A DNA stretch of 63,487 nucleotides, the filler included, from Rozella allomycis CSF55 (taxonomy: Eukaryota): NCBI GenBank assembly GCA_000442015.1. It is 12 parts of 12 records of this genome, joined end to end, with 100 filler letters (N's around TTAATTAATTAA, not from the genome) between each part and the next. Parts side by side here need not be neighbours in the genome. Positions count along the whole stretch, not along the records: positions 37,602 to 56,627 come from KE561394.1; 11 more parts are not named here. One strand, given 5' to 3'. Under the pieces are notes generated by a model, which was not told where the DNA came from, made no database searches, and worked only from the letters and a program-made list of their open reading frames with translations. Shown piece after piece: positions 1 to 63,487 of this stretch; positions within the stretch are counted from its first letter, which is position 1; each line of letters begins with the position of its first letter. The position numbers and the translations under genes were made by a program.

Positions 1-176
<176 letters not shown>

Positions 177-199
177 ATGAAAAATTGTTGAAATCAATA

Positions 200-214
200 G
201 GCTTTTTAAAAGCC
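200..214 (+). promoter_or_regulatory. Histone 3' stem-loop-like hairpin
   Basis: GGCTTT-TTA-AAAGCC 23 nt after the H3 stop, flanks caata..gcc; resembles GGCTCTTTTCAGAGCC but 1 nt shorter. Confidence 0.45.
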
Positions 215-352
215 GCCTGGTTCTTCTTGAAAAATGTATTCATTTTTTGAGAAATCTTGGTGTCAATAAATTTTTCTTGGCAAATTAGATATATTTACTG
301 AATAGATATGATTAATTAAACTTTTTAAATCGTCAAACAATTTTCCGATGTG

Positions 353-2610
353 ATGAGATTAAAAGTCGGAGATAAGGTAATCGCCAAGGCAGATTATGTC
401 TCTAATAATGTCCAGGAACTACAGTTTGAACAAGATGAACTTATTATTGTAATTAAGGATGAGAACAATGATGGTTTTTGTTACGGATCAATCAATAACC
501 ATGAAGGATGGTTTTCTGTAAAACATGTTGAAAAAATTTGTGAAAATGCAGCAGATGATTTAATATATTCTGTAATTGATGACTACAAGCAAAGTATCGT
601 CTCAAGGGGTGGAGAGCCCGTGAGTTGGTCATCGAAGTATCCTAATTTAACAAGGACGATATCAAAAGAAGAACTCCACAGACAAGAGGCGATTTACGAA
701 TTAATTAAAACGGAGAGAAGCTATGTGATAGATATCAATAACATCATAGAAGTAAGCCTTATTTATGGTTGGAAACAGTTCTACGAGCTCCCTTTGAGGA
801 AAACCAAGATTTGTTCACCAAAGGATATGTCGATATTGTTCTCAAATCTTGGACAACTTCTGCCTATCAATATAGTAATTCACAATTGTTTTTATTTTTG
901 GAATTACTTAGACAGTTTGATTTGCGAGCGGCTAAATCGCCTGTGGTACATTGCATAGGTGACATATTTTTATCAATGGTAAAAAATATGCCATTAAAAT
1001 GTAGTCTGATTTTTTGAAGTGTTATACGATGTATTGTTCAAGTCATCCGTATGCAATTGCAAGATTTGACGAGTTATGTAGTTCTTCGAGATCATTCTCC
1101 AAGTTTATAGACGTAAACTTTCAAGAAAAATAGGAAAGGAATGTGACAAGTCACTTGTTAGCCAGGGCTTTAAATTATCTCATCAACTTATAAAGCCTGT
1201 TCAAAGAATATGTAAATACCCTCTTTTGATTCGGGAGATACTCAAATACACAGATGGAAAAAATGAGGACAAGGAACTTTTAGAAAAAGCATTGCTTAAA
1301 ATACAATCCGTGGTAACGATCGTGAACGAGGCTTCGAGACAAACAGAGAATGTTTATAGAGTTCTAGAGTTGCAGAAATGCATAACACCCGTAACGCTTT
1401 AATTATAATAAGAAAAGAAACTTGTTTTAGTAAAACCTTCAAGGAAATTAGTCAAAGAAGGCATTGTTCTTTGTCAGCTAGGGAAAAATGAACCCTTTAA
1501 ACAGCGAGTTTGCTTTCTGTTCAATGACATTTTGATAATTTTGAAAAAAGATGGAGATAAATACAAGCTAAAGATGTTTTTAACTTTTGAAAACTTGTTG
1601 GCCAACGATGTGTGCAAGGAAAAGGGATTTTCTTTTGAACTAATTTGTAATAATAAGTATATAGAAATGGAATTCACAACAATTAAAGAAAAAGAAGAAT
1701 GGATATCTCAAATACGGGAACTAGCATCACTTTTTGAAGGTAGGATAATGAAACTGGGCACTCCGCTGTCTGGAAAGTTTGATTTTCCAATTATAAGGAA
1801 TAGAAGTGTACCAAATTTACCGAAGCTTCCTGAAGCTTCAAAGACTACTAGTGCAACAGTTACGGCCTGTTCTTCTAACATTGATAAAGAATCAAAGCAG
1901 AGGTTATATTCGTTAGCTAAGATGGCTTCTTCGAAATCTATCTCGGACTTGAGATCTGTCAATATAATGAAGGAAACTTCAACACCTGTTAGTAAATCGA
2001 AATCTGTCGTCAATTCCACTGTCCGATCTGTGGACAAAGATGCGAAAATCGTTACTGATAACAGTGCAAGTGTGATTTCAATATTTTGTGGAGAAATTAA
2101 TGAACTGTCGATTGTTGATGTAGAGTAAGTACTGTTTTCTTAAATATAGAGATTGAAATACCAAAGTGAGAGACTTGTTTTGACACCTTCACTTCCAAAC
2201 CGCCCGATTAGAAATGTGTGTATAAAGGACGTTTTTAAGCAAAAGGGAAGCAAAAGAGAATATATTTATATCATGGAGATTACCAGACAAGATGAAAATT
2301 ATGTAATATTTGAAACTTTTGAAGATCTTTATGGATTTCATGAGCAATTGGTGATAAATTTCCAAGAAGAGGCTGGAATTATAGGCGGAAGACGGATTAT
2401 CCCTGATTTCCCACCCCAAGTCATGGTTGTTAATGACAGTTTAGCCAAACACAGAGTGACCTTGTTAGAAAAATATTTTAAAGTAACTTTTAAAGATGTT
2501 TTCAAAAGGATTTGATTCAATTGCCGCCAAAGATAAGTAAGAGCTACTTGATCAACTCCTTTCTAAAAAGGGATGGCAAGAGAGCCTTTTCATTCATGAA
2601 AACGAAATAA
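353..2610 (+). CDS. SH3-DH(RhoGEF)-PH-PX domain guanine nucleotide exchange factor, about 7 tiny introns
   Basis: SH3 (AKADY..ELQF..GWF), DH (RQEAIYELIKTERSYV, LIKPVQRICKYPLL), PH (RKLVKEG, CFLFNDILI, EEWISQI), PX (FEDLYGFHEQL..IPDFPP); 26-27 nt introns restore the frame. Confidence 0.85.
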
Positions 2611-2670
2611 AGTTCAAAACAAGTCAAATAAAAATTTATGTACAAGATGCTTTATAAATATTTAAGAATT

Positions 2671-4212
2671 CTATTTTTTAAAATTGGATTGCCTAATTTT
2701 CCCTTGTATGAATTGCATGTCCCTTTGAGTGTTTGGATTCTTCGCGTAAGATCTGAAGAAATCGATATCATTCTGATTGACTTTCCTCTCAAGTATATTT
2801 TGATTTAGCGGTTCTTTTATTGGTGCCCCTAATTTCTCGTTATTTATAGAGTTGTTGCTTTTCTGAATTAGCATTGACCTTTCCTTTGTTAGGAGATTTA
2901 TATTAACCGGGGGTATTAATTTTTGCTTTACAGGAGAGGCCCGTTTGTCTTGAGGGAATAAAATGTCAGAAAGGCCTTCAGAAGCCTTGTGAATCGAATT
3001 TCTGTGGAACTTCAAGGGCAAAGCCTTTGAAGGTAGTAAATTTGGGGCCTCCTTTTTCAAAGCCAATTGTTCGCTCATGTTAATAACATTTCCCACAGAC
3101 TTTCGCGGGCTTGGGATTGGAGGCTTAGTATTTCGAATAACTATTCAATCAAATCTAGCAAGCGTACCCGGTAAATGATTATCCGACGCTGGGCTTGCAA
3201 AAAAGCGAGTCTGTAGACATTGTGAGCATGTAGGGCGTTTTTGGGGATCATATTGAAGGAGATCAGACATCAAGAGGACGGCTGCCTCGCAAGCATTCGG
3301 CATGATCGCATACAATGATGTCGGTATCATCTATAAATGTATGAAATATATCACACCTGTGGGAATCTAAATCCCATGGCATTTGCTAGTTTAACACCTT
3401 CTGGCCAATTATAGGGTGTTGGAGAGCCTAAAACGGAACAAATTTTGTAAATTTCGTCTATTTCATTGGAGCCAGGGAACAATGGTTTTAAAGTGTACAT
3501 TTCTACCATTATACAACCAACAGCCCACATGTCAATAGGGGAGCTATAATTTCGCGATCGCAAAAGTACTTCTGGAGCTCGATACCTTTGAAATATCGAA
3601 ATCTATTCATACCATCTGGTGGATACATATTCTGTATAAGGTGGCAAAGAACGTATTTCTTTTGCCAATCCAAAATCAGCAATCTTTAAAGTTGTTCCAG
3701 AAGTCATTAAATTCTCTATATATTCAATTCATTCATTGATACCTGGTTTCAAATCTCTGTGGAAATAACCATTTTTATGCATGTAGTGTAAACCCTGAAG
3801 CATTTGCATTCTTTTAACGCTAAATTTCTGTTATTACGTATAATGTCTAATCATATCCTCTGGTATCAGCATTCCCCTTCTTTCTTTCATTAATTGATAA
3901 AGATTTAAATCCATATATTCAAAGACAAAATATAACTCATCGTTCTCTCTAATAACTTCATGTAGACGAATTATGTTTGGATGCTTTAGCTTTTTTAATG
4001 ACTTTATTTGTTTCATTATATATTTACTTTAACTTCTCTTAAAGACACACATGCCTCCCACGAGTAAAATTTATCTTTCATTTTTTTAACTGCGACCTGT
4101 CATTCTAGATTCAATAACTGTGTACTTTTTCGCCGTTCACTTTATTCTCGGCCAACAAAACCGTTCCGAACGCCCCATCACCTAGAGTTTTACTTAGATT
4201 GTATCTATTCAT
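2671..4212 (-). CDS. MAK/ICK (Ime2-family) Ser/Thr kinase, 7 tiny introns
   Basis: Spliced [78 protein letters not shown]. Confidence 0.9.
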
Positions 4213-4505
4213 CTAAATTTGATATTTGTTGTAAAAAATCAAAACAATGGATTCCGATAAAATATATCTCCGCGTAGCATTCGGCACACTAAAAATATTT
4301 GCTGCTTTCAATTGTATTTAAGAATGGTATATCGTATTCCCATTTAAAAGATTGAACAAGAATTATGTATAATTTTTGGGCAGAAATGATATCGAAAAAA
4401 TAAAGACTACAGAGATGACTGTAGTAAAGTATATTGTCCAAAAATACAGAGTTTTACCGCAAAAATGGATCTAGCGAATTGTAGGAAATTTCAAAGTCAA
4501 TAATC

Positions 4506-5360
4506 ATGATAGTTATGCATCGCAATGCCTTTGCCATGCATGTGAATCGACATCTTTCTCAAAGATATTCGAATTATTCGAGAAAGACGCAAACCATTGT
4601 TGAAGAGAGGCCCGTAGAAGAAGCTACCAATCCAACGTCTGGAGTAATGGTATCGAAAAAGCCAAATCCTGCCTTAGCAAACATGTTCACTACAACCAAT
4701 CGCCAAACATATCAAAACAAGAGTAATACTGTAATTTCAAAGCATTTGCATCATATCTTAACATCGAAGTACTTCAACTACTTTAAGCCAGTTCCACAAG
4801 TCATGTTTCTGGTAGATGAACAGGAAAGACGAGTAAGACATGTTGCCCGATCATGGTCATATAAAACATACAAGATATGGCAAAAGATATTATTCTTGAT
4901 TGTGTCATTGGGATGCAGCTGGGTATACATCTTTATGAAATATAGAGATCCATTTTTACCGAATAAGTTGGCCAAGGCACTTGAAGAAAATGCAGATGCT
5001 AAATTCATTCTTGGGGATAACATTAAAGTTGTTGGTGAAATCGGTCAGTTTCAATGGATTGGCGGGTCTGGGATATTTTTGACCAAAGTACAATCAGAGA
5101 ACGGTAAAAATAAAAACTTCATAGTAACCTTAGGCGAGGCTTTAGTAGAGATGTTGGGAAAGAAGGAAAAAGATGCATATGGGCAGTACCAGTGGAAGAT
5201 GACAAGGACAACCATTTATAAAGATAAATACAAATTTAAAATTTACAACGAAAGCGGGCCTAAATATGAAAAAATGGTAAAAGAAGCCCAAGAGAAATTT
5301 GAAAGAATACAAAGGGAAGGTACAGGGGCCGATTCAGGGGAGTTGTTTTCAATAAATTAG
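4506..5360 (+). CDS. Probable mitochondrial inner-membrane Coa1/Tim21-like protein
   Basis: Basic N-terminal presequence-like region, one TM helix, then LEENADAKFILGDNIK...G..GEA..W pattern; probable in-frame 30-nt intron near 5104. Confidence 0.45.
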   Translation: MIVMHRNAFAMHVNRHLSQRYSNYSRKTQTIVEERPVEEATNPTSGVMVSKKPNPALANMFTTTNRQTYQNKSNTVISKHLHHILTSKYFNYFKPVPQVMFLVDEQERRVRHVARSWSYKTYKIWQKILFLIVSLGCSWVYIFMKYRDPFLPNKLAKALEENADAKFILGDNIKVVGEIGQFQWIGGSGIFLTKVQSENGKNKNFIVTLGEALVEMLGKKEKDAYGQYQWKMTRTTIYKDKYKFKIYNESGPKYEKMVKEAQEKFERIQREGTGADSGELFSIN

Positions 5361-5387
5361 TTTTCTTCAAAATAATCATTTAAAGAT

Positions 5388-6991
5388 TTATTGATTATTC
5401 CATACATTTGTCATTAGGTTTTGTACAGACATTAATGCATGATATTTAACTTCAGAGTTTTCATGAGACATTAATTTCATAACTTTTTGTTTGGCGCCCA
5501 ATTCTTGTAAATATCTAAAATGCCCTAAAATGAAATTCTTTACCTTCTCCCATTAGGATAAAACTTTGCATAATTGCCAATGTCATTACAGGCTACAGAC
5601 AAAACTGTTGGATCTTCTGAGGTAGCCAATATTCTAATTAAAATTCTACTCCAGTTACTTTAATCACATTACTTTAAAACTTCAAAATCTTTTTCATTGA
5701 ATTTAATCACATTTTGTTTCCAAAATAGTTCCGATTGATGTGGCGGGGACCATTCCAATTTACCCGATCTTAACTCTGACACATATTCGTCAAAAGAGCT
5801 TTATCAATCTAAATTTTCAATTACCTCAAAGTATTAAAAACGTTTCTTAACTCTTCGCCCAAGAATTTGATATCATTCGTTATATCTTCATCCGTAAATT
5901 TTCTACCTGCAAGGGTCTCTATTACCGACAAAGTTTTTGCCCCAATCAATGCGTGCATATTTTCAGCCTTGGCTTTTTCCAACATATTCTATAAATTTAA
6001 ATGACAATAAGATATTTACGCGAAAAAGGGACAAGGTAGCACGGATAACCTTTTCCTTGACAGTACCCTTTATTATATCAATCAAAACAGGAAGAACTTG
6101 GTGTTCCCTACATAAATTAAAGCAATAAAGTATACGATTGAAGAGTTTGAGCAGTTTCTTCAACAAAAGTGAGCATCCAAAGGGATACAATAATTTGATA
6201 CTGAATTTGCGGATTTGATTCTCCCTTCAAAGCCTTGACTAGGCTGCTCATAAATTTTGAATTTTTTGAGCATGTTATTTTAAATTCTTCAATTCTTAAC
6301 AATGATGGCAGAATTTGCGATGCAATCATAACCCTTTCCTTGTCATCAGAAGTTATATTTTGTGCAATCCATTCAATAATTGATTCAAATTCTGATTCTG
6401 GAAATGAATGATCGATGCTTATATTAAAATTAATGTAGCATTACGATGCCAGTGATGTGAAAATGGTTGCAGCTTTAAGACTAATAAAGACGTCTTCCTT
6501 TTTCATTATTCTGAATTGCTCTAAATAAATTGTAATACTCTCGTATAACACAAAACGGTAATAAAGGATCCTGTGATTTACTTTGTAATATATATTGTTG
6601 ATATTCTCTCTCTCAAAAAGTAACCTTTTACTTGGAATCAAATCATCGATCAATGTTAGAGCGTATTGAATACCTTCATCATCTTTTAACTTTGGCAAAA
6701 CAGCCAGCAATGAAAATGCAACGTCTTTGCCATTCTGCACACAAAAATACATACTCTTTACGCTGGTCAAGAAATCATCTTTCATTTTTGACTTCTCGTA
6801 ATTGTTTAACATATTTGCTTCATTGTCACTGATTATATTTGCTTTGGAATACCCCTTTCTGTATTAATGTAAACTATTACATCCCAAGACATATTTTTGG
6901 TTCTCAAAATTGAGGATTTTGAATCAAGCATGGTATTTGGGAACTTGGCTGCTGCTATCTCTGATGGTGTCAAGTCTTGTATAGGCGACAT
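5388..6991 (-). CDS. VMA13: V-ATPase V1 subunit H, about 10 tiny introns
   Basis: [65 protein letters not shown] motifs. Confidence 0.93.
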
Positions 6992-7012
6992 AGCGAAATT
7001 TACAGGTTCTGT

Positions 7013-7112
7013 NNNNNNNNNNNNNNNNNNNNNNNNNNNNNNNNNNNNNNNNNNNNTTAATTAATTAANNNNNNNNNNNNNNNNNNNNNNNNNNNNNNNN
7101 NNNNNNNNNNNN
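7013..7112. other. Artificial contig linker (N44-TTAATTAATTAA-N44); also at 13165, 17516, 20607, 25756, 29884, 33114, 34787, 37502, 56628, 58040
   Basis: Identical 100-nt cassette with stop codons in all six frames; unrelated genes are truncated on either side. Confidence 0.97.
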
Positions 7113-7941
7113 ATTCGGCTACTATTATGGTATCATACATCTCTAATGAAATTTCGCCAAGAGATAGTCTATGCAGAGAATTGAAATTAAATACTGGCGT
7201 TAACAGCCTAAAACGTTCTAAAGACATGTCGAATTCACCGAATACAAGTGATTCTACGTTTGGAAGTTTGTACTTGACTGATGTAAACCAGGCCATGCAT
7301 GTTTCAATATTCTCAACGCGTTCAAAGATTATTTCTTTAATATCATTCAAACTGTTTTCTTCATTCCATTTCGGATCATTTAAAACTTTCTTTTGAAGAA
7401 CTAGTGATCCAGTATCTGATAAGATCGCAAAAATATATTGAAGTTTAGTTACGTTACTTTCTTGTGAATTTAATGAATTCATTATTTTAGTGATTTTAAC
7501 ACGGAAATCATAATCAATAATAGTGCTGGATGAATATACTAATTCATGAAAATTAAAAAGTAACCAAGAAATATGATGTGAACTTGAATCAAAACAACTT
7601 AAATAGTTATTCCATCTCTTTAATGCGCATTTAAAAAATGAATTGAACCCTCCAAATTCTTCTAGAACAAATCTAAAATCTGGAGACGAAATGGTAATAT
7701 ATTTTGATGTTATCACAGACCAATGTATATTGAATACATACATAAGACTTTGGAAATATTTTGTTGGAAACTTGAGTCGCACGTACAGCTCTAAAATTCC
7801 AATTGCGAAAGGTTCATCAACAAAACATAAAATCTTTGGCAGATATTTCCCGTAGCTTATTGTACATGCAAAAGAGATATCGCGAAATGGTAATTTAAGC
7901 TTCACAAAGTTTTGTAAGCATAAGTCTGTAAGTTTAAGCAT
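7113..7941 (-). CDS. Hypothetical protein, 3' truncated; possible N-terminal BC-box and C-terminal LRR-like repeats
   Basis: Long intronless ORF; MLKLTDLCLQNF at the start; LPNVESLVF and FNSLHRLSL near the gap. Confidence 0.5.
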
Positions 7942-8404
7942 AGCCACAAAAATTTTAGCTACCTTTATTGAAAGAATGGAATTGATTAAGTCAGTTTTAT
8001 CATTTTCGTAAACCTATGACCAATATACAGACGAAAATAGAAAGCTCAGAACAAGAATTAGTGCGCAGGTATATAGAACATCTAGACAATCAAATTCAGC
8101 CTCATAAAAGTAATTTGTCCAAGGAATTAACTAACGTTGCGAATAAGTTAAGTGAATACAACAGGAAGAAAAAGGATACGAAAAGAAGAGGAAATAAATA
8201 AATGGCCAATTGAGTCTTAAAGAATTGTTGTCTGACGACTCTGACCTAGAAATATAACTCTTGACGTTTTAATATCTAACATATGATGTTATTGACAATT
8301 GAGTATTAATCTAAATTAAATTAAAATGTATTAATTAGCGGAGTTTACGTAAGCATAAATACCCCTTCTTTGGCTATTGTATTCCAAGTTCAAGCTATTG
8401 TTCC

Positions 8405-9319
8405 ATGAAGGCCACTCTATACTTAATTGTGCTTGGTATTCTGTATATCCAATTTATAATGTCACTCAATGAACCACAGACTAAATGTAAATCGGCAGGG
8501 CAGGGTGCACTGACGTTCGACGAAGGACCCACTCCTTACACACTAGCTGTGTTGGACGCACTGAAGAAAGAAAACATCAAGGCAACATTTCATGTTATTA
8601 CTGAATTCCTTCAAGATAAGAGAATAATGGCCTCATTGCGCCGAGCTGTTGATGACGGCCACTTAATTGGACTTCGATTAAGACCAAACATAAATCCCTT
8701 GAAGGTATCTGAAAAAGAACTTATTAGGTCCATCAATAATGATCGCAAAATTTTAGAGAACATTGTTGGTTATAGACCTAAATTTATCAGGCTTCCGTAT
8801 AAACACTTCAATAACAAGACTTTGGAGATAATAGAATCATTGGGTATGGAAGTAACGCAACATTCTGTTGATTCATTTGATTATTCTATGGATTTCAATG
8901 ACATGCCTAGCCCTAACAGTATTTATGACAGGTTTGAAGATCAAATAAAGAATATGGACTCCAAAAAAGATTCATTTATATCTGTACAAAGGGACTTGAC
9001 TAGAGCAACCGCAATGGCAACAGAGAAGATTGTGGCACTGTTGAAAACAAAACAATTTAAATTAGTAACCTTAGATAAGTGTCTAGATATTGTTCAAGAA
9101 GGATACAAAGTAGAAAATCAAAGTACAAATGAATCATTAGAGCCGAGCGAAAAAGCAACTGATAGCCCAATGAAAGAACAAGAATCTAAAAAGAGCAGTG
9201 ACCAAAAATCAAATTCTAAAGATGATGAGACAATGTTTTCAAATCCCAGTTCTTCATCTAAACTTAATATTGCGGGGTATGTTATTCCCTTAGCGATAAT
9301 TATTGCTTTAACTTTATAA
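8405..9319 (+). CDS. Secreted, probably GPI-anchored CE4/NodB polysaccharide (chitin) deacetylase homolog with degenerate active site
   Basis: Signal peptide; ALTFDEGP, IKATFH, GHLIG, RPKFIRLPY, DSFDY; Ser/Glu/Lys linker; hydrophobic C-terminus. Confidence 0.85.
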   Translation: MKATLYLIVLGILYIQFIMSLNEPQTKCKSAGQGALTFDEGPTPYTLAVLDALKKENIKATFHVITEFLQDKRIMASLRRAVDDGHLIGLRLRPNINPLKVSEKELIRSINNDRKILENIVGYRPKFIRLPYKHFNNKTLEIIESLGMEVTQHSVDSFDYSMDFNDMPSPNSIYDRFEDQIKNMDSKKDSFISVQRDLTRATAMATEKIVALLKTKQFKLVTLDKCLDIVQEGYKVENQSTNESLEPSEKATDSPMKEQESKKSSDQKSNSKDDETMFSNPSSSSKLNIAGYVIPLAIIIALTL

Positions 9320-9558
9320 TTCCAATAAATATAAATTAATCCTTTATTTTTATTTGTCCGACTATAGCTTTTTTTAAATATTTCCAAATAAGTAATTGTC
9401 ATTGATGGTCTCCTCAGTTTCTTGAATGAAAGCTTAATAATCTGACGAAATTAGATTAGATAAGCTTTGTTGTTTATATCTCACAAGGCAAGGTTTTATG
9501 ATTCAATAGGAAAAGTTAGGTTTGGTAAATTTCGCTGTTGTTTAGCAAAACCATCACC

Positions 9559-12108
9559 ATGGAAAGAAAAACAATTAAAAAACGAAAATCAGAGCTACAA
9601 TCTAATGAGTCCCCGCCTAAAAAACATAACACTCATACTTACTTTAAAGTTAAGAACAAGATTAATGACTCACATAATAATGAAATCCTAGATCTCTTGT
9701 ATAATCTAGAAGAAAGCCATGATTACAATGGAGAAATTCAAGATGTGATTGTTTTACCAAAAGAGGAAGCGAAATATGGAAAGTTAAATTTTCAGTTGCC
9801 TCAATCTGTGACAGAAGTTCTTGAAAAAAAAGGAATAAAGAAATTATATGAACATCAAACGCTTGCTTTAAATAGTTTTATGAATGGTGAAAATGTTCTC
9901 TTATGCACGAGTACTTCAAGGTTGAATTATTCTAATATTTAATGATAGCGGCAAGTCATTAGTTTTTCAAGTGGCGGCAATGATTAATACTTTAAAGGAA
10001 ATTCCTCAAACAGCTATTTTCGTTTTCCCGTTAAATGCATTAGTCAATGATCAATGTAATTCATTAAGAGAAATGTTGTCGTTATCTCCCGAGTTAAAAC
10101 ACAAAAGAGTGGTAGTTTTAAATGGCTCCACGCCTGCAGATCAAAGGATAAGATTGGTGAATGAAGCCGATATACTTTTGACAAATCCAGAAATGATTCA
10201 TTGGTGCCTACTATTAAAGGCCAAATACTTAGAAGTATTTCTTTCACGTTTGAGTTTATTTGTATTGGATGAATGCCATTGTTATAGTGGGAGTTTTGGA
10301 GTTCACACAAGTATGTTGTTACGTCGCATTCATCGTTATTGCAAAGAAGTATTTGATCGAGATTTTCAGATAATTGCATGTTCGGCTACGATTGGCGAGC
10401 CCAAAGATTTTATTGAAAGTTTTTCTAAAGTTAACTTCACGGTTGTGGAATCTGATACGTGCGCTAAAGAAGAAAGGGTCTTTATTCCGTATTACGGTCT
10501 CTCTCTATTCGGTGGATTAAAAAGTCTAGTTTCAAAGCTTTATGATAATGACAGAAGAATAATAGTATTTTGCAAGAGTAGAAGGATGGTGGGGTCCATA
10601 ACTGAAACTTTAACACAAATTCTTCCAAAAGATGTAGTTAAGAGTTATCGAGGGGGATACACCCATGAGACTAGGAGAGAGATTGAATTGGCTCTGAAAC
10701 AAATGAAAATTAAGAGTAAATGAAATATATAATTGATTGAATAGTCGTTGTTTGTACATGTGCGTTAGAAATGGGTGTTGATATTGGAATGCTGGACGTT
10801 GTGATTCATGTTGGATTTCCTTTGAGTGTTTCATCATTCTGGCAGCAAGCAGGTAGGGTTGGCAGACGTGGGCAGCCATCACTCTCAGTACTTTTTACTA
10901 CAATGGAAGATCCATTGGAGAGACATTATGTTTACAACTTTGAATCTCTTATTTTAAAAAAGGAAATTCCTTCAATAAAGTTGAATTTTGAACAGCTGAA
11001 GATTTTGGAATTCCATCTTCAACGATCTTTGAATGAGCTTGATGGGTTTCATTCAATCGAGTCTATCGAGAAATATTTCGGTCCACTGGCAAAAGAAATT
11101 TGTGAAAATGACTTTGTAAGATTATAAATTATAGATTGAATAGCGTCGACTTATGTTAAATCAAGATATGAGGTTAGAAATGAGAAGTGATGATTCCGAA
11201 ACATTTTTTGTTGTTGAATTACAGAATCACGGGAAAGTTAAGAGAAACAAATATGGCATAGCAGAATATTCCATGGAATATATTATTGATCAGTACGACG
11301 CACCCAAGTGTTTTCTTGTATTGCATGAAGGCGCCGTTATTATTGCGCATCATGTAAGATATAAAGTAGTGCGAATGGACAAGACCAATAAGCTTGTCCT
11401 GGTTCAAAAGCACCAAGAGAATTATGTAACGATACCTTGCGCTAATGTATCGTTAAATAATTTTGAAATACAAAAATCTTGCACGTTTAATAGCAACATG
11501 AATGCCAATTTTGGTTTAATTAACAGTAAAACGATTAATTTTATTTTCTAGTCAACACTGTCTGCACTTCATATGCCAAACTCCACCCAACTACTCAATC
11601 GATTATGGATTCTCACAGCATTCCGTTGATTAATTTTGATATGAAAAGACTGGCAATTTGGATTGACAGTAAATTTTAATGCTAAAAATGAAAAGTTCCT
11701 TCATCTATTATTATAGAGCGTAAAGGAATTCATGCTTTGAATCATTTGATTGTTTTTGCTTTATCTCTTTATTTTGTGTGTGATTTGGGTGACTTTGAAT
11801 CGATTTGCGATTGTGATTTTAATATAACAAGGTTTGAATCAGTCATATTTGTTATCGTAGAGGAATATATATTGTTGACAAAAGAAATCCAGACAATTCT
11901 GTTATCTCTTTTAATTACTTGGACAAAATTCATCTGGTGTTGAAAAAGGCAAAGGATCTCATTGAAAATTGTGAATGTACAGAAGGCTGTCCTAAATGTA
12001 ATTTGCATGATTTATCGTCACATAGGTGTTGAATGGTCAAGATGTTGTGTTAAAAATCATGATCTCTGTAAATCCCAAGCTATGGCATTTTTGAAGTTAA
12101 TTCAATAA
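9559..12108 (+). CDS. HRQ1: Hrq1/YprA-like (RecQ4-related) DExH helicase with C-terminal DUF1998-type Zn site
   Basis: LYEHQ, TSTSSGKS, TNPEMIH, DECHCYSGSFG, SATIGEP, SYRGGY, LEMGVDIG, QQAGRVGR, CECTEGCPKC; six 26-29 nt introns. Confidence 0.85.
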
Positions 12109-12231
12109 ATTTAACGTTCAATACTTTTTTAAGTAAATCCTCATGGCTCATTCCTATGCTCTTGAAGTTTTGAAGAAAAATTTACTTATTAAATATATTT
12201 TTTTAACTTATTAAAAAAATAAGTTAAAGAT

Positions 12232-12660
12232 TTATTTATAATAATCTTTCAAATCAGCCAACACGAAGGAATGAGCCATGAGAATCTTAATTTCTTCCCT
12301 ACTAGGCTTCCTAAGGTTTAAACTGTCATAAAACATTAAATATACTGATACACTATTTTCTGTTAAATGAATATTATAAATATCTTCTATATTTTTTATG
12401 AATTTAGCCCAAAAGGGTATACTAACTCCTGGACATTCAAAAAATTTGTGGAAATTTGTACAAATTACATTCAAAGAACACCTTGTACAATGTCTGAGTA
12501 CATTAGAATCAAAATAGGAACTTTGAAAATCAGACTTTAAATGTCCACCAAATTGCAAATCTGATGGGCTGAAGGCTTAGTTTCCCACCATATTAACTTC
12601 CACNTTGCAAATCTGATGGGCTGAAGGCTTAGTTTCCCACCATATTAACTTCCACATCAA
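12232..12660 (-). mobile_element. Remnant of a non-LTR retrotransposon 3' end (zf-RVT-like)
   Basis: CTRCSLNVICTNFHKFFECPGVSIPFW, preceded in another frame by WKLIWWETKP. Confidence 0.5.
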
Positions 12661-12730
12661 TTTTTTTTAAAAAGACTCTTAATAGACCCTTACTTAGCAT
12701 GAGAATATAAACAAATGTAATACAAAAATG

Positions 12731-13164
12731 TTATTTATTATTGTCTATATGGGATATGCATTCAATGATACATTCATTTGAAATAAGGTTTGAACGATAT
12801 AAGTTCAATAAATGACACAGAAAGTTGTTACGAAGATTTTCATGAAGAATCGTCAATTTTGACTTTTGAGTAAATAAAAGGCATGCATCGTTTACGTGAA
12901 TGTTACCTAACGGTTTAAGATCCATGAAAAAAGTATTCCACATTTTCATCAAAGATTTCTCACTTGAATTTACATCAGAAAACTCATCAATGAACTGGTA
13001 ATTTGCAAAATAATATTTTACCATCCCATTTCTTGTTTTAAGCCACTCAACTGGAAAAGGGTCCATTGGCTTTTGAATGTCTTTAAAGGTCATAGTTCTA
13101 AAGGATTGAATATCAAAACATTCTCTATCATCATTGTAAATACTATTTTACATATCTTTCATAT
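12731..13164 (-). CDS. SUZ12: Polycomb SUZ12 homolog, C-terminal VEFS box (5' truncated)
   Basis: IDEFSDVNSSEKSLMKMWN...ACLLF...NLRNNFLCHLLNL...LIS matches the VEFS box. Confidence 0.85.
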
Positions 13165-13264
13165 NNNNNNNNNNNNNNNNNNNNNNNNNNNNNNNNNNNN
13201 NNNNNNNNTTAATTAATTAANNNNNNNNNNNNNNNNNNNNNNNNNNNNNNNNNNNNNNNNNNNN

Positions 13265-14477
13265 ACAGTCATTTTGTACAGGGGGTCGCATGGGATCCGT
13301 TGAACGAGTTTGTTATTTCTCAGAGCAGTGACAGGTAACAATGAGTAGTTACGTTGTTAGATCATTGAGAATTTATACTCTAAGTATTAGAAAGAATGTT
13401 ATTCACACAAATTGTATAAATAGATTTATGAAATTGCCAAAAGAAAGAGAAATTGTATTAAAGGATGAGAATGATGAAGAAATAAAACATAAAATGTTTA
13501 GAGTTTATCATGATGAAACTTTGGTTTCTTGGTATCGTCGATGTTCATTTTCTCCTGACGGAGCGTTTTTTGTTTCTCCTACGGGGACATTTAAACAAAG
13601 CGATTCAAATGAATATATTGAATCTGTTTATGTTTTCTCGAGAAATAAATTTAAACAGTAAGTCTATTGTTAATGAAAGAAAAGTAATCCATTTCTCGTC
13701 TTGACTGGGTTTCAAAAGCCAACCGTAGCTGTCAGATTCAGTCCGATCTTTTACGAATTAATTCCAGAAAATAGTAAACATGAATCAATAATTTTATAGA
13801 AAATGTTTCAACGTTGAGTTACAGATGCATTTTTGCAGTTTTGTCACAAGAAAGTGTTTTCATCTACGACACACAATCATTTCAAGTCTTGACTATAATT
13901 AAAGATCTTCATTATTCTCATCTAACTGACTTGGCTTGGTCTAATGATGGTCAATCCATCTTAATATCTTCCAACGACGGTTTTGTGTCACTAGTGTCAT
14001 TCCAAGAAAATGAATTAGGCTCAAAGTTAGCCATCCAGCCAGAAATAAAACCAAAGGTACCAAATAATCCTTCAGTTCATCATTAGGAAATTCCAGTCAT
14101 TTTATCCAAAAAGAAAAAAGAAAAGGAACCTGTCCAGGCAACTCCTGATGCAAATTCAATCATTGTAGACAACGATCAAGAAGATGAAGTTAAAGAAATG
14201 GTACTAGAAGAAATTTCTCTAAACGTCCCTATTCAATCCATGTCAGATGTCCTGCCAAAGAAAAGAATTCAACCNTATCATTTTATCCAAAAAGAAAAAG
14301 GAAAAGGAAGCTGTCCAGGCAATTCCAGATGCAAATTCAATCATTGTAGACAACGATCAAGAAGATGATGCTAAAGAAATGGTACTAGAAGAAATTTCTC
14401 TAAATGTCCCTATTCAATCCATGTCAGATGCCCAACCAAAGAAAAGAATTCAACCCACATTCGTATCTGAATTATAA
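13265..14477 (+). CDS. CAC2: Chromatin assembly factor 1 subunit B (p60/Cac2), 5' truncated
   Basis: HFVQGVAWDPLNEF..QSSDR, YHDETL..RRCSFSPDG, VAVRFSP, YDTQ..LHYSHLTDLAWS, C-terminal KKRIQPTF B-domain-like motif. Confidence 0.88.
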
Positions 14478-14574
14478 ACATTTTTTATTTATTTTTTCTT
14501 TGATTTACAAATGTCAAAAACCTTTTCCCATCAGTGATATTTCTTTTGTAATTTGAGAAATTTATAAAATTCAA

Positions 14575-15335
14575 ATGTCAACATTTTTTGATAAGGTTCC
14601 ACGAAAATTTCAAGATGTTTCAGTAATCGATCAAAAAATAAAGGCAGCGGAGTTTCTTGAAGCATCATCTGGCCTCGTTCAGCTATTTGGTAATAGATTC
14701 CCATGTAGATGTTTAGATATCCTCGGCTCGACTGCATTCAGTCCGGTAAAGTCCGATATGAATGGAAATATCTCAAAGATCCGCAAGTTTCTGGATGAAA
14801 ATACAGGTGTTGTCACTCTTCAAGATATGGTCGAATTGGAAAGCAAATCAAAGAGTAACACTGCTACCGAAGCTTTATTGTGGTTGAAGAGGTAACATAA
14901 AGAGGTTGGGTTTATCAGGGCTCTTGAATTTACCGCACTTTCGATCAGATATAATGTTGACAATAANATGTGGTTGAAGAGGTAACAAAATGAGATTCTG
15001 TTTATTAGGGCTCTTGAATTTACTGCACTGTCGATCAGATATAATGTTGACAATAAGAGTGAAGAATTGTCAGCCTCATTTAATAAGGGCTACGAGTCAA
15101 CACTAAAGAAACATCATGGAATGCTTGTCAGGCCCATATTTTATGTAAATTATTCTCTCTCAAATAATAGGTTGCATTAAAAGCTTGCCCAAACAGGGCA
15201 GATTTCTACAAGAAACTTGGCGACGATCTTAACACCGTGATGGAACAATTAGAAGCCTGGCTAAAAGCATTAGAAGAAATCTTGAAAATTTTAATTGAAT
15301 TTTACATTCAAATTGGCCAAGAAAAAGCAAAATAA
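14575..15335 (+). CDS. Glycolipid transfer protein (GLTP/HET-C2 family)
   Basis: FLEAS..LVQLFDILGSTAFSPVKSDMNGNISKIR, ATEALLWLKRALEF, TLKKHHG, ACPNRADFYKKLG. Confidence 0.92.
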
Positions 15336-15592
15336 ACCGCTTAGATTGATTTATTATTTGAAGGTTGTCTTTCCTGCAATTGTTTGAATTTCTACCAGCT
15401 GGCCATTTTGAAATGAGGTTTGACTGAGCGACGCTTTAATCAAAAACCTTGCTACTTCAGACAATGGTGTCCAGGAAGAGAAATCTGCGTCTGGCATGGC
15501 TTTTCTATTGGCAGGTGTATCCAGCGTTATACTATCAACCCCTAAAGAACTATTTNGCAAGAAAAAGCAAAATAAACCGCTTAGATTGATTT

Positions 15593-16424
15593 TTATTTGA
15601 AAGTTGTCTTTCCTGCAATTGTTTGAATTTCAACTAACTGGCCGTTCTGAACTGAGGTTTGATTGAGCGATGCTTTAATTAAAAAGCTTGCTACTTCAGA
15701 CAATGGCGTCCAGGAAGAGAAATCTGCGTCTGACATAGCTTTTCTATTGGTAGGTGTATCCAATGTGATGCTATTGCATTCAAAAGAAGTATTTACGGTA
15801 ATATAGCAATGACTTTAGAATTCTTTGGAAGCCCTGAACTTGGACATGATAAACTCTGGACAAGGTTGTGTACCGCTGATTTTGCCATCCCATAACCAAT
15901 CATTCCCGGTGTTCCATTCTTTGCCGCGGACGCACCAGTAAATACAAGCAAACCGTCCCTTTTAAAATCAATTACTGATCTTACTCTTGCAAGAATGAAG
16001 ATGCAATCTTTGCAGCTATCGCTGAAGACGCGACACTTTGTTTCCACATTTTCTCCACAGACTCAAGAAACCCTTTGCATACAATTACAATTCATTACCT
16101 TCATCCGAAGCGTTACCGCCAGCCCATCCTATTATACAATTTCAAAATCATCAATTACCACCAGCGACACAAAAAATGCCCTTGATCTTATCGCTCCCTG
16201 CAAATTCTTTGATTTGTGTGAAAGCAATATCGTATTGACTCTGCAATGGCTCATCAAAAGCCATTATTAAATTGTATTTTGTGTGAGGAGAGTTTGTTAA
16301 ATCTATACTCAAAACTTTCTATATAAAGTAGGGGGTAACAATTTACATGATTGGATGCAATCAGTGATTCGACCAAAGTACTCCCTAAAGCACCTGTACC
16401 TCCGTAGACAATGAACTTTGACAT
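15593..16424 (-). CDS. QDPR: Dihydropteridine reductase (a second-allele 3' end lies at 15354-15555 and a second-allele 5' end at 16670-16772)
   Basis: [65 protein letters not shown]. Confidence 0.93.
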
Positions 16425-16984
16425 GAAATTTATCAATGGTAAATTTCTTAATTTATTCTTAGGAGACAAGGACGACTAATTTGTGGCTTGTTTGATTCAA
16501 TATTATATGCCATTGGGAATAGCCAGTTATTGAAGTGCTAAAGCCATTCCCTTATCCCCTAATACATGATCACTTTTCAATTTGAGACTAATTTTCTGTT
16601 TTCAACAAAGGGCAAACCTAGCCACTCACCAGGGTTATTTCCAAATGTTTTGTGCTAGTAAGTATCCTNCCTAACGTAGGGGGTAATAATTTACGTAATT
16701 GAATGCAACCAGTGATTCGACCAAAGTACTGCCTAAAGCACCTGTACCTCCGTAGACAATGAACTTTGACATGAAATTTATCAATGGTAAATTTCTTAAT
16801 TTATTCTTGGGAGACAACGACTAATTGGTGGCTTGTTTGATTCAATATTATATTGAATGTGGAATAGCCAGTTATTGAGTGGTAAAGCCATTCCCTCCTT
16901 AATACATGATCCCTTTTCAATCTGAGACCAATTTTCTGTTTTCAACAAAGGGCAAACTTAGCCACTCACCAGGGTTATTTCCAA

Positions 16985-17515
16985 ATGTTTTGTGCTAGTA
17001 AGTATCCTTTCCTTGTATTTTATTTGTCTCTTTGCAATTATTTAAATGAAATATTGGAGCATACTAAATTTTAGTATCAGGAGAAGTTCCACAGGAGCCA
17101 GTCGTTTCATCATTAACAGGCCATGTGTATGAACGGCGTTTAATAGAAAAGCATATCCAAGAGACGGGAAAGTGTCCTATGAGTGGAGAGCCTATGACTA
17201 TGGAGAACCTTATTGCTGTCAAAAGTAACAAAATTTGTGGGGGAATATAGCGAATCCTTTGATCAAGCCTAGACCACCGCAAGCGACGAGTGTGCCGTCT
17301 ATTTTAACGATGCTGCAGCTTGAATGGGATGCATTGATGTTGGAAAGCCATCAGATGAAGACAGTTTTGGAGAGGACTAGGGAGGAATTGGCTGCTGCGT
17401 TGTACCAAAATGATGCTGCCAAGAGAGTTATTGCGCGATTGATTAAAGAGCGGGATGATGCTAAGAATGCTGTTGCAAATTACCAAGTGGGCGAGCAAGT
17501 GCAGCAAGAGGCTGC
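16985..17515 (+). CDS. PRP19: Pre-mRNA splicing factor Prp19 (U-box), 3' truncated
   Basis: MFCA/SGEVPQEPVVS..GHVYERRLIEKHI..GKCP, PRPPQATSVPSIL..LQLEWDALMLE, LYQNDAAKRVIARL. Confidence 0.95.
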
Positions 17516-17615
17516 NNNNNNNNNNNNNNNNNNNNNNNNNNNNNNNNNNNNNNNNNNNNTTAATTAATTAANNNNNNNNNNNNNNNNNNNNNNNNNNNNN
17601 NNNNNNNNNNNNNNN

Positions 17616-19011
17616 ATAGAAAGAACTGAAGTATTTTTGGAAGTTTATGGCAATTTAATGCTGAGAACAAAAACTAATGAATACCTCTGTCAGTTGATTA
17701 CCCGGTTATTAAAGTAATGTCGCATCTAATTTGTTCTAGAGATTTAAATGAAGAGACGAGTATCATTAATAGGGTATTTAATTTGCAGAGATTAAAGTTC
17801 CGTGAACGCGATGACATTGAGTTTACTCTGAATTACTGGAGAGATGTAAAAAGGCCATGTAGATTGAATGAACTTTGGGATGATAGATTGAAAAGGTATC
17901 TAGGGGTTAGATATGACTGCAAAGAGAATGTGTTTGATTGGGATTTTCACATGAAATTGGTTAATCAAGTAAGTGAATTTGATGAATTCAAACAGATTCC
18001 AAGCTTTAATAAAGAAGAATATATGAGATGGCGAAAAGATGGAATTGCATTCAAAGTTCGTAATTGCACCTATGATAGAGTTAATAGAACGCTTTCCAGT
18101 GCTAGACCTCTTAATGACGTAAAATTTAAGAAAGTAAATTTTAGAGAGGAAATATTTCTATGAAATGGGGATACTTTAGCGACATTGTTCAAAGTCCGTT
18201 AATCCCCTTTGGGGCGGAAAGCGACAATGAGGAACTCTTCAAAACTTCAAATAACATTTACGTTAAGGTACATCAGAGTACATTTGATTTATATAGAAAA
18301 CAAGTGACATTGCTAATTATAATTTATCTTCCTATCTTACTTCAATTTCAAACGCTAATCTTTGGTCGAAGGTCAAGTTTCATATTTTGCCCGGTGACGA
18401 GAACTACGTGCTAAGGCAACGTGAATTCAAATATAAATTTGATTGCATTTATTTTGGAACATCTCTTGTACACAGACTAGAGACAAATTGGAGTGAATGT
18501 CTATCTCCTTCAGGAATCATAGTTGCTGAACTAGNTCAATGAGGAACTTTTCAAAACTTCAAATAACATTTACGTTAAGGTACATCAGACTAAATTCGAT
18601 TTATAATAGAAAACAAGTGACATTGCTAATTATAATTTATCTTCCTATCTTACTTCAATTTCAAACGCTAATTTTTGGTCGAAGGTCAAGTTTCATATTT
18701 TGCCCGGTGACGAGAAGTATGTGCTAAGGCAACGTGAATTCAAATATAAATTTGATTGCATTTATTTTGGGACATCTCTTGTACACAGACTAGAGAAAAA
18801 TTGGAGTGAATGTCTATCTCCTTCAGGAATCATAATTGCTGAACTAGCAAAGTAAAAAGATCAACAAATGATTTTACATAGCTACCTTTTAGATTTAAAT
18901 AATTCTCAAAAAGATCAGTTTGAGTCAAAAATTATTGAAATGCTGAATTCCAATGGATTCGAAGCCAATAAAATTTCTCATCACATATCGGCAACTAAAA
19001 TTAATAAATAG
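17616..19011 (+). CDS. DNAAF3: Dynein axonemal assembly factor 3 (PF22), 5' truncated
   Basis: FLEVYGN, LKFRERDDIE, WDDRLKRYLGVRYD...FDWD, WR..GIAF, NRTL, GYFSDIVQSP..PFG. Confidence 0.85.
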
Positions 19012-19373
19012 ACTTCTCGTCATGATATCAATTATCTGTTTGATAATACATTGAACTCCATTAGTCAAAAATATAGTATGACGTAAAAGAGATTTAGAGT
19101 TAGTTGTTATTAAGAGATGAGAAAACTAAATTCATTTTCGTGCTCGCAAAAAATATAAACACAGACGCAACATATATCATCGATCTCAGAAAGTGACCTC
19201 ATATTATATATTAAAGTAACTTTGTGTTGGCAAGAACACCTTATGGGTACAGCAAGCCGAGTTTCAAAATTTTTATTAAGGAGGTGCTGGGAATTTGTTT
19301 GGCCCACCAAAGATATAGTTAATAGAATGCTTGAAACACCACAACCGAATGATGAGGATGATAGGTTTTATTT

Positions 19374-20484
19374 TTAGATTACTATTTTGCTAGTTTCATC
19401 ATTTGATTTCACACTTGCCATTTGTTTGTACTGTTCGACTAGAGCGTAAATTTCTTCTTGGACAATATTCAAAGAAGATTGCAAAGCTTCGGACGATATA
19501 CTCAAAATCACTTCCGTGCTAAGATACTCAAATGGGTTTGCTTCAATCTTTTCAACTGCATATGAATTGACATAGATATGTTACTTAATTCTTGTTTTTG
19601 TCGATGTTTTAATTGTCTTAATTCTTCTGCCTGCAATTTTCCATAATGATTGTTACCTTTAGTAACTGATATTCTTTATATTTTAATGCGTCACGAAGTG
19701 GAGGAAATTTTGGGTGTATTGATACCTCAAGAGATAAATTTATAGCCTCTTCATCTTGTTTTTGAGATGTGACAAATTGAAATAGTTTGTAATGTTGGTA
19801 AAAACTATTGTATTCGAAATAATGTTTTACACTCTAACAAAGAACTGTATTATGTTTTTGGTAAGATGCACGTCAATCAAAGTCAATTTTGTTACAGAAG
19901 GATCACTTAAATAAAGTCCGTTCGCATTTATTTGTTTTGAAGCTAAATTTTGTACTAGATTCTTAAATTCAGAGAGAGAAAACTCTAGTGACATTCTGTT
20001 ATCACTACAATGTTCCATCACATATTTAAACAGATAAAATATAATTCCTGTTTGATATGGAAGCAATGAGTTTTCTTTGCAAAACACTAGAGCGGAATGA
20101 TAATACGTTTCGATAATATTCGATCTTAGGTCGGTGGAATAATCTGTGATATTCAATTTTTCAGATAGGAGTCTTATAAAATGTTAAGTGTTTCCTTACT
20201 CAACTATTTCCTCATTAGATTCAGTATTTAAGAGCTTTTGAATATGCTCATAATCAAAAACAGCCCACGGAAGTTGATTGCTCACTGTTACCTTCTCAAA
20301 TTCTTTCTAACTTTGGGTGAATAATCTTATGTACGTCAACTATTGAATCTTGTTGAGATTGGGAAAGTGACTCCTTTTTCTTTTTATCTTTTGCACTGCC
20401 CGTACTCTTCGCAGAAGATGTGTTCTTGTTCTTATTTTGGGCAAGGTTCTTCTTTCCCGCCGAAGAAGTCTTTGTCGAAGACAT
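19374..20484 (-). CDS. Flagellar C1a-32/CLAMP-family (CABCOCO1/CFAP119-like) protein
   Basis: DLRSNII..YY..AL.FCKEN...YQ, FYQHYKLFQF, PPLRDA; five 26-29 nt introns. Confidence 0.6.
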
Positions 20485-20706
20485 AAACAAAACATCAAAA
20501 CAAAAATTCCAGATCAAACAATAGATTTATTACAGTCAATTTATCATATGCTACGTGATATGGAGTACTTCTAATACTTCAAACACCTTTACTTCCACTT
20601 CTTTTCNNNNNNNNNNNNNNNNNNNNNNNNNNNNNNNNNNNNNNNNNNNNTTAATTAATTAANNNNNNNNNNNNNNNNNNNNNNNNNNNNNNNNNNNNNN
20701 NNNNNN

Positions 20707-21770
20707 GTTATTTCTATAACTAATTTGGGAAAATGTAATAGTTATTTATACATTGATAAAAGCATATAAAGTTTTTGGTAGTGACCAACATGTCACTGCT
20801 CTAAAAGAGTTAAATCTCAATTATAGTTCACCGTTCCCTCCAATTCGAAAAGGCGAATTTGTCATTTTAAGGGGACCAAGTGGTGGTGGCAAAACTACTC
20901 TTCTCAACATGATAGGAACAATAGATGTCCCAACAACAGGGACGATCAGTAAATCCATTTGCGTTTAATAATTGATATAATGAATGAAAACGTGGACAAC
21001 AATTCATCAGACAGCTTTCTGGCGAATTTAAGATTGTGTAAAATAGGCTTTGTATTTCAAACGTTTAATCTCCTGGCCACAATGTCAGCCTTTGAAAATG
21101 TAGAGCTACCTATGACTATACTTGGAAAATTGAACCCTAAAGAAAGGAAAGAAAGGGTGGAAATGTTATTGAGATTGGTTGGACTACAAGATAGAATGGC
21201 CCATTTGGTAAAAAGTCAAACTGGATTTAATAGCCATCTGAGTTGTCTGGAGGAGAACAACAAAGAGTGTAAGGCCGTAGTTTCATNAAGATTGGTTGGA
21301 CTACAAGATAGAATGGCCCATCTGGTAAAAAGTCGCATCAATTTTTAATAGCCTTCTGAGTTGTCTGGAGGAGAACAACAAAGAGTGTAAGGCCGTAGTT
21401 TCATAAATACAGTACCATCGCAAGATCAATGGCAAATGACCCAAATATATTGTTGTTAGATGAGCCAACCGGTGATCTTGATACATTTAACACGGTTGAG
21501 ATCATGGATCTGCTTTTAAAAATAAATCTTGAAAAGAAAACAACTTGCGTGATGGTGCAGTCACAATTTTAGTTTAAATTAGGTAACCCACAATCCAGAT
21601 GTCGAGTGTTATGCTGACAGAATTTTGTATTTAGAAGATGGGAAATTTGTAAAGCAGGTCTACAATAGAATACAAGTGGCTCTTGTATTTGAAGATTATA
21701 ATGGTAATACTAATTCAATGGATGAATAGAATACCTTAAGAATCAAGATCTAAATAAACAAAATCATTAA
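20707..21770 (+). CDS. LolD/MacB-like ABC ATPase (ABCH-type), 5' truncated
   Basis: [48 protein letters not shown]; six tiny introns. Confidence 0.9.
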
Positions 21771-21870
21771 GATTTATGGTTCTCACAAATGCTACTTATT
21801 GTAACTTACTAAAACAATAAAATCATATTCATACAAGAAATAAATTTTCTCTATTAGGAATAAAAAGATA

Positions 21871-21887
21871 CGCTCCATGGTGGACTC

Positions 21888-21927
<40 letters not shown>

Positions 21928-21944
21928 AATTGCGCCAATAGAGC
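21871..21944 (-). tRNA. tRNA-Asn (GTT)
   Basis: GCTCTATTGGCGCAATTGGTTAGCGCGTTCGGCTGTTAACCGAAAGGTTGGTGGTTCGAGTCCACCATGGAGCG folds as a cloverleaf with anticodon GTT. Confidence 0.96.
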
Positions 21945-22122
21945 TGATCATCATAGAAATAAAAACAAATTTGTTTATTCCACAGTTCTATTTTGTCTTT
22001 TTTGAAACAATCTGTATGCATTGTAGATAAACCTGATAAATGAATAAAATATATCATTGTGTGCCATTAAAGCAGTAATTTTGTATTTTGNTTCATGTTG
22101 CAAAAAGAAATAAATTTATTTG

Positions 22123-22667
22123 TTAAACTGTTTTATTTGGTCGTTTTTGAAACAATCTGTATGCATGGTAGATAAACCTGATAATTGAATAAAATATATC
22201 ATTGTGTGCCATTAAAGCAGTAATTTTGTATTTTGGAAGGTGTGAATACACCAGAATATAAGCGTCAATGCCTTTTGCAAGTTTTCCATTTACCTCTTTG
22301 GCGTGCAATTCATATAAGAGTTCATCTGTTGAAAGCTCTTGTCCTTTCGAATTTCTTACTCTTGGTATATCCATTTTGTTTTCAATTCTTTGAGGTATAT
22401 CAATAAATTCGATTACATTGTCCCGATCGTCATGTCTTAACAGATTTAGCACAAATCGTCTTTTCGAATGCCACCATACTGTAACTTTTTTCTTATTCTG
22501 AACGCTGCTATATTTATTAAGGGAATAGCAGAATTTGGAATGTATTATNATCTTTTCGAATGCCACCATACTGTAACTTTTTTCTTATTTTGAACGCTGC
22601 TATATTTATTAAGGGAATAGCAGAATTTGGAATGTATTATATTAGTCTTGAGAAAATTTGATTTCAT
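22123..22667 (-). CDS. DCC1/DUF393-like thiol-disulfide oxidoreductase homolog, CxxC absent in the main frame
   Basis: D..NVIEFIDI, LHAKEVNGKLAKGIDAYILVYSHLP, IY.AY..F pattern; N-terminal presequence-like region. Confidence 0.6.
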
Positions 22668-22704
22668 AAGAATTCCTAAATTTCTGTAGTTTGTTTTGAG
22701 AACA

Positions 22705-24312
22705 ATGTCATCTCCGCGACGTCGTTCATCTGGCTCTCAACCATCATCTCCTTGGAGAGAAAATAGAAAAAATGTTGCAATTGTTGGCGGTGGATTAGTC
22801 GGCCTATTGTCAGCAATATACTTTTCCAAGAGGCATTTTGCTATCGATGTATATGAGAAGCGAAAAGACGCCAGAAATGATAAATTAATTTCAGACAGAA
22901 GTATTAATTTGGCACTTTCTTCTCGCGGCATTGAAGCTTTGAGGAAAGTTGGCTTGGCAAAAGATGTACTTGACAATGCGATACCTATGAAGGGGAGAAT
23001 GTAATTTATGGATTTCTTGTAAATTCCTTAGGATACACGATAAAAGTGGGAAAACAAATATTCAGTCATATGGCATGTTTGGCCAAGTAAATTAGAAAGG
23101 TTGACAAACAAAGGTGGTATATTCAATTGGCCGACAAAAGTTGCATGATATATTGTTAGAGATGGTAGATTCGCTTCCTAATGTTAATCTGCACTTTGAA
23201 AATGAAGCACGAGAAATTGATTTGGATTCATCTAAAATTGTGCTTCATGATAAAGATCTTAACCAACTGTCTGATATTTATCCTGATATGGTTGTAGGAA
23301 CAGACGGAGCATATTCGTCTGTAAGAAGAGCAATAATGAAGAAGGAAAAGTAATCGATATATTAAAAATGGAAAGAATGAACTTTCACCAAGAATATTCT
23401 AATCATGGCTACAAAGAATTAACAATTCCACCTACTTCTACGGGACAGTTTGCTATTAAACCAAATTATCTTCATATTTGGCCAAGAAACGATTTTATGA
23501 TAATTGCACTACCCAATCAAGTAAAAAATGAGAGTCATGCATACCAAGGATAAATCATTTACATGCACATGCTTTTTCAAATATGAATTATTTGAAAAGC
23601 TTTCAGACTCTTTGATGATTTCAGAATTTTTCAAAAAGGAATTTCCCGACCTTTTGAAAGTAATTGGAAAAGACAGGTTGATAAATGATTTCAAATCGAA
23701 TCCATTAGGACCCCTTTTAACAATCAAAGTATTTATTATTTTTAATGTTTACCAGTGTCACCCTTACAATCACAAGGACAAGGCTATCATTCTTGGTGAT
23801 GCAGCCCATTGCATGGTTCCATTTTATGGGCAAGGACTGAATTGTGGATTTGAAGATGTGAAGACACTGTTTAGACTTATTGAGAAATATGAAGATGATT
23901 ATGAATTGGCTTTCAATACATTTTCAAGAATTAGACACAAAGACGCTGTGGCAATTTGTGATCTTTCTCTTGAAAACTATACGGAAATGAGTTCATCAGT
24001 AAAAAATATTTAATAGAACAACAGGTTCTTTCGCCTTTTTATAAGATTGAAAGATCAATTGTTAATGGGTTGCATTGGCTATTTCCAACTAAAATAATTC
24101 CGCTGTATACAATGGTATCATTTTCGCAAATCTCTTACCATAATGTGGTGAAAAAGAATAGAACTCAAAAACTCTTGATCCGATTAGGAATGGTAGCAAT
24201 TACAGCAGGCTCAACTTTAGCTCTGTCGTCAATACTATTAAAAAGAGGATTTGGTAAGGCATGCGTTTCTACATGCATGTCGATAGTTTCAAAATGCTGG
24301 GATAAAAAATAA
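22705..24312 (+). CDS. BNA4: Kynurenine 3-monooxygenase
   Basis: [73 protein letters not shown]-terminal TM. Confidence 0.95.
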
Positions 24313-24338
24313 ATATCTTCTATTATGATTCAAATTTT

Positions 24339-24718
24339 TTATTGTGCAGAAGCTTTAGAGACCTTGACATTTGTTCTGAATCCATTCTTGAACTTGCGTG
24401 GAAGATCTTTCAAGTATCTCATTCTTCCAGTTCCAGTAGTCTTTCTACGTTGAGCCTTGGCACCCCAGTTGTCTACAGGTTAGATCTGTTGTTATAATAT
24501 AATAAAAAATATTAAAAGTTTCAAATGTTCGAAAATAAAATACTTACAGTTACGGAGTTTGGCACTTGGATAAGCGCACTGAGCGCAAGTCTTCTTTTGG
24601 TAGTGGAAAGAGCGGCGTCCACATCTTGGGCACAATCCGTGTGATTTAGTATGGCGTTTACCGAAACTAGTTGTACCTTTGGTCTATAAATGACGTTAAA
24701 AAGTAAAAAGGTTACCAT
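24339..24718 (-). CDS. RPL37: 60S ribosomal protein L37 (eL37)
   Basis: [62 protein letters not shown]. Confidence 0.97.
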
Positions 24719-24842
24719 TTAGAACTACAGGGGGCTGAAAAAAATTTTCGAAATTCTTTAAAAAATTCTGAAAAAAATATTTTCTTAATTTACATCAGCA
24801 ATTGAATAAAAGGATTATTTATATGAATGAACAAGTGTTTAT

Positions 24843-25453
24843 TTAAGCTCTTTCCCTACGTCTAGCGATTTGGCGCTTGTTCAACTTGGCAACTTTCATT
24901 TCTTGAGTTTCATCAGCTTTCTTGACCTTTGCCTTTTCTTCTTCGACGACGATTTCAATGTGGCATGGATGGCTCATAAATGGGTTAATACGACCATGAG
25001 CACGGTAGGTTCTTCTACGGTGCTTTGGTGCTTGGTTAACTTGGACATGTTTAATGACAAGATCTTCATAAGAAAGTCCTTTAGCCTGGAAAAAATGTTT
25101 TGACAAATAATTACTTCAGCGTTAGCCTTAGCGTTGTTCAAAAGACCAACGACGAAACCAACAGATTTAACTGGCCATCTACCTTTGGTGAGTTTGAATT
25201 CTTTTGCTTGAGCAGTACGACCAATGCTTCCAGCGAAACGACGGAATGGAATACAACGTTTGTGTTCCTTTACATCATCGAGATAAGCAAAAGCTTTTTG
25301 AAGTTTCATTCCTTTAATAGCGGCAGCAACTTCACGGGTGTTTTTAAAGTGAGTACGGAGGTAGGATCCGCTAGCTTTGCATGCTTAAATTAAATTAATA
25401 AATATATTTTTACAAGTTGCGGAACTTTCTGGTGTGTAAGAGTAAGTGGTCAT
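24843..25453 (-). CDS. RPL17: 60S ribosomal protein L17 (uL22)
   Basis: [55 protein letters not shown]. Confidence 0.97.
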
Positions 25454-25890
25454 TTCTAAAATTAATATAGTTCTTATAATGTATAATAATATGGAAAGAT
25501 GATAAAAGACACTCTAAGAGAACAAAGCTTTACCTTCTCAGAGTCCAGGGTCAAAAAAAAGTTTTCTGAAAATTCTCACGAAATTTCTGAAAAATTCAAA
25601 TTTTATTCAGTCAAGTCAATTAATGGTTTTTTCAATGATGATTGTGAATTTTCATCCATGTCTGTTTGTTTCCTCTTTAAAGGAGTGGAAACACGACTAA
25701 CAGATTTCCTCTTGGGATCTTTGAATTTTCTTTTGGTCTGGTTGTACTCTTTTCCNNNNNNNNNNNNNNNNNNNNNNNNNNNNNNNNNNNNNNNNNNNNT
25801 TAATTAATTAANNNNNNNNNNNNNNNNNNNNNNNNNNNNNNNNNNNNNNNNNNNNAATGGGATGAAAATGTTTTCCAGAGAAAATTGAGT

Positions 25891-27477
25891 TTATTGAGAT
25901 ATAACATTGCTAAATCTTGTGTCTGGCATTCTAACTTGGTAATCTTGTTGTCTTTTTGAAAGTTATTTACCTCCATTTTGAGTGATGTAGCGAACCCATG
26001 GAAGCGCTTGGTATCCACTCTTTTCTACGACTTTTAAATATCGCACTTGAATTCCAGAAGTTGTGTAATATGGAATTTCAAACTTTATGTTTATTGGTAA
26101 ACGTTTGTCAGGATCGTCTATTCTTATCCTACAATTAAATTTACCATTCTTAATTGTTGGCAATCCAAACTGTGCCTTCATCATAAATTCTCTTCCTCCA
26201 GGGAATTGTTTAATCTTCCACAACAATGAATTCTTTTCCGGTGCATAAACAGCATTTCCAATTGATGTTTTAAATTTTGGAGAATCTGCGTCATTTGGAA
26301 CTGGAATATAAATCTCCACATTGTTTGCCACTGATCGTCTCTTAAACTGACTCTTAGCTTTCACTGTGATTTCCATGCGAGTCCCAGAAAAGTTTTCTAC
26401 AGTGCAATCACACCAAATCAATGGTTTCACTTGGGCATTCAATCGATAAGACATTAATTCAAAATCTCCATCTGGTGGAATAAATGAAATAGTTCTGTCA
26501 GTATCAAATCTATTCAAGCGCACACATTGATGAAACTTAATGTCTTCCATTTCCACAGCCTTTCTTGCTCCACCTATTTCATGCAATAAAAGCATTTACT
26601 ATTTCCATTGTTTTCCAAAATAACTTTATCATTTAGCCCCAATCTAAGTTCTGGCATTCCCGACAAGTAACACCTTAGCTTAACGGCGCCAAGTATTTCT
26701 GAACGGACAACAGTTCCATTGCTATTAGCCTATTCAAGTAAAGTTTAGATTAATACCAGAAGATTTATAGACTCGATAACATCCAAAAACACTTCATTCT
26801 TTCTATATTTGATGCCTTCAGGACGNATCAAGTTTAGGTTAATACCAAAAGGTTTATGGACTCAATAACATCCAAAAACACTTCATTCTTTCTATATTTG
26901 ATGCCTTCAGGACGCCATGAAACTGTTGAAGTTACAGCCGTGGGTGGTTTTGCAGCCTGTGATCGATCCAAAATAAATGATTCTTGTGTTATATACCTAA
27001 CAAAATTTAACACGAGAATTACTCTTTCAGCACTTTTGTTTCTGTAGTCTGTGGGTATCCAAAATCCATAACTTCATCAAACAATTCATACGTAACAACA
27101 AAATTATCTCTAATGGATTCCTCTTCAAGCTCCTTGAAATACTCGATAAAAACCTTTAAAATGCCTTCAATGTTAATACTTGAGCCAATTTCTGCAAAAA
27201 CAACAAAATAGCCATGACATTAGAATTCTTCCTCGACAATGCCAGCACTAACTCTTCATCCACATACACTCTTACAATACACATTATTATGTTTGAGATA
27301 CACATAATTGACTCCATCATGAGAGAATGCTGGGGTTGGTACTTGATCCGCATCATCGTACTCCTGCAGCAGCGCAATAAACTTGTCGACCGCATTAGCC
27401 GGAATATCTCCTCTATAGTCTCTGCAAATGATAGGTTTCCCCTTCAAATCAAGGACATAAATACTCGACGCAACCAT
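25891..27477 (-). CDS. APM1: AP-1 complex subunit mu
   Basis: LDLKGKPIICRDYRGDIP, EEESIRDNFV, DFGYPQTTE, VSWRPEGIKYRKNEVFLDVIE, FHQCVRL, SGYQALPWVRYITQNG. Confidence 0.96.
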
Positions 27478-27510
27478 AGAAAATGTAAACAAGAAAAATC
27501 GGAAACAGAG

Positions 27511-29627
27511 ATGCTTCTCGACAAGCAGTTTCCGGTGCGTGCAGAGAGCGTTGCGCTGTGTTCGACGATGGACGTGTTTGCGGTTGTTTGTGGGAAATTG
27601 GTTACAGTGTACCGGATTAATTTTGCCAAGGTGTGGAGTGTGACGCTGCCGTTTAATGTGGTGACTGTTTTGTGGAAGGTTGGCGGTATGATGATTGTGT
27701 GGTGGGTGTTTTAGGGAAGATATTGTCGGCTGTGATGGAGAATGGACGGGTGGTGCATTTGGATGCGGAGAATAGCAGCACGCTGCATACCGTGCATTTG
27801 AAGATTGAGTCTAAAGAGTATTTCAGGTATGAAAAGTTTGCGTTTGCGGACGGTGCGGTGAGTGCGGAGCCTTGTTCGTTGGGGAGGATGCCGCGGCTGA
27901 GCAATTTGCCGAGTAATAAGACTGTGTAAGATGTGGGGTGGTTGATGATAGACAAGGGATGTTTGTGATTAAGCCGAATGATGTGTTTGATATGACTTCT
28001 AAGAAACTCGGAACGTCAAAGGATGTCTTGATTTCATGTACCAAAGATTCGATTACATTAAAGTAAGATATGTGACTAGTTTGAATGAAAGTGTTTTTGG
28101 TTTATTTCCTATCAATCTAAAAGCGAATGATCCAGAAATGGTATCTGTTTCCGAGGACTTCCACTCAGTTTTGTACATATCGAATGGCGTCTTGTATTCG
28201 ATTGATGCAAGTCCGCTTGAAGAGTATAAAAGCGTGATATCCAATATGGCTATCAATGCCTCGACGTTTGATGCGTACTTGTACTATGTCGACCAGGTGT
28301 TGGCGCTGATGGCCAAAGAGTGTGATATGTTGGACCAGACGATCAAGACGTTTACTGATTCGCTGCAAGAGACTGTATTTGAAGAGAGCTGCGAGGATGC
28401 TGTTGAAGAAATGACGGCAGTGTTGATGGGCAATTTGATCTTGTCTAATAAGAGTGTGGAGATGGAGTTGTTTTTGTGTAAAGAGATGGGCATTAAANGG
28501 TTTTGATGGGGAATTTGATCTTGTCTCATAAGAGTGTGGAGATGGAGTTGTTTTTGTGTAAAGAGATGGGCATTAAAGTAAGGGATTGTTTGAGTGAAGA
28601 TAGAAAATGGAAAAATGGAGTGAGAGTGTGCAGAGTAGTTTAAAGAATATGCAAGTGCTTACGAGGGTGTATTTGGAGCCTGTAGTTGAGAGGATGGCAA
28701 TAATGATGAATTATTTTAAAGAGTAAGAGTGTTGATTGTGGATTAAAAGTGTTGTTGTGTGTAAAGAAGAGTATGAGCAGATGAAGAGGATGATTACTGA
28801 ATTTTATGAAATGAGTGGTCAGTTTGATGATGGGATCAATGAATTGAGTGAAGAGTTTGTAAAGTTTAGTGAATGGATTAGAATGTGTAAGTGTGGTGAA
28901 AGAGATTGAATAGTGATTGAAGTGTTGGATAATGAGAGTGAAGTGAATGAAGAGAATGTGAGTGATTTGGAGTATGAAAAGATATTTAAATTTCTGCAAA
29001 AGAAGAGACTGTTTGGAAATACTGTTGTGAATGAGATGATGAGGGATGAGAATGCAGATGGGTTTAAGCAGAGAATTGAGATTATAAGATTCAAAGCTAA
29101 TAAATTGTTGGAGAAGAGGATGGATTTAATTTATGATTCGCTTTGTAGTGAGGTTGTTGGTAGAATTGGGAGTGTTGAAGGTGGATGGAAAATGTATCAG
29201 CATTTGAATGTAAGTTGTAATTAATTGAATTGAATAGAAATTTCTACTGATGGGACTGATGAATGAAGAGTTGGCGTTGATTAAAGTTGGAGATAGGGGA
29301 AACATTTCAGTGTTAAAGTTGAGATCTGAGAATAGATTGATAGATTGTGAATTGTATGGAGATGAAGAAGTTGTTGTCTTGTTTCCAAATGAATTTTCAG
29401 TGTTGAATTTTAGTGAATATTTGTGGAATGAATGTTTTTGGGATTCTAATTTAGATTTAGTTGAGATAATTAAAGATGTTGAGAGTCAAAAGTGTGAAAT
29501 AGAAAATGGAAAGCAACTTTGGACTAGAGGGAATATTTCATCGTTTAGTGTTGTTAAAGGGCGCCAATTGGGATTATTTGTGTATCAAGATTGTCAGCAA
29601 TTCAAACTATTTGATCTAGGGGAGTAA
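27511..29627 (+). CDS. APC4: Anaphase-promoting complex subunit 4
   Basis: MDVFA..V.VYRIN..KVW..LWK..GKIL..G.V..LDAE WD40 start, VFGLFPI, helical middle region with F..W. Confidence 0.7.
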
Positions 29628-29811
29628 CAGTGGATTAATAGGTGTAAGGTGTAAGGGAGAGAAGAATAAATTAAATAAATTTTGTTATAGCAGATTTACT
29701 GTAATATGTAGAGACTGATCATACTGTGGATAGACTCAAAATACAGCATATAACACTTAACCACTTCTACTCAACTACGCTACTCATGCTCACTCAAACA
29801 CCATAGTACAA

Positions 29812-29859
29812 TTAGTTTATTTCTGTGTTAGTTTATTTCTTTGTTAGTTTATTTCCTTG
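29812..29859. repeat. 3 x 16-bp tandem repeat TTAGTTTATTTCYKTG
   Basis: Directly visible. Confidence 0.8.
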
Positions 29860-29983
29860 TTGCTGTAATGAAAGTTGTAATCTNNNNNNNNNNNNNNNNN
29901 NNNNNNNNNNNNNNNNNNNNNNNNNNNTTAATTAATTAANNNNNNNNNNNNNNNNNNNNNNNNNNNNNNNNNNNNNNNNNNNN

Positions 29984-30660
29984 ATCAAAATCTATTTTCA
30001 AGTCTGGCGCTTGAGAGAGTATATGTGGACCTTGAAACACACTTTTTTAGAGGACAAAAGTTCTCTATTTACTTGAACAACGAGTTTAAATTAAAAGTAC
30101 CTGGAAATGTGATCCTTTTGGGTGATACAGTCACAGTAGAATCAGACTGCCCCGTGTCCATTGAACTTGGATCTAAGAAATTTACTGGGCTCGTCAGCGG
30201 ACAAAAATTTCAAGTCCCTATGTTAGATTTATCGAAATACCAACAAATCAAAGCTCAAGTGGGTGATAAATTAGGTTTTATAAGAACTTTCACAATGTTC
30301 CCAAATCCAATTGGTAACCATGTGTAAATGTTTAAAATAGACAACTTAGTTTTTGAGCCTACTTCAGTGCCATCTACATTAGAAAATATAAAAATTAATC
30401 TCCAATTGGCTGGTTTGGATGAAATAGTAATAAAGCAAATCGAAAAGCGCTCAATGAAACTATTTGCACACTTAAGTTATCCACCAATTTTCTGGCGTAT
30501 GAATCCTTACAATCGAACTGTTGAACTCGAAAAGAAAGGAAACACTTGGGTTTTCCCTAGATCCGAAATACCGAAAATTTTTCGCCCAAATCATTGCATC
30601 ATTCAAGCCGAGCTTCAAGGATCTATGCCTAGAACTATTGAAGAAATCGACGTGAAATAA
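29984..30660 (+). CDS. Uncharacterised beta-rich protein (member 1 of a local cluster), 5' truncated
   Basis: Two ORFs joined by a 27-nt intron after FPNPI. Confidence 0.6.
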
Positions 30661-30885
30661 ATTATTGAATTTTAAAAGGAATATAGTAATTACTGTAATT
30701 ATGTATGGTCATGTGATCAGGTTAAGGCTCGTCATGTGACTTTCTTCCCTATCTGAAATCCTTTTTATAATATTTTAAAAATTATACTTTGATGCAGGGA
30801 ATTAATATATATAATACATATCGCATTGAATGTCTATGGAAATCACGTGTATGACAATTTCCGAGAATTCATACCCTTGCAATTT

Positions 30886-32439
30886 ATGATCCGTGAAAGA
30901 TTTTTTATAAGTTTGCTATTTCTAGTTGGAGCACTTACGTTTGAACTTGAACTTACACCTAGCATAAGCTATTTAGGAACGGTAGCTGATTCCCCTGACG
31001 TGTATATTGTGCACGGCGATACCACCTTTACACTGAAAGGATCTGAGGCTTTTTGCAAGAAGCACGGAAGATGGGCAAAAGTTAATTTTTCCCAGAATGA
31101 TCATTTGACTGAAGGCAAAACGAAAAAACAAGTAGAAATTGAAGTATGTAAAAGGGGTGGTGCTACTTTGATACCGCATTTTGATGCTACAAAGTCTGAA
31201 TCTTTCTTGATCAGACATTCTAAAGATTTTTCAAAGGCGTTCATGTTCCATAAACTGGAAATGCCAAGTCCGATTATTGACATTAAACTTGAAAATTCAT
31301 TCGCAAATGCGGATAATGGTTTATTTTCTGGAGAGGTTGTTAGATTTCAGTTTTTCTCAAACGCCAAATTCCATATTCCTCCAACAATAGCTTTGAAATA
31401 TGCAAATGCTGAAAATGAATCGCAGAAAACAAACTTACAAACTTCGTTAACGATGGTGAATGATAAGTCATTTACGTATGCAGCTGAATTTGTGATACCA
31501 CATGTTGCACGTGAAACAAAATTAGAGTTATTTCTCGGTGATTGGAATGATCCAGTTTTTAAAGAAATGATATACCCATGTAAGTTAATTGACCTTTTTG
31601 AAATGAGATTATTCGTTTAGCCACAGTCCCAGCACAAAATTATGGCATTCTAAAGACATAAAAGTAACCTTTTCTAAATCTGCGTCAAAATTCTTAAATA
31701 AAAGAGGTGTACACGTTTACGCGAAGATTAACGGAATCAGAAAAAATAATCTTGAATTACAAGAAGATAATGATAGCTTTTCATATATCTTTTCGGGATC
31801 TCTTTTTAAGAATATTGAAAGAGATAATCCAGTTTTTCAAATTGTAATAGCTAGCAGGTTGGGATTAACAACACAAAATTTTTACATTGAAACTTCACAT
31901 GATATCAAAAAGTATAAGCAATATTTGTTTCCTGGTGACGTGATCGATATTACTTTACGCCCTAATAGTGATCCGGATACTGCTGTATACATGAAGTTCG
32001 GAAATGGAATTGAAGAAATGCAATACAATACTGATAAAATGAGTTCAAAATTTTATATCCCTTGGATTAATGAAAAAACAAACTTACAAGTCTACACAGG
32101 AGATTTGACTCAATTTGCAAAACAATATACTGTTTTCCCATTAAGTAAGACAACTTATTTGATCAAATAGAATTTAAAATTGATTGCGGCATAAAAGCGA
32201 TTCATATCAGACTTGATAGGTCCGTAGTCGGGGATCATAATGCTCACCAGTATTTTTGCTACGACTCGGACAAAAGCATAAGGGCTAAAGTCAATGATAA
32301 ATACCAATCCTTCGCACCTACTAGTAATTGCGGCGACTGGAGCATCAACATTCCAAACTCACCTACTGGCATTTACGAGATATTTTACAAGGCATCAATT
32401 AATGCAAGAACTTTATCTATTGGAAAATGCGTTTATTAA
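30886..32439 (+). CDS. Uncharacterised secreted beta-rich repeat protein (member 2)
   Basis: Signal-peptide-like MIRERFFISLLFLVGALT; two tiny introns after IYP and VFPL; internal LFSGEVV / LFPGDVI repeats. Confidence 0.7.
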
Positions 32440-32527
32440 TCTCTGAATAAATTTAAGCATTTTAAGTTTCAAATTTCGTAGATCTTGTGAATCTGAAAAA
32501 TTGTTTCGATGACCCTGGCAATACAAA

Positions 32528-33113
32528 ATGTTTCTTTTTCTCATTTGCACTCTTCTTATACCAAATTTTCTCTTAGCATTCTCTGTCAAGTTTGATATAT
32601 GGGAAATAGAGTCGTCGCAGCCAATCTCAATAATAGGGTCAGGAAAGGAAAGCCGTGTGATTGCTGTTGATGGTGCGGTTTTAAATATTGGTGTTTCCTG
32701 CGAAAGCATCCACAGGAAAAAAGTTTATTTTACAAATAAGGGAAAAAAGACCTTAGTAAATTTGTGCAAAGACAAATTTTCATTTGAAGCAGATTTTCAT
32801 GAAGGCAAAGAAGTTGTTTCTGTTCAAAAAGCGACTATTTTTTCTGCGAACTTCGATTATGAAATCACTTTATATCCTTTTATTTATAACGAATTTCATG
32901 TCAAGCACGCACTCACGCGATCAGAGAGGTCTATTGAAGATTATGGCATTATGCCTGGAGATCAGCTGAGTGTCTTTTTATCCTTTCCCGTTCAACTACC
33001 AGGAGATACCTATCTTTACACAAGATATGACGATAATGATGAATTGCAAAGTTCCAAGCTGATCGAAATGAAAGATTGCGCCACGAGCAATTTCTTTTTC
33101 AATTATAGAGGAA
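32528..33113 (+). CDS. Uncharacterised secreted beta-rich protein (member 3), 3' truncated
   Basis: Signal-peptide-like MFLFLICTLLIPNFLLAF; IMPGDQL motif. Confidence 0.65.
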
Positions 33114-33213
33114 NNNNNNNNNNNNNNNNNNNNNNNNNNNNNNNNNNNNNNNNNNNNTTAATTAATTAANNNNNNNNNNNNNNNNNNNNNNNNNNNNNNN
33201 NNNNNNNNNNNNN

Positions 33214-34743
33214 CTTCTCATAGGTTATAGACACAAGTCGTCTTACTATGTTGACATTCCAATTGCAAACTCCAAAATATATCATACAAAATCAATCTCA
33301 AAGGCATTCAATTCTATTACACAACAAGATATAAAAACTTTACATCTAAAATTCAATCATTTAAACTCAAGAGATCTACAAAGATTGTCAAAGCAGGGTG
33401 TCATCCCGTCAATTAAGAAAACTTCCAAGCCAGAAGCGTTTTGCAAACATTGTGAACTTGGAAAATTAAGAAAAGGATCACCTCCCAAATTTACAGAAAC
33501 AAGAGCAACCTATTATGGAGAGAGAATTTTCTTTGATGTTGTTGGACCCATTGAACCTATCAGTCATGACAACTGCCAGTATATTCTTGTTATTATTGAT
33601 GATTACACTCGAGAAGCTACAATCTTTCCTCTCAGAAGCAGAAGTGAAGTAAGTGTCCGCATAATGGAGTTTGATAAACAACTGTACAACATTACAGGAA
33701 AACATACAACTTATCTCAGATGTGACAACGCTAAAGAAAATCAACCAGAAATCATTACCAGTTACTGCAGACAGCATGGGATCATTCAACAGTTCACTAC
33801 ACCTTATCATTCGAATCAAAATGGTGTTGCTGAAAGATATAATCTTACCCTACATAATGGCATTATATCAAACTTACTATCCTCAGGTCTGGACCAAATA
33901 TACTGGACAGACATTAGGAATAACTCAAATCTTATCCGATTTTAATATGCTAACATCTAACCCTTGCAGTACTCCCATGGAAGCAAATCATCTATCCATA
34001 ACGGACTGTCCTGCAGAGAACTCAGACGAAGCAAATGAAATGAAGAATGTGCCTTATAGAGAATGTGTTGGAAGACTTGCCAATCTATCAAGAACAACCA
34101 GGCCTGATATTGCATACGCTGTAGGAGTTGTCTCACGATTTTTACACACCCAGGGAGAGTTCATTGGAATGCCGTCAAGAGAATAATGAAGTACTTAAGG
34201 GGCACAATGGATCTAGAATTGAAATCGGGAAGCAATAAATTATCCGACTTGAAGAGTTATACTGATGCTGATTGGGGAGGAAATCATGACAATGCAAAAT
34301 CAACCTCAGGAAACGTTTCGTTTTTTGCCAACTCACTCATATCGTGGCAGTCAAAGGCACAATCAACAACTGCAACTTCATCAACATATGCAGAATACAT
34401 AGCAGCTTACCACTCATCAATAGAAACCGTTTGGATAAGAGAGTTTCTTTCAAATTTCAACATTGAACAAAGCCATCCTACTCCAATTCTGTGTGACAAC
34501 GAAGCAACCATCAAGATTGCGGAAAATCATATGATAACACCGAGAAGTAAACACTTTCAGACAAAATATCATTACATTCGAGAGCTCATTCAAGACGACC
34601 AAATCCATATGACAAGTATCCCGGGAAAAGAAAACATCGCTGATTTATTTACAAAGCCGCTTCCTCGAGTCAAATTCCAACTTTTTCGGGAACAACTAGG
34701 CCTACTCCCACGTTCACAATGTGTTGAAGTAAAATCAGAATAG
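33214..34743 (+). mobile_element. Ty1/copia pol with an internal deletion (pre-integrase, integrase, RT C-end, RNase H)
   Basis: CKHCELGK, IIDDYTR, LRCDNAKE, QNGVAER, then directly YRECVG..TRPDIAYAV, YTDADWGG, ENIADLFTKPL. Confidence 0.92.
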
Positions 34744-34886
34744 ATCAGTCTAGAACTTCCTTATCGGGACCTATAAATTTACAATTNNNNNNNNNNNNNN
34801 NNNNNNNNNNNNNNNNNNNNNNNNNNNNNNTTAATTAATTAANNNNNNNNNNNNNNNNNNNNNNNNNNNNNNNNNNNNNNNNNNNN

Positions 34887-37501
34887 TTTCTACTTTTCCA
34901 ATATATCAAATTATTCCCTATTCTTATCTCGAAACCCGATGTCGATTTCCGATCATCCAGGCATCCTGCCCAATCACTATCTGTACTTGCGTGAACTGTA
35001 AAATCATCATCCCCTTGCAATATTTTCAACCTAAAATCCTTAGTATGCTTAACGTATCTCACGACTCTCAACAAATATTCCCAATGCTTTAAACCATAAT
35101 TCGAAGCGTATCTGGCTAAAAATCCGACTGCAAAACTTAAGTCGGGTCTTGTATTATTCGCAAGATATAATAATGAGCCCAATAATTTTCTGTAAGGTAA
35201 CTCGGCAACCAATTTTCTTTCAGCATCGTTCTTTGGACAATCATCTTTACTAAGTTTAATATTATTTTCCATAGGTGTTCTAGTCGGCTGCAGATTCAAA
35301 TCTTCGACGTTTCCAAGCATCTTTTCTACTAAAGCTTGTTGACTTAGATAATAATTTCCATTTAAATTCTCAATGAAGATACCGATAAAGAATCCAATTC
35401 CTCCACTCGTTTCCGTAATAATAAACTCCTTCTTTAATTCCCTTTTAATTTGTAAAATTTCTGCATCGGTTTTGGCAAATATTAATAAATCATCTACGTA
35501 TACTGCAACGATTTGTAAACTATTATTTTCCCACCTTGTCCAAACTGACCAGTCGCTATTCAATCTTTTAAAACCATACGATTCGAGAGATGTTTTTAAA
35601 GTTAGATACCATGCTCTTGCGCTTTGCTTTAGACCGTAAAGACCTTTCTTTAAGTGCATCACCCAACCTTCCTCGGCTGGAAATTCTGGTTCAATATTTA
35701 TTTCTCTGGGTTGTTGCAAATAAATTTCCTCCTCCAATTTCGAGTTTAAATACGCTGCTTCAAAATCCACTTGCGCAATCTTCAAATTCTTTTTCAAAGC
35801 CACTATTAAGAGTAATCTTAAAGTTGTTCCTCCCATGACTGGCGAATATGTATTGGTGTAATCTGTTCCATATTTTTGAGTAAACCCTTTTCCCACCATT
35901 CGACATTTAAATTTCACTGGTTGATTGAACTGGTTTCTCTTTCTTCTAAATACCAACTTTGACTGCACTGCTCGCTTTCCCTCAGGTAACTTCACCATTT
36001 CGTATGTTCCATTTTTGCGTAATCCATTTATTTCGACTTGAATAGATTTATCCCAATCTTCAACTTCGTCTTTGAGTAGCCTTGTTTCCCAGTATTCCAA
36101 AGTGTCCGGATCGCTTGTTTTTGACTTGGCAATAAATATTTTTCCACTTTTTCCTGAATGATTGATGTCTTGCATATAATCTGAGTCTGAGTCGCCATGT
36201 TCAGAATCTTCACTCTCACTGTCTTCTTTATAATTTTTCGGTTCAAGTTGTCTTAATTTTTCGGATTTTTCAATAGTTCTGCTGTGCGTACTGGGAGTTC
36301 CGGGCTTCGCTCTGGTACGACGTATATCGTCACTTGGTGACTCGGAACGACTTCTTTTACGTTGTACTGTGGCTGAATCGGAAGTTTCTGATTTTTGTGC
36401 TTCCTTGTTTGAGACGTTAATTTTCTCTTGGTCAATGTTTTCATCATCAGACGAATCTTGAATATTCATATTTTCCAAACTCAAATTTACATTTTCGATG
36501 AATTTTGCGCTTCTACTTCTTATCAAATTTTTCTTATCATCCACGAATCTGTAACAATCTCCTTCGTTGTCGTAACCAATAAAAATTAATTTTCTGGCCT
36601 TGTCGTCAAGTTTTCTTCTTTTCTCTTTCGGAATATGTACGTATGCTTCGCATCCAAAACTTCTCAAATTCTTCACACTAGGCTTTTGGCCTGTCCAAGC
36701 CTCAATAGATGATAATCCTTTTAACACTTGTTTGCCGATTCTTTGGAACGTAAAATTCGCAGTGAGTAGGGCTTCGGCCCAAAATGACTTTTCCATGCCT
36801 GAGTGGCTCAACATGCTTCGCACTGCTTCCAATAAAGTTCTATTGCGCCTTTCTGCTATGCCATTCTGAAATGGACTGTATGGTGCTGTGGCTTTGCACT
36901 TTATTCCTTCTTCTTCTAAAAATGTTTTCATTCGCTGGTCGAGGTACTCGCCTCCATTGTCGCAAATTAATTTCTTAATTTTCATTCCCGATTCCTTTTC
37001 TACTTCTTTCTTAAATTTCTTAAATTTCTCAAAAACTTCAGACTTCTTTTTAAGAATGTAAATCCAACACATATCAGTATGACCATCAATAAAAGTGACA
37101 AAATATCGAAATCCTTGAGTTGTTGGTGTCGGGAACGGACCGCAGACGTCCGAATGGATCTCCTCGAGTTTTTGCGACGCTCTTTGCCTTGGACCCTTGG
37201 GGATCGGTGCTACCGTCGACTTTCCAGTGGCGCAGCCTTCACAAGCTTCCATGTGCGCCTGATTTCCGAAATTTGGTAAATCGTTAACAGTATTTAGTTT
37301 TCCCATTTCGACGATGGTTTTTGTATTGATGTGACAAAGACGCTTGTGCCATAATTCCAACTTTGATTCTTGAGTTAACAAATTCTTATCTTTTGTAATT
37401 TCCAGATTGAGTTCAAATAATGATCCGTATTCATTTTCACGGGAAGCTTCAAGTAGAATATCTGTGCCTGTACTGACGATGCATTCATTCCCCTTTTTGT
37501 T
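34887..37501 (-). mobile_element. Ty1/copia pol (open frame: pre-integrase, integrase, RT, RNase H start)
   Basis: LWHKRLCH, IHSDVCGP, CDNGGEY, QNGIAERRNRT, LYGLKQS, YVDDLL, TRPDLSFAV, TDSDWAG. Confidence 0.96.
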
Positions 37502-37601
37502 NNNNNNNNNNNNNNNNNNNNNNNNNNNNNNNNNNNNNNNNNNNNTTAATTAATTAANNNNNNNNNNNNNNNNNNNNNNNNNNNNNNNNNNNNNNNNNNN
37601 N

Positions 37602-38760
37602 CGTACCTATATCTACCCCCACAGTCATTGCTCAGGTTCTGACCTCCGAGCAGTGATCTCTGCGGTCCACCAATTGCATCCTCAGATGGACTTAAAACCT
37701 TCTGATCTCAATAACATTGAGGAATATCTACCAAGGTGTGAGCGAATCTATAATGATAACAAGTTGAATACTGAACAAACGAAACATCTTCGCAGACTAT
37801 TCGCGCACAATCACGAGTCCGTTGCACATTGGCTAACAAGGCACAATAAATTACACCCACGCTGCAACTGGGATGTCCCGAAGAAAGATTTGTTAAAAGA
37901 GTTCCTCGCTCCTTATTGGAAGTCCGAAAAGTTCTCCAAGATTGTCAAGATCAGTACTACCATGGAGAAATAGTTCCGGAATTCATCGGAAGATTCCAAG
38001 ACCTCTTGGCGGGGAACAACATTGCGTACATAATCTCTGACCAGCAACACAATCTTATAAAGGAACTACTCCTTTCGAAGCTGCCTGTTTCAGTGAAAAG
38101 AGTGCTTAACACCAACCCGGTGTGTGAATTCCCCACAATCGTGAGACTCATGCAGGCCGTAAAGGAATTCCCCGGAATGATATATCGGTTGCATACGCCA
38201 GCCGACCTCCTACAAAGAGAAGAGTTGAGACTCAGAAGGAAGCTCCCGGTAGTACCGCCAANTCTGCCTGATTTAGTGAAAAGAGTGCTTAACACCAACC
38301 CGGTGAGTGAATTCCCCACAATCGTGAGACTCATGCAGGCCGTAAAGGAATTCCCCGGAATTATCGGTTGCATACGCCAGCCGACCTCTCACAAAGAGAA
38401 GAGTTGAGACTCAGAAGGAAGCTCCCGGTAGTACCGCCAAGACGAAAGTCACTACCACTTATTATTGTGAATTTCATAACAACAATCCGAGAGTGCGACA
38501 CAACACCGAGGACTGTAGAGCTAGCCAGGGCAAAACAGGAAACAACTCGGGGCAGTCGGAGGAAAAGAAAGAGGCAAGAAAGGTTTGCATCAAAAAACTC
38601 TGCGATAAGTGTGCACAACCTTACGAGAACGGCAACAATGAAGTGCGCGAGAAAACAAAGGAATAAAGCATCTTCCTCTAATGTTCACAAAAGGAAAATA
38701 GATCTCCGTGAAGAATCCCCTGAAGAACTCTTGGAAGAAGACGAGATTATTGTACCTAGA
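37602..38760 (+). mobile_element. Gag-like region of a Ty3/gypsy element (fragmented)
   Basis: W..KKDLLKEFL..Y, V.EFI.RF capsid-like motifs and Cys/His-rich segments upstream of gypsy pol. Confidence 0.6.
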
Positions 38761-41700
38761 ACAATTCATTTCAAGATTCTGTACACTCCCGAATGCATAC
38801 ATTAGGATAGACACAGGTAACCACCCACCGGCTTTCAAGAAGCAATACCAAATTGCGCACCGTCTGAGATCCATCGTGACGGAACAAGTTGAAAAGTGGA
38901 CGAGAGATGGTGTGATTAAGGAAATGAACGGAAATTCTGAATGGAATAGTTCTTTATTAGTTGTAGCCAAGAAANCCTATTGGAGACCAATCAATCCACA
39001 AAAAGATTCTGTACAGTCCCTATCGCTTTTATAAGGATCGATACAGGTGACAACCTTCCAGCCTTCAAGAAACAATGTCAAGTTGCATACCGTCTGAGAC
39101 CAATAGTGACCGAACAAGTTGAGAAATGGAAGAAAGGTGGTTTGATTAAAGAACTGAATGGACATTCTGAATGGAATAGTTCCATTGCTAGTTGTAGCAA
39201 CGAAAAATGTAGCTGGGAATATTACGGGTTGGAGAACATGCCTTGATCCGAGACACATCAATCAAATTACAAAGATTATTACATATCCATTACCGTTGAT
39301 AAAAGAGATTCTTGAAGCCAAGAAAGGATCTGTGGTATTCACCAACATAGACTTGACAGTGGGATTTCATCAATTTAGAGTTAACGAGGAGGATCAAGCC
39401 AAAACAACGTTGACATGGAACGGACAACAGTATAACTTTGTTGGAGCTCCACTCGGTTTTAAAAAAATACTTGCTGAGTTCCAGAACGTGATGACTAAGT
39501 TTTTGAGCAAATACGACTTTGTGACAGTTTACATAGACGACATAATAATTCATTCAAAGTCGTACGAAGAACACCTAAGACACGTATCCATTGTNAAGTT
39601 ATTGAGCAAATTCGACTTTGTGAAAGTTTAAATAGACGAAACCATAATTCATTCAAAGTCGTACGAAGAACACCTAAGACACGTATCCATTGTCATTAAA
39701 GAGTTGAAAAAAAATCAACTAATGATAAATATACCTAAGTGTCCATTCGCCTGTCAGGGAATGAATGTTCTCGGATTCAAAATAAACAGAAATGGAATTA
39801 CCTATCGTTCCGGAAAAGCTCGTTATAATGGATGACTTGGAAGTTCTAGTCAATGGTCATATGTTGACCAACAATCGGGATACTTCAATTTCTTCAGAGA
39901 TATGATACCAAATTATTCCATTCTTACAAAACCACTAGATAAATTCAGAAAAGCTAAGAAAGTGGTTTGGAATGAAGAATATCCGAGAATATACGACACA
40001 ACTTGAGACGCCCTCTGGAGTCAAATAATGTTGAAGTATCCTGATTTCAACACACCTTTCATTGTTGCCACAGATCCTTCCAGCAGAGGCCTCGGAGCCG
40101 TGCTTCATCAGTAGAAGGATGGTGAGGATCAATATGTTTGTTTTGCGTCAAGAGCACTAACTCAAGGAGAAAGAAANCGCGAAAAGCTAAGAAAGTGGTT
40201 GGGAATGGAGAACATAAGAGAATATACGACACAATCAGAGACGCCCTCTGGAGTCAAATAATGTTGAAGTATCCTGATTTCAACAAACCTCTTATTGTTG
40301 CCACAGATGCCTCAAGCAGAGGCCTCGAAGCCGTGCTTTATCAGCAAGAGGAATGATCAATATGGTTGTTTTGATTCAAGAGCACTAACTCAAGGAGAAA
40401 GAAACAACAGTAAGACAGAGAGAGACTTAGCGGGAATTATATTTGCCCTAGCGAATTTATAATTACGTTTATGGAAGCCATTTTACCTTATATACAGATC
40501 ATCGAGCTCTTGCTTTTCTTTTCACAAANTTTCAAGAGCACTAACGCAAGGAGAAAGAAACAACAGTAAGACGAAGAGAGAATTAGCGGGAATTATATTT
40601 GCCCTAACGAATTTATAATTACGTTTATTGAAGCCATTTTACCTTATCTACAGATCATCGAGCTCTTGCTTTTCTTTTCACAAAAAAGCATGATAATGCC
40701 ATGATGAACAGTTGGATGGACTTATTGCTGGAGTATGATTTCTAAATCATACACAGGACAGAATATTAAATATTCTCCCTGACAGACTAAGTCGGATTTA
40801 CTACGCCAGTCCTTTAAAGAAGTTGAATAACCTAAGATCATGACAATGCATAAAGATGAAGGATTTATAAACAACCCATTGAAGTTATCAGATAAGATAT
40901 TGAGAAGGATTGAAAAACATAGGGGATTTTTCTCAATGGAGCTCTTGGTTTTCTTTTCACAAAGAAGCATGTTAATGCCATGATGAACAGTTGGATGGAC
41001 TTATTGCTGGAGTATGATTTCTAAATCATACACAGGACAGAATATTAAATATTCTCCCTGAAAGACTAAGTTGGATTTACGACGCCAGTCCTTTAAAGAA
41101 GGTGAATAACCTAAGATCATGAAAATGCATAAAGATGAAGGATTTATAAACAACCCATTGATGTTATCAGATAGGATATTGAGAAGGATTGAAAAACATA
41201 GATGATTTTTCTCTATGGAGCTCTTAGCTAATCCTGGGAATAACAAACTACCTGTTTTCTGCATCAATGAAAAAGAATGTTTCAAACTACCACTAGGACA
41301 AGAAGCTATTAGGGCAGAACCCAAGGAAGATCGTAGTCACAAACGTCTGGTGAAATTAATCATGGACAAATCAAAGGGATCAATTTTAACACCATTGAAG
41401 GAAAACGAAACTTGGTTCGAATTGCTGAAAGAATATACAAATTTCGATCCAATAGTAATCACGACTAGTGATGAAACGTTTATAAAGATGGATANATTTT
41501 CTGCATCAATGAGAAAGAATGTTTCAAACTACCACTAGGAAAAAAAGTTATCTGGGCAGAACCCAAGGAAGATCTTATTCACAAACTTCTAGTGAAACTA
41601 ATCATGGATAATCAAAAGGATCAATTTTAACACCGATGAAAGAAAACGAAACTTGGTTTAAATTGTTAAAGGAATACACAATCTCTAATCCAATAATAAT

Positions 41701-43260
41701 CACCACTAGTGAAGAGACATTTATTAAGATGGATAGAAACATTCCTTCATACAATCAATATGTAGAGTCGACGATTGATACAAAAGAAAAACAAACTAAG
41801 AACGTTGAATTTATTAATTATACAGAGCTGGGAAATTTGGTTCAAATTGCTGAAAGAATATACAATTTCCGATCCAATAGTNCAATCCAATAGTTATCAC
41901 AACTAGGGAAGAAACATTTATAAAGATGGATAGAAACACTCCTTTATATAATCAATATGTAGTTTGGACGATTTGTACAAAAGCAAAACAAAACATGAAT
42001 GTTGAATTTATCAATATACAGAGCGGGAGTTTCAACATGAAGTGAGAGGCATTTCACAGATCAACATTCCGATCANGTAACTGGCCATCCATCAGATCAG
42101 ACTTCGATAAAATAGTCCAGGGCTGCATAGATTGTCAAAGATTCAATATAGGAAAGATTGGATTTCATCCGNCTCCATTTTCTTTAATGTTCGCGAGACA
42201 ACTGAACCATGTCAAAGATTTTAATAATGACACACCTCTTCAAGAAATATCTGAAAAAGAGTTGATACAGAGACTCAATTACATGAGACAAATTGTATAT
42301 CCCGAAGTCAACAGAATAGCCAGAAACAACGCGTATCTGNTGACTGTGAAAAAGTAGTCCTGAGTTGCATAGACTGTCAGAGGTTCAACATAGGGAAAAT
42401 TCGATTTCATGCGTTGAATTCCACAACTTGTATGTTACCAAATCGACGAGTTCTCTATGAACTTGAAAGAATTTCCATTATCCAAAAGAAGGAATAAGTA
42501 TCTGTTACTTATAGTTGACACCTGTACAACATTTATATTTCTTAGAGCCCTACAAGATACGGAAATGAAAACAATCGCAACCACATTGTTTTCTCTGTTT
42601 TGTGAATTCGGGTTCCCAAGGAGCATTAGATCGGACAACGTTCGAGAATTTCTTAATAGAATCATTTCCGAAATGATGAAATTATCAAACATTAATCAGA
42701 GGTTCATCACACCATACAACCCTAGAGCTAATGGAATAGCAGAAAGGTTCATTGGGACAGTAGCGAATACAATATACAAGAATTTGAGAGGCAAAGATAC
42801 AGAGTGGGATAATTTTACTGATCAGACTCAATGCATTCTAAACTTGAGAGTGTCCGACACAACCAACTCCACTCCATTTTCCTTAATGTTTGCGAGACAA
42901 ACGAATCATTTCAAAGATTTAAATAAAGAAACTCCTTTTCAAGAAATATCTGAAAAAAATTGATACACAGACTCAATTATATGAGACAAGTTGTATACCC
43001 CGAAGTCAACAGAATAGCCAGAAACAAGTCGTATCTGGAATGGGGTAAATTCTTAAGAAACAAGCGAATTAAATGGTTCCAACCAGGAGCATCCGTCATG
43101 ATTAAAGATAACCTTAGGTCTACGAAATCAGAAGCCTACGACACAGGGCCATTCATGATTGTAAGACGAAAAATGGAGGAGCGTACATCTTATAAGGACC
43201 AGATGGAACTCTATACACAAGACCTCCTCATGTCTTAAAACCTTTTAAGGGAATAATCCC
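38760..43260 (+). mobile_element. Degenerate Ty3/gypsy pol: RT - RNase H - MTase-like insert - integrase (mosaic of copies)
   Basis: WRTCLDPRHIN, YIDDII, PDFNKPLIVATDASS, KRELAGIIFAL, DHRAL, LPDRLSR, CIDCQR, IRSDN.REF, PRANGIAER; many stops and frameshifts. Confidence 0.92.
41130..41990 (+). other. DIRS/Dam-like N6-adenine methyltransferase-fold domain inside gypsy pol (2-3 partial copies)
   Basis: LSDRILRRIEKH..FSMELLANPGNNKLPVFC..ECFKLPL...WAEPKEDLIHKLLVKL....SILTP....TWF.LL...PI.I parallels DLFA..N.KL..FC..AF..W..NPP..LI..VL.K....ILV.P.W...W. Confidence 0.65.
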
Positions 43261-43261
43261 G

Positions 43262-44300
43262 NAAATCAGTGTTTGCATGCAATCACGTAGGTGGTTGCAC
43301 ATGATCCGTGATCGACAATTTCCAGCATTCAAATCCTCTGATTACCCATCAAATATTGTGAATAGCATCTAATACTTTGTTTTAATAGCTAAGATATTGA
43401 TATTCATTGCTGAAATGTGGACCAATCGTGGTTTGCGTTCAACATGGTTGGGGTGACATATCCACCACTAGGCGAATAGAATCTCAAATTACATGTTTTA
43501 TGTTATGGCGGTGCTTTTAACGTGTTTCATTGCCACTTCATTAACAGTTATCCATTTTATTGTTTGAAACACGGTCAGCTGCAGCACGCACATTATTGAC
43601 AAAATGATGTAATAAACATCTAAGCATGATTTTTATTCATTAAATCTAGTTAAATTGACTTAATGCACTCTGCAGATTCCATCAACATGGCGAGGGATAC
43701 ATTATTGTTTTTAGCATGTTTCTAACTATTATACCCACGTTGTGTTCCATGGAAATAAGGTGACTGTGTATTTGCATATCACATAATACATGGGCACCTC
43801 GATTGGCCAAAGCCTGCGTAATTTTAACCCGCTTAGTCAGTTCACGCCTCGTGCTCGTATCCTTCATGGAAAATGGTTGTTTAGTTTTGTATTCATTCCA
43901 ATGTAAATCATACATCCCCAGATGGTTTGAAAAGGTAAATTAGCTTGACGATACATGGATTTCCATAATTTCCATAAATCAAAGTGACAAACTATGCGTG
44001 GCAGGTATCCAGAACCATTTTACCAGATCTGCTATGCAACATGATGGAATACATTTCCAGAATCCAAGGCCTACTAATAAAATGTCACCTCACTTGTTCC
44101 TGCTTGGTATCTATTACCATACACCTTATGTCGGCACGACAATGTTTTTCGCCATGTACGCAACAAAACTTTTGATGATCCACGCACGTAGTACAACGAC
44201 CCTCGAAATTCTCATTGCAATTTGTCAATTGTTGCGCTCTTCACGAAGTCTCTGTGAATGATCATTTGAATCAGGTTGGATCATATCATCATCATCATCA
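43262..44300 (-). pseudogene. Possible degenerate MULE-like transposase fragment
   Basis: Only scattered Cys/His motifs (FCC..KHCRADI, CLLHHFVNN, ACKH), interrupted by stops. Confidence 0.25.
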
Positions 44301-44552
44301 AGCAGGTGCTCTCAACTCAACCGCGTTCTGAGCTTCTGTAGGGTTTTCAGAATTTTTGTCTGTCATCCGGTCTGTCATTTTTGACTTTATGCCCTGTACT
44401 ACCTCTTTCGTTCTTTTTTTCTTGGAGTGCCATCATTTTCTTGGACTCTAATGATTCTCAATCCACGCTTTATCCCATAGATATTAAATCCACCTCTCAG
44501 GTATTTCATTTTTGTATTTGGGAATTTTCGGGATAATAGGGTTTTATGATTN

Positions 44553-44665
44553 GATGAATACTTGTTGAAATGGAAGAATCTGGATGACTCCCATAACAAG
44601 TGGGTTCAAGAAGAAGACTTCCATGATAATAAACCAATTCCAAAATTTTGGGAAGGAAGACGGGA
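44553..44665 (+). mobile_element. Chromodomain of a gypsy integrase (chromovirus-like)
   Basis: DEYLLKWKNLDDSHNKWVQEEDFHDNKPIPKFW. Confidence 0.8.
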
Positions 44666-45082
44666 TCAACATAAGATCGTCAACTTGCAAAAGCCGCGAC
44701 CAGAAAGATTAAGGTTGAGAATGCCAAGAGATCAAGATTAACAAAGAGACCTCAAANCACATCTTAGAATAATCAACTTGCAAAAGCCGCGACCAGTACG
44801 ATTAAGGTTGAGAATGCCAAGAGATCAAGATTAACAAAGAGACCTCAAAAGAGACCGATTAGGTCAGAAATAAGAAATTCATGGTGAAATCATACACAAA
44901 AACAATTGACGTTAAATTAACTACACTAATCCTAATCCTTTCGGAAAACCGGCAAAAGATCTTGAGTGGACACACGGACGAATACAGTGTAGATAATGAT
45001 CCCAAATATAGTCCCTGTTCATACTACGTCCTTTATCATTCCGCATGATAAGGATTTTACGNTATAGAAAGAATGATCCCTT

Positions 45083-45099
45083 ATCGGACGGGGAGTTTA
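45083..45099. repeat. 17-bp dispersed inverted-repeat core ATCGGACGGGGAGTTTA (also 45623-45639 and 53956-53972; reverse orientation at 45700-45714 and 46382-46398)
   Basis: Five copies in both orientations; three continue into a shared TTAACGAGCACTGC-type extension. Confidence 0.75.
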
Positions 45100-45177
45100 C
45101 GACCGGACTTCAGACACGATTATTGGCAAGTTGCTTTAATGATATTTTCACTTCCGATATTACTCACTTTAAGTGTT

Positions 45178-45230
45178 TTATGTATGTGTGTGTTTGTGTG
45201 TATGTGTGTATGTAAACTTTTGTGTATGTA
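45178..45230. repeat. (TG)n/TGTA microsatellite in an LTR-like segment; 45259-45340 is repeated at about 46797-46880
   Basis: Direct sequence similarity (gagataatcc..tctcaatcgacat..cttttaaattactatccaat). Confidence 0.65.
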
Positions 45231-45788
45231 AACTCCAAAGATATCAATAAATAGGACGGAGATAATCCTTTCTCAATCGACATCGGTCTTACTCATTTAT
45301 CTTTTAAATTACTATCCAATATATGTGGATTAAGAAGCGACAAAGCGAAGAAGTTCTTGCCTCTTGGAGACGTTTGTTTTAGAATTGTGGGTATTTTGCA
45401 CCAGCGTCTGATAACGTCCCAGATCTGTCCCTGTCATANATTCACCATTTAAAATTGGAATTCTAAGGGTATATTTATCATCATGCCAATGAAAAATCTA
45501 TAAAAATATTTAAACAACATAAATTTATTTAACATTTTACAATCTCGGCCTTGGCCCTTGTGTCGTACCTAGATGTGGGGACACCTGTGGTAAAGTCGGA
45601 TATCAAACTCCAGATTAGGCTTATCGGACGGGGAGTTTACGACCCGGACATCAGAAACGATTATTGGCATNCGAAGAAATTTTATTTTTAATTCTTAACT
45701 AACTCCCGTCCGATTAAACGAGCACTGCAAAACTTGTCATTCGCAGGTGCCTTGAAAGATCTATACCTTTTTCGAAGCCACAGCAGTT

Positions 45789-46189
45789 ATGTCGACTCCT
45801 TCTCCTCTCATTTGGTTTCTGCTATTGGACTCTTCTACTGGTCAACCGTACAAAAATACTACTGCCACCTCCATTTTACGCTCTTCTCTTGCTGTTCCTA
45901 TCGTTGACCACTTTCGAGATGCTGTTAAGGCTAACAGCCCCAACAAGCTTTCTTTTGTGGATTCCGCTGATCTACTGGTATACAAGAACAAATCTGCCTT
46001 TGTTGAAGGAAAGGAAAAGCCTTTGAAATCCTCTTGCCCCCTGGATGGTCATGGAATAACCGATAACGAAGAAGACCTCCTCGTTGTCGTCGTCCCATCA
46101 TCATTAAGCAGCTCCACCAGTCTTACCCGTAAGGAGCCACATCCCAAAAGAAAACAACGATGGGTTAAACTCAGTGATAACATCCAAGG
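45789..46189 (+). CDS. Crinkler (CRN)-type N-terminal ubiquitin-like header domain, truncated by an N join
   Basis: IWFLLLD..GQPYK.T.A..V.HFRDAVKA...L..VD.ADL.VY.NK....L.......LVVVVP. Confidence 0.75.
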
Positions 46190-46959
46190 NCTATTTATTA
46201 GAACAAGATAAAGGGATTTGGGATTCGCTGGAGGAAAACGGTAAATGAAGGTCATTAAAATGAAATAGATCTCAATTTATTTTTTTAAGAAATCACAATT
46301 TTTATGGCATCTTCAAACTAATGTCAAAAAATGATAATGATAGCAAATAGTTGTTTTGTGCGAGAAATTTATTTTTAATTATAAACTCCCCGTCCGATTT
46401 AACGAGCACTGCGAGACTTGTACGATACAATTAATATTCATTAACATGAATATAACAACCATTTGCGGTGGATCTAAAGGATGTTACCTTAACACCGACA
46501 GTGTAAGCCGGCTACTAGCGGAAACGGCAAGTCAGTGCAACCTGTAGTAAGGTTGGATATCAAGGCCAACAATAGCTACTAATACAAATATAACAACCAT
46601 TTGCGGTGTATCTGAAATATAGACAGGGATTCTCGGCTAAATCTATACACACCCGGGGTGNAGACAGGGATTCTCGGCTAAATCTATACACCCCCGGGGT
46701 GTCTGAACACCCCCGGTTCAGAGTACGCGTATTTGTGTAATTTCCTTTAGCCGGGTTTCTCATTCGAAATTCCGAGGAGACATGTAATAAAAAGACAGAG
46801 ATAATCCAATCTCAATCGACATTCGTTTTACTTATTAAACTTTTAAATTACTATCCAATTTATGAGGATTAAGATACTACAAGCGCATTGAGCGACATCG
46901 TGTCCATCGTTTCGCATATTTTTTCCATATGGAATTCTTGGATTGGATCTTATTGTGTC

Positions 46960-47004
46960 GTAAAGTCCACCCCGGTCGGGCTAACCCTGGCTGTCGCACT
47001 AAGC
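46960..47004 (+). repeat. 45-bp repeat also at 53511-53556, just upstream of a gypsy gag fragment (probable element leader)
   Basis: gtaaagtYcaccccggtcgKgctaaccctgg..gtcRcactaagc. Confidence 0.6.
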
Positions 47005-47139
47005 NCTATGGGCTATGGTGATTGGTGAACCGTGAAATCTGAGATCTTTAGATGGTTGACGAATTTTAGATCTAGAAATTATACATAATTAAGGAAGGGG
47101 AAACCACTCGTTTTAAACCTAAAATTTGAAATTCAAAAT

Positions 47140-48240
47140 TTAATGTTTTGAAGAAAATATTGGAATAAAATTGAGGGCATTGAAATAGAAATCTTNACTG
47201 TTATATAGAAATGCCAATTGAAACATAAATAGTCCATCCCTTGGAAACTTTTTAATAAATTCCAAAACCTTCTCCCAATGATTTGTCACAAACGTTTCGT
47301 CTTCAAACAATTTCATCAAAATGACTCGTTTATAACCATTTATCATTGAAAAATTTATTTTAAGAACTTTATTGATAATTGTCGCCCCGACTGGTGTGAT
47401 AGGGGAGGTACGAAATGCGTACATTACAGTTCTAAATCCCGAATATGAAAATGCACTAAAATGATTTCGAAGCATCCACACACCCAAATGAACAAAATTT
47501 GACTCTGTACTTGTACCATTGCATGCTTTCCTGAGAGAGTTTATTAATGTCCTTTCATCTACAGGCTTCAAGTTTTCCCTTTGGTCGTTCAAAAATTCAT
47601 TCAAATCATCTTGACCCAAATTCGCTTGGGATATCAAGTTGAAAATCTGTCGAGTATTTTCCAGTGTCTCTTGTATATACAGGTTGCCACTGACGGAAGT
47701 AACGTTTGCGCTGATATCCTCCGCTGAGCGCAAATAAAATTTACGTGATTGCAATATTTGCACACATTGTTCCATATCATTAACTATACAATACTCCAAA
47801 GGTTCAATATCCGGCTTTTCATCAGAACCTCGATGGTGGCCGTTGTAATTGTAACAGTTGAAGGGCGTGAATTGGCTTCGTTTTACCAGTAATACAATTA
47901 AATCTTCCTTTAAAATTCTGTCTTTATTTGCAAATTCTCCATTCGGATCAAGGAAATGATGGTAGTTTGCATAGAAGTATTGAATTGCGTTTTCGTCACA
48001 AAAAGTTCCATCAAAAAAAGGACCGCATTTACCAAACCAATGAAAGAGAACATCAGAATGTATTTTAAGATTCTGATAAAGATGTTTTTTTGTCGACCGA
48101 AAACGATTACTAGTTTTTACATCCACAAAATCGTTGATATGATTATAAATGTCAAACGGTAAGACTTCAGAGGTTCCCGTAGTGACATCCGTAGCGATGG
48201 TGGACCAAGCCAAGAGGAAGAGTAAGAAGATAAAATTCAT
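47140..48240 (-). CDS. Secreted protein with an N-terminal F-box-like motif (candidate effector)
   Basis: Signal peptide MNFIFLLFLLAWSTIA, then LPFDIYNHINDFVDVKTSNRFRSTKKHLY; intronless; 3' end crosses an N join. Confidence 0.6.
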   Translation of the reverse strand: MNFIFLLFLLAWSTIATDVTTGTSEVLPFDIYNHINDFVDVKTSNRFRSTKKHLYQNLKIHSDVLFHWFGKCGPFFDGTFCDENAIQYFYANYHHFLDPNGEFANKDRILKEDLIVLLVKRSQFTPFNCYNYNGHHRGSDEKPDIEPLEYCIVNDMEQCVQILQSRKFYLRSAEDISANVTSVSGNLYIQETLENTRQIFNLISQANLGQDDLNEFLNDQRENLKPVDERTLINSLRKACNGTSTESNFVHLGVWMLRNHFSAFSYSGFRTVMYAFRTSPITPVGATIINKVLKINFSMINGYKRVILMKLFEDETFVTNHWEKVLEFIKKFPRDGLFMFQLAFLYNSXDFYFNALNFIPIFSSKH

Positions 48241-48376
48241 CTATGAGCCAGGGTCTGATTGTTGAGCCTCATTAGACAAAATTTTTNCTTTCATATCCAA
48301 AATAATCCCATATTGCATAGAACACTTATGCCGATCATTTGGTCTGTTAAATCCTCTTACTAATTGTCTAGCGAAT

Positions 48377-49678
48377 ATGGAAATACGAACAACAAGGACA
48401 CCTGACCATCAACGCATTAATTTTAGAGACAAATTTGTTCAAAAGAGACTTGTAGGTGTCATTGATAAACTTGAAAGAAAAGATACTGTAAATACAACCA
48501 AAAAGATCAAGTCTGCTTTAGGTGAATTAGCCACATCATCATTGACGCCTAGAACTGGCAGTGTTAGGGAAAAATCACCAAAGTTGGAAAGAGAATTAAA
48601 TAATAAAGAAAATAACGATGCGAATGCTTTTGCTTGTGAAAGAAAGGAGCAAGAAAAAGTGCCACTGGGCAAATGGAGCTCATTTATTTATGCCTACTCG
48701 GCGTTGTTTTTGATTTATGCTGTGCTATTTTATCCTTTTGAAATCATCAGCAATTATTTTACATTTGGGGAAACAGTTGCTTCCATTTGGTATCCTAACT
48801 GTGGTGTGAATTTAATATTCTTCTTATACTTTGGTCCATTATTTATCATACCATTCATGTGCGCGATTTTGATAAATCTTCTTATCTTTTTCCCAATAAA
48901 TTGGTCTTTGGGGACAATGTTTCTACATTGCATTCTAAAGGCTAGTTGCTATTTGATTGAGTCTTTGATATTGAACAGAGTAATACAAACGAACATTACG
49001 CCAAGAACAAGAAAGGAACTCTTTTTAATGCTACTAACGTTTTTAATCTGTCACATTGCCGCAGGATTCAGCTTTTTTACAATGTTCTTAATTGACTTTC
49101 GCCTTAATTTGATAACTCCTTCTTCCATCTTTGGTTGGGTTTTGGGTGATGTAGGTGGTATCTTAAATGTTCTCCCATTGTTCTATTTTGTTATTTTCCC
49201 GGATTTCATTGAAGTAGATCCAGAACAGAGATTGCAACATTGGATTGATTTCAAGAATCTATTAAGAAGTAAACAATTTTGGTTGCAAAGGGTACAAGAA
49301 GTAGTTATGATTGTTGTTGTATTCTATTTGGCGCTTGGGATTCTTCCTCAAGAGTTTAACACTGAAAAGGCATCAGATAGGCTTTATGTAACATCTTCTG
49401 CTGTCATGTACTATGTGTTCCAGTATGGAAGAAAAGGAGCTGCGTTTTCATTAGCCCTTTATAACATTGGGCTCATGCTCTTAATTAGTGTACTCAAATT
49501 GAAAGTGGACATAGCCAATGTTCAAATGTTTATAAATGCCACAGGGTTTTCATGCCTTCAGCTAATAATTGAAAGGGACGTTGCGTTTAGAAAAGCGGTT
49601 GTCTTTTCTTTAGAAAATCATGAGTTGGTATTGAAACTATTAGAAAAAGGAGAACAATTTGGAAACGTTGTAATTTAG
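48377..49678 (+). CDS. Intronless multi-pass membrane protein with a MASE1-like sensor domain
   Basis: SIWYPNCGV..FF..FG, WVLGDVGGILNVLP, FQYGRKGA, ends LIIER; about 9-10 hydrophobic segments. Confidence 0.65.
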   Translation: MEIRTTRTPDHQRINFRDKFVQKRLVGVIDKLERKDTVNTTKKIKSALGELATSSLTPRTGSVREKSPKLERELNNKENNDANAFACERKEQEKVPLGKWSSFIYAYSALFLIYAVLFYPFEIISNYFTFGETVASIWYPNCGVNLIFFLYFGPLFIIPFMCAILINLLIFFPINWSLGTMFLHCILKASCYLIESLILNRVIQTNITPRTRKELFLMLLTFLICHIAAGFSFFTMFLIDFRLNLITPSSIFGWVLGDVGGILNVLPLFYFVIFPDFIEVDPEQRLQHWIDFKNLLRSKQFWLQRVQEVVMIVVVFYLALGILPQEFNTEKASDRLYVTSSAVMYYVFQYGRKGAAFSLALYNIGLMLLISVLKLKVDIANVQMFINATGFSCLQLIIERDVAFRKAVVFSLENHELVLKLLEKGEQFGNVVI

Positions 49679-49702
49679 AAAGCAAAATAAACCATTTTAT
49701 CT

Positions 49703-50025
<323 letters not shown>

Positions 50026-50329
50026 NGTGATCGCTATAATAACTCATTTTAATCTTAAAACAAACAAACTTAAACTAACTTAACTTAACTTGATCTTTAT
50101 TTATTGCAAGGCTCTTCCTTTTATAGCATTATGACAGTGATTGATAGGTTTTGTCACTTGTCACATCTTGTTCTGAATTTATTTGGGCGCCCTAGAGTTT
50201 CATTTGTGTCATCTGGCATTGCATGTGTGCCATCGTGAGGTTCATTTGTGTAAATTTGAGTTTGTCTGCCCCAGTTTGATTTTTATTTGGTGCAACATCA
50301 AGTTCGAGAATGAATGCATGTATTCTGAT

Positions 50330-51954
50330 TTCGCTGTCGAGAAACTCCTAAGTAGATTTGGGAGATCCTTTTGGGAGGAACAAAACCCATTATCCAGTGA
50401 TATTGGCAGTAATGTTAAACTCTTTAATCAAATCGGGGATACAGTTTCGTCATAAGAATGAGAAGAAGCGACAGTCATTTGGTAGCCAACAAAGTCCTTT
50501 ACGGCGTTAATGTCTAGTTAAATCATAAACGACTCAATAGTTTTGAATATTGGCGAAACAGGTTGACAATAAAAACCGCCAGTCTTACCCTTCAAATCAT
50601 CAGGCGTAGTATAATTTATTTTCTTTATTCCCTTAGGAATGACACGATACTTTTCGTGATCAATAAATTTGTCAACATCTGCGGCGTATTCCTGTGTCTC
50701 GCTGGCATTGTCGAAAATAGCGAATCACTGTTCATGAATATTACTCAACTCGTTAATATAAATTTTCTAAATACACGAAAAATATAAATTTAAATTTTAC
50801 CGCCAAATGATAATTCGTTTTAGTAAAATTGTTCGTTAAGTTTGTATTACAATCTGTTCGTTGCTTTTTGAAGAAGGCAAGGATTCCGTTGTCAACTGGA
50901 ATCTCATTATTCAGGTTTCTCAATTCATGCATTCCAGATTCAGCGAGTTTAAGGTGTGAAACAGCTTCATAAATATTTCCCTGCAGACCACCACCAATTT
51001 TTGAAGCGTTTTGTACTGCATACAACGCATGGGCATAATAGCGCCGTCACCTGAACACCCTGTTTGTAAAACATTCGACTACATATCTACAACACCATTT
51101 CAAATCATAGTTGAGAAGAGTTTCATTAGGTTCAATAAGATCAAGCACACAAGGAATATTTCCAGCAATATCAATATCTGTAACGCGGAGCAACAATTCT
51201 AAATCCACTGACATGAATTTTCTTTTTATTGTGATGTGCTAAAACTAGATCTTGAAACGCCACCAAAAAGATCAAATCTTGTTTTACATATTTCCAGTGC
51301 AAAATTTGTCAGAGATCTATTTTAGTTTTCTTCTCCATTACTTTCAATCAAGCAAATGTTTTTGAGCAACTCTTGTCGTCCATGCATTTATAAACTCTGT
51401 CACGTCCTCGTTGCTCCAAGGTAGAACATAGACTAACGGCGCATCAACAGACTTTTGAAACCTTTGGTAATTTCTCTTTTATAGTGAACAGAATGATATA
51501 GTTCTAAATTGTCTTCCAATAAACTTGTTGTCAACAGACCCAGCCAAAAGAATCCAACAAATGTCGTTTTTCCAAATCTGTGGGGCAACGTCACCCTTCA
51601 TCACTACGGTCTTTTCTTTCCATCAAAGTATTTCCATGTTCTGTTCTCACACTCAACATAAACATTCTCTCTCAATTCATAAACTAGATGTTTCAACACA
51701 GATATTATAGCTGATGACTCTCTAACCCAAGGTGACCCTGTGCATATGAACCTTCCTTTATTGTATCCCTTAATCTTTTTATAATCGCCCCATAACACTT
51801 CCGATTAAACACATCTGCACTCACACCCAACTCTGTAAAATTGTTATCTAGCCTAATGCATGTTCCGGGGTTATAATTTGCCATTTCTTCGCTAGCAGGA
51901 ATACTTTTGGGGTGTCAATTTTACTCTTAACAATAGTTAAAATCTTTCTCGCAA
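50330..51954 (-). pseudogene. CRN/RHS-type P-loop NTPase + restriction-endonuclease-like protein, degenerate copy A
   Basis: Walker A decayed to GSPWVRES; RFDLFGGVSR, GGLQGNIYEAVSH; multiple stops and frameshifts. Confidence 0.65.
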
Positions 51955-51955
51955 N

Positions 51956-52850
51956 CCTGCATTACTTCCCTTAAATTAGCGGACATGACTTTTCTTTCTA
52001 TTATGGTTTTGAATTGTTTCAAAGAAATTGATTTGCTAAAAATAGATCTTAAAACGTCACCAACAAGATCAAATCTTTTTTTACAAATTTCCAGTGCAAA
52101 ATTTGTCAGAGATCTATTTTCGTTTACTTTTCCATTACTTTCAATCGAGGCAAAATTTCTTTGAGCAAACTCTTGTCTGTCATAGCATTTATAAACTTTG
52201 TCACTTCCTCTTTGCTCCAAGGTGGAACATAGACCAACGGCGCATCAACAGACTTTTGAAACCTTTGGTAATTTCTCTTTTGTGGTGAACAGAATGCTAT
52301 CGTTCTAAATTTTCTGCCAATAAACTTGTCGTCAACAGACCCATCCAAAAGAACCCAACAATTTTCGTTTTTCTAAATCTTTGTGGCAAAGTCACCCTTC
52401 ATCACTACTGTTTTCTTTTTGCCATCAAAGTATTTCCATGTTCTGTTCTCACACTCAACATAAACATTCTCTCCCAATTCATAAACTAGATGTTTCAACA
52501 CAGATATTATAGCTGATGACTTTCCAACCCCAGGTAATCCTGTGCATATGAAACTTCTTTTATTGTATCCCTTAATCTTTGTTATAATCATCCCATAACA
52601 CTTCCGATTAAACACATCTGCACTCACTCCCAGCTCTGTAAAATTGTTATCTAGCCTAATGCATGTTCCTGGGTTATAATTTGCCATTTCTTCACTGGCA
52701 GGAATAATTTTTGGGGTGTCAATTTTACTCTTAACAATAGTTAAAATCTTTCTCGCAAACGCTTCATCTGGGACTAAGTCTTTGTGATAAAGCAAATTTT
52801 GTATCACGAACTCAACATCCTATTCAGGCATTGGGCCTGAAGGTAGAAGC
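51956..52850 (-). pseudogene. CRN/RHS-type P-loop NTPase, degenerate copy B
   Basis: FNRKCY, GLPGVGKS, WVLLDG, CSP....Y..F.K, YVPPWSKEE; in-frame stop at about 52373. Confidence 0.7.
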
Positions 52851-53580
52851 TTAACCAATCTTGAAGCAGTTCCATGGCTGAATGCAGTTTGCAGCTGTTT
52901 CAGTATTTCTTCTCGCAGCTTCAGACTTCCCACTTCTTCTTCAGATCTTAAAGATAACGATTATAGAGATTCGGCTAATGTTTTTTCATGACCTCATATT
53001 TTTTTTGCGATTTTTTGGCTTTGAGAGGGAGGACTTTACGGCTTCTTGCATGTTCCTGCCAAAAGTTTTTTCAACATAATCTATGAGGCGTAGTATGTTT
53101 TCTTTCGTAAACATCAAAACTAAAATTGTCGTGAGACACTCTTACTATTATTGTCATCGTTGGTGACTTCAACATTCCTTTTCTTGGCTGTCATGACCAG
53201 GCTCATGCGCGTAACTTGTAAATTTATAGGTTCACAGACTACCCCTGTAATCATTACGTAATTTCGGGAATTTGCCTTATTGTATTGGTAGAGTTAAAAT
53301 CCTCCCGTGTTCAATTCTCACCTTGGGATCGAACCAACAAGCCCTCCGGAACATTTCAAAGACATTAAGCTTCACACATGCTCTAAAATACATTAATACA
53401 ATCAATCTAAAGTGTGCTAACTCGACATTANTTAAATATATAGGTTCACATACTACCCCTGGAATCATTTCGTAATTTCGGGAATTCAATATGCCTTATT
53501 ATGTTATCTCGTAAAGTTCACCCCGGTCGTGCTAACCCTGGTCGTCACACTAAGCCACTTTTCACTAAATATATTCCAGG

Positions 53581-53810
53581 ATGTCCCCCCTGGTTATAAC
53601 TTTCTTTATTAACACTTTAGAATACGTCATGTTGAATTCAACGACTACCACTTACACTAAAGTAAGCCCCAAGTTTACCGCATTTCTCACCGTTAAACAC
53701 AGGATCGAGGGACTAAAAGACGCTCTAGAACTGAAGCTACCTACTTTTACAGGTGATCTCGGAGAAGACCTTGTTGTCTGGACAAAGGAAGTTCAACACG
53801 CCGCTAAGAN
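53581..53810 (+). mobile_element. Ty3/gypsy gag N-terminal fragment
   Basis: LKLPTFTGDLGEDLVVW. Confidence 0.55.
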
Positions 53811-54639
53811 TTCAACCTCTTGTTTAAGAGTTTGCGAGGAAAATGAATGGTTGCTTCTTACGGCTTCATGATTTAGAGACGATTAAGAATACAAAAAACG
53901 AAATACTTTGTTTAGAAAATTAATTACTATCAATAAGTCTCGCAGTGCTCGGTAAATCGGACGGGGAGTTTATAGTTATCAATTTCTATTGGTGGTTATC
54001 GTATTCAGTTGGGGAACTCTCCTTTGTCTTGGACAAGCTTTAGGCAAAAGAATACCGCTAAATCTAGTTCTGAATCGGAATACATTTTTCTTGCGGTAAC
54101 TACACATAAACTTCTTTGGATAAAACGCAAAACAATTAACAACTGTTTTCTATTTGATCATTTTTTCACATAAGTATGACTCCCGAAATATAATCTACTA
54201 ATATTCAACGCATTTGAAATCCTGTTCACCGCTTTCTGCTATCACCCGTAAAAGTGACCTTTATTACCGTTTTCCAGTTTCCTCTTGGGAATCCCGAATT
54301 TCCATTATCTTNGGTTTGCTTCGTTTCCTTCTTTTTAGGTTTATTGTTTAATTCAATGTATTGGTACATATCTGTTTGTGGAAAAGAATGAGGGAAGAAA
54401 TTAGAATAGTTTATTTAAGAGACCCTTAAGAGTTCCTATACCAATAGAACAAAAAAGGGCATTGCATTATAAGTTCCAAAAATTGCAGTTTAAAACGCAG
54501 AAGGAATAGAGCCCGATTTCAACATCGCAAGTGACGCAGGTCATCTTATTTTTGCTGCGAAAAACTTGATCTAAATCATTTTCAACAGACAACAGAAAAG
54601 AAACATCTCATTGAACACATCAGTGTCTATTTAAAAAAN

Positions 54640-56627
54640 AAACTAATTGCAAGTCACTTACAGCTGCCAATGGTCAAGTGGCCCAAGTCAAGGGTTCAAT
54701 AACAATCCCGGTCCAAATTGTCGCACTAGGGTCCTCAATCGAAATTCCAACTAGGTTCAATGTTATTGATAATCGTTCCTCAAATGCCATCTTAGGTCTC
54801 GAATTCATGGAACAAACTCACGCCTCAATTAATTTGTCAACAAGAACACTCACGCTATTTGGGCGGGAAATCGATCTTCAAAGCAATCAAGTACACGAAG
54901 CCACCGCACATGATGATTGATCCAGATGATCGATGATCTCATTTTATCAAAATTTGACTGCAATAGCTTTCAAGATTCTGGACCATCTTCCTCAACAACC
55001 TTCAGTTAAATTAAATACTGATTCTTTATTTAGGGAATTTCATTGCATTCAAGGAAATGAAGAAAATATTGGTTGCTACAATNATTTAGTCAGATTGATT
55101 TCAACAGCGGGTACTTCCAAATTCCGATCAGAGAAGAAGAAATTCCGAAAACTAGCTTTGTTCTGCCCTTTGGTCAATATGAATTTTTACGCTTACCTTT
55201 TGGAATTGCGCCCGCGCCGATGATCTCTCAGAAAATTATGTCTGACCTTATGTCTGTCGGAGTTTGAATTTATCCGCGTATACATGGATGACATACTTGT
55301 AGTGAGCGAAAATCCCGAGGAANCGCGCAATGAAAAAATGAGATTGATTGTGGATTACAGACCCGTGAACAGGTTGATCACACTTCCAAGATTTCCGATG
55401 CCAAGATCACGTGATATCATTTAGTCATTACATGGCAGCAAGATCTTCAGTCAAATTGATTTAAACAGCGGGGACTTCCAAATTCCGATCAGAGAAGAAG
55501 ACATTCCGAAAACTAGTTTGTTCNATTGTAGTGCGCGAAAATCCCGAGGAACATTTGATGCATTTACAGTCGGTATTTCAGAAACTCAAGGAAGCCCATC
55601 TCACAATTAGTCAGGAAAAGTCAAAGTTTTTTCAATTGAAGGTGGAATACCAAGAAATTTGAAGGAACTCAGATCAATACTAGGATATCTTAATTTTTAT
55701 CGAAACATGATTCCCAATTTAAGCGCGCGAACCGCCATTTTTACCAATATGACCAAGAAAGGAAGCAAATTTCACTGGAACAATGATATGACACATTTAT
55801 TAAAAGAAATATTTGATGAACTATTACACGAAGCAAAATTGGCACACCCTGATTACTCCAAGCCGTTTGATCTTTACTGTGACGCAAGTGACTATNGGAA
55901 ACAAATATTTGATGAATTATTACATGAAGCGTAATTTGCACACCCTGATTACTACAAGCCGTTTGATCTTTACTGTGACGCAAGTGATTATGCTGTTGGG
56001 GCGGTACTTCAACACGACGGTCGCCCATTACACTTTTTTAGCCGAAAACTGAATCCTGCTCAACAAAATTATACTGTTACCGAAAAAGCATGTTTAGCCA
56101 TAGTATGGGCACTTCAAGATATGAGAACTATGATTTTCGGGTGTGAAATAAGGGTATATACTGATCATTCAAACTTAGAATTTCTTAATGGATCAAAATT
56201 AGGAAGAGTTCAACGTTGGAAACTTATAATTGATGAATACAATGTTTCAATCAAGCACATTGCTGGAGTAGAGAATGGAGCAGCTGATTGTTTGTCAAGA
56301 TGTTGTTGTCTGAATATGTTGGAAACTGATGAGAATATATATCCTCTTGACATCAACGTCATCAAGTCAGGTCAAGTCCAAGATGGGATGATTAGATTGA
56401 CAGATGAGGTCATGCACACAAAGACAGGTGCCGTCATTATACCTGCCAATCACACATATAAGGTCCTTGAATATTTTCATGATATCTTTCATCATCCAGG
56501 AAGCAATAAATTATATTATACATTGAAGCCTCTTGTTTATTGGAAAAGAATGTTTGATGATATTTCACACTTCTGTGCAAATTGCGAAGACTGTCAAAGA
56601 GCAAAACCATCAAACAAGCATTATGGA
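54640..56627 (+). mobile_element. Second Ty3/gypsy pol (protease, RT, RNase H, integrase Zn finger), fragmented
   Basis: TAANGQ..ILGLEF, RLIVDYRPVN, YMDDIL, FDLYCDASDYAVGAVL, YTDHSNL, NGAADCLSR, HPG..CEDCQ. Confidence 0.92.
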
Positions 56628-56727
56628 NNNNNNNNNNNNNNNNNNNNNNNNNNNNNNNNNNNNNNNNNNNNTTAATTAATTAANNNNNNNNNNNNNNNNN
56701 NNNNNNNNNNNNNNNNNNNNNNNNNNN

Positions 56728-57279
56728 TCTACTATCATTTTATCGCCATCAAACGGTGATCGAATTGAAGAGGGGACGCCCTTTGTCATTAGTGTCAAGA
56801 CTGTCAATTTGCAATTGGGATTCTTTGATAATCCACAGACAGAATATTATTTAAGTCCACAGACCTTGAATAGTAACGGAATCATTGAAGGTCACCAACA
56901 TGTTGTTGTCCAAGCATTGCCAGACGGCACGGTACCACCAAGCGCACAGGACTTCAAATTCTTTAAGGGCTTAAACAGTGAATCTGCTGACGGTGTTCTT
57001 AGCGTTAATGTAACGGAAGGTATTGCTGGAGTTGGATCTCACAGAATATGCACAATCACTGGGTCAAGAGGACATCAGCCAGTTTTAATGCCAGTCGCAC
57101 AAAGAGGATCACAAGATGATTGCATTAGAATTGAAATCGTAAAGAAGAAGAATGGAAAGGGAGGAAAAGGATTCAATAATGTTGCTGAAGACGTTACCGA
57201 AGGTGAACTTGAAAGAGTGCGACATGGTCGTAGAAGAGAAGGAAGAAGAAGGTTTAGAGACAGAAGACACAGGGATTAA
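56728..57279 (+). CDS. Conserved fungal (probably secreted) protein of the family often mis-annotated as 'ribosomal protein S17', 5' truncated
   Basis: LQLGFFDNP...YY..PQ.L...G.I.GH.HV, FFKGLN, RICTI....HQPVLMPVAQRGSQDDCIR. Confidence 0.7.
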   Translation, partial: STIILSPSNGDRIEEGTPFVISVKTVNLQLGFFDNPQTEYYLSPQTLNSNGIIEGHQHVVVQALPDGTVPPSAQDFKFFKGLNSESADGVLSVNVTEGIAGVGSHRICTITGSRGHQPVLMPVAQRGSQDDCIRIEIVKKKNGKGGKGFNNVAEDVTEGELERVRHGRRREGRRRFRDRRHRD

Positions 57280-57345
57280 ATTAAAAATAAATGATATTAT
57301 TAACCTAACAAGTGTTTAAATTAGGATTTTATTGAGCGCGTACAT

Positions 57346-58039
57346 TCATAAAAAGCCAACACTTCCGGCCCTCGATCTAGGGACAAATTTCTCAAAAGAA
57401 GATCTCATTGATATTTTATCTCCGGATTGTCGACCATTGAATTTTTCCATTGTTGAGTTCCTAGTCCACCAATTACAAGCGACTTGTAGGCTATCTTTCC
57501 ATTTTTGAATTCCTACCAAGTCATCTGAGGCGATTACCAAAGTGGGTGTCTTTGAATGTAATGGAAATTCTAATTGCAGGAAGATGTAGCTTCTCATATC
57601 AGAAGTTGCCTCCGCTTCTTCACTAGATATTGGTTTTAAAAATGCATCATCTAATCTGTATATTTGTGGATCACTTCTTTTGTCTCTTTGTGCAGGATAA
57701 AAGAATAGAAAATTCTCTCTCAAAACTGCAAATTTCGGTTTCCATTGTTTTGACTTTTTTATAATCAATCCGTTTGCACTTGATTCATTTATGAGATCAG
57801 AAACATTCAAAGAACCAAATATTGTCTTGCATAGATTTTCAAGAGAAGAATAAGTGTTGTAAAGAAACCTCAATCGTGATGTATGAAGTTCTGTTCTTTC
57901 TCTTTCCAAAGACATGTACTCTACAAGAATTTCAGTTTTACAATGTTTTGACTGTAATTTATCCAGTTCGCTCATCATCAAAGCGTTAGATTCTTCAGAG
58001 GTCTCTGTAATTTTCTTTTGGGAAATCAGCTCTTCATTC
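57346..58039 (-). CDS. Coiled-coil + PH-domain protein, 5' truncated
   Basis: GLIIKKSKQWKPKFAVLRENFLFFY...KWKDSLQ. Confidence 0.75.
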
Positions 58040-58139
58040 NNNNNNNNNNNNNNNNNNNNNNNNNNNNNNNNNNNNNNNNNNNNTTAATTAATTAANNNNN
58101 NNNNNNNNNNNNNNNNNNNNNNNNNNNNNNNNNNNNNNN

Positions 58140-58723
58140 CTCCATAATGAACGTCGACTCAAAACCCAAACAAGTCGTTGAAAAAGCTACAACTGAAGAA
58201 AACAAGAACAAATACAAAGATTACGGCTCTAAAATTGCAAAGGTGCTTGAAAAGTTTGACGAGGTCTTGCAAGCAAATCCAAACGCTAAAATCATCCTCT
58301 TTGTTCAGTACCGTCGCTTGGCTAATCTCATCGAATCTGCTTTAAACAATTTTCAAATCCCTCTAGTTCGCTTGCACGGAACAACTGCTATGCGAAATCG
58401 CGCGATTAGTGGATTCAAATACAACAATCAAACCAAAGTCATTATGTTAAGCTCTGAAGGTACTTTATTTCATACTCTATAATAGATTCTGTTAGTGGTC
58501 TGCATCTTCCTGAAGCAACTCATATCTTTATTGTACATCCTTTTTGGTTTGGTGATGGAAAAGATGATCAGGCTATCGCGGCTGAAAAACAAGGTATTTA
58601 ATGTTATATTCTTTTATAGGTATTGCTAGAGCTTATAGAATGGGATTGGATCATGAATTACAAGTATATCGATTCGTCACTAGAAATACTATCGAAGAGT
58701 CTGTTGCTAAAGCTAGATTGTAA
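58140..58723 (+). CDS. SNF2-family (Rad5/16-like) helicase C-terminal domain, 5' truncated
   Basis: YGSKI, KIILFVQY, SGLHLPEATHIF, EKQGIARAYRMG, VYRFVTRNTIEE; two 26-nt introns. Confidence 0.85.
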
Positions 58724-59118
58724 TTGTTAAATAAATTTGCATTTTTCATTTAATTCATTTGTTGTTGAAATCGATTTTATGTGATTTTTGCTAGGTATGT
58801 GGTTTTACAATATTGTCACTACAATTTCGCTATGAATTGACGATTTTCAACATATTTCAGCTTATTTCGTTATATTTCAATAAATTAATAATCGATATAG
58901 ATATTAGAATGCTTTCTTTAGCATTTCATCGTGAATTTCAGCTCTATTTTTGCTTAAACCGCGTTTTCCGAATTTCCCTCCNAATTTTCGACTTATTTCA
59001 GCTTATTCCATTAAATAATTGATCGATATAGATATTAGAATGCTTTCTTTAGCTTTTCATGCTGAATTTCAGCTCTATTTTTGCTTAAACCGCGTTTTCC
59101 GAATTTCCCTCCAAAACG

Positions 59119-59151
59119 GACCAATCAGAAGCCTCCATTTTTGGCGGCAAA
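59119..59151 (+). promoter_or_regulatory. CCAAT box plus E2F-like site upstream of RNR2
   Basis: GACCAATCAG (59119-59128) and TTTTGGCGGCAAA (59139-59151), ending 9 nt before the ATG. Confidence 0.5.
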
Positions 59152-59160
59152 TTGACCAAC

Positions 59161-60288
59161 ATGTTGGCAACTGCAACCAGGGTCAACGATAAATACAGGC
59201 AGCCCCTCGTCACCCCAACAAAATACATGATCGGTCTTGTTGAAAACCAAATGAACGCACTCAAAATAGCCACTCCAGAGTCATCCAAGAAGATAAAGTC
59301 TCCTAAATTGCTAGCCGAGCAGAACGAGCCCATTTTAAAAGAAAACCCTACCCGTTTCGTTCTCTTCCCAATCCAGTACCACGACGTGTGGCAAATGTAC
59401 AAGAAATCAGTGGCCTCCTTCTGGACCGTCGAAGAAGTTGATCTCTCCAAGGATATGCACGACTGGGAGCGGTTGAACAGCGATGAACAGCATTTCATCT
59501 CGCATGTGCTTGCCTTTTTCGCTGCGAGTGACGGCATTGTCAATGAAAATTTGGTCGAGCGCTTTGCGCAGGAGGTGCAGATACCGGAAGCCAGGTGCTT
59601 TTATGGGATGCAGGTGTTTATTGAGAATATCCATTCGGAAATGTATAGCTTGCTGATTGACACGTATATCAAGGATCCGCAACGCAGAAGCTACCTGTTC
59701 AATGCGATTGAAACTTTGCCGTGTGTGAGGAAGAAGGCGGATTGGGCTTTGAGATGGATTTCTGATGAGAATTCGACGTTTTCAGAGAGATTGGTTGCTT
59801 TTGCTGCTGTCGAGGGAATCTTCTTTTCTGGATCTTTTGCGGCCATCTTTTGGCTCAAGAAGCGCGGATTGATGCCTGGTCTCACTTTTTCAAATGAATT
59901 GATTTCAAGGGATGAAGGTCTGCATTGCGATTTTGCTTGTCTGTTGTTTTCATTGCTAAAGAATCCAGCCTCTCAAGAAACAGTCACTAGCATTATAAAG
60001 GAAGCAGTTGAAATTGAACAAGAATTCTTAACAGAGGCACTTCCTGTCAACTTGATTGGAATGAACTGCGGGCTAATGAAGAAATACATTGAATTTGTTG
60101 CTGATAGACTATTAGTTGCTCTCGGATGCCCCAAGGTTTACCACACTGAAAATCCTTTTGATTTTATGGAAATGATTTCGCTTCAAGGAAAAACAAACTT
60201 TTTCGAAAAGAAGGTTGGTGAATATCAAAAAGCAGGTGTCATGAGCACTGAAGCAGAAAGAGTCTTTGCACTGGATGCCGACTTTTAA
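59161..60288 (+). CDS. RNR2: Ribonucleotide reductase small subunit (intronless)
   Basis: [70 protein letters not shown]. Confidence 0.98.
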
Positions 60289-61023
60289 ATAGAATCTCTT
60301 GTAATTATATATAAATAAATAAAGCATTTTGAACATTTAATAACTAATAACTTCTTTATCTTAAAGCTACTTTGAAGTCCTCTATTTGCAGAAATAGGGA
60401 AGATTTATATCATCGTTTAAGATTTATATCATCGTTTAAGAAAGTCCAAAATATTTTATGCTAATGAATTAATTTATTAGTTTGAGATCTTTAATTTGCT
60501 TGAATATTTCAGGTAGTTGATCCATTGCGGCTATTCTCAAGTCTAAAAATCTCACATTTGACTTTTCGATCGCATTTGCAAAATTAACAATCTCCGAATC
60601 ATTCAAATCATCAAATGTTATACTCAGCCTTGTAATCTTGGACTTCTCCAGGGATTCCAAGAATTCATCAAAAGAATCCTTCCAGAACCAATTGTTTTTC
60701 ACGTTAAGGCTTTGAAGGTTAGAGTATTTCAATAATAGAGAAATCATTGTTAAATCATCAAAAGAGTTAGATTCAAGGTTCAAGTCAGTTACCGAGCCTG
60801 GCAAATTTCGCACAATGATATTCGCATCCCAATTGTTTAAGTGATTCTTTGACAGATCTAGTTTTCTTATGTTGCATTTCTTCAATGCACTACCGAATGG
60901 ATCCGACAGATNATCTTAAAGCTACTTTGAAGTCCTCTATTTGCAGAAATAGGGAAGATTTATATCATCGTTTAAGATTTATATCATCGTTTAAGAAAGT
61001 CCAAAATATTTTATGCTAATGAA

Positions 61024-62470
61024 TTAATTTATTAGTTTGAGATCTTTAATTTGCTTGAATATTTCAGGTAGTTGATCCATTGCGGCTATTCTCAAGTCTA
61101 AAAATCTCACATTTGACTTTTCGATCGCATTTGCAAAATTAACAATCTCCGAATCATTCAAATCATCAAATGTTATACTCAGCCTTTTAATCTTGGACTT
61201 CTCCAGGGATTCCAAGAATTCATCAAAAGAATCCTTCCAGAACCAATTGTTTTTCACGTTAAGGCTTTGAAGGTTAGAGTATTTCAATAATGAAGAAACT
61301 ATTGTTAAATCATCAAAAGAGTTGGATTCAAGGTTCAACTCAGTTACCGAGCCTGGTAGATTTCGCACAACGATATTTACATCCCGATTGTTTAAGTGAT
61401 TCTTTGACAGATCTAATTTTCTTATGTTGCATTTCTTCAATGCACTACCGAATGGATCCGAAAGATGAAAAATAGAAGCGTTGGATAGAATTAACTCTTC
61501 CAAGCTAGCCGTGCACAAAGAGATTATTTTCATGGCTCCATAGTTTCCTATTTGGTTTCTTGATAAATTCAAACGAGAAATATTGGAAAAAGAGAAATCA
61601 GAATACACTTCAATTAATTCAGCTATTGAAGAAGTGATTCTATTATTGGTGAAATTGACTTGTTTAATCCGTAGTTTTCTTCGTTGGATGTTGTCCAGAA
61701 GACTTACTGCACCAAACTCAAAGTTTGAATTAATAATATCGATTCTTTTCAAGGAGACGATTCTTGACACGGCCTCAACTAATGAATTACTAAAACCAAC
61801 TGGCTCGTAAACTTGTCTAGTAAAGAGATTCGAAATGATTAGTATTTGAAGCTTTCCTTCTTTAACAATGTCAGATAAATTCTTGTAGAATAACTTTAAT
61901 GAGTTTTTAACTCTACCGTCCAGCTTCAAGCCATAATTCACGTTACTATAGTACAGTTTATTTCGCCTATACTTGTTCAAACTTTTTACGTCGTCAAAGA
62001 GTAAATTGACGGGAAAAGGAACCAATGACCAATTCATNGCCGTCCAGCTTCAAGCCATAATTCACGTTACTGTAGTACAGTTTCTTTTGCCTATACTTGT
62101 TCAAGCTTTTTACGTCGTCAAAGATTAAATTGACGGGAAAAGGAACCAATGACCAATTCATGTCTACATCAAAAAAAATTTCGTTAACAATCAAATTTAC
62201 GCTATCCGTATCAACCGTTAAACTTTTCATTTTGCAGTTACTAAATTCACGCGGATAAACATGCGATAGAAACGTGCTGAAAGGTTGTATCAAGCTTCCA
62301 TGAAACCCTTTTGAGATTTTGCCAAACTTTCCTAGCTCTTTTGGAGTCAAGTAAGAATAAATACAGTTGAAAACGTAGTCTGGAAGCTTTTCAATTGGAG
62401 CATTTCTAGTGACAGTAGACGCGTTCAAAATATAGACGAAACATAAAAGAGTGATAGTTGAATACTTCAT
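61024..62470 (-). CDS. Secreted F-box + RNI-like LRR protein (candidate effector); second-allele or paralog 3' end at 60469-60911
   Basis: Signal peptide MKYSTITLLCFVYILNA, F-box IEKLPDYVFNCIYSYLTPKELGKFGKISKGF, LRRs LNLSRNQIGNYGA, LDLSKNHL, LNLESNSF. Confidence 0.8.
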
Positions 62471-62792
62471 GTGGCATAGTAAAGTGCTTTGTTGATTATT
62501 ACTTAAATTAAATGTGATTACACTCGATGTCATCATCTCTAATTACCTTTTCATTTACATTTTGGATTTTAGTTCCTGAATCCTGATCCTATAAATTGTG
62601 TTCCTATTTTAATTTTATTCATCAATCATCAAAAGACAAAAGATCAAAGAAATTGGTAATTTATTAAAGATTATACTTGTCTTGCANTCTTTTTGTATAC
62701 AATTTGTATTTTAAGTTCCTGATCCTATAAACTGTATTCCTATTTTAATTTTATTCATCAATCATCAAAAGATCAAAGAAATTGGTAATTTA

Positions 62793-63487
62793 TTAAAGAT
62801 TATACTTGTCTTGCATGTCTCTAAGAAATGAAGATAGCTAAGTTTAAGAATGAAATTGGCTTTTACTTTTGTACCACCTTGATTAATTAGTCCGCGCAAG
62901 GTTTCCACATCTAAACTTGCAGCTTGATCAATTAGCTTCATAGCCATATCCCTCACATCTGGGCTTTGTCTGCTCAAAACTTCATTTTCATCTCTATTAA
63001 AAAATTGGTTAGAGGAAATGGATTTAGCACCTGTGAACTCTTTATATTTATTCTCTGCGTAAGGATCAGGCGCGTAAGAGTTTTTGCCGAAAAATTGATC
63101 AGATGAAATTCCTTTCTGATTACTGAATCTCTTAACAGCCGAATCTTCTGGTTTNCTGTATTTATTCTCTGCGTAAGGATCTGGCGCGTAAGAATTTTTG
63201 CCGAAAAATTGATCAGAAGAAATTCCTTTCTGATTACTGAATCTCTTAACAGCCGAATCTTCTGGTTTAACTTCGATATCTGGGAATTTCTTTTTGGATT
63301 GATTAACGTCTGTTGACAATGCTATTCTACCGAAGCCCATTCCAAGTCTATCATACGCTTCCTGTTGTGATTTATCCATTTTAACCATGGGCGGCGTGCG
63401 TGACGATGAACTGCTATCTCTTGAAGGTTTTACTGGATGAGAGGGAGTTTGCCTTTCCTTTGCTGCTTCTGCAATCTTTTGTTCGTT
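62793..63487 (-). CDS. GLO3: ArfGAP2/3 (Glo3) C-terminal region, 5' truncated
   Basis: RLGMG, RFSNQKGISSDQFFG, FTGAKSISSNQFF Glo3 motifs; a 29-nt intron precedes LSSFLRDMQDKYNL*. Confidence 0.88.

What the first reader, a model, noticed from the sequence alone, without database searches (positions are those of the whole stretch)
40790..43260. Ty3/gypsy element carrying a DIRS-like N6-adenine methyltransferase-fold domain between RNase H and integrase
Seen: straight after the gypsy RNase H end (the LPxRLS motif), with no N in between, the frame runs into LSDRILRRIEKH..FSMELLANPGNNKLPVFC..ECF...(W)AEPKEDLIHKLLVKL...ILTP....TWF.LL..PIII. Integrase Zn finger, core and a chromodomain follow. Established: an RT-RH-MTase order with DLFA..N..FC..AF..W.NPP..LI..K..P.W motifs characterises DIRS1 tyrosine-recombinase retroelements, not DDE-integrase gypsy elements. 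Inference: this is a hybrid LTR-retrotransposon architecture. The catalytic (N/D)PP(Y/W) reads EPKE in both copies, so the domain may be a conserved inactive nucleic-acid or SAM-binding module rather than an active 6mA writer.
Basis: partly seen in the sequence, partly recalled or inferred. Interest (0 to 1): 0.8.

Follow-up and report, generated by a model that had tools for sequence, protein, structure and literature searches.

The report
Gypsy retrotransposon carrying a degenerate adenine-methyltransferase domain
A jumping gene of the gypsy type in the fungal parasite Rozella carries, between two of its normal enzyme parts, a worn-down copy of an adenine-methyltransferase domain; this kind of element was first described in a 2026 preprint, so it is a real but no longer unprecedented find.

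Summary
Window 37602-44741 is a tiling of short, diverged, overlapping assembly pieces of one Ty3/gypsy family. Proteins read from it are filed as Rozella allomycis CSF55. Between RNase H and the integrase zinc finger lies a roughly 150-residue domain (41155-41988).

The domain has no Pfam hit of its own. It matches P0009 (RNase H + Dam) without gaps over 89 residues (E 7e-13), and P0009 passes Pfam Dam PF05869. A Rozella-only profile matches environmental Dam segments at hhalign probability 97.6%. Five environmental polyproteins show PR-RT-RH-Dam-integrase in one ORF, three of them ending in a chromodomain. A modelled intact relative folds like N6-adenine methyltransferases (PCIF1 Z 10.6, M.TaqI Z 8.5).

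The catalytic NPP(W/L) reads EPKE in Rozella and FPPT, FAPT or NTTP in relatives. Yet diverged Rozella copies differ mostly at synonymous sites (dN/dS 0.14 and 0.30), so a retained, probably non-catalytic module is the best reading.

No tyrosine recombinase lies in the scaffold, so it is not a DIRS element or a DIRS/gypsy chimera.

The architecture (DAM-LTR) was published in a May 2026 bioRxiv preprint whose main text names no fungus. This is therefore a new, strongly diverged member of a known kind.

The parts
37602..38700 (+). 5' part of the element as assembled (gag-like region, by position only). The scaffold starts inside the element, so there is no 5' LTR.
   Evidence: ORFs 37602-37970, 37850-38404, 38311-38802 and 38346-38663 have no Pfam family at E<=0.01. 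The scaffold boundary was read from the N map. tblastn with three relatives' protease regions (P0010, P0011, P0013) found nothing in the window at E<=1; the P0020 stretch (its first 300 residues) matched only 38741-39180, the start of the reverse-transcriptase region.
38702..39832 (+). Reverse transcriptase, in overlapping pieces
   Evidence: RVT_1 E 5.6e-15 (39158-39628) and 3.8e-7 (39632-39832). The best BLASTP match is P0020 (Amoeboaphelidium occidentale), 55.6% over 135 aa.
39948..40792 (+). RNase H, ending in the LPDRLS motif (40775-40792; repeated as LPERLS at 41054-41071)
   Evidence: RT_RNaseH_2 E 9.1e-11 (40126-40353), with weaker hits at 40268-40459 and 40463-40615.
40657..41214 (+). 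279-bp tandem duplication (95% identity) of the RNase H end plus the start of the Dam-like domain, inside an N-free piece
   Evidence: One contig of run X1 joins 40946 to 41239 without the duplication.
41155..41988 (+). Dam/PCIF1-type methyltransferase-fold domain, about 150 aa net. It is spread over three overlapping pieces: 41155-41494, 41496-41881 and 41884-41988.
   Evidence: BLASTP to P0009 E 7e-13, 89 aa without gaps. Alignment A1. hhalign probability 97.6%, E 3.2e-12, 111 columns. There is no direct Pfam hit.
41317..41328 (+). EPKE at the position of catalytic motif IV (NPPW in P0011). The second copy is at 41559-41570.
   Evidence: The motif IV column of alignment A1. Coordinates were read.
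42079..42413 (+). CxxC half of the integrase H2C2 zinc finger, in two pieces (42079-42171, 42342-42413), with a misplaced integrase C-terminal piece (42173-42339) between them. The HH half is missing at the N at 42076.
   Evidence: Translations. 42173-42339 matches 42872-43037 at 88.6%. P0001 shows the full linker and AHEIGHFG. Loose ends of runs X4 and X3 at 42075 continue as in P0001.
42418..42960 (+). Integrase catalytic core (DDE)
   Evidence: rve E 8.7e-12, 45.6 bits against a cut-off of 32.6.
42954..43235 (+). Integrase C-terminal region. It is not a chromodomain.
   Evidence: No Pfam family. It matches the post-core region of P0015 and P0012 at 39-42%.
44553..44741 (+). C-terminal half of a chromodomain followed by the stop codon. 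It probably is the end of the same pol, but it lies on a separate piece.
   Evidence: Chromo E 7.9e-6, 26.1 bits against a cut-off of 25.1. The best matches are the chromodomains of the Dam-bearing P0010 and P0011.

Best explanation
The region holds diverged, individually broken copies of a high-copy Ty3/gypsy (chromovirus-like) LTR retrotransposon of Rozella allomycis. Its Pol carries a class-I methyltransferase-fold domain of the Dam/PCIF1 (DIRS-type) kind, inserted between RNase H and the integrase zinc finger. That makes it a strongly diverged member of the DAM-LTR class.

Shown: the homology of the domain, its place in the domain order, the DDE-integrase context, and the loss of the catalytic NPP(aromatic) motif (EPKE).

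Inferred: because motif IV is gone while the coding sequence has stayed under purifying selection, the domain most likely acts without catalysis. It could be a nucleic-acid-binding or protein-binding module of the polyprotein, holding the element's RNA or RNA:DNA intermediate, or docking to host chromatin or transcription machinery. It is unlikely to write 6mA.
For: Homology.
- The window's 95-aa fragment finds P0009 in a scan of 1.84 billion representatives (E 6.6e-4).
- It aligns to P0009 without gaps over 89 aa (E 7e-13).
- P0009 scores 38.1 bits on PF05869 Dam, above the 28.1 cut-off.
- A Rozella-only profile (A2) against an environmental-only profile (A3) gives probability 97.6%, E 3.2e-12.

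Architecture.
- P0010-P0014 have PR/RT/RH/Dam/H2C2/rve in that order in single ORFs; P0010-P0012 add a chromodomain.
- P0001, from another Rozella contig, runs from the Dam C-terminus into the integrase HH motif.
- A contig of run X4 joins 41263-41444 to 41883-42075.
- A plain gypsy in the same scaffold (55935-56627) has only 66 aa between RNase H and H2C2.

Fold.
- The model of the P0011 segment (core pLDDT 86-95) matches PCIF1 6irx (Foldseek E 6e-5; VIA Z 10.6, rmsd 3.3, 141 aligned), M.TaqI (Z 8.5), T4 Dam (Z 7.4) and EcoDam (Z 7.1).

Lost catalysis.
- The motif IV column reads NPPW (P0011), NPPL (P0013), FPPT (P0009, P0010, P0014), FAPT (P0012), NTTP (P0015) and EPKE (Rozella).
- Other Rozella proteins read AELKED (P0001) and AETKED (P0005).

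Constraint.
- dN/dS is 0.14 over 77 codons (off-frame controls 0.65 and 1.23; Fisher p 7e-7).
- dN/dS is 0.30 over 47 codons (p 0.036).
- For comparison, the RT N-terminus gives 0.12 and the integrase C-terminus 0.41.
Against: - The Rozella domain has no PF05869 hit even at E<=10.
- Its own model is mediocre (pLDDT 68.3). Its fold matches are weak: Foldseek best E 0.09, VIA top Z 4.1, tied with CheY-like receivers at Z 3.3-3.5.
- Every copy in the window has stops or frameshifts, and no intact full-length copy was seen.
- The selection test rests on two pairs of short assembly pieces, which may themselves be collapsed consensus of several copies.
- Linkage to the integrase core and to the chromodomain in the window passes through N joins.
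- No binding or activity was measured, so the non-catalytic function is inference only.
- No direct comparison with a DIRS sequence was made. The link to DIRS rests on Pfam Dam and on two papers.
Confidence: 0.75

Rival explanations
1. Assembly chimera: the methyltransferase-like segment belongs to a DIRS element and is joined to gypsy parts only by scaffolding.
For: The scaffold is a chain of short pieces joined by single N, with collapsed repeat copies. The Dam-to-integrase step at 42076 is an N join with no overlap. Piece 40530-41494 holds an odd tandem duplication.
Against: The RNase H end and the Dam start lie in one N-free piece. The junction without the duplication stands in a contig of another run. 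P0001 carries the Dam end and the integrase HH motif in one gene model on another contig. P0009-P0014 show the same order in single ORFs. No Phage_integrase hit was found in 96 ORFs of the scaffold.
Confidence: 0.03
2. The domain is still an active adenine methyltransferase with an unusual motif IV, where Glu takes the place of Asn/Asp.
For: Purifying selection acts on the domain. The fold class is that of N6-adenine methyltransferases. Glu could in principle accept a hydrogen bond from N6 (inference).
Against: The second Pro and the aromatic residue of motif IV are both lost (EPKE), and the acidic residue of the DLFA strand reads E-L-L-A. Even canonical TE Dam domains gave no 6mA in E. coli according to the preprint. 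Iyer et al. judged DIRS1 methyltransferase domains likely inactive.
Confidence: 0.07
3. Neutral relic: the domain has no function and is simply decaying in dead copies.
For: All window copies carry stops or frameshifts. Recent duplicates (about 5% divergence) show dN/dS near or above 1. Several relatives also lost NPP.
Against: Between copies 14-21% diverged, synonymous changes dominate in the correct frame only (dN/dS 0.14 and 0.30), as for the RT. Structural positions are kept from Rozella to the environmental relatives: (L/V/I)TP, the W shortly after it, and the terminal W.
Confidence: 0.12
4. Different origin: the domain came from the host's PCIF1-like gene, or from another gypsy lineage, rather than from a DIRS element.
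For: The nearest solved structure is PCIF1, ahead of the bacterial and phage Dams. Iyer et al. place the DIRS1 domain in the PCIF1 clade. In my RT+IN tree the Dam-bearing elements are not one clade: their common ancestor spans 56 of 77 tips.
Against: The preprint reports one monophyletic eukaryotic TE Dam clade, with DIRS as donor. My tree is a quick FastTree on about 360 columns with a fragmentary Rozella row. No DIRS or PCIF1 sequences were in my alignments.
Confidence: 0.1

Closest known systems
DAM-LTR retrotransposons (Fernandez-Moreno et al., bioRxiv 10.64898/2026.05.21.726589; I read the outline, Results parts 1-2, Discussion and one Methods section)
   Same: A Ty3/gypsy-type element with a DIRS-type Dam domain in pol; some members also carry a chromodomain. 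The environmental relatives P0010-P0012 have the chromovirus-like form.
   Different: The five lineages named there are from Chlorophyta, Chloro-Ochrophyta, Ichthyosporea, Pyropia and Euglena. 'Rozella', 'fungi', 'Cryptomycota', 'chytrid' and 'Holomycota' occur 0 times in the main text. The preprint reports Asn-Pro-Pro in almost all Dam domains, whereas Rozella has EPK. Their screen used hmmsearch at E<=1e-5, which the Rozella domain would not pass.
DIRS1-type retrotransposon methyltransferase domain
   Same: The same domain family by Pfam Dam (through P0009-P0014), and the same position directly after RNase H. Iyer et al. already suggested a non-catalytic role for it.
   Different: DIRS elements use a tyrosine recombinase and have no DDE integrase. 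Here a DDE integrase with an H2C2 finger follows and no tyrosine recombinase is present. No DIRS sequence was compared directly.
PCIF1/CAPAM cap-specific adenosine N6-methyltransferase (PDB 6irx) and M.TaqI
   Same: These are the best structural matches of the modelled intact relative: Z 10.6 and 8.5, Foldseek E 6e-5 and 8e-4.
   Different: Both are active enzymes with an NPPF/NPPY motif and are free-standing or WW-fused proteins. The Rozella domain lacks the motif and is embedded in a Pol polyprotein.
Fungal and aphelid chromoviruses (Ty3/gypsy)
   Same: RT, RNase H and integrase are 43-56% identical to polyproteins from Amoeboaphelidium and to unnamed metagenome polyproteins; relatives of P0009 in the same set also come from Mucoromycota. 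A chromodomain fragment lies at the end.
   Different: 114 of the 121 relatives examined lack the Dam domain. No protease was found in the window copy.

Membership tests
Ty3/gypsy LTR retrotransposon | RT, then RNase H, then DDE integrase in one pol, in that order | tested here: met
   RVT_1 at 39158-39832, RT_RNaseH_2 at 40126-40615 and rve at 42418-42960, all on the + strand in this order.
Ty3/gypsy LTR retrotransposon | Flanking long terminal repeats | tested here: inconclusive
   The scaffold starts inside the element at 37602. The direct-repeat scan of 37602-47100 found only overlaps between pieces.
Ty3/gypsy LTR retrotransposon | Aspartic protease upstream of RT | tested here: not met
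   tblastn with the protease regions of three relatives (P0010, P0011, P0013) found nothing in the window at E<=1; the P0020 stretch matched only the start of the RT region. No protease Pfam hit was found. This may be a deleted or mis-tiled copy, since the relatives P0010, P0011 and P0013 do have a protease.
Chromovirus | Chromodomain at the C-terminus of the integrase | tested here: inconclusive
   A Chromo hit of 26.1 bits (cut-off 25.1) lies at 44550-44738. Only the C-terminal half is present, and it sits on a separate piece 1.3 kb beyond the integrase end.
DAM-LTR (LTR retrotransposon with a TE-type Dam domain) | A domain homologous to the Dam (PF05869-type) domain, encoded within pol | tested here: met
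   Met through intermediates: window to P0009 at E 7e-13; P0009 to PF05869 at 38.1 bits, above 28.1; hhalign A2 against A3 at 97.6%.
DAM-LTR (LTR retrotransposon with a TE-type Dam domain) | Direct hit to the Dam HMM (the operational screen of the preprint, E<=1e-5) | tested here: not met
   The window fragments, P0002 and P0004 give no PF05869 hit at E<=1 to 10. This is a detection criterion, not a biological one.
DAM-LTR (LTR retrotransposon with a TE-type Dam domain) | Conserved Asn-Pro-Pro catalytic triplet (reported for almost all members) | tested here: not met
   EPK in both window copies and in P0002 and P0004; ELK in P0001; ETK in P0005.
DIRS1-like retrotransposon | Tyrosine recombinase in place of a DDE integrase | tested here: not met
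   No Phage_integrase family in 96 ORFs of scaffold 37602-56627 (28, 68). A DDE integrase is present.
Active N6-adenine methyltransferase | Motif IV (D/N/S)PP(Y/F/W) | tested here: not met
   EPKE stands at the aligned position. The motif definition is recalled from general knowledge and described.
Active N6-adenine methyltransferase | Class-I SAM methyltransferase fold | tested here: inconclusive
   Rozella model (P0004): top Z 4.1, tied with non-methyltransferase folds. Relative P0011: Z 10.6 to PCIF1 and 8.5 to M.TaqI. The fold is therefore inferred for Rozella by homology.

The most novel reading that the evidence does not exclude
Rozella and the unnamed environmental elements P0009-P0015 form a further, holomycotan-associated DAM-LTR lineage. 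In it the methyltransferase-fold domain has repeatedly lost its catalytic motif (NPPW to FPPT, FAPT, NTTP or EPKE) yet is kept by selection. It would then be a pseudo-methyltransferase, working as an RNA, hybrid or chromatin docking module, perhaps as a PCIF1 mimic. If so, the benefit of the Dam domain to retrotransposons in general need not be 6mA writing.
Probability: 0.3. Interest if true: 0.6.

Novelty: new member of a known kind. Interest (0 to 1): 0.4.

Why it matters
The 2026 preprint proposes that LTR elements captured Dam domains to write or recruit 6mA and so sit in permissive chromatin. A lineage that keeps the domain under selection after losing the catalytic motif speaks to that model. 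It agrees better with the older view of Iyer et al. that the DIRS-type domain is a non-catalytic binder. The lineage is also invisible to the Pfam Dam model, which shows that HMM-threshold screens undercount these elements. It would extend the class to a deep-branching fungal parasite. It offers a natural series, from NPPW to EPKE, for testing what the domain does.

Tried and rejected
- The genome search 'own': no genome is held for this window. Copy number, intact copies, AMT1 and DIRS content of the genome could not be checked.
- The search for homologous proteins with P0009 residues 165-286, longer proteins: no hit.
- The search for related loci in metagenome contigs with A3: the pattern fell on the RNase H end motif. 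All 20 loci matched only residues 1-54 of the query, and 0 of 20 hold a Dam-like domain by tblastn. This scan was wasted for the purpose.
- Profile A3 against PDB sequences: best E 0.57, nothing meaningful.
- Fold search with the Rozella model itself: only weak matches.
- Representative search: of the 8 rows, P0003, P0006 and P0008 are long repeat-rich proteins matched by 31, 15 and 5 short stretches. I treated them as repeat-driven and did not follow them.
- Protein atlas: the nearest clusters are unnamed eukaryotic clusters, a few with PF05869 on 11-27% of members or with RVT_1/RNase H. These are leads only.
- Sequencing runs: no RNA holder is listed. All laid contigs are 425 bp or shorter in this repeat, so none spans RH to integrase.
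- Literature: 'Rozella allomycis' + '6mA' gave 0 papers. 'Rozella' + 'DIRS' + 'retrotransposon' gave 0 papers.
- The search of earlier findings: nothing.
- The preprint's supplementary tables (species lists) are closed. I cannot tell whether Rozella or any fungus was screened or scored there.
Full report
WHAT THE WINDOW IS

The window is a string of scaffolds joined by 44 N + TTAATTAATTAA + 44 N linkers. The finding lies in the scaffold 37602-56627 (19,026 bases). Within it, single N separate short pieces. Neighbouring pieces overlap by 98-240 bp at 79-95% identity. The element is therefore a tiling path through diverged copies of one repeat family, not one physical copy and not two tandem copies.

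Proteins read from this stretch are on file as hypothetical proteins of Rozella allomycis CSF55. P0002 sits on a contig of 19,026 bases; P0001, P0004, P0005 and P0007 sit on other contigs. In four public runs, more than 1,000 short contigs in each of three runs, and 86 in the fourth, lie on 40530-43261. This fits a high-copy family.

THE OBSERVATION

The gypsy RNase H ends with LPDRLS at 40775-40792. It appears again as LPERLS at 41054-41071 because of a 279-bp tandem duplication.

In the same N-free piece the reading continues, after one frameshift, as NNPLMLSDRILRRIEKHR*FFSMELLANPGNNKLPVFCINEKECFKLPLGQEAIRAEPKED...SILTPLKENETWFELLKEY..PIVITTSDETFIKMD. Two further overlapping pieces repeat the middle and add the end (..RNTPLYNQYVVWTICTKAK, to 41988).

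The TGA at 41203 is a minority letter: nearly all contig depth in 4 of 4 runs reads G there. At the frameshift near 41609-41612, roughly four tenths to all of the contig depth in each of the four runs carries an extra base. One X1 contig joins 40946 to 41239 without the duplication (all).

The integrase CxxC, the rve core (E 8.7e-12) and the C-terminal region follow. The stretch 42954-43235 is integrase C-terminus, not a chromodomain. A half chromodomain and the stop codon lie at 44553-44741 on a later piece (Chromo 26.1 bits, cut-off 25.1).

IS THE INSERT A METHYLTRANSFERASE-TYPE DOMAIN?

Directly, Pfam sees nothing in the window fragments or in the Rozella proteins P0002 and P0004, even at E<=1 to 10.

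An exhaustive phmmer scan of 1.84 billion representatives gave 8 rows:
- four Rozella fragments;
- three repeat-rich proteins that I set aside;
- P0009, a 286-aa fragment with gypsy RNase H, the same NILPDRLSR end, and a domain that scores 38.1 bits on PF05869 Dam (cut-off 28.1).

The window fragment aligns to that domain over 89 residues without a gap (E 7e-13).

A word-index search with P0009 found 156 polyproteins at E<=1e-10, of which 120 are listed. Five of these (P0010-P0014) carry PF05869. Their Pfam order is protease, RVT_1, RNase H, Dam, Integrase_H2C2, rve. P0010-P0012 add Chromo, all in single ORFs. P0015 has the same segment without a Pfam Dam hit.

An HMM that I built from the domain columns hits 7 of the 121 proteins (P0009-P0015) and none of the other 114.

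A profile of Rozella copies only (A2) matches a profile of the environmental segments only (A3) with hhalign probability 97.6%, E 3.2e-12, over 111 columns.

FOLD

The model of the Rozella protein P0004 is middling (pLDDT 68.3). Its matches are weak: Foldseek best E 0.09; VIA top Z 4.1 for a methyltransferase-like domain and PCIF1; EcoDam Z 3.3; CheY-like receivers Z 3.3-3.5. This is inconclusive.

The model of the intact relative P0011 has a confident core (pLDDT 86-95 over residues about 50-155). It matches:
- PCIF1, the cap-specific adenosine N6-methyltransferase: Foldseek E 6e-5; VIA Z 10.6, rmsd 3.3, 141 aligned;
- M.TaqI: E 8e-4, Z 8.5;
- T4 Dam: Z 7.4;
- EcoDam: Z 7.1.

By their titles, nearly all 50 rows listed are methyltransferases or restriction-modification enzymes. 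The family fold is thus that of N6-adenine methyltransferases. For Rozella this follows by homology.

PCIF1 as nearest neighbour agrees with Iyer et al. 2016 (PMC4738411, passages read). They put the DIRS1 domain in the PCIF1 clade and thought it likely inactive.

NOT A DIRS ELEMENT AND NOT A CHIMERA

RT, RNase H and integrase fragments match chromovirus-like polyproteins at 43-56% identity; the best RT hit is from Amoeboaphelidium occidentale.

No tyrosine recombinase family appears in 96 ORFs of the scaffold.

P0001, from another Rozella contig, runs from the end of the domain through a linker into AHEIGHFG, the integrase HH motif. Loose ends of runs X4 and X3 at 42075 read on exactly as P0001 does. 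A 401-bp X4 contig joins 41263-41444 to 41883-42075.

As an internal control, a second gypsy element in the same scaffold (55935-56627) has only 66 residues between RNase H and H2C2. The Dam-bearing family has roughly 225 (my estimate).

CATALYTIC MOTIF AND SELECTION

At the motif IV column, alignment A1 reads:
- NPPW in P0011;
- NPPL in P0013;
- FPPT in P0009, P0010 and P0014;
- FAPT in P0012;
- NTTP in P0015;
- EPKE in both window copies and in P0002 and P0004; ELKE in P0001; ETKE in P0005.

Structural positions are kept throughout: (L/V/I)TP, the W a few residues after it, and the terminal W.

Nei-Gojobori counts between overlapping window pieces give the results below.

| Region compared | Codons | dN/dS (coding frame) | Controls and notes |
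|---|---|---|---|
| Dam-like domain, pieces A/B | 77 | 0.14 | Sd 18, Nd 14; off-frames 0.65 and 1.23; Fisher p 7e-7 |
| Dam-like domain C-terminal part, pieces B/C | 47 | 0.30 | Fisher p 0.036 |
| RT N-terminus | 66 | 0.12 | comparison region |
| Integrase C-terminus | 54 | 0.41 | comparison region |
| Pairs 3-7% diverged (RT middle, gag, duplicated RH end) | 31-89 | above 1 (1.2-6.2), on 0.5-1 synonymous differences each | as expected for decay after insertion |

The sample is small, and the pieces may be collapsed consensus of several copies. Even so, the signal is that the domain was under constraint while the family diversified, without an NPP motif.

RELATIONSHIPS

In a quick FastTree of RT plus integrase core there are 77 tips. 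45 of the 121 proteins were dropped for lacking 80% of either part. The seven Dam-bearing tips are not one clade: their common ancestor spans 56 tips. Rozella sits with the Dam-less P0021/P0026 and near P0020/P0029. This is compatible with loss in many lines or with several captures. The tree is too weak to choose between them.

WHAT IS KNOWN

A bioRxiv preprint of 22 May 2026 (10.64898/2026.05.21.726589) describes exactly this class, DAM-LTRs. I read its outline, Results parts 1-2, Discussion and one Methods section. It claims the first report of adenine methyltransferase domains in non-DIRS LTR elements. It names five lineages (Chlorophyta, Chloro-Ochrophyta, Ichthyosporea, Pyropia, Euglena). 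It reports a conserved NPP triplet and no 6mA gain on expression in E. coli.

Its main text contains no mention of Rozella, fungi, Cryptomycota, chytrids or Holomycota. Its screen used hmmsearch at E<=1e-5 on EukProt v3 genomes, a threshold the Rozella domain cannot pass.

Searches for Rozella with 6mA, or with DIRS and retrotransposon, found no paper.

VERDICT

The claimed novelty of the architecture has been overtaken. What remains new:
- a fungal-parasite member;
- its extreme divergence, invisible to the Pfam model;
- a graded loss of the catalytic motif across its nearest relatives;
- evidence of purifying selection.

Together these favour a non-catalytic role. Interest is moderate.

Noticed in passing
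window 34835-37549 (-), neighbouring scaffold: An uninterrupted 904-aa ORF. By eye its order is integrase, then RT, then RNase H, as in Ty1/copia. It runs from one N linker to the other.
   Followed up: no
window 55061-56627 (+): A second, ordinary gypsy element (RVT_1, RNase H, Integrase_H2C2) cut off by the scaffold end. Its RNase H-to-H2C2 spacer is only 66 aa, so it has no Dam-like domain.
   Followed up: partly
window 47143-48240 (-) and 48266-49675 (+): Two long open frames (366 and 470 aa) with no Pfam family at E<=0.001.
   Followed up: no
window 40657-41214: A 279-bp tandem duplication (95%) whose junction lies at a shared GAGCTCTTG. It is either an assembly artefact or a template-switch product. 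A contig of another run lacks it.
   Followed up: partly
window 38400-38800: No aspartic protease lies between the gag-like region and the RT start, although the relatives P0010, P0011 and P0013 have one.
   Followed up: partly
window 43263-44551: A 1.29-kb piece with no family hit on either strand sits between the integrase end and the chromodomain half. It may be a mis-scaffolded piece or a nested insert.
   Followed up: partly
window 28001-30000: GC skew jumps to 0.50 in this 2-kb bin, against at most 0.19 in absolute value in all other bins.
   Followed up: no
proteins P0009-P0015 (environmental): Within one group of Dam-bearing chromovirus-like polyproteins, motif IV ranges from intact NPPW/NPPL to FPPT, FAPT and NTTP. 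P0015 has the domain but no Pfam Dam hit.
   Followed up: partly
window 45080-45130 and 45620-45670: A repeated stretch (CTTATCGGACGGGGAGTTTACGACC...GATTATTGGCA) occurs downstream of the element. It may be LTR or another repeat. I read it by eye.
   Followed up: no
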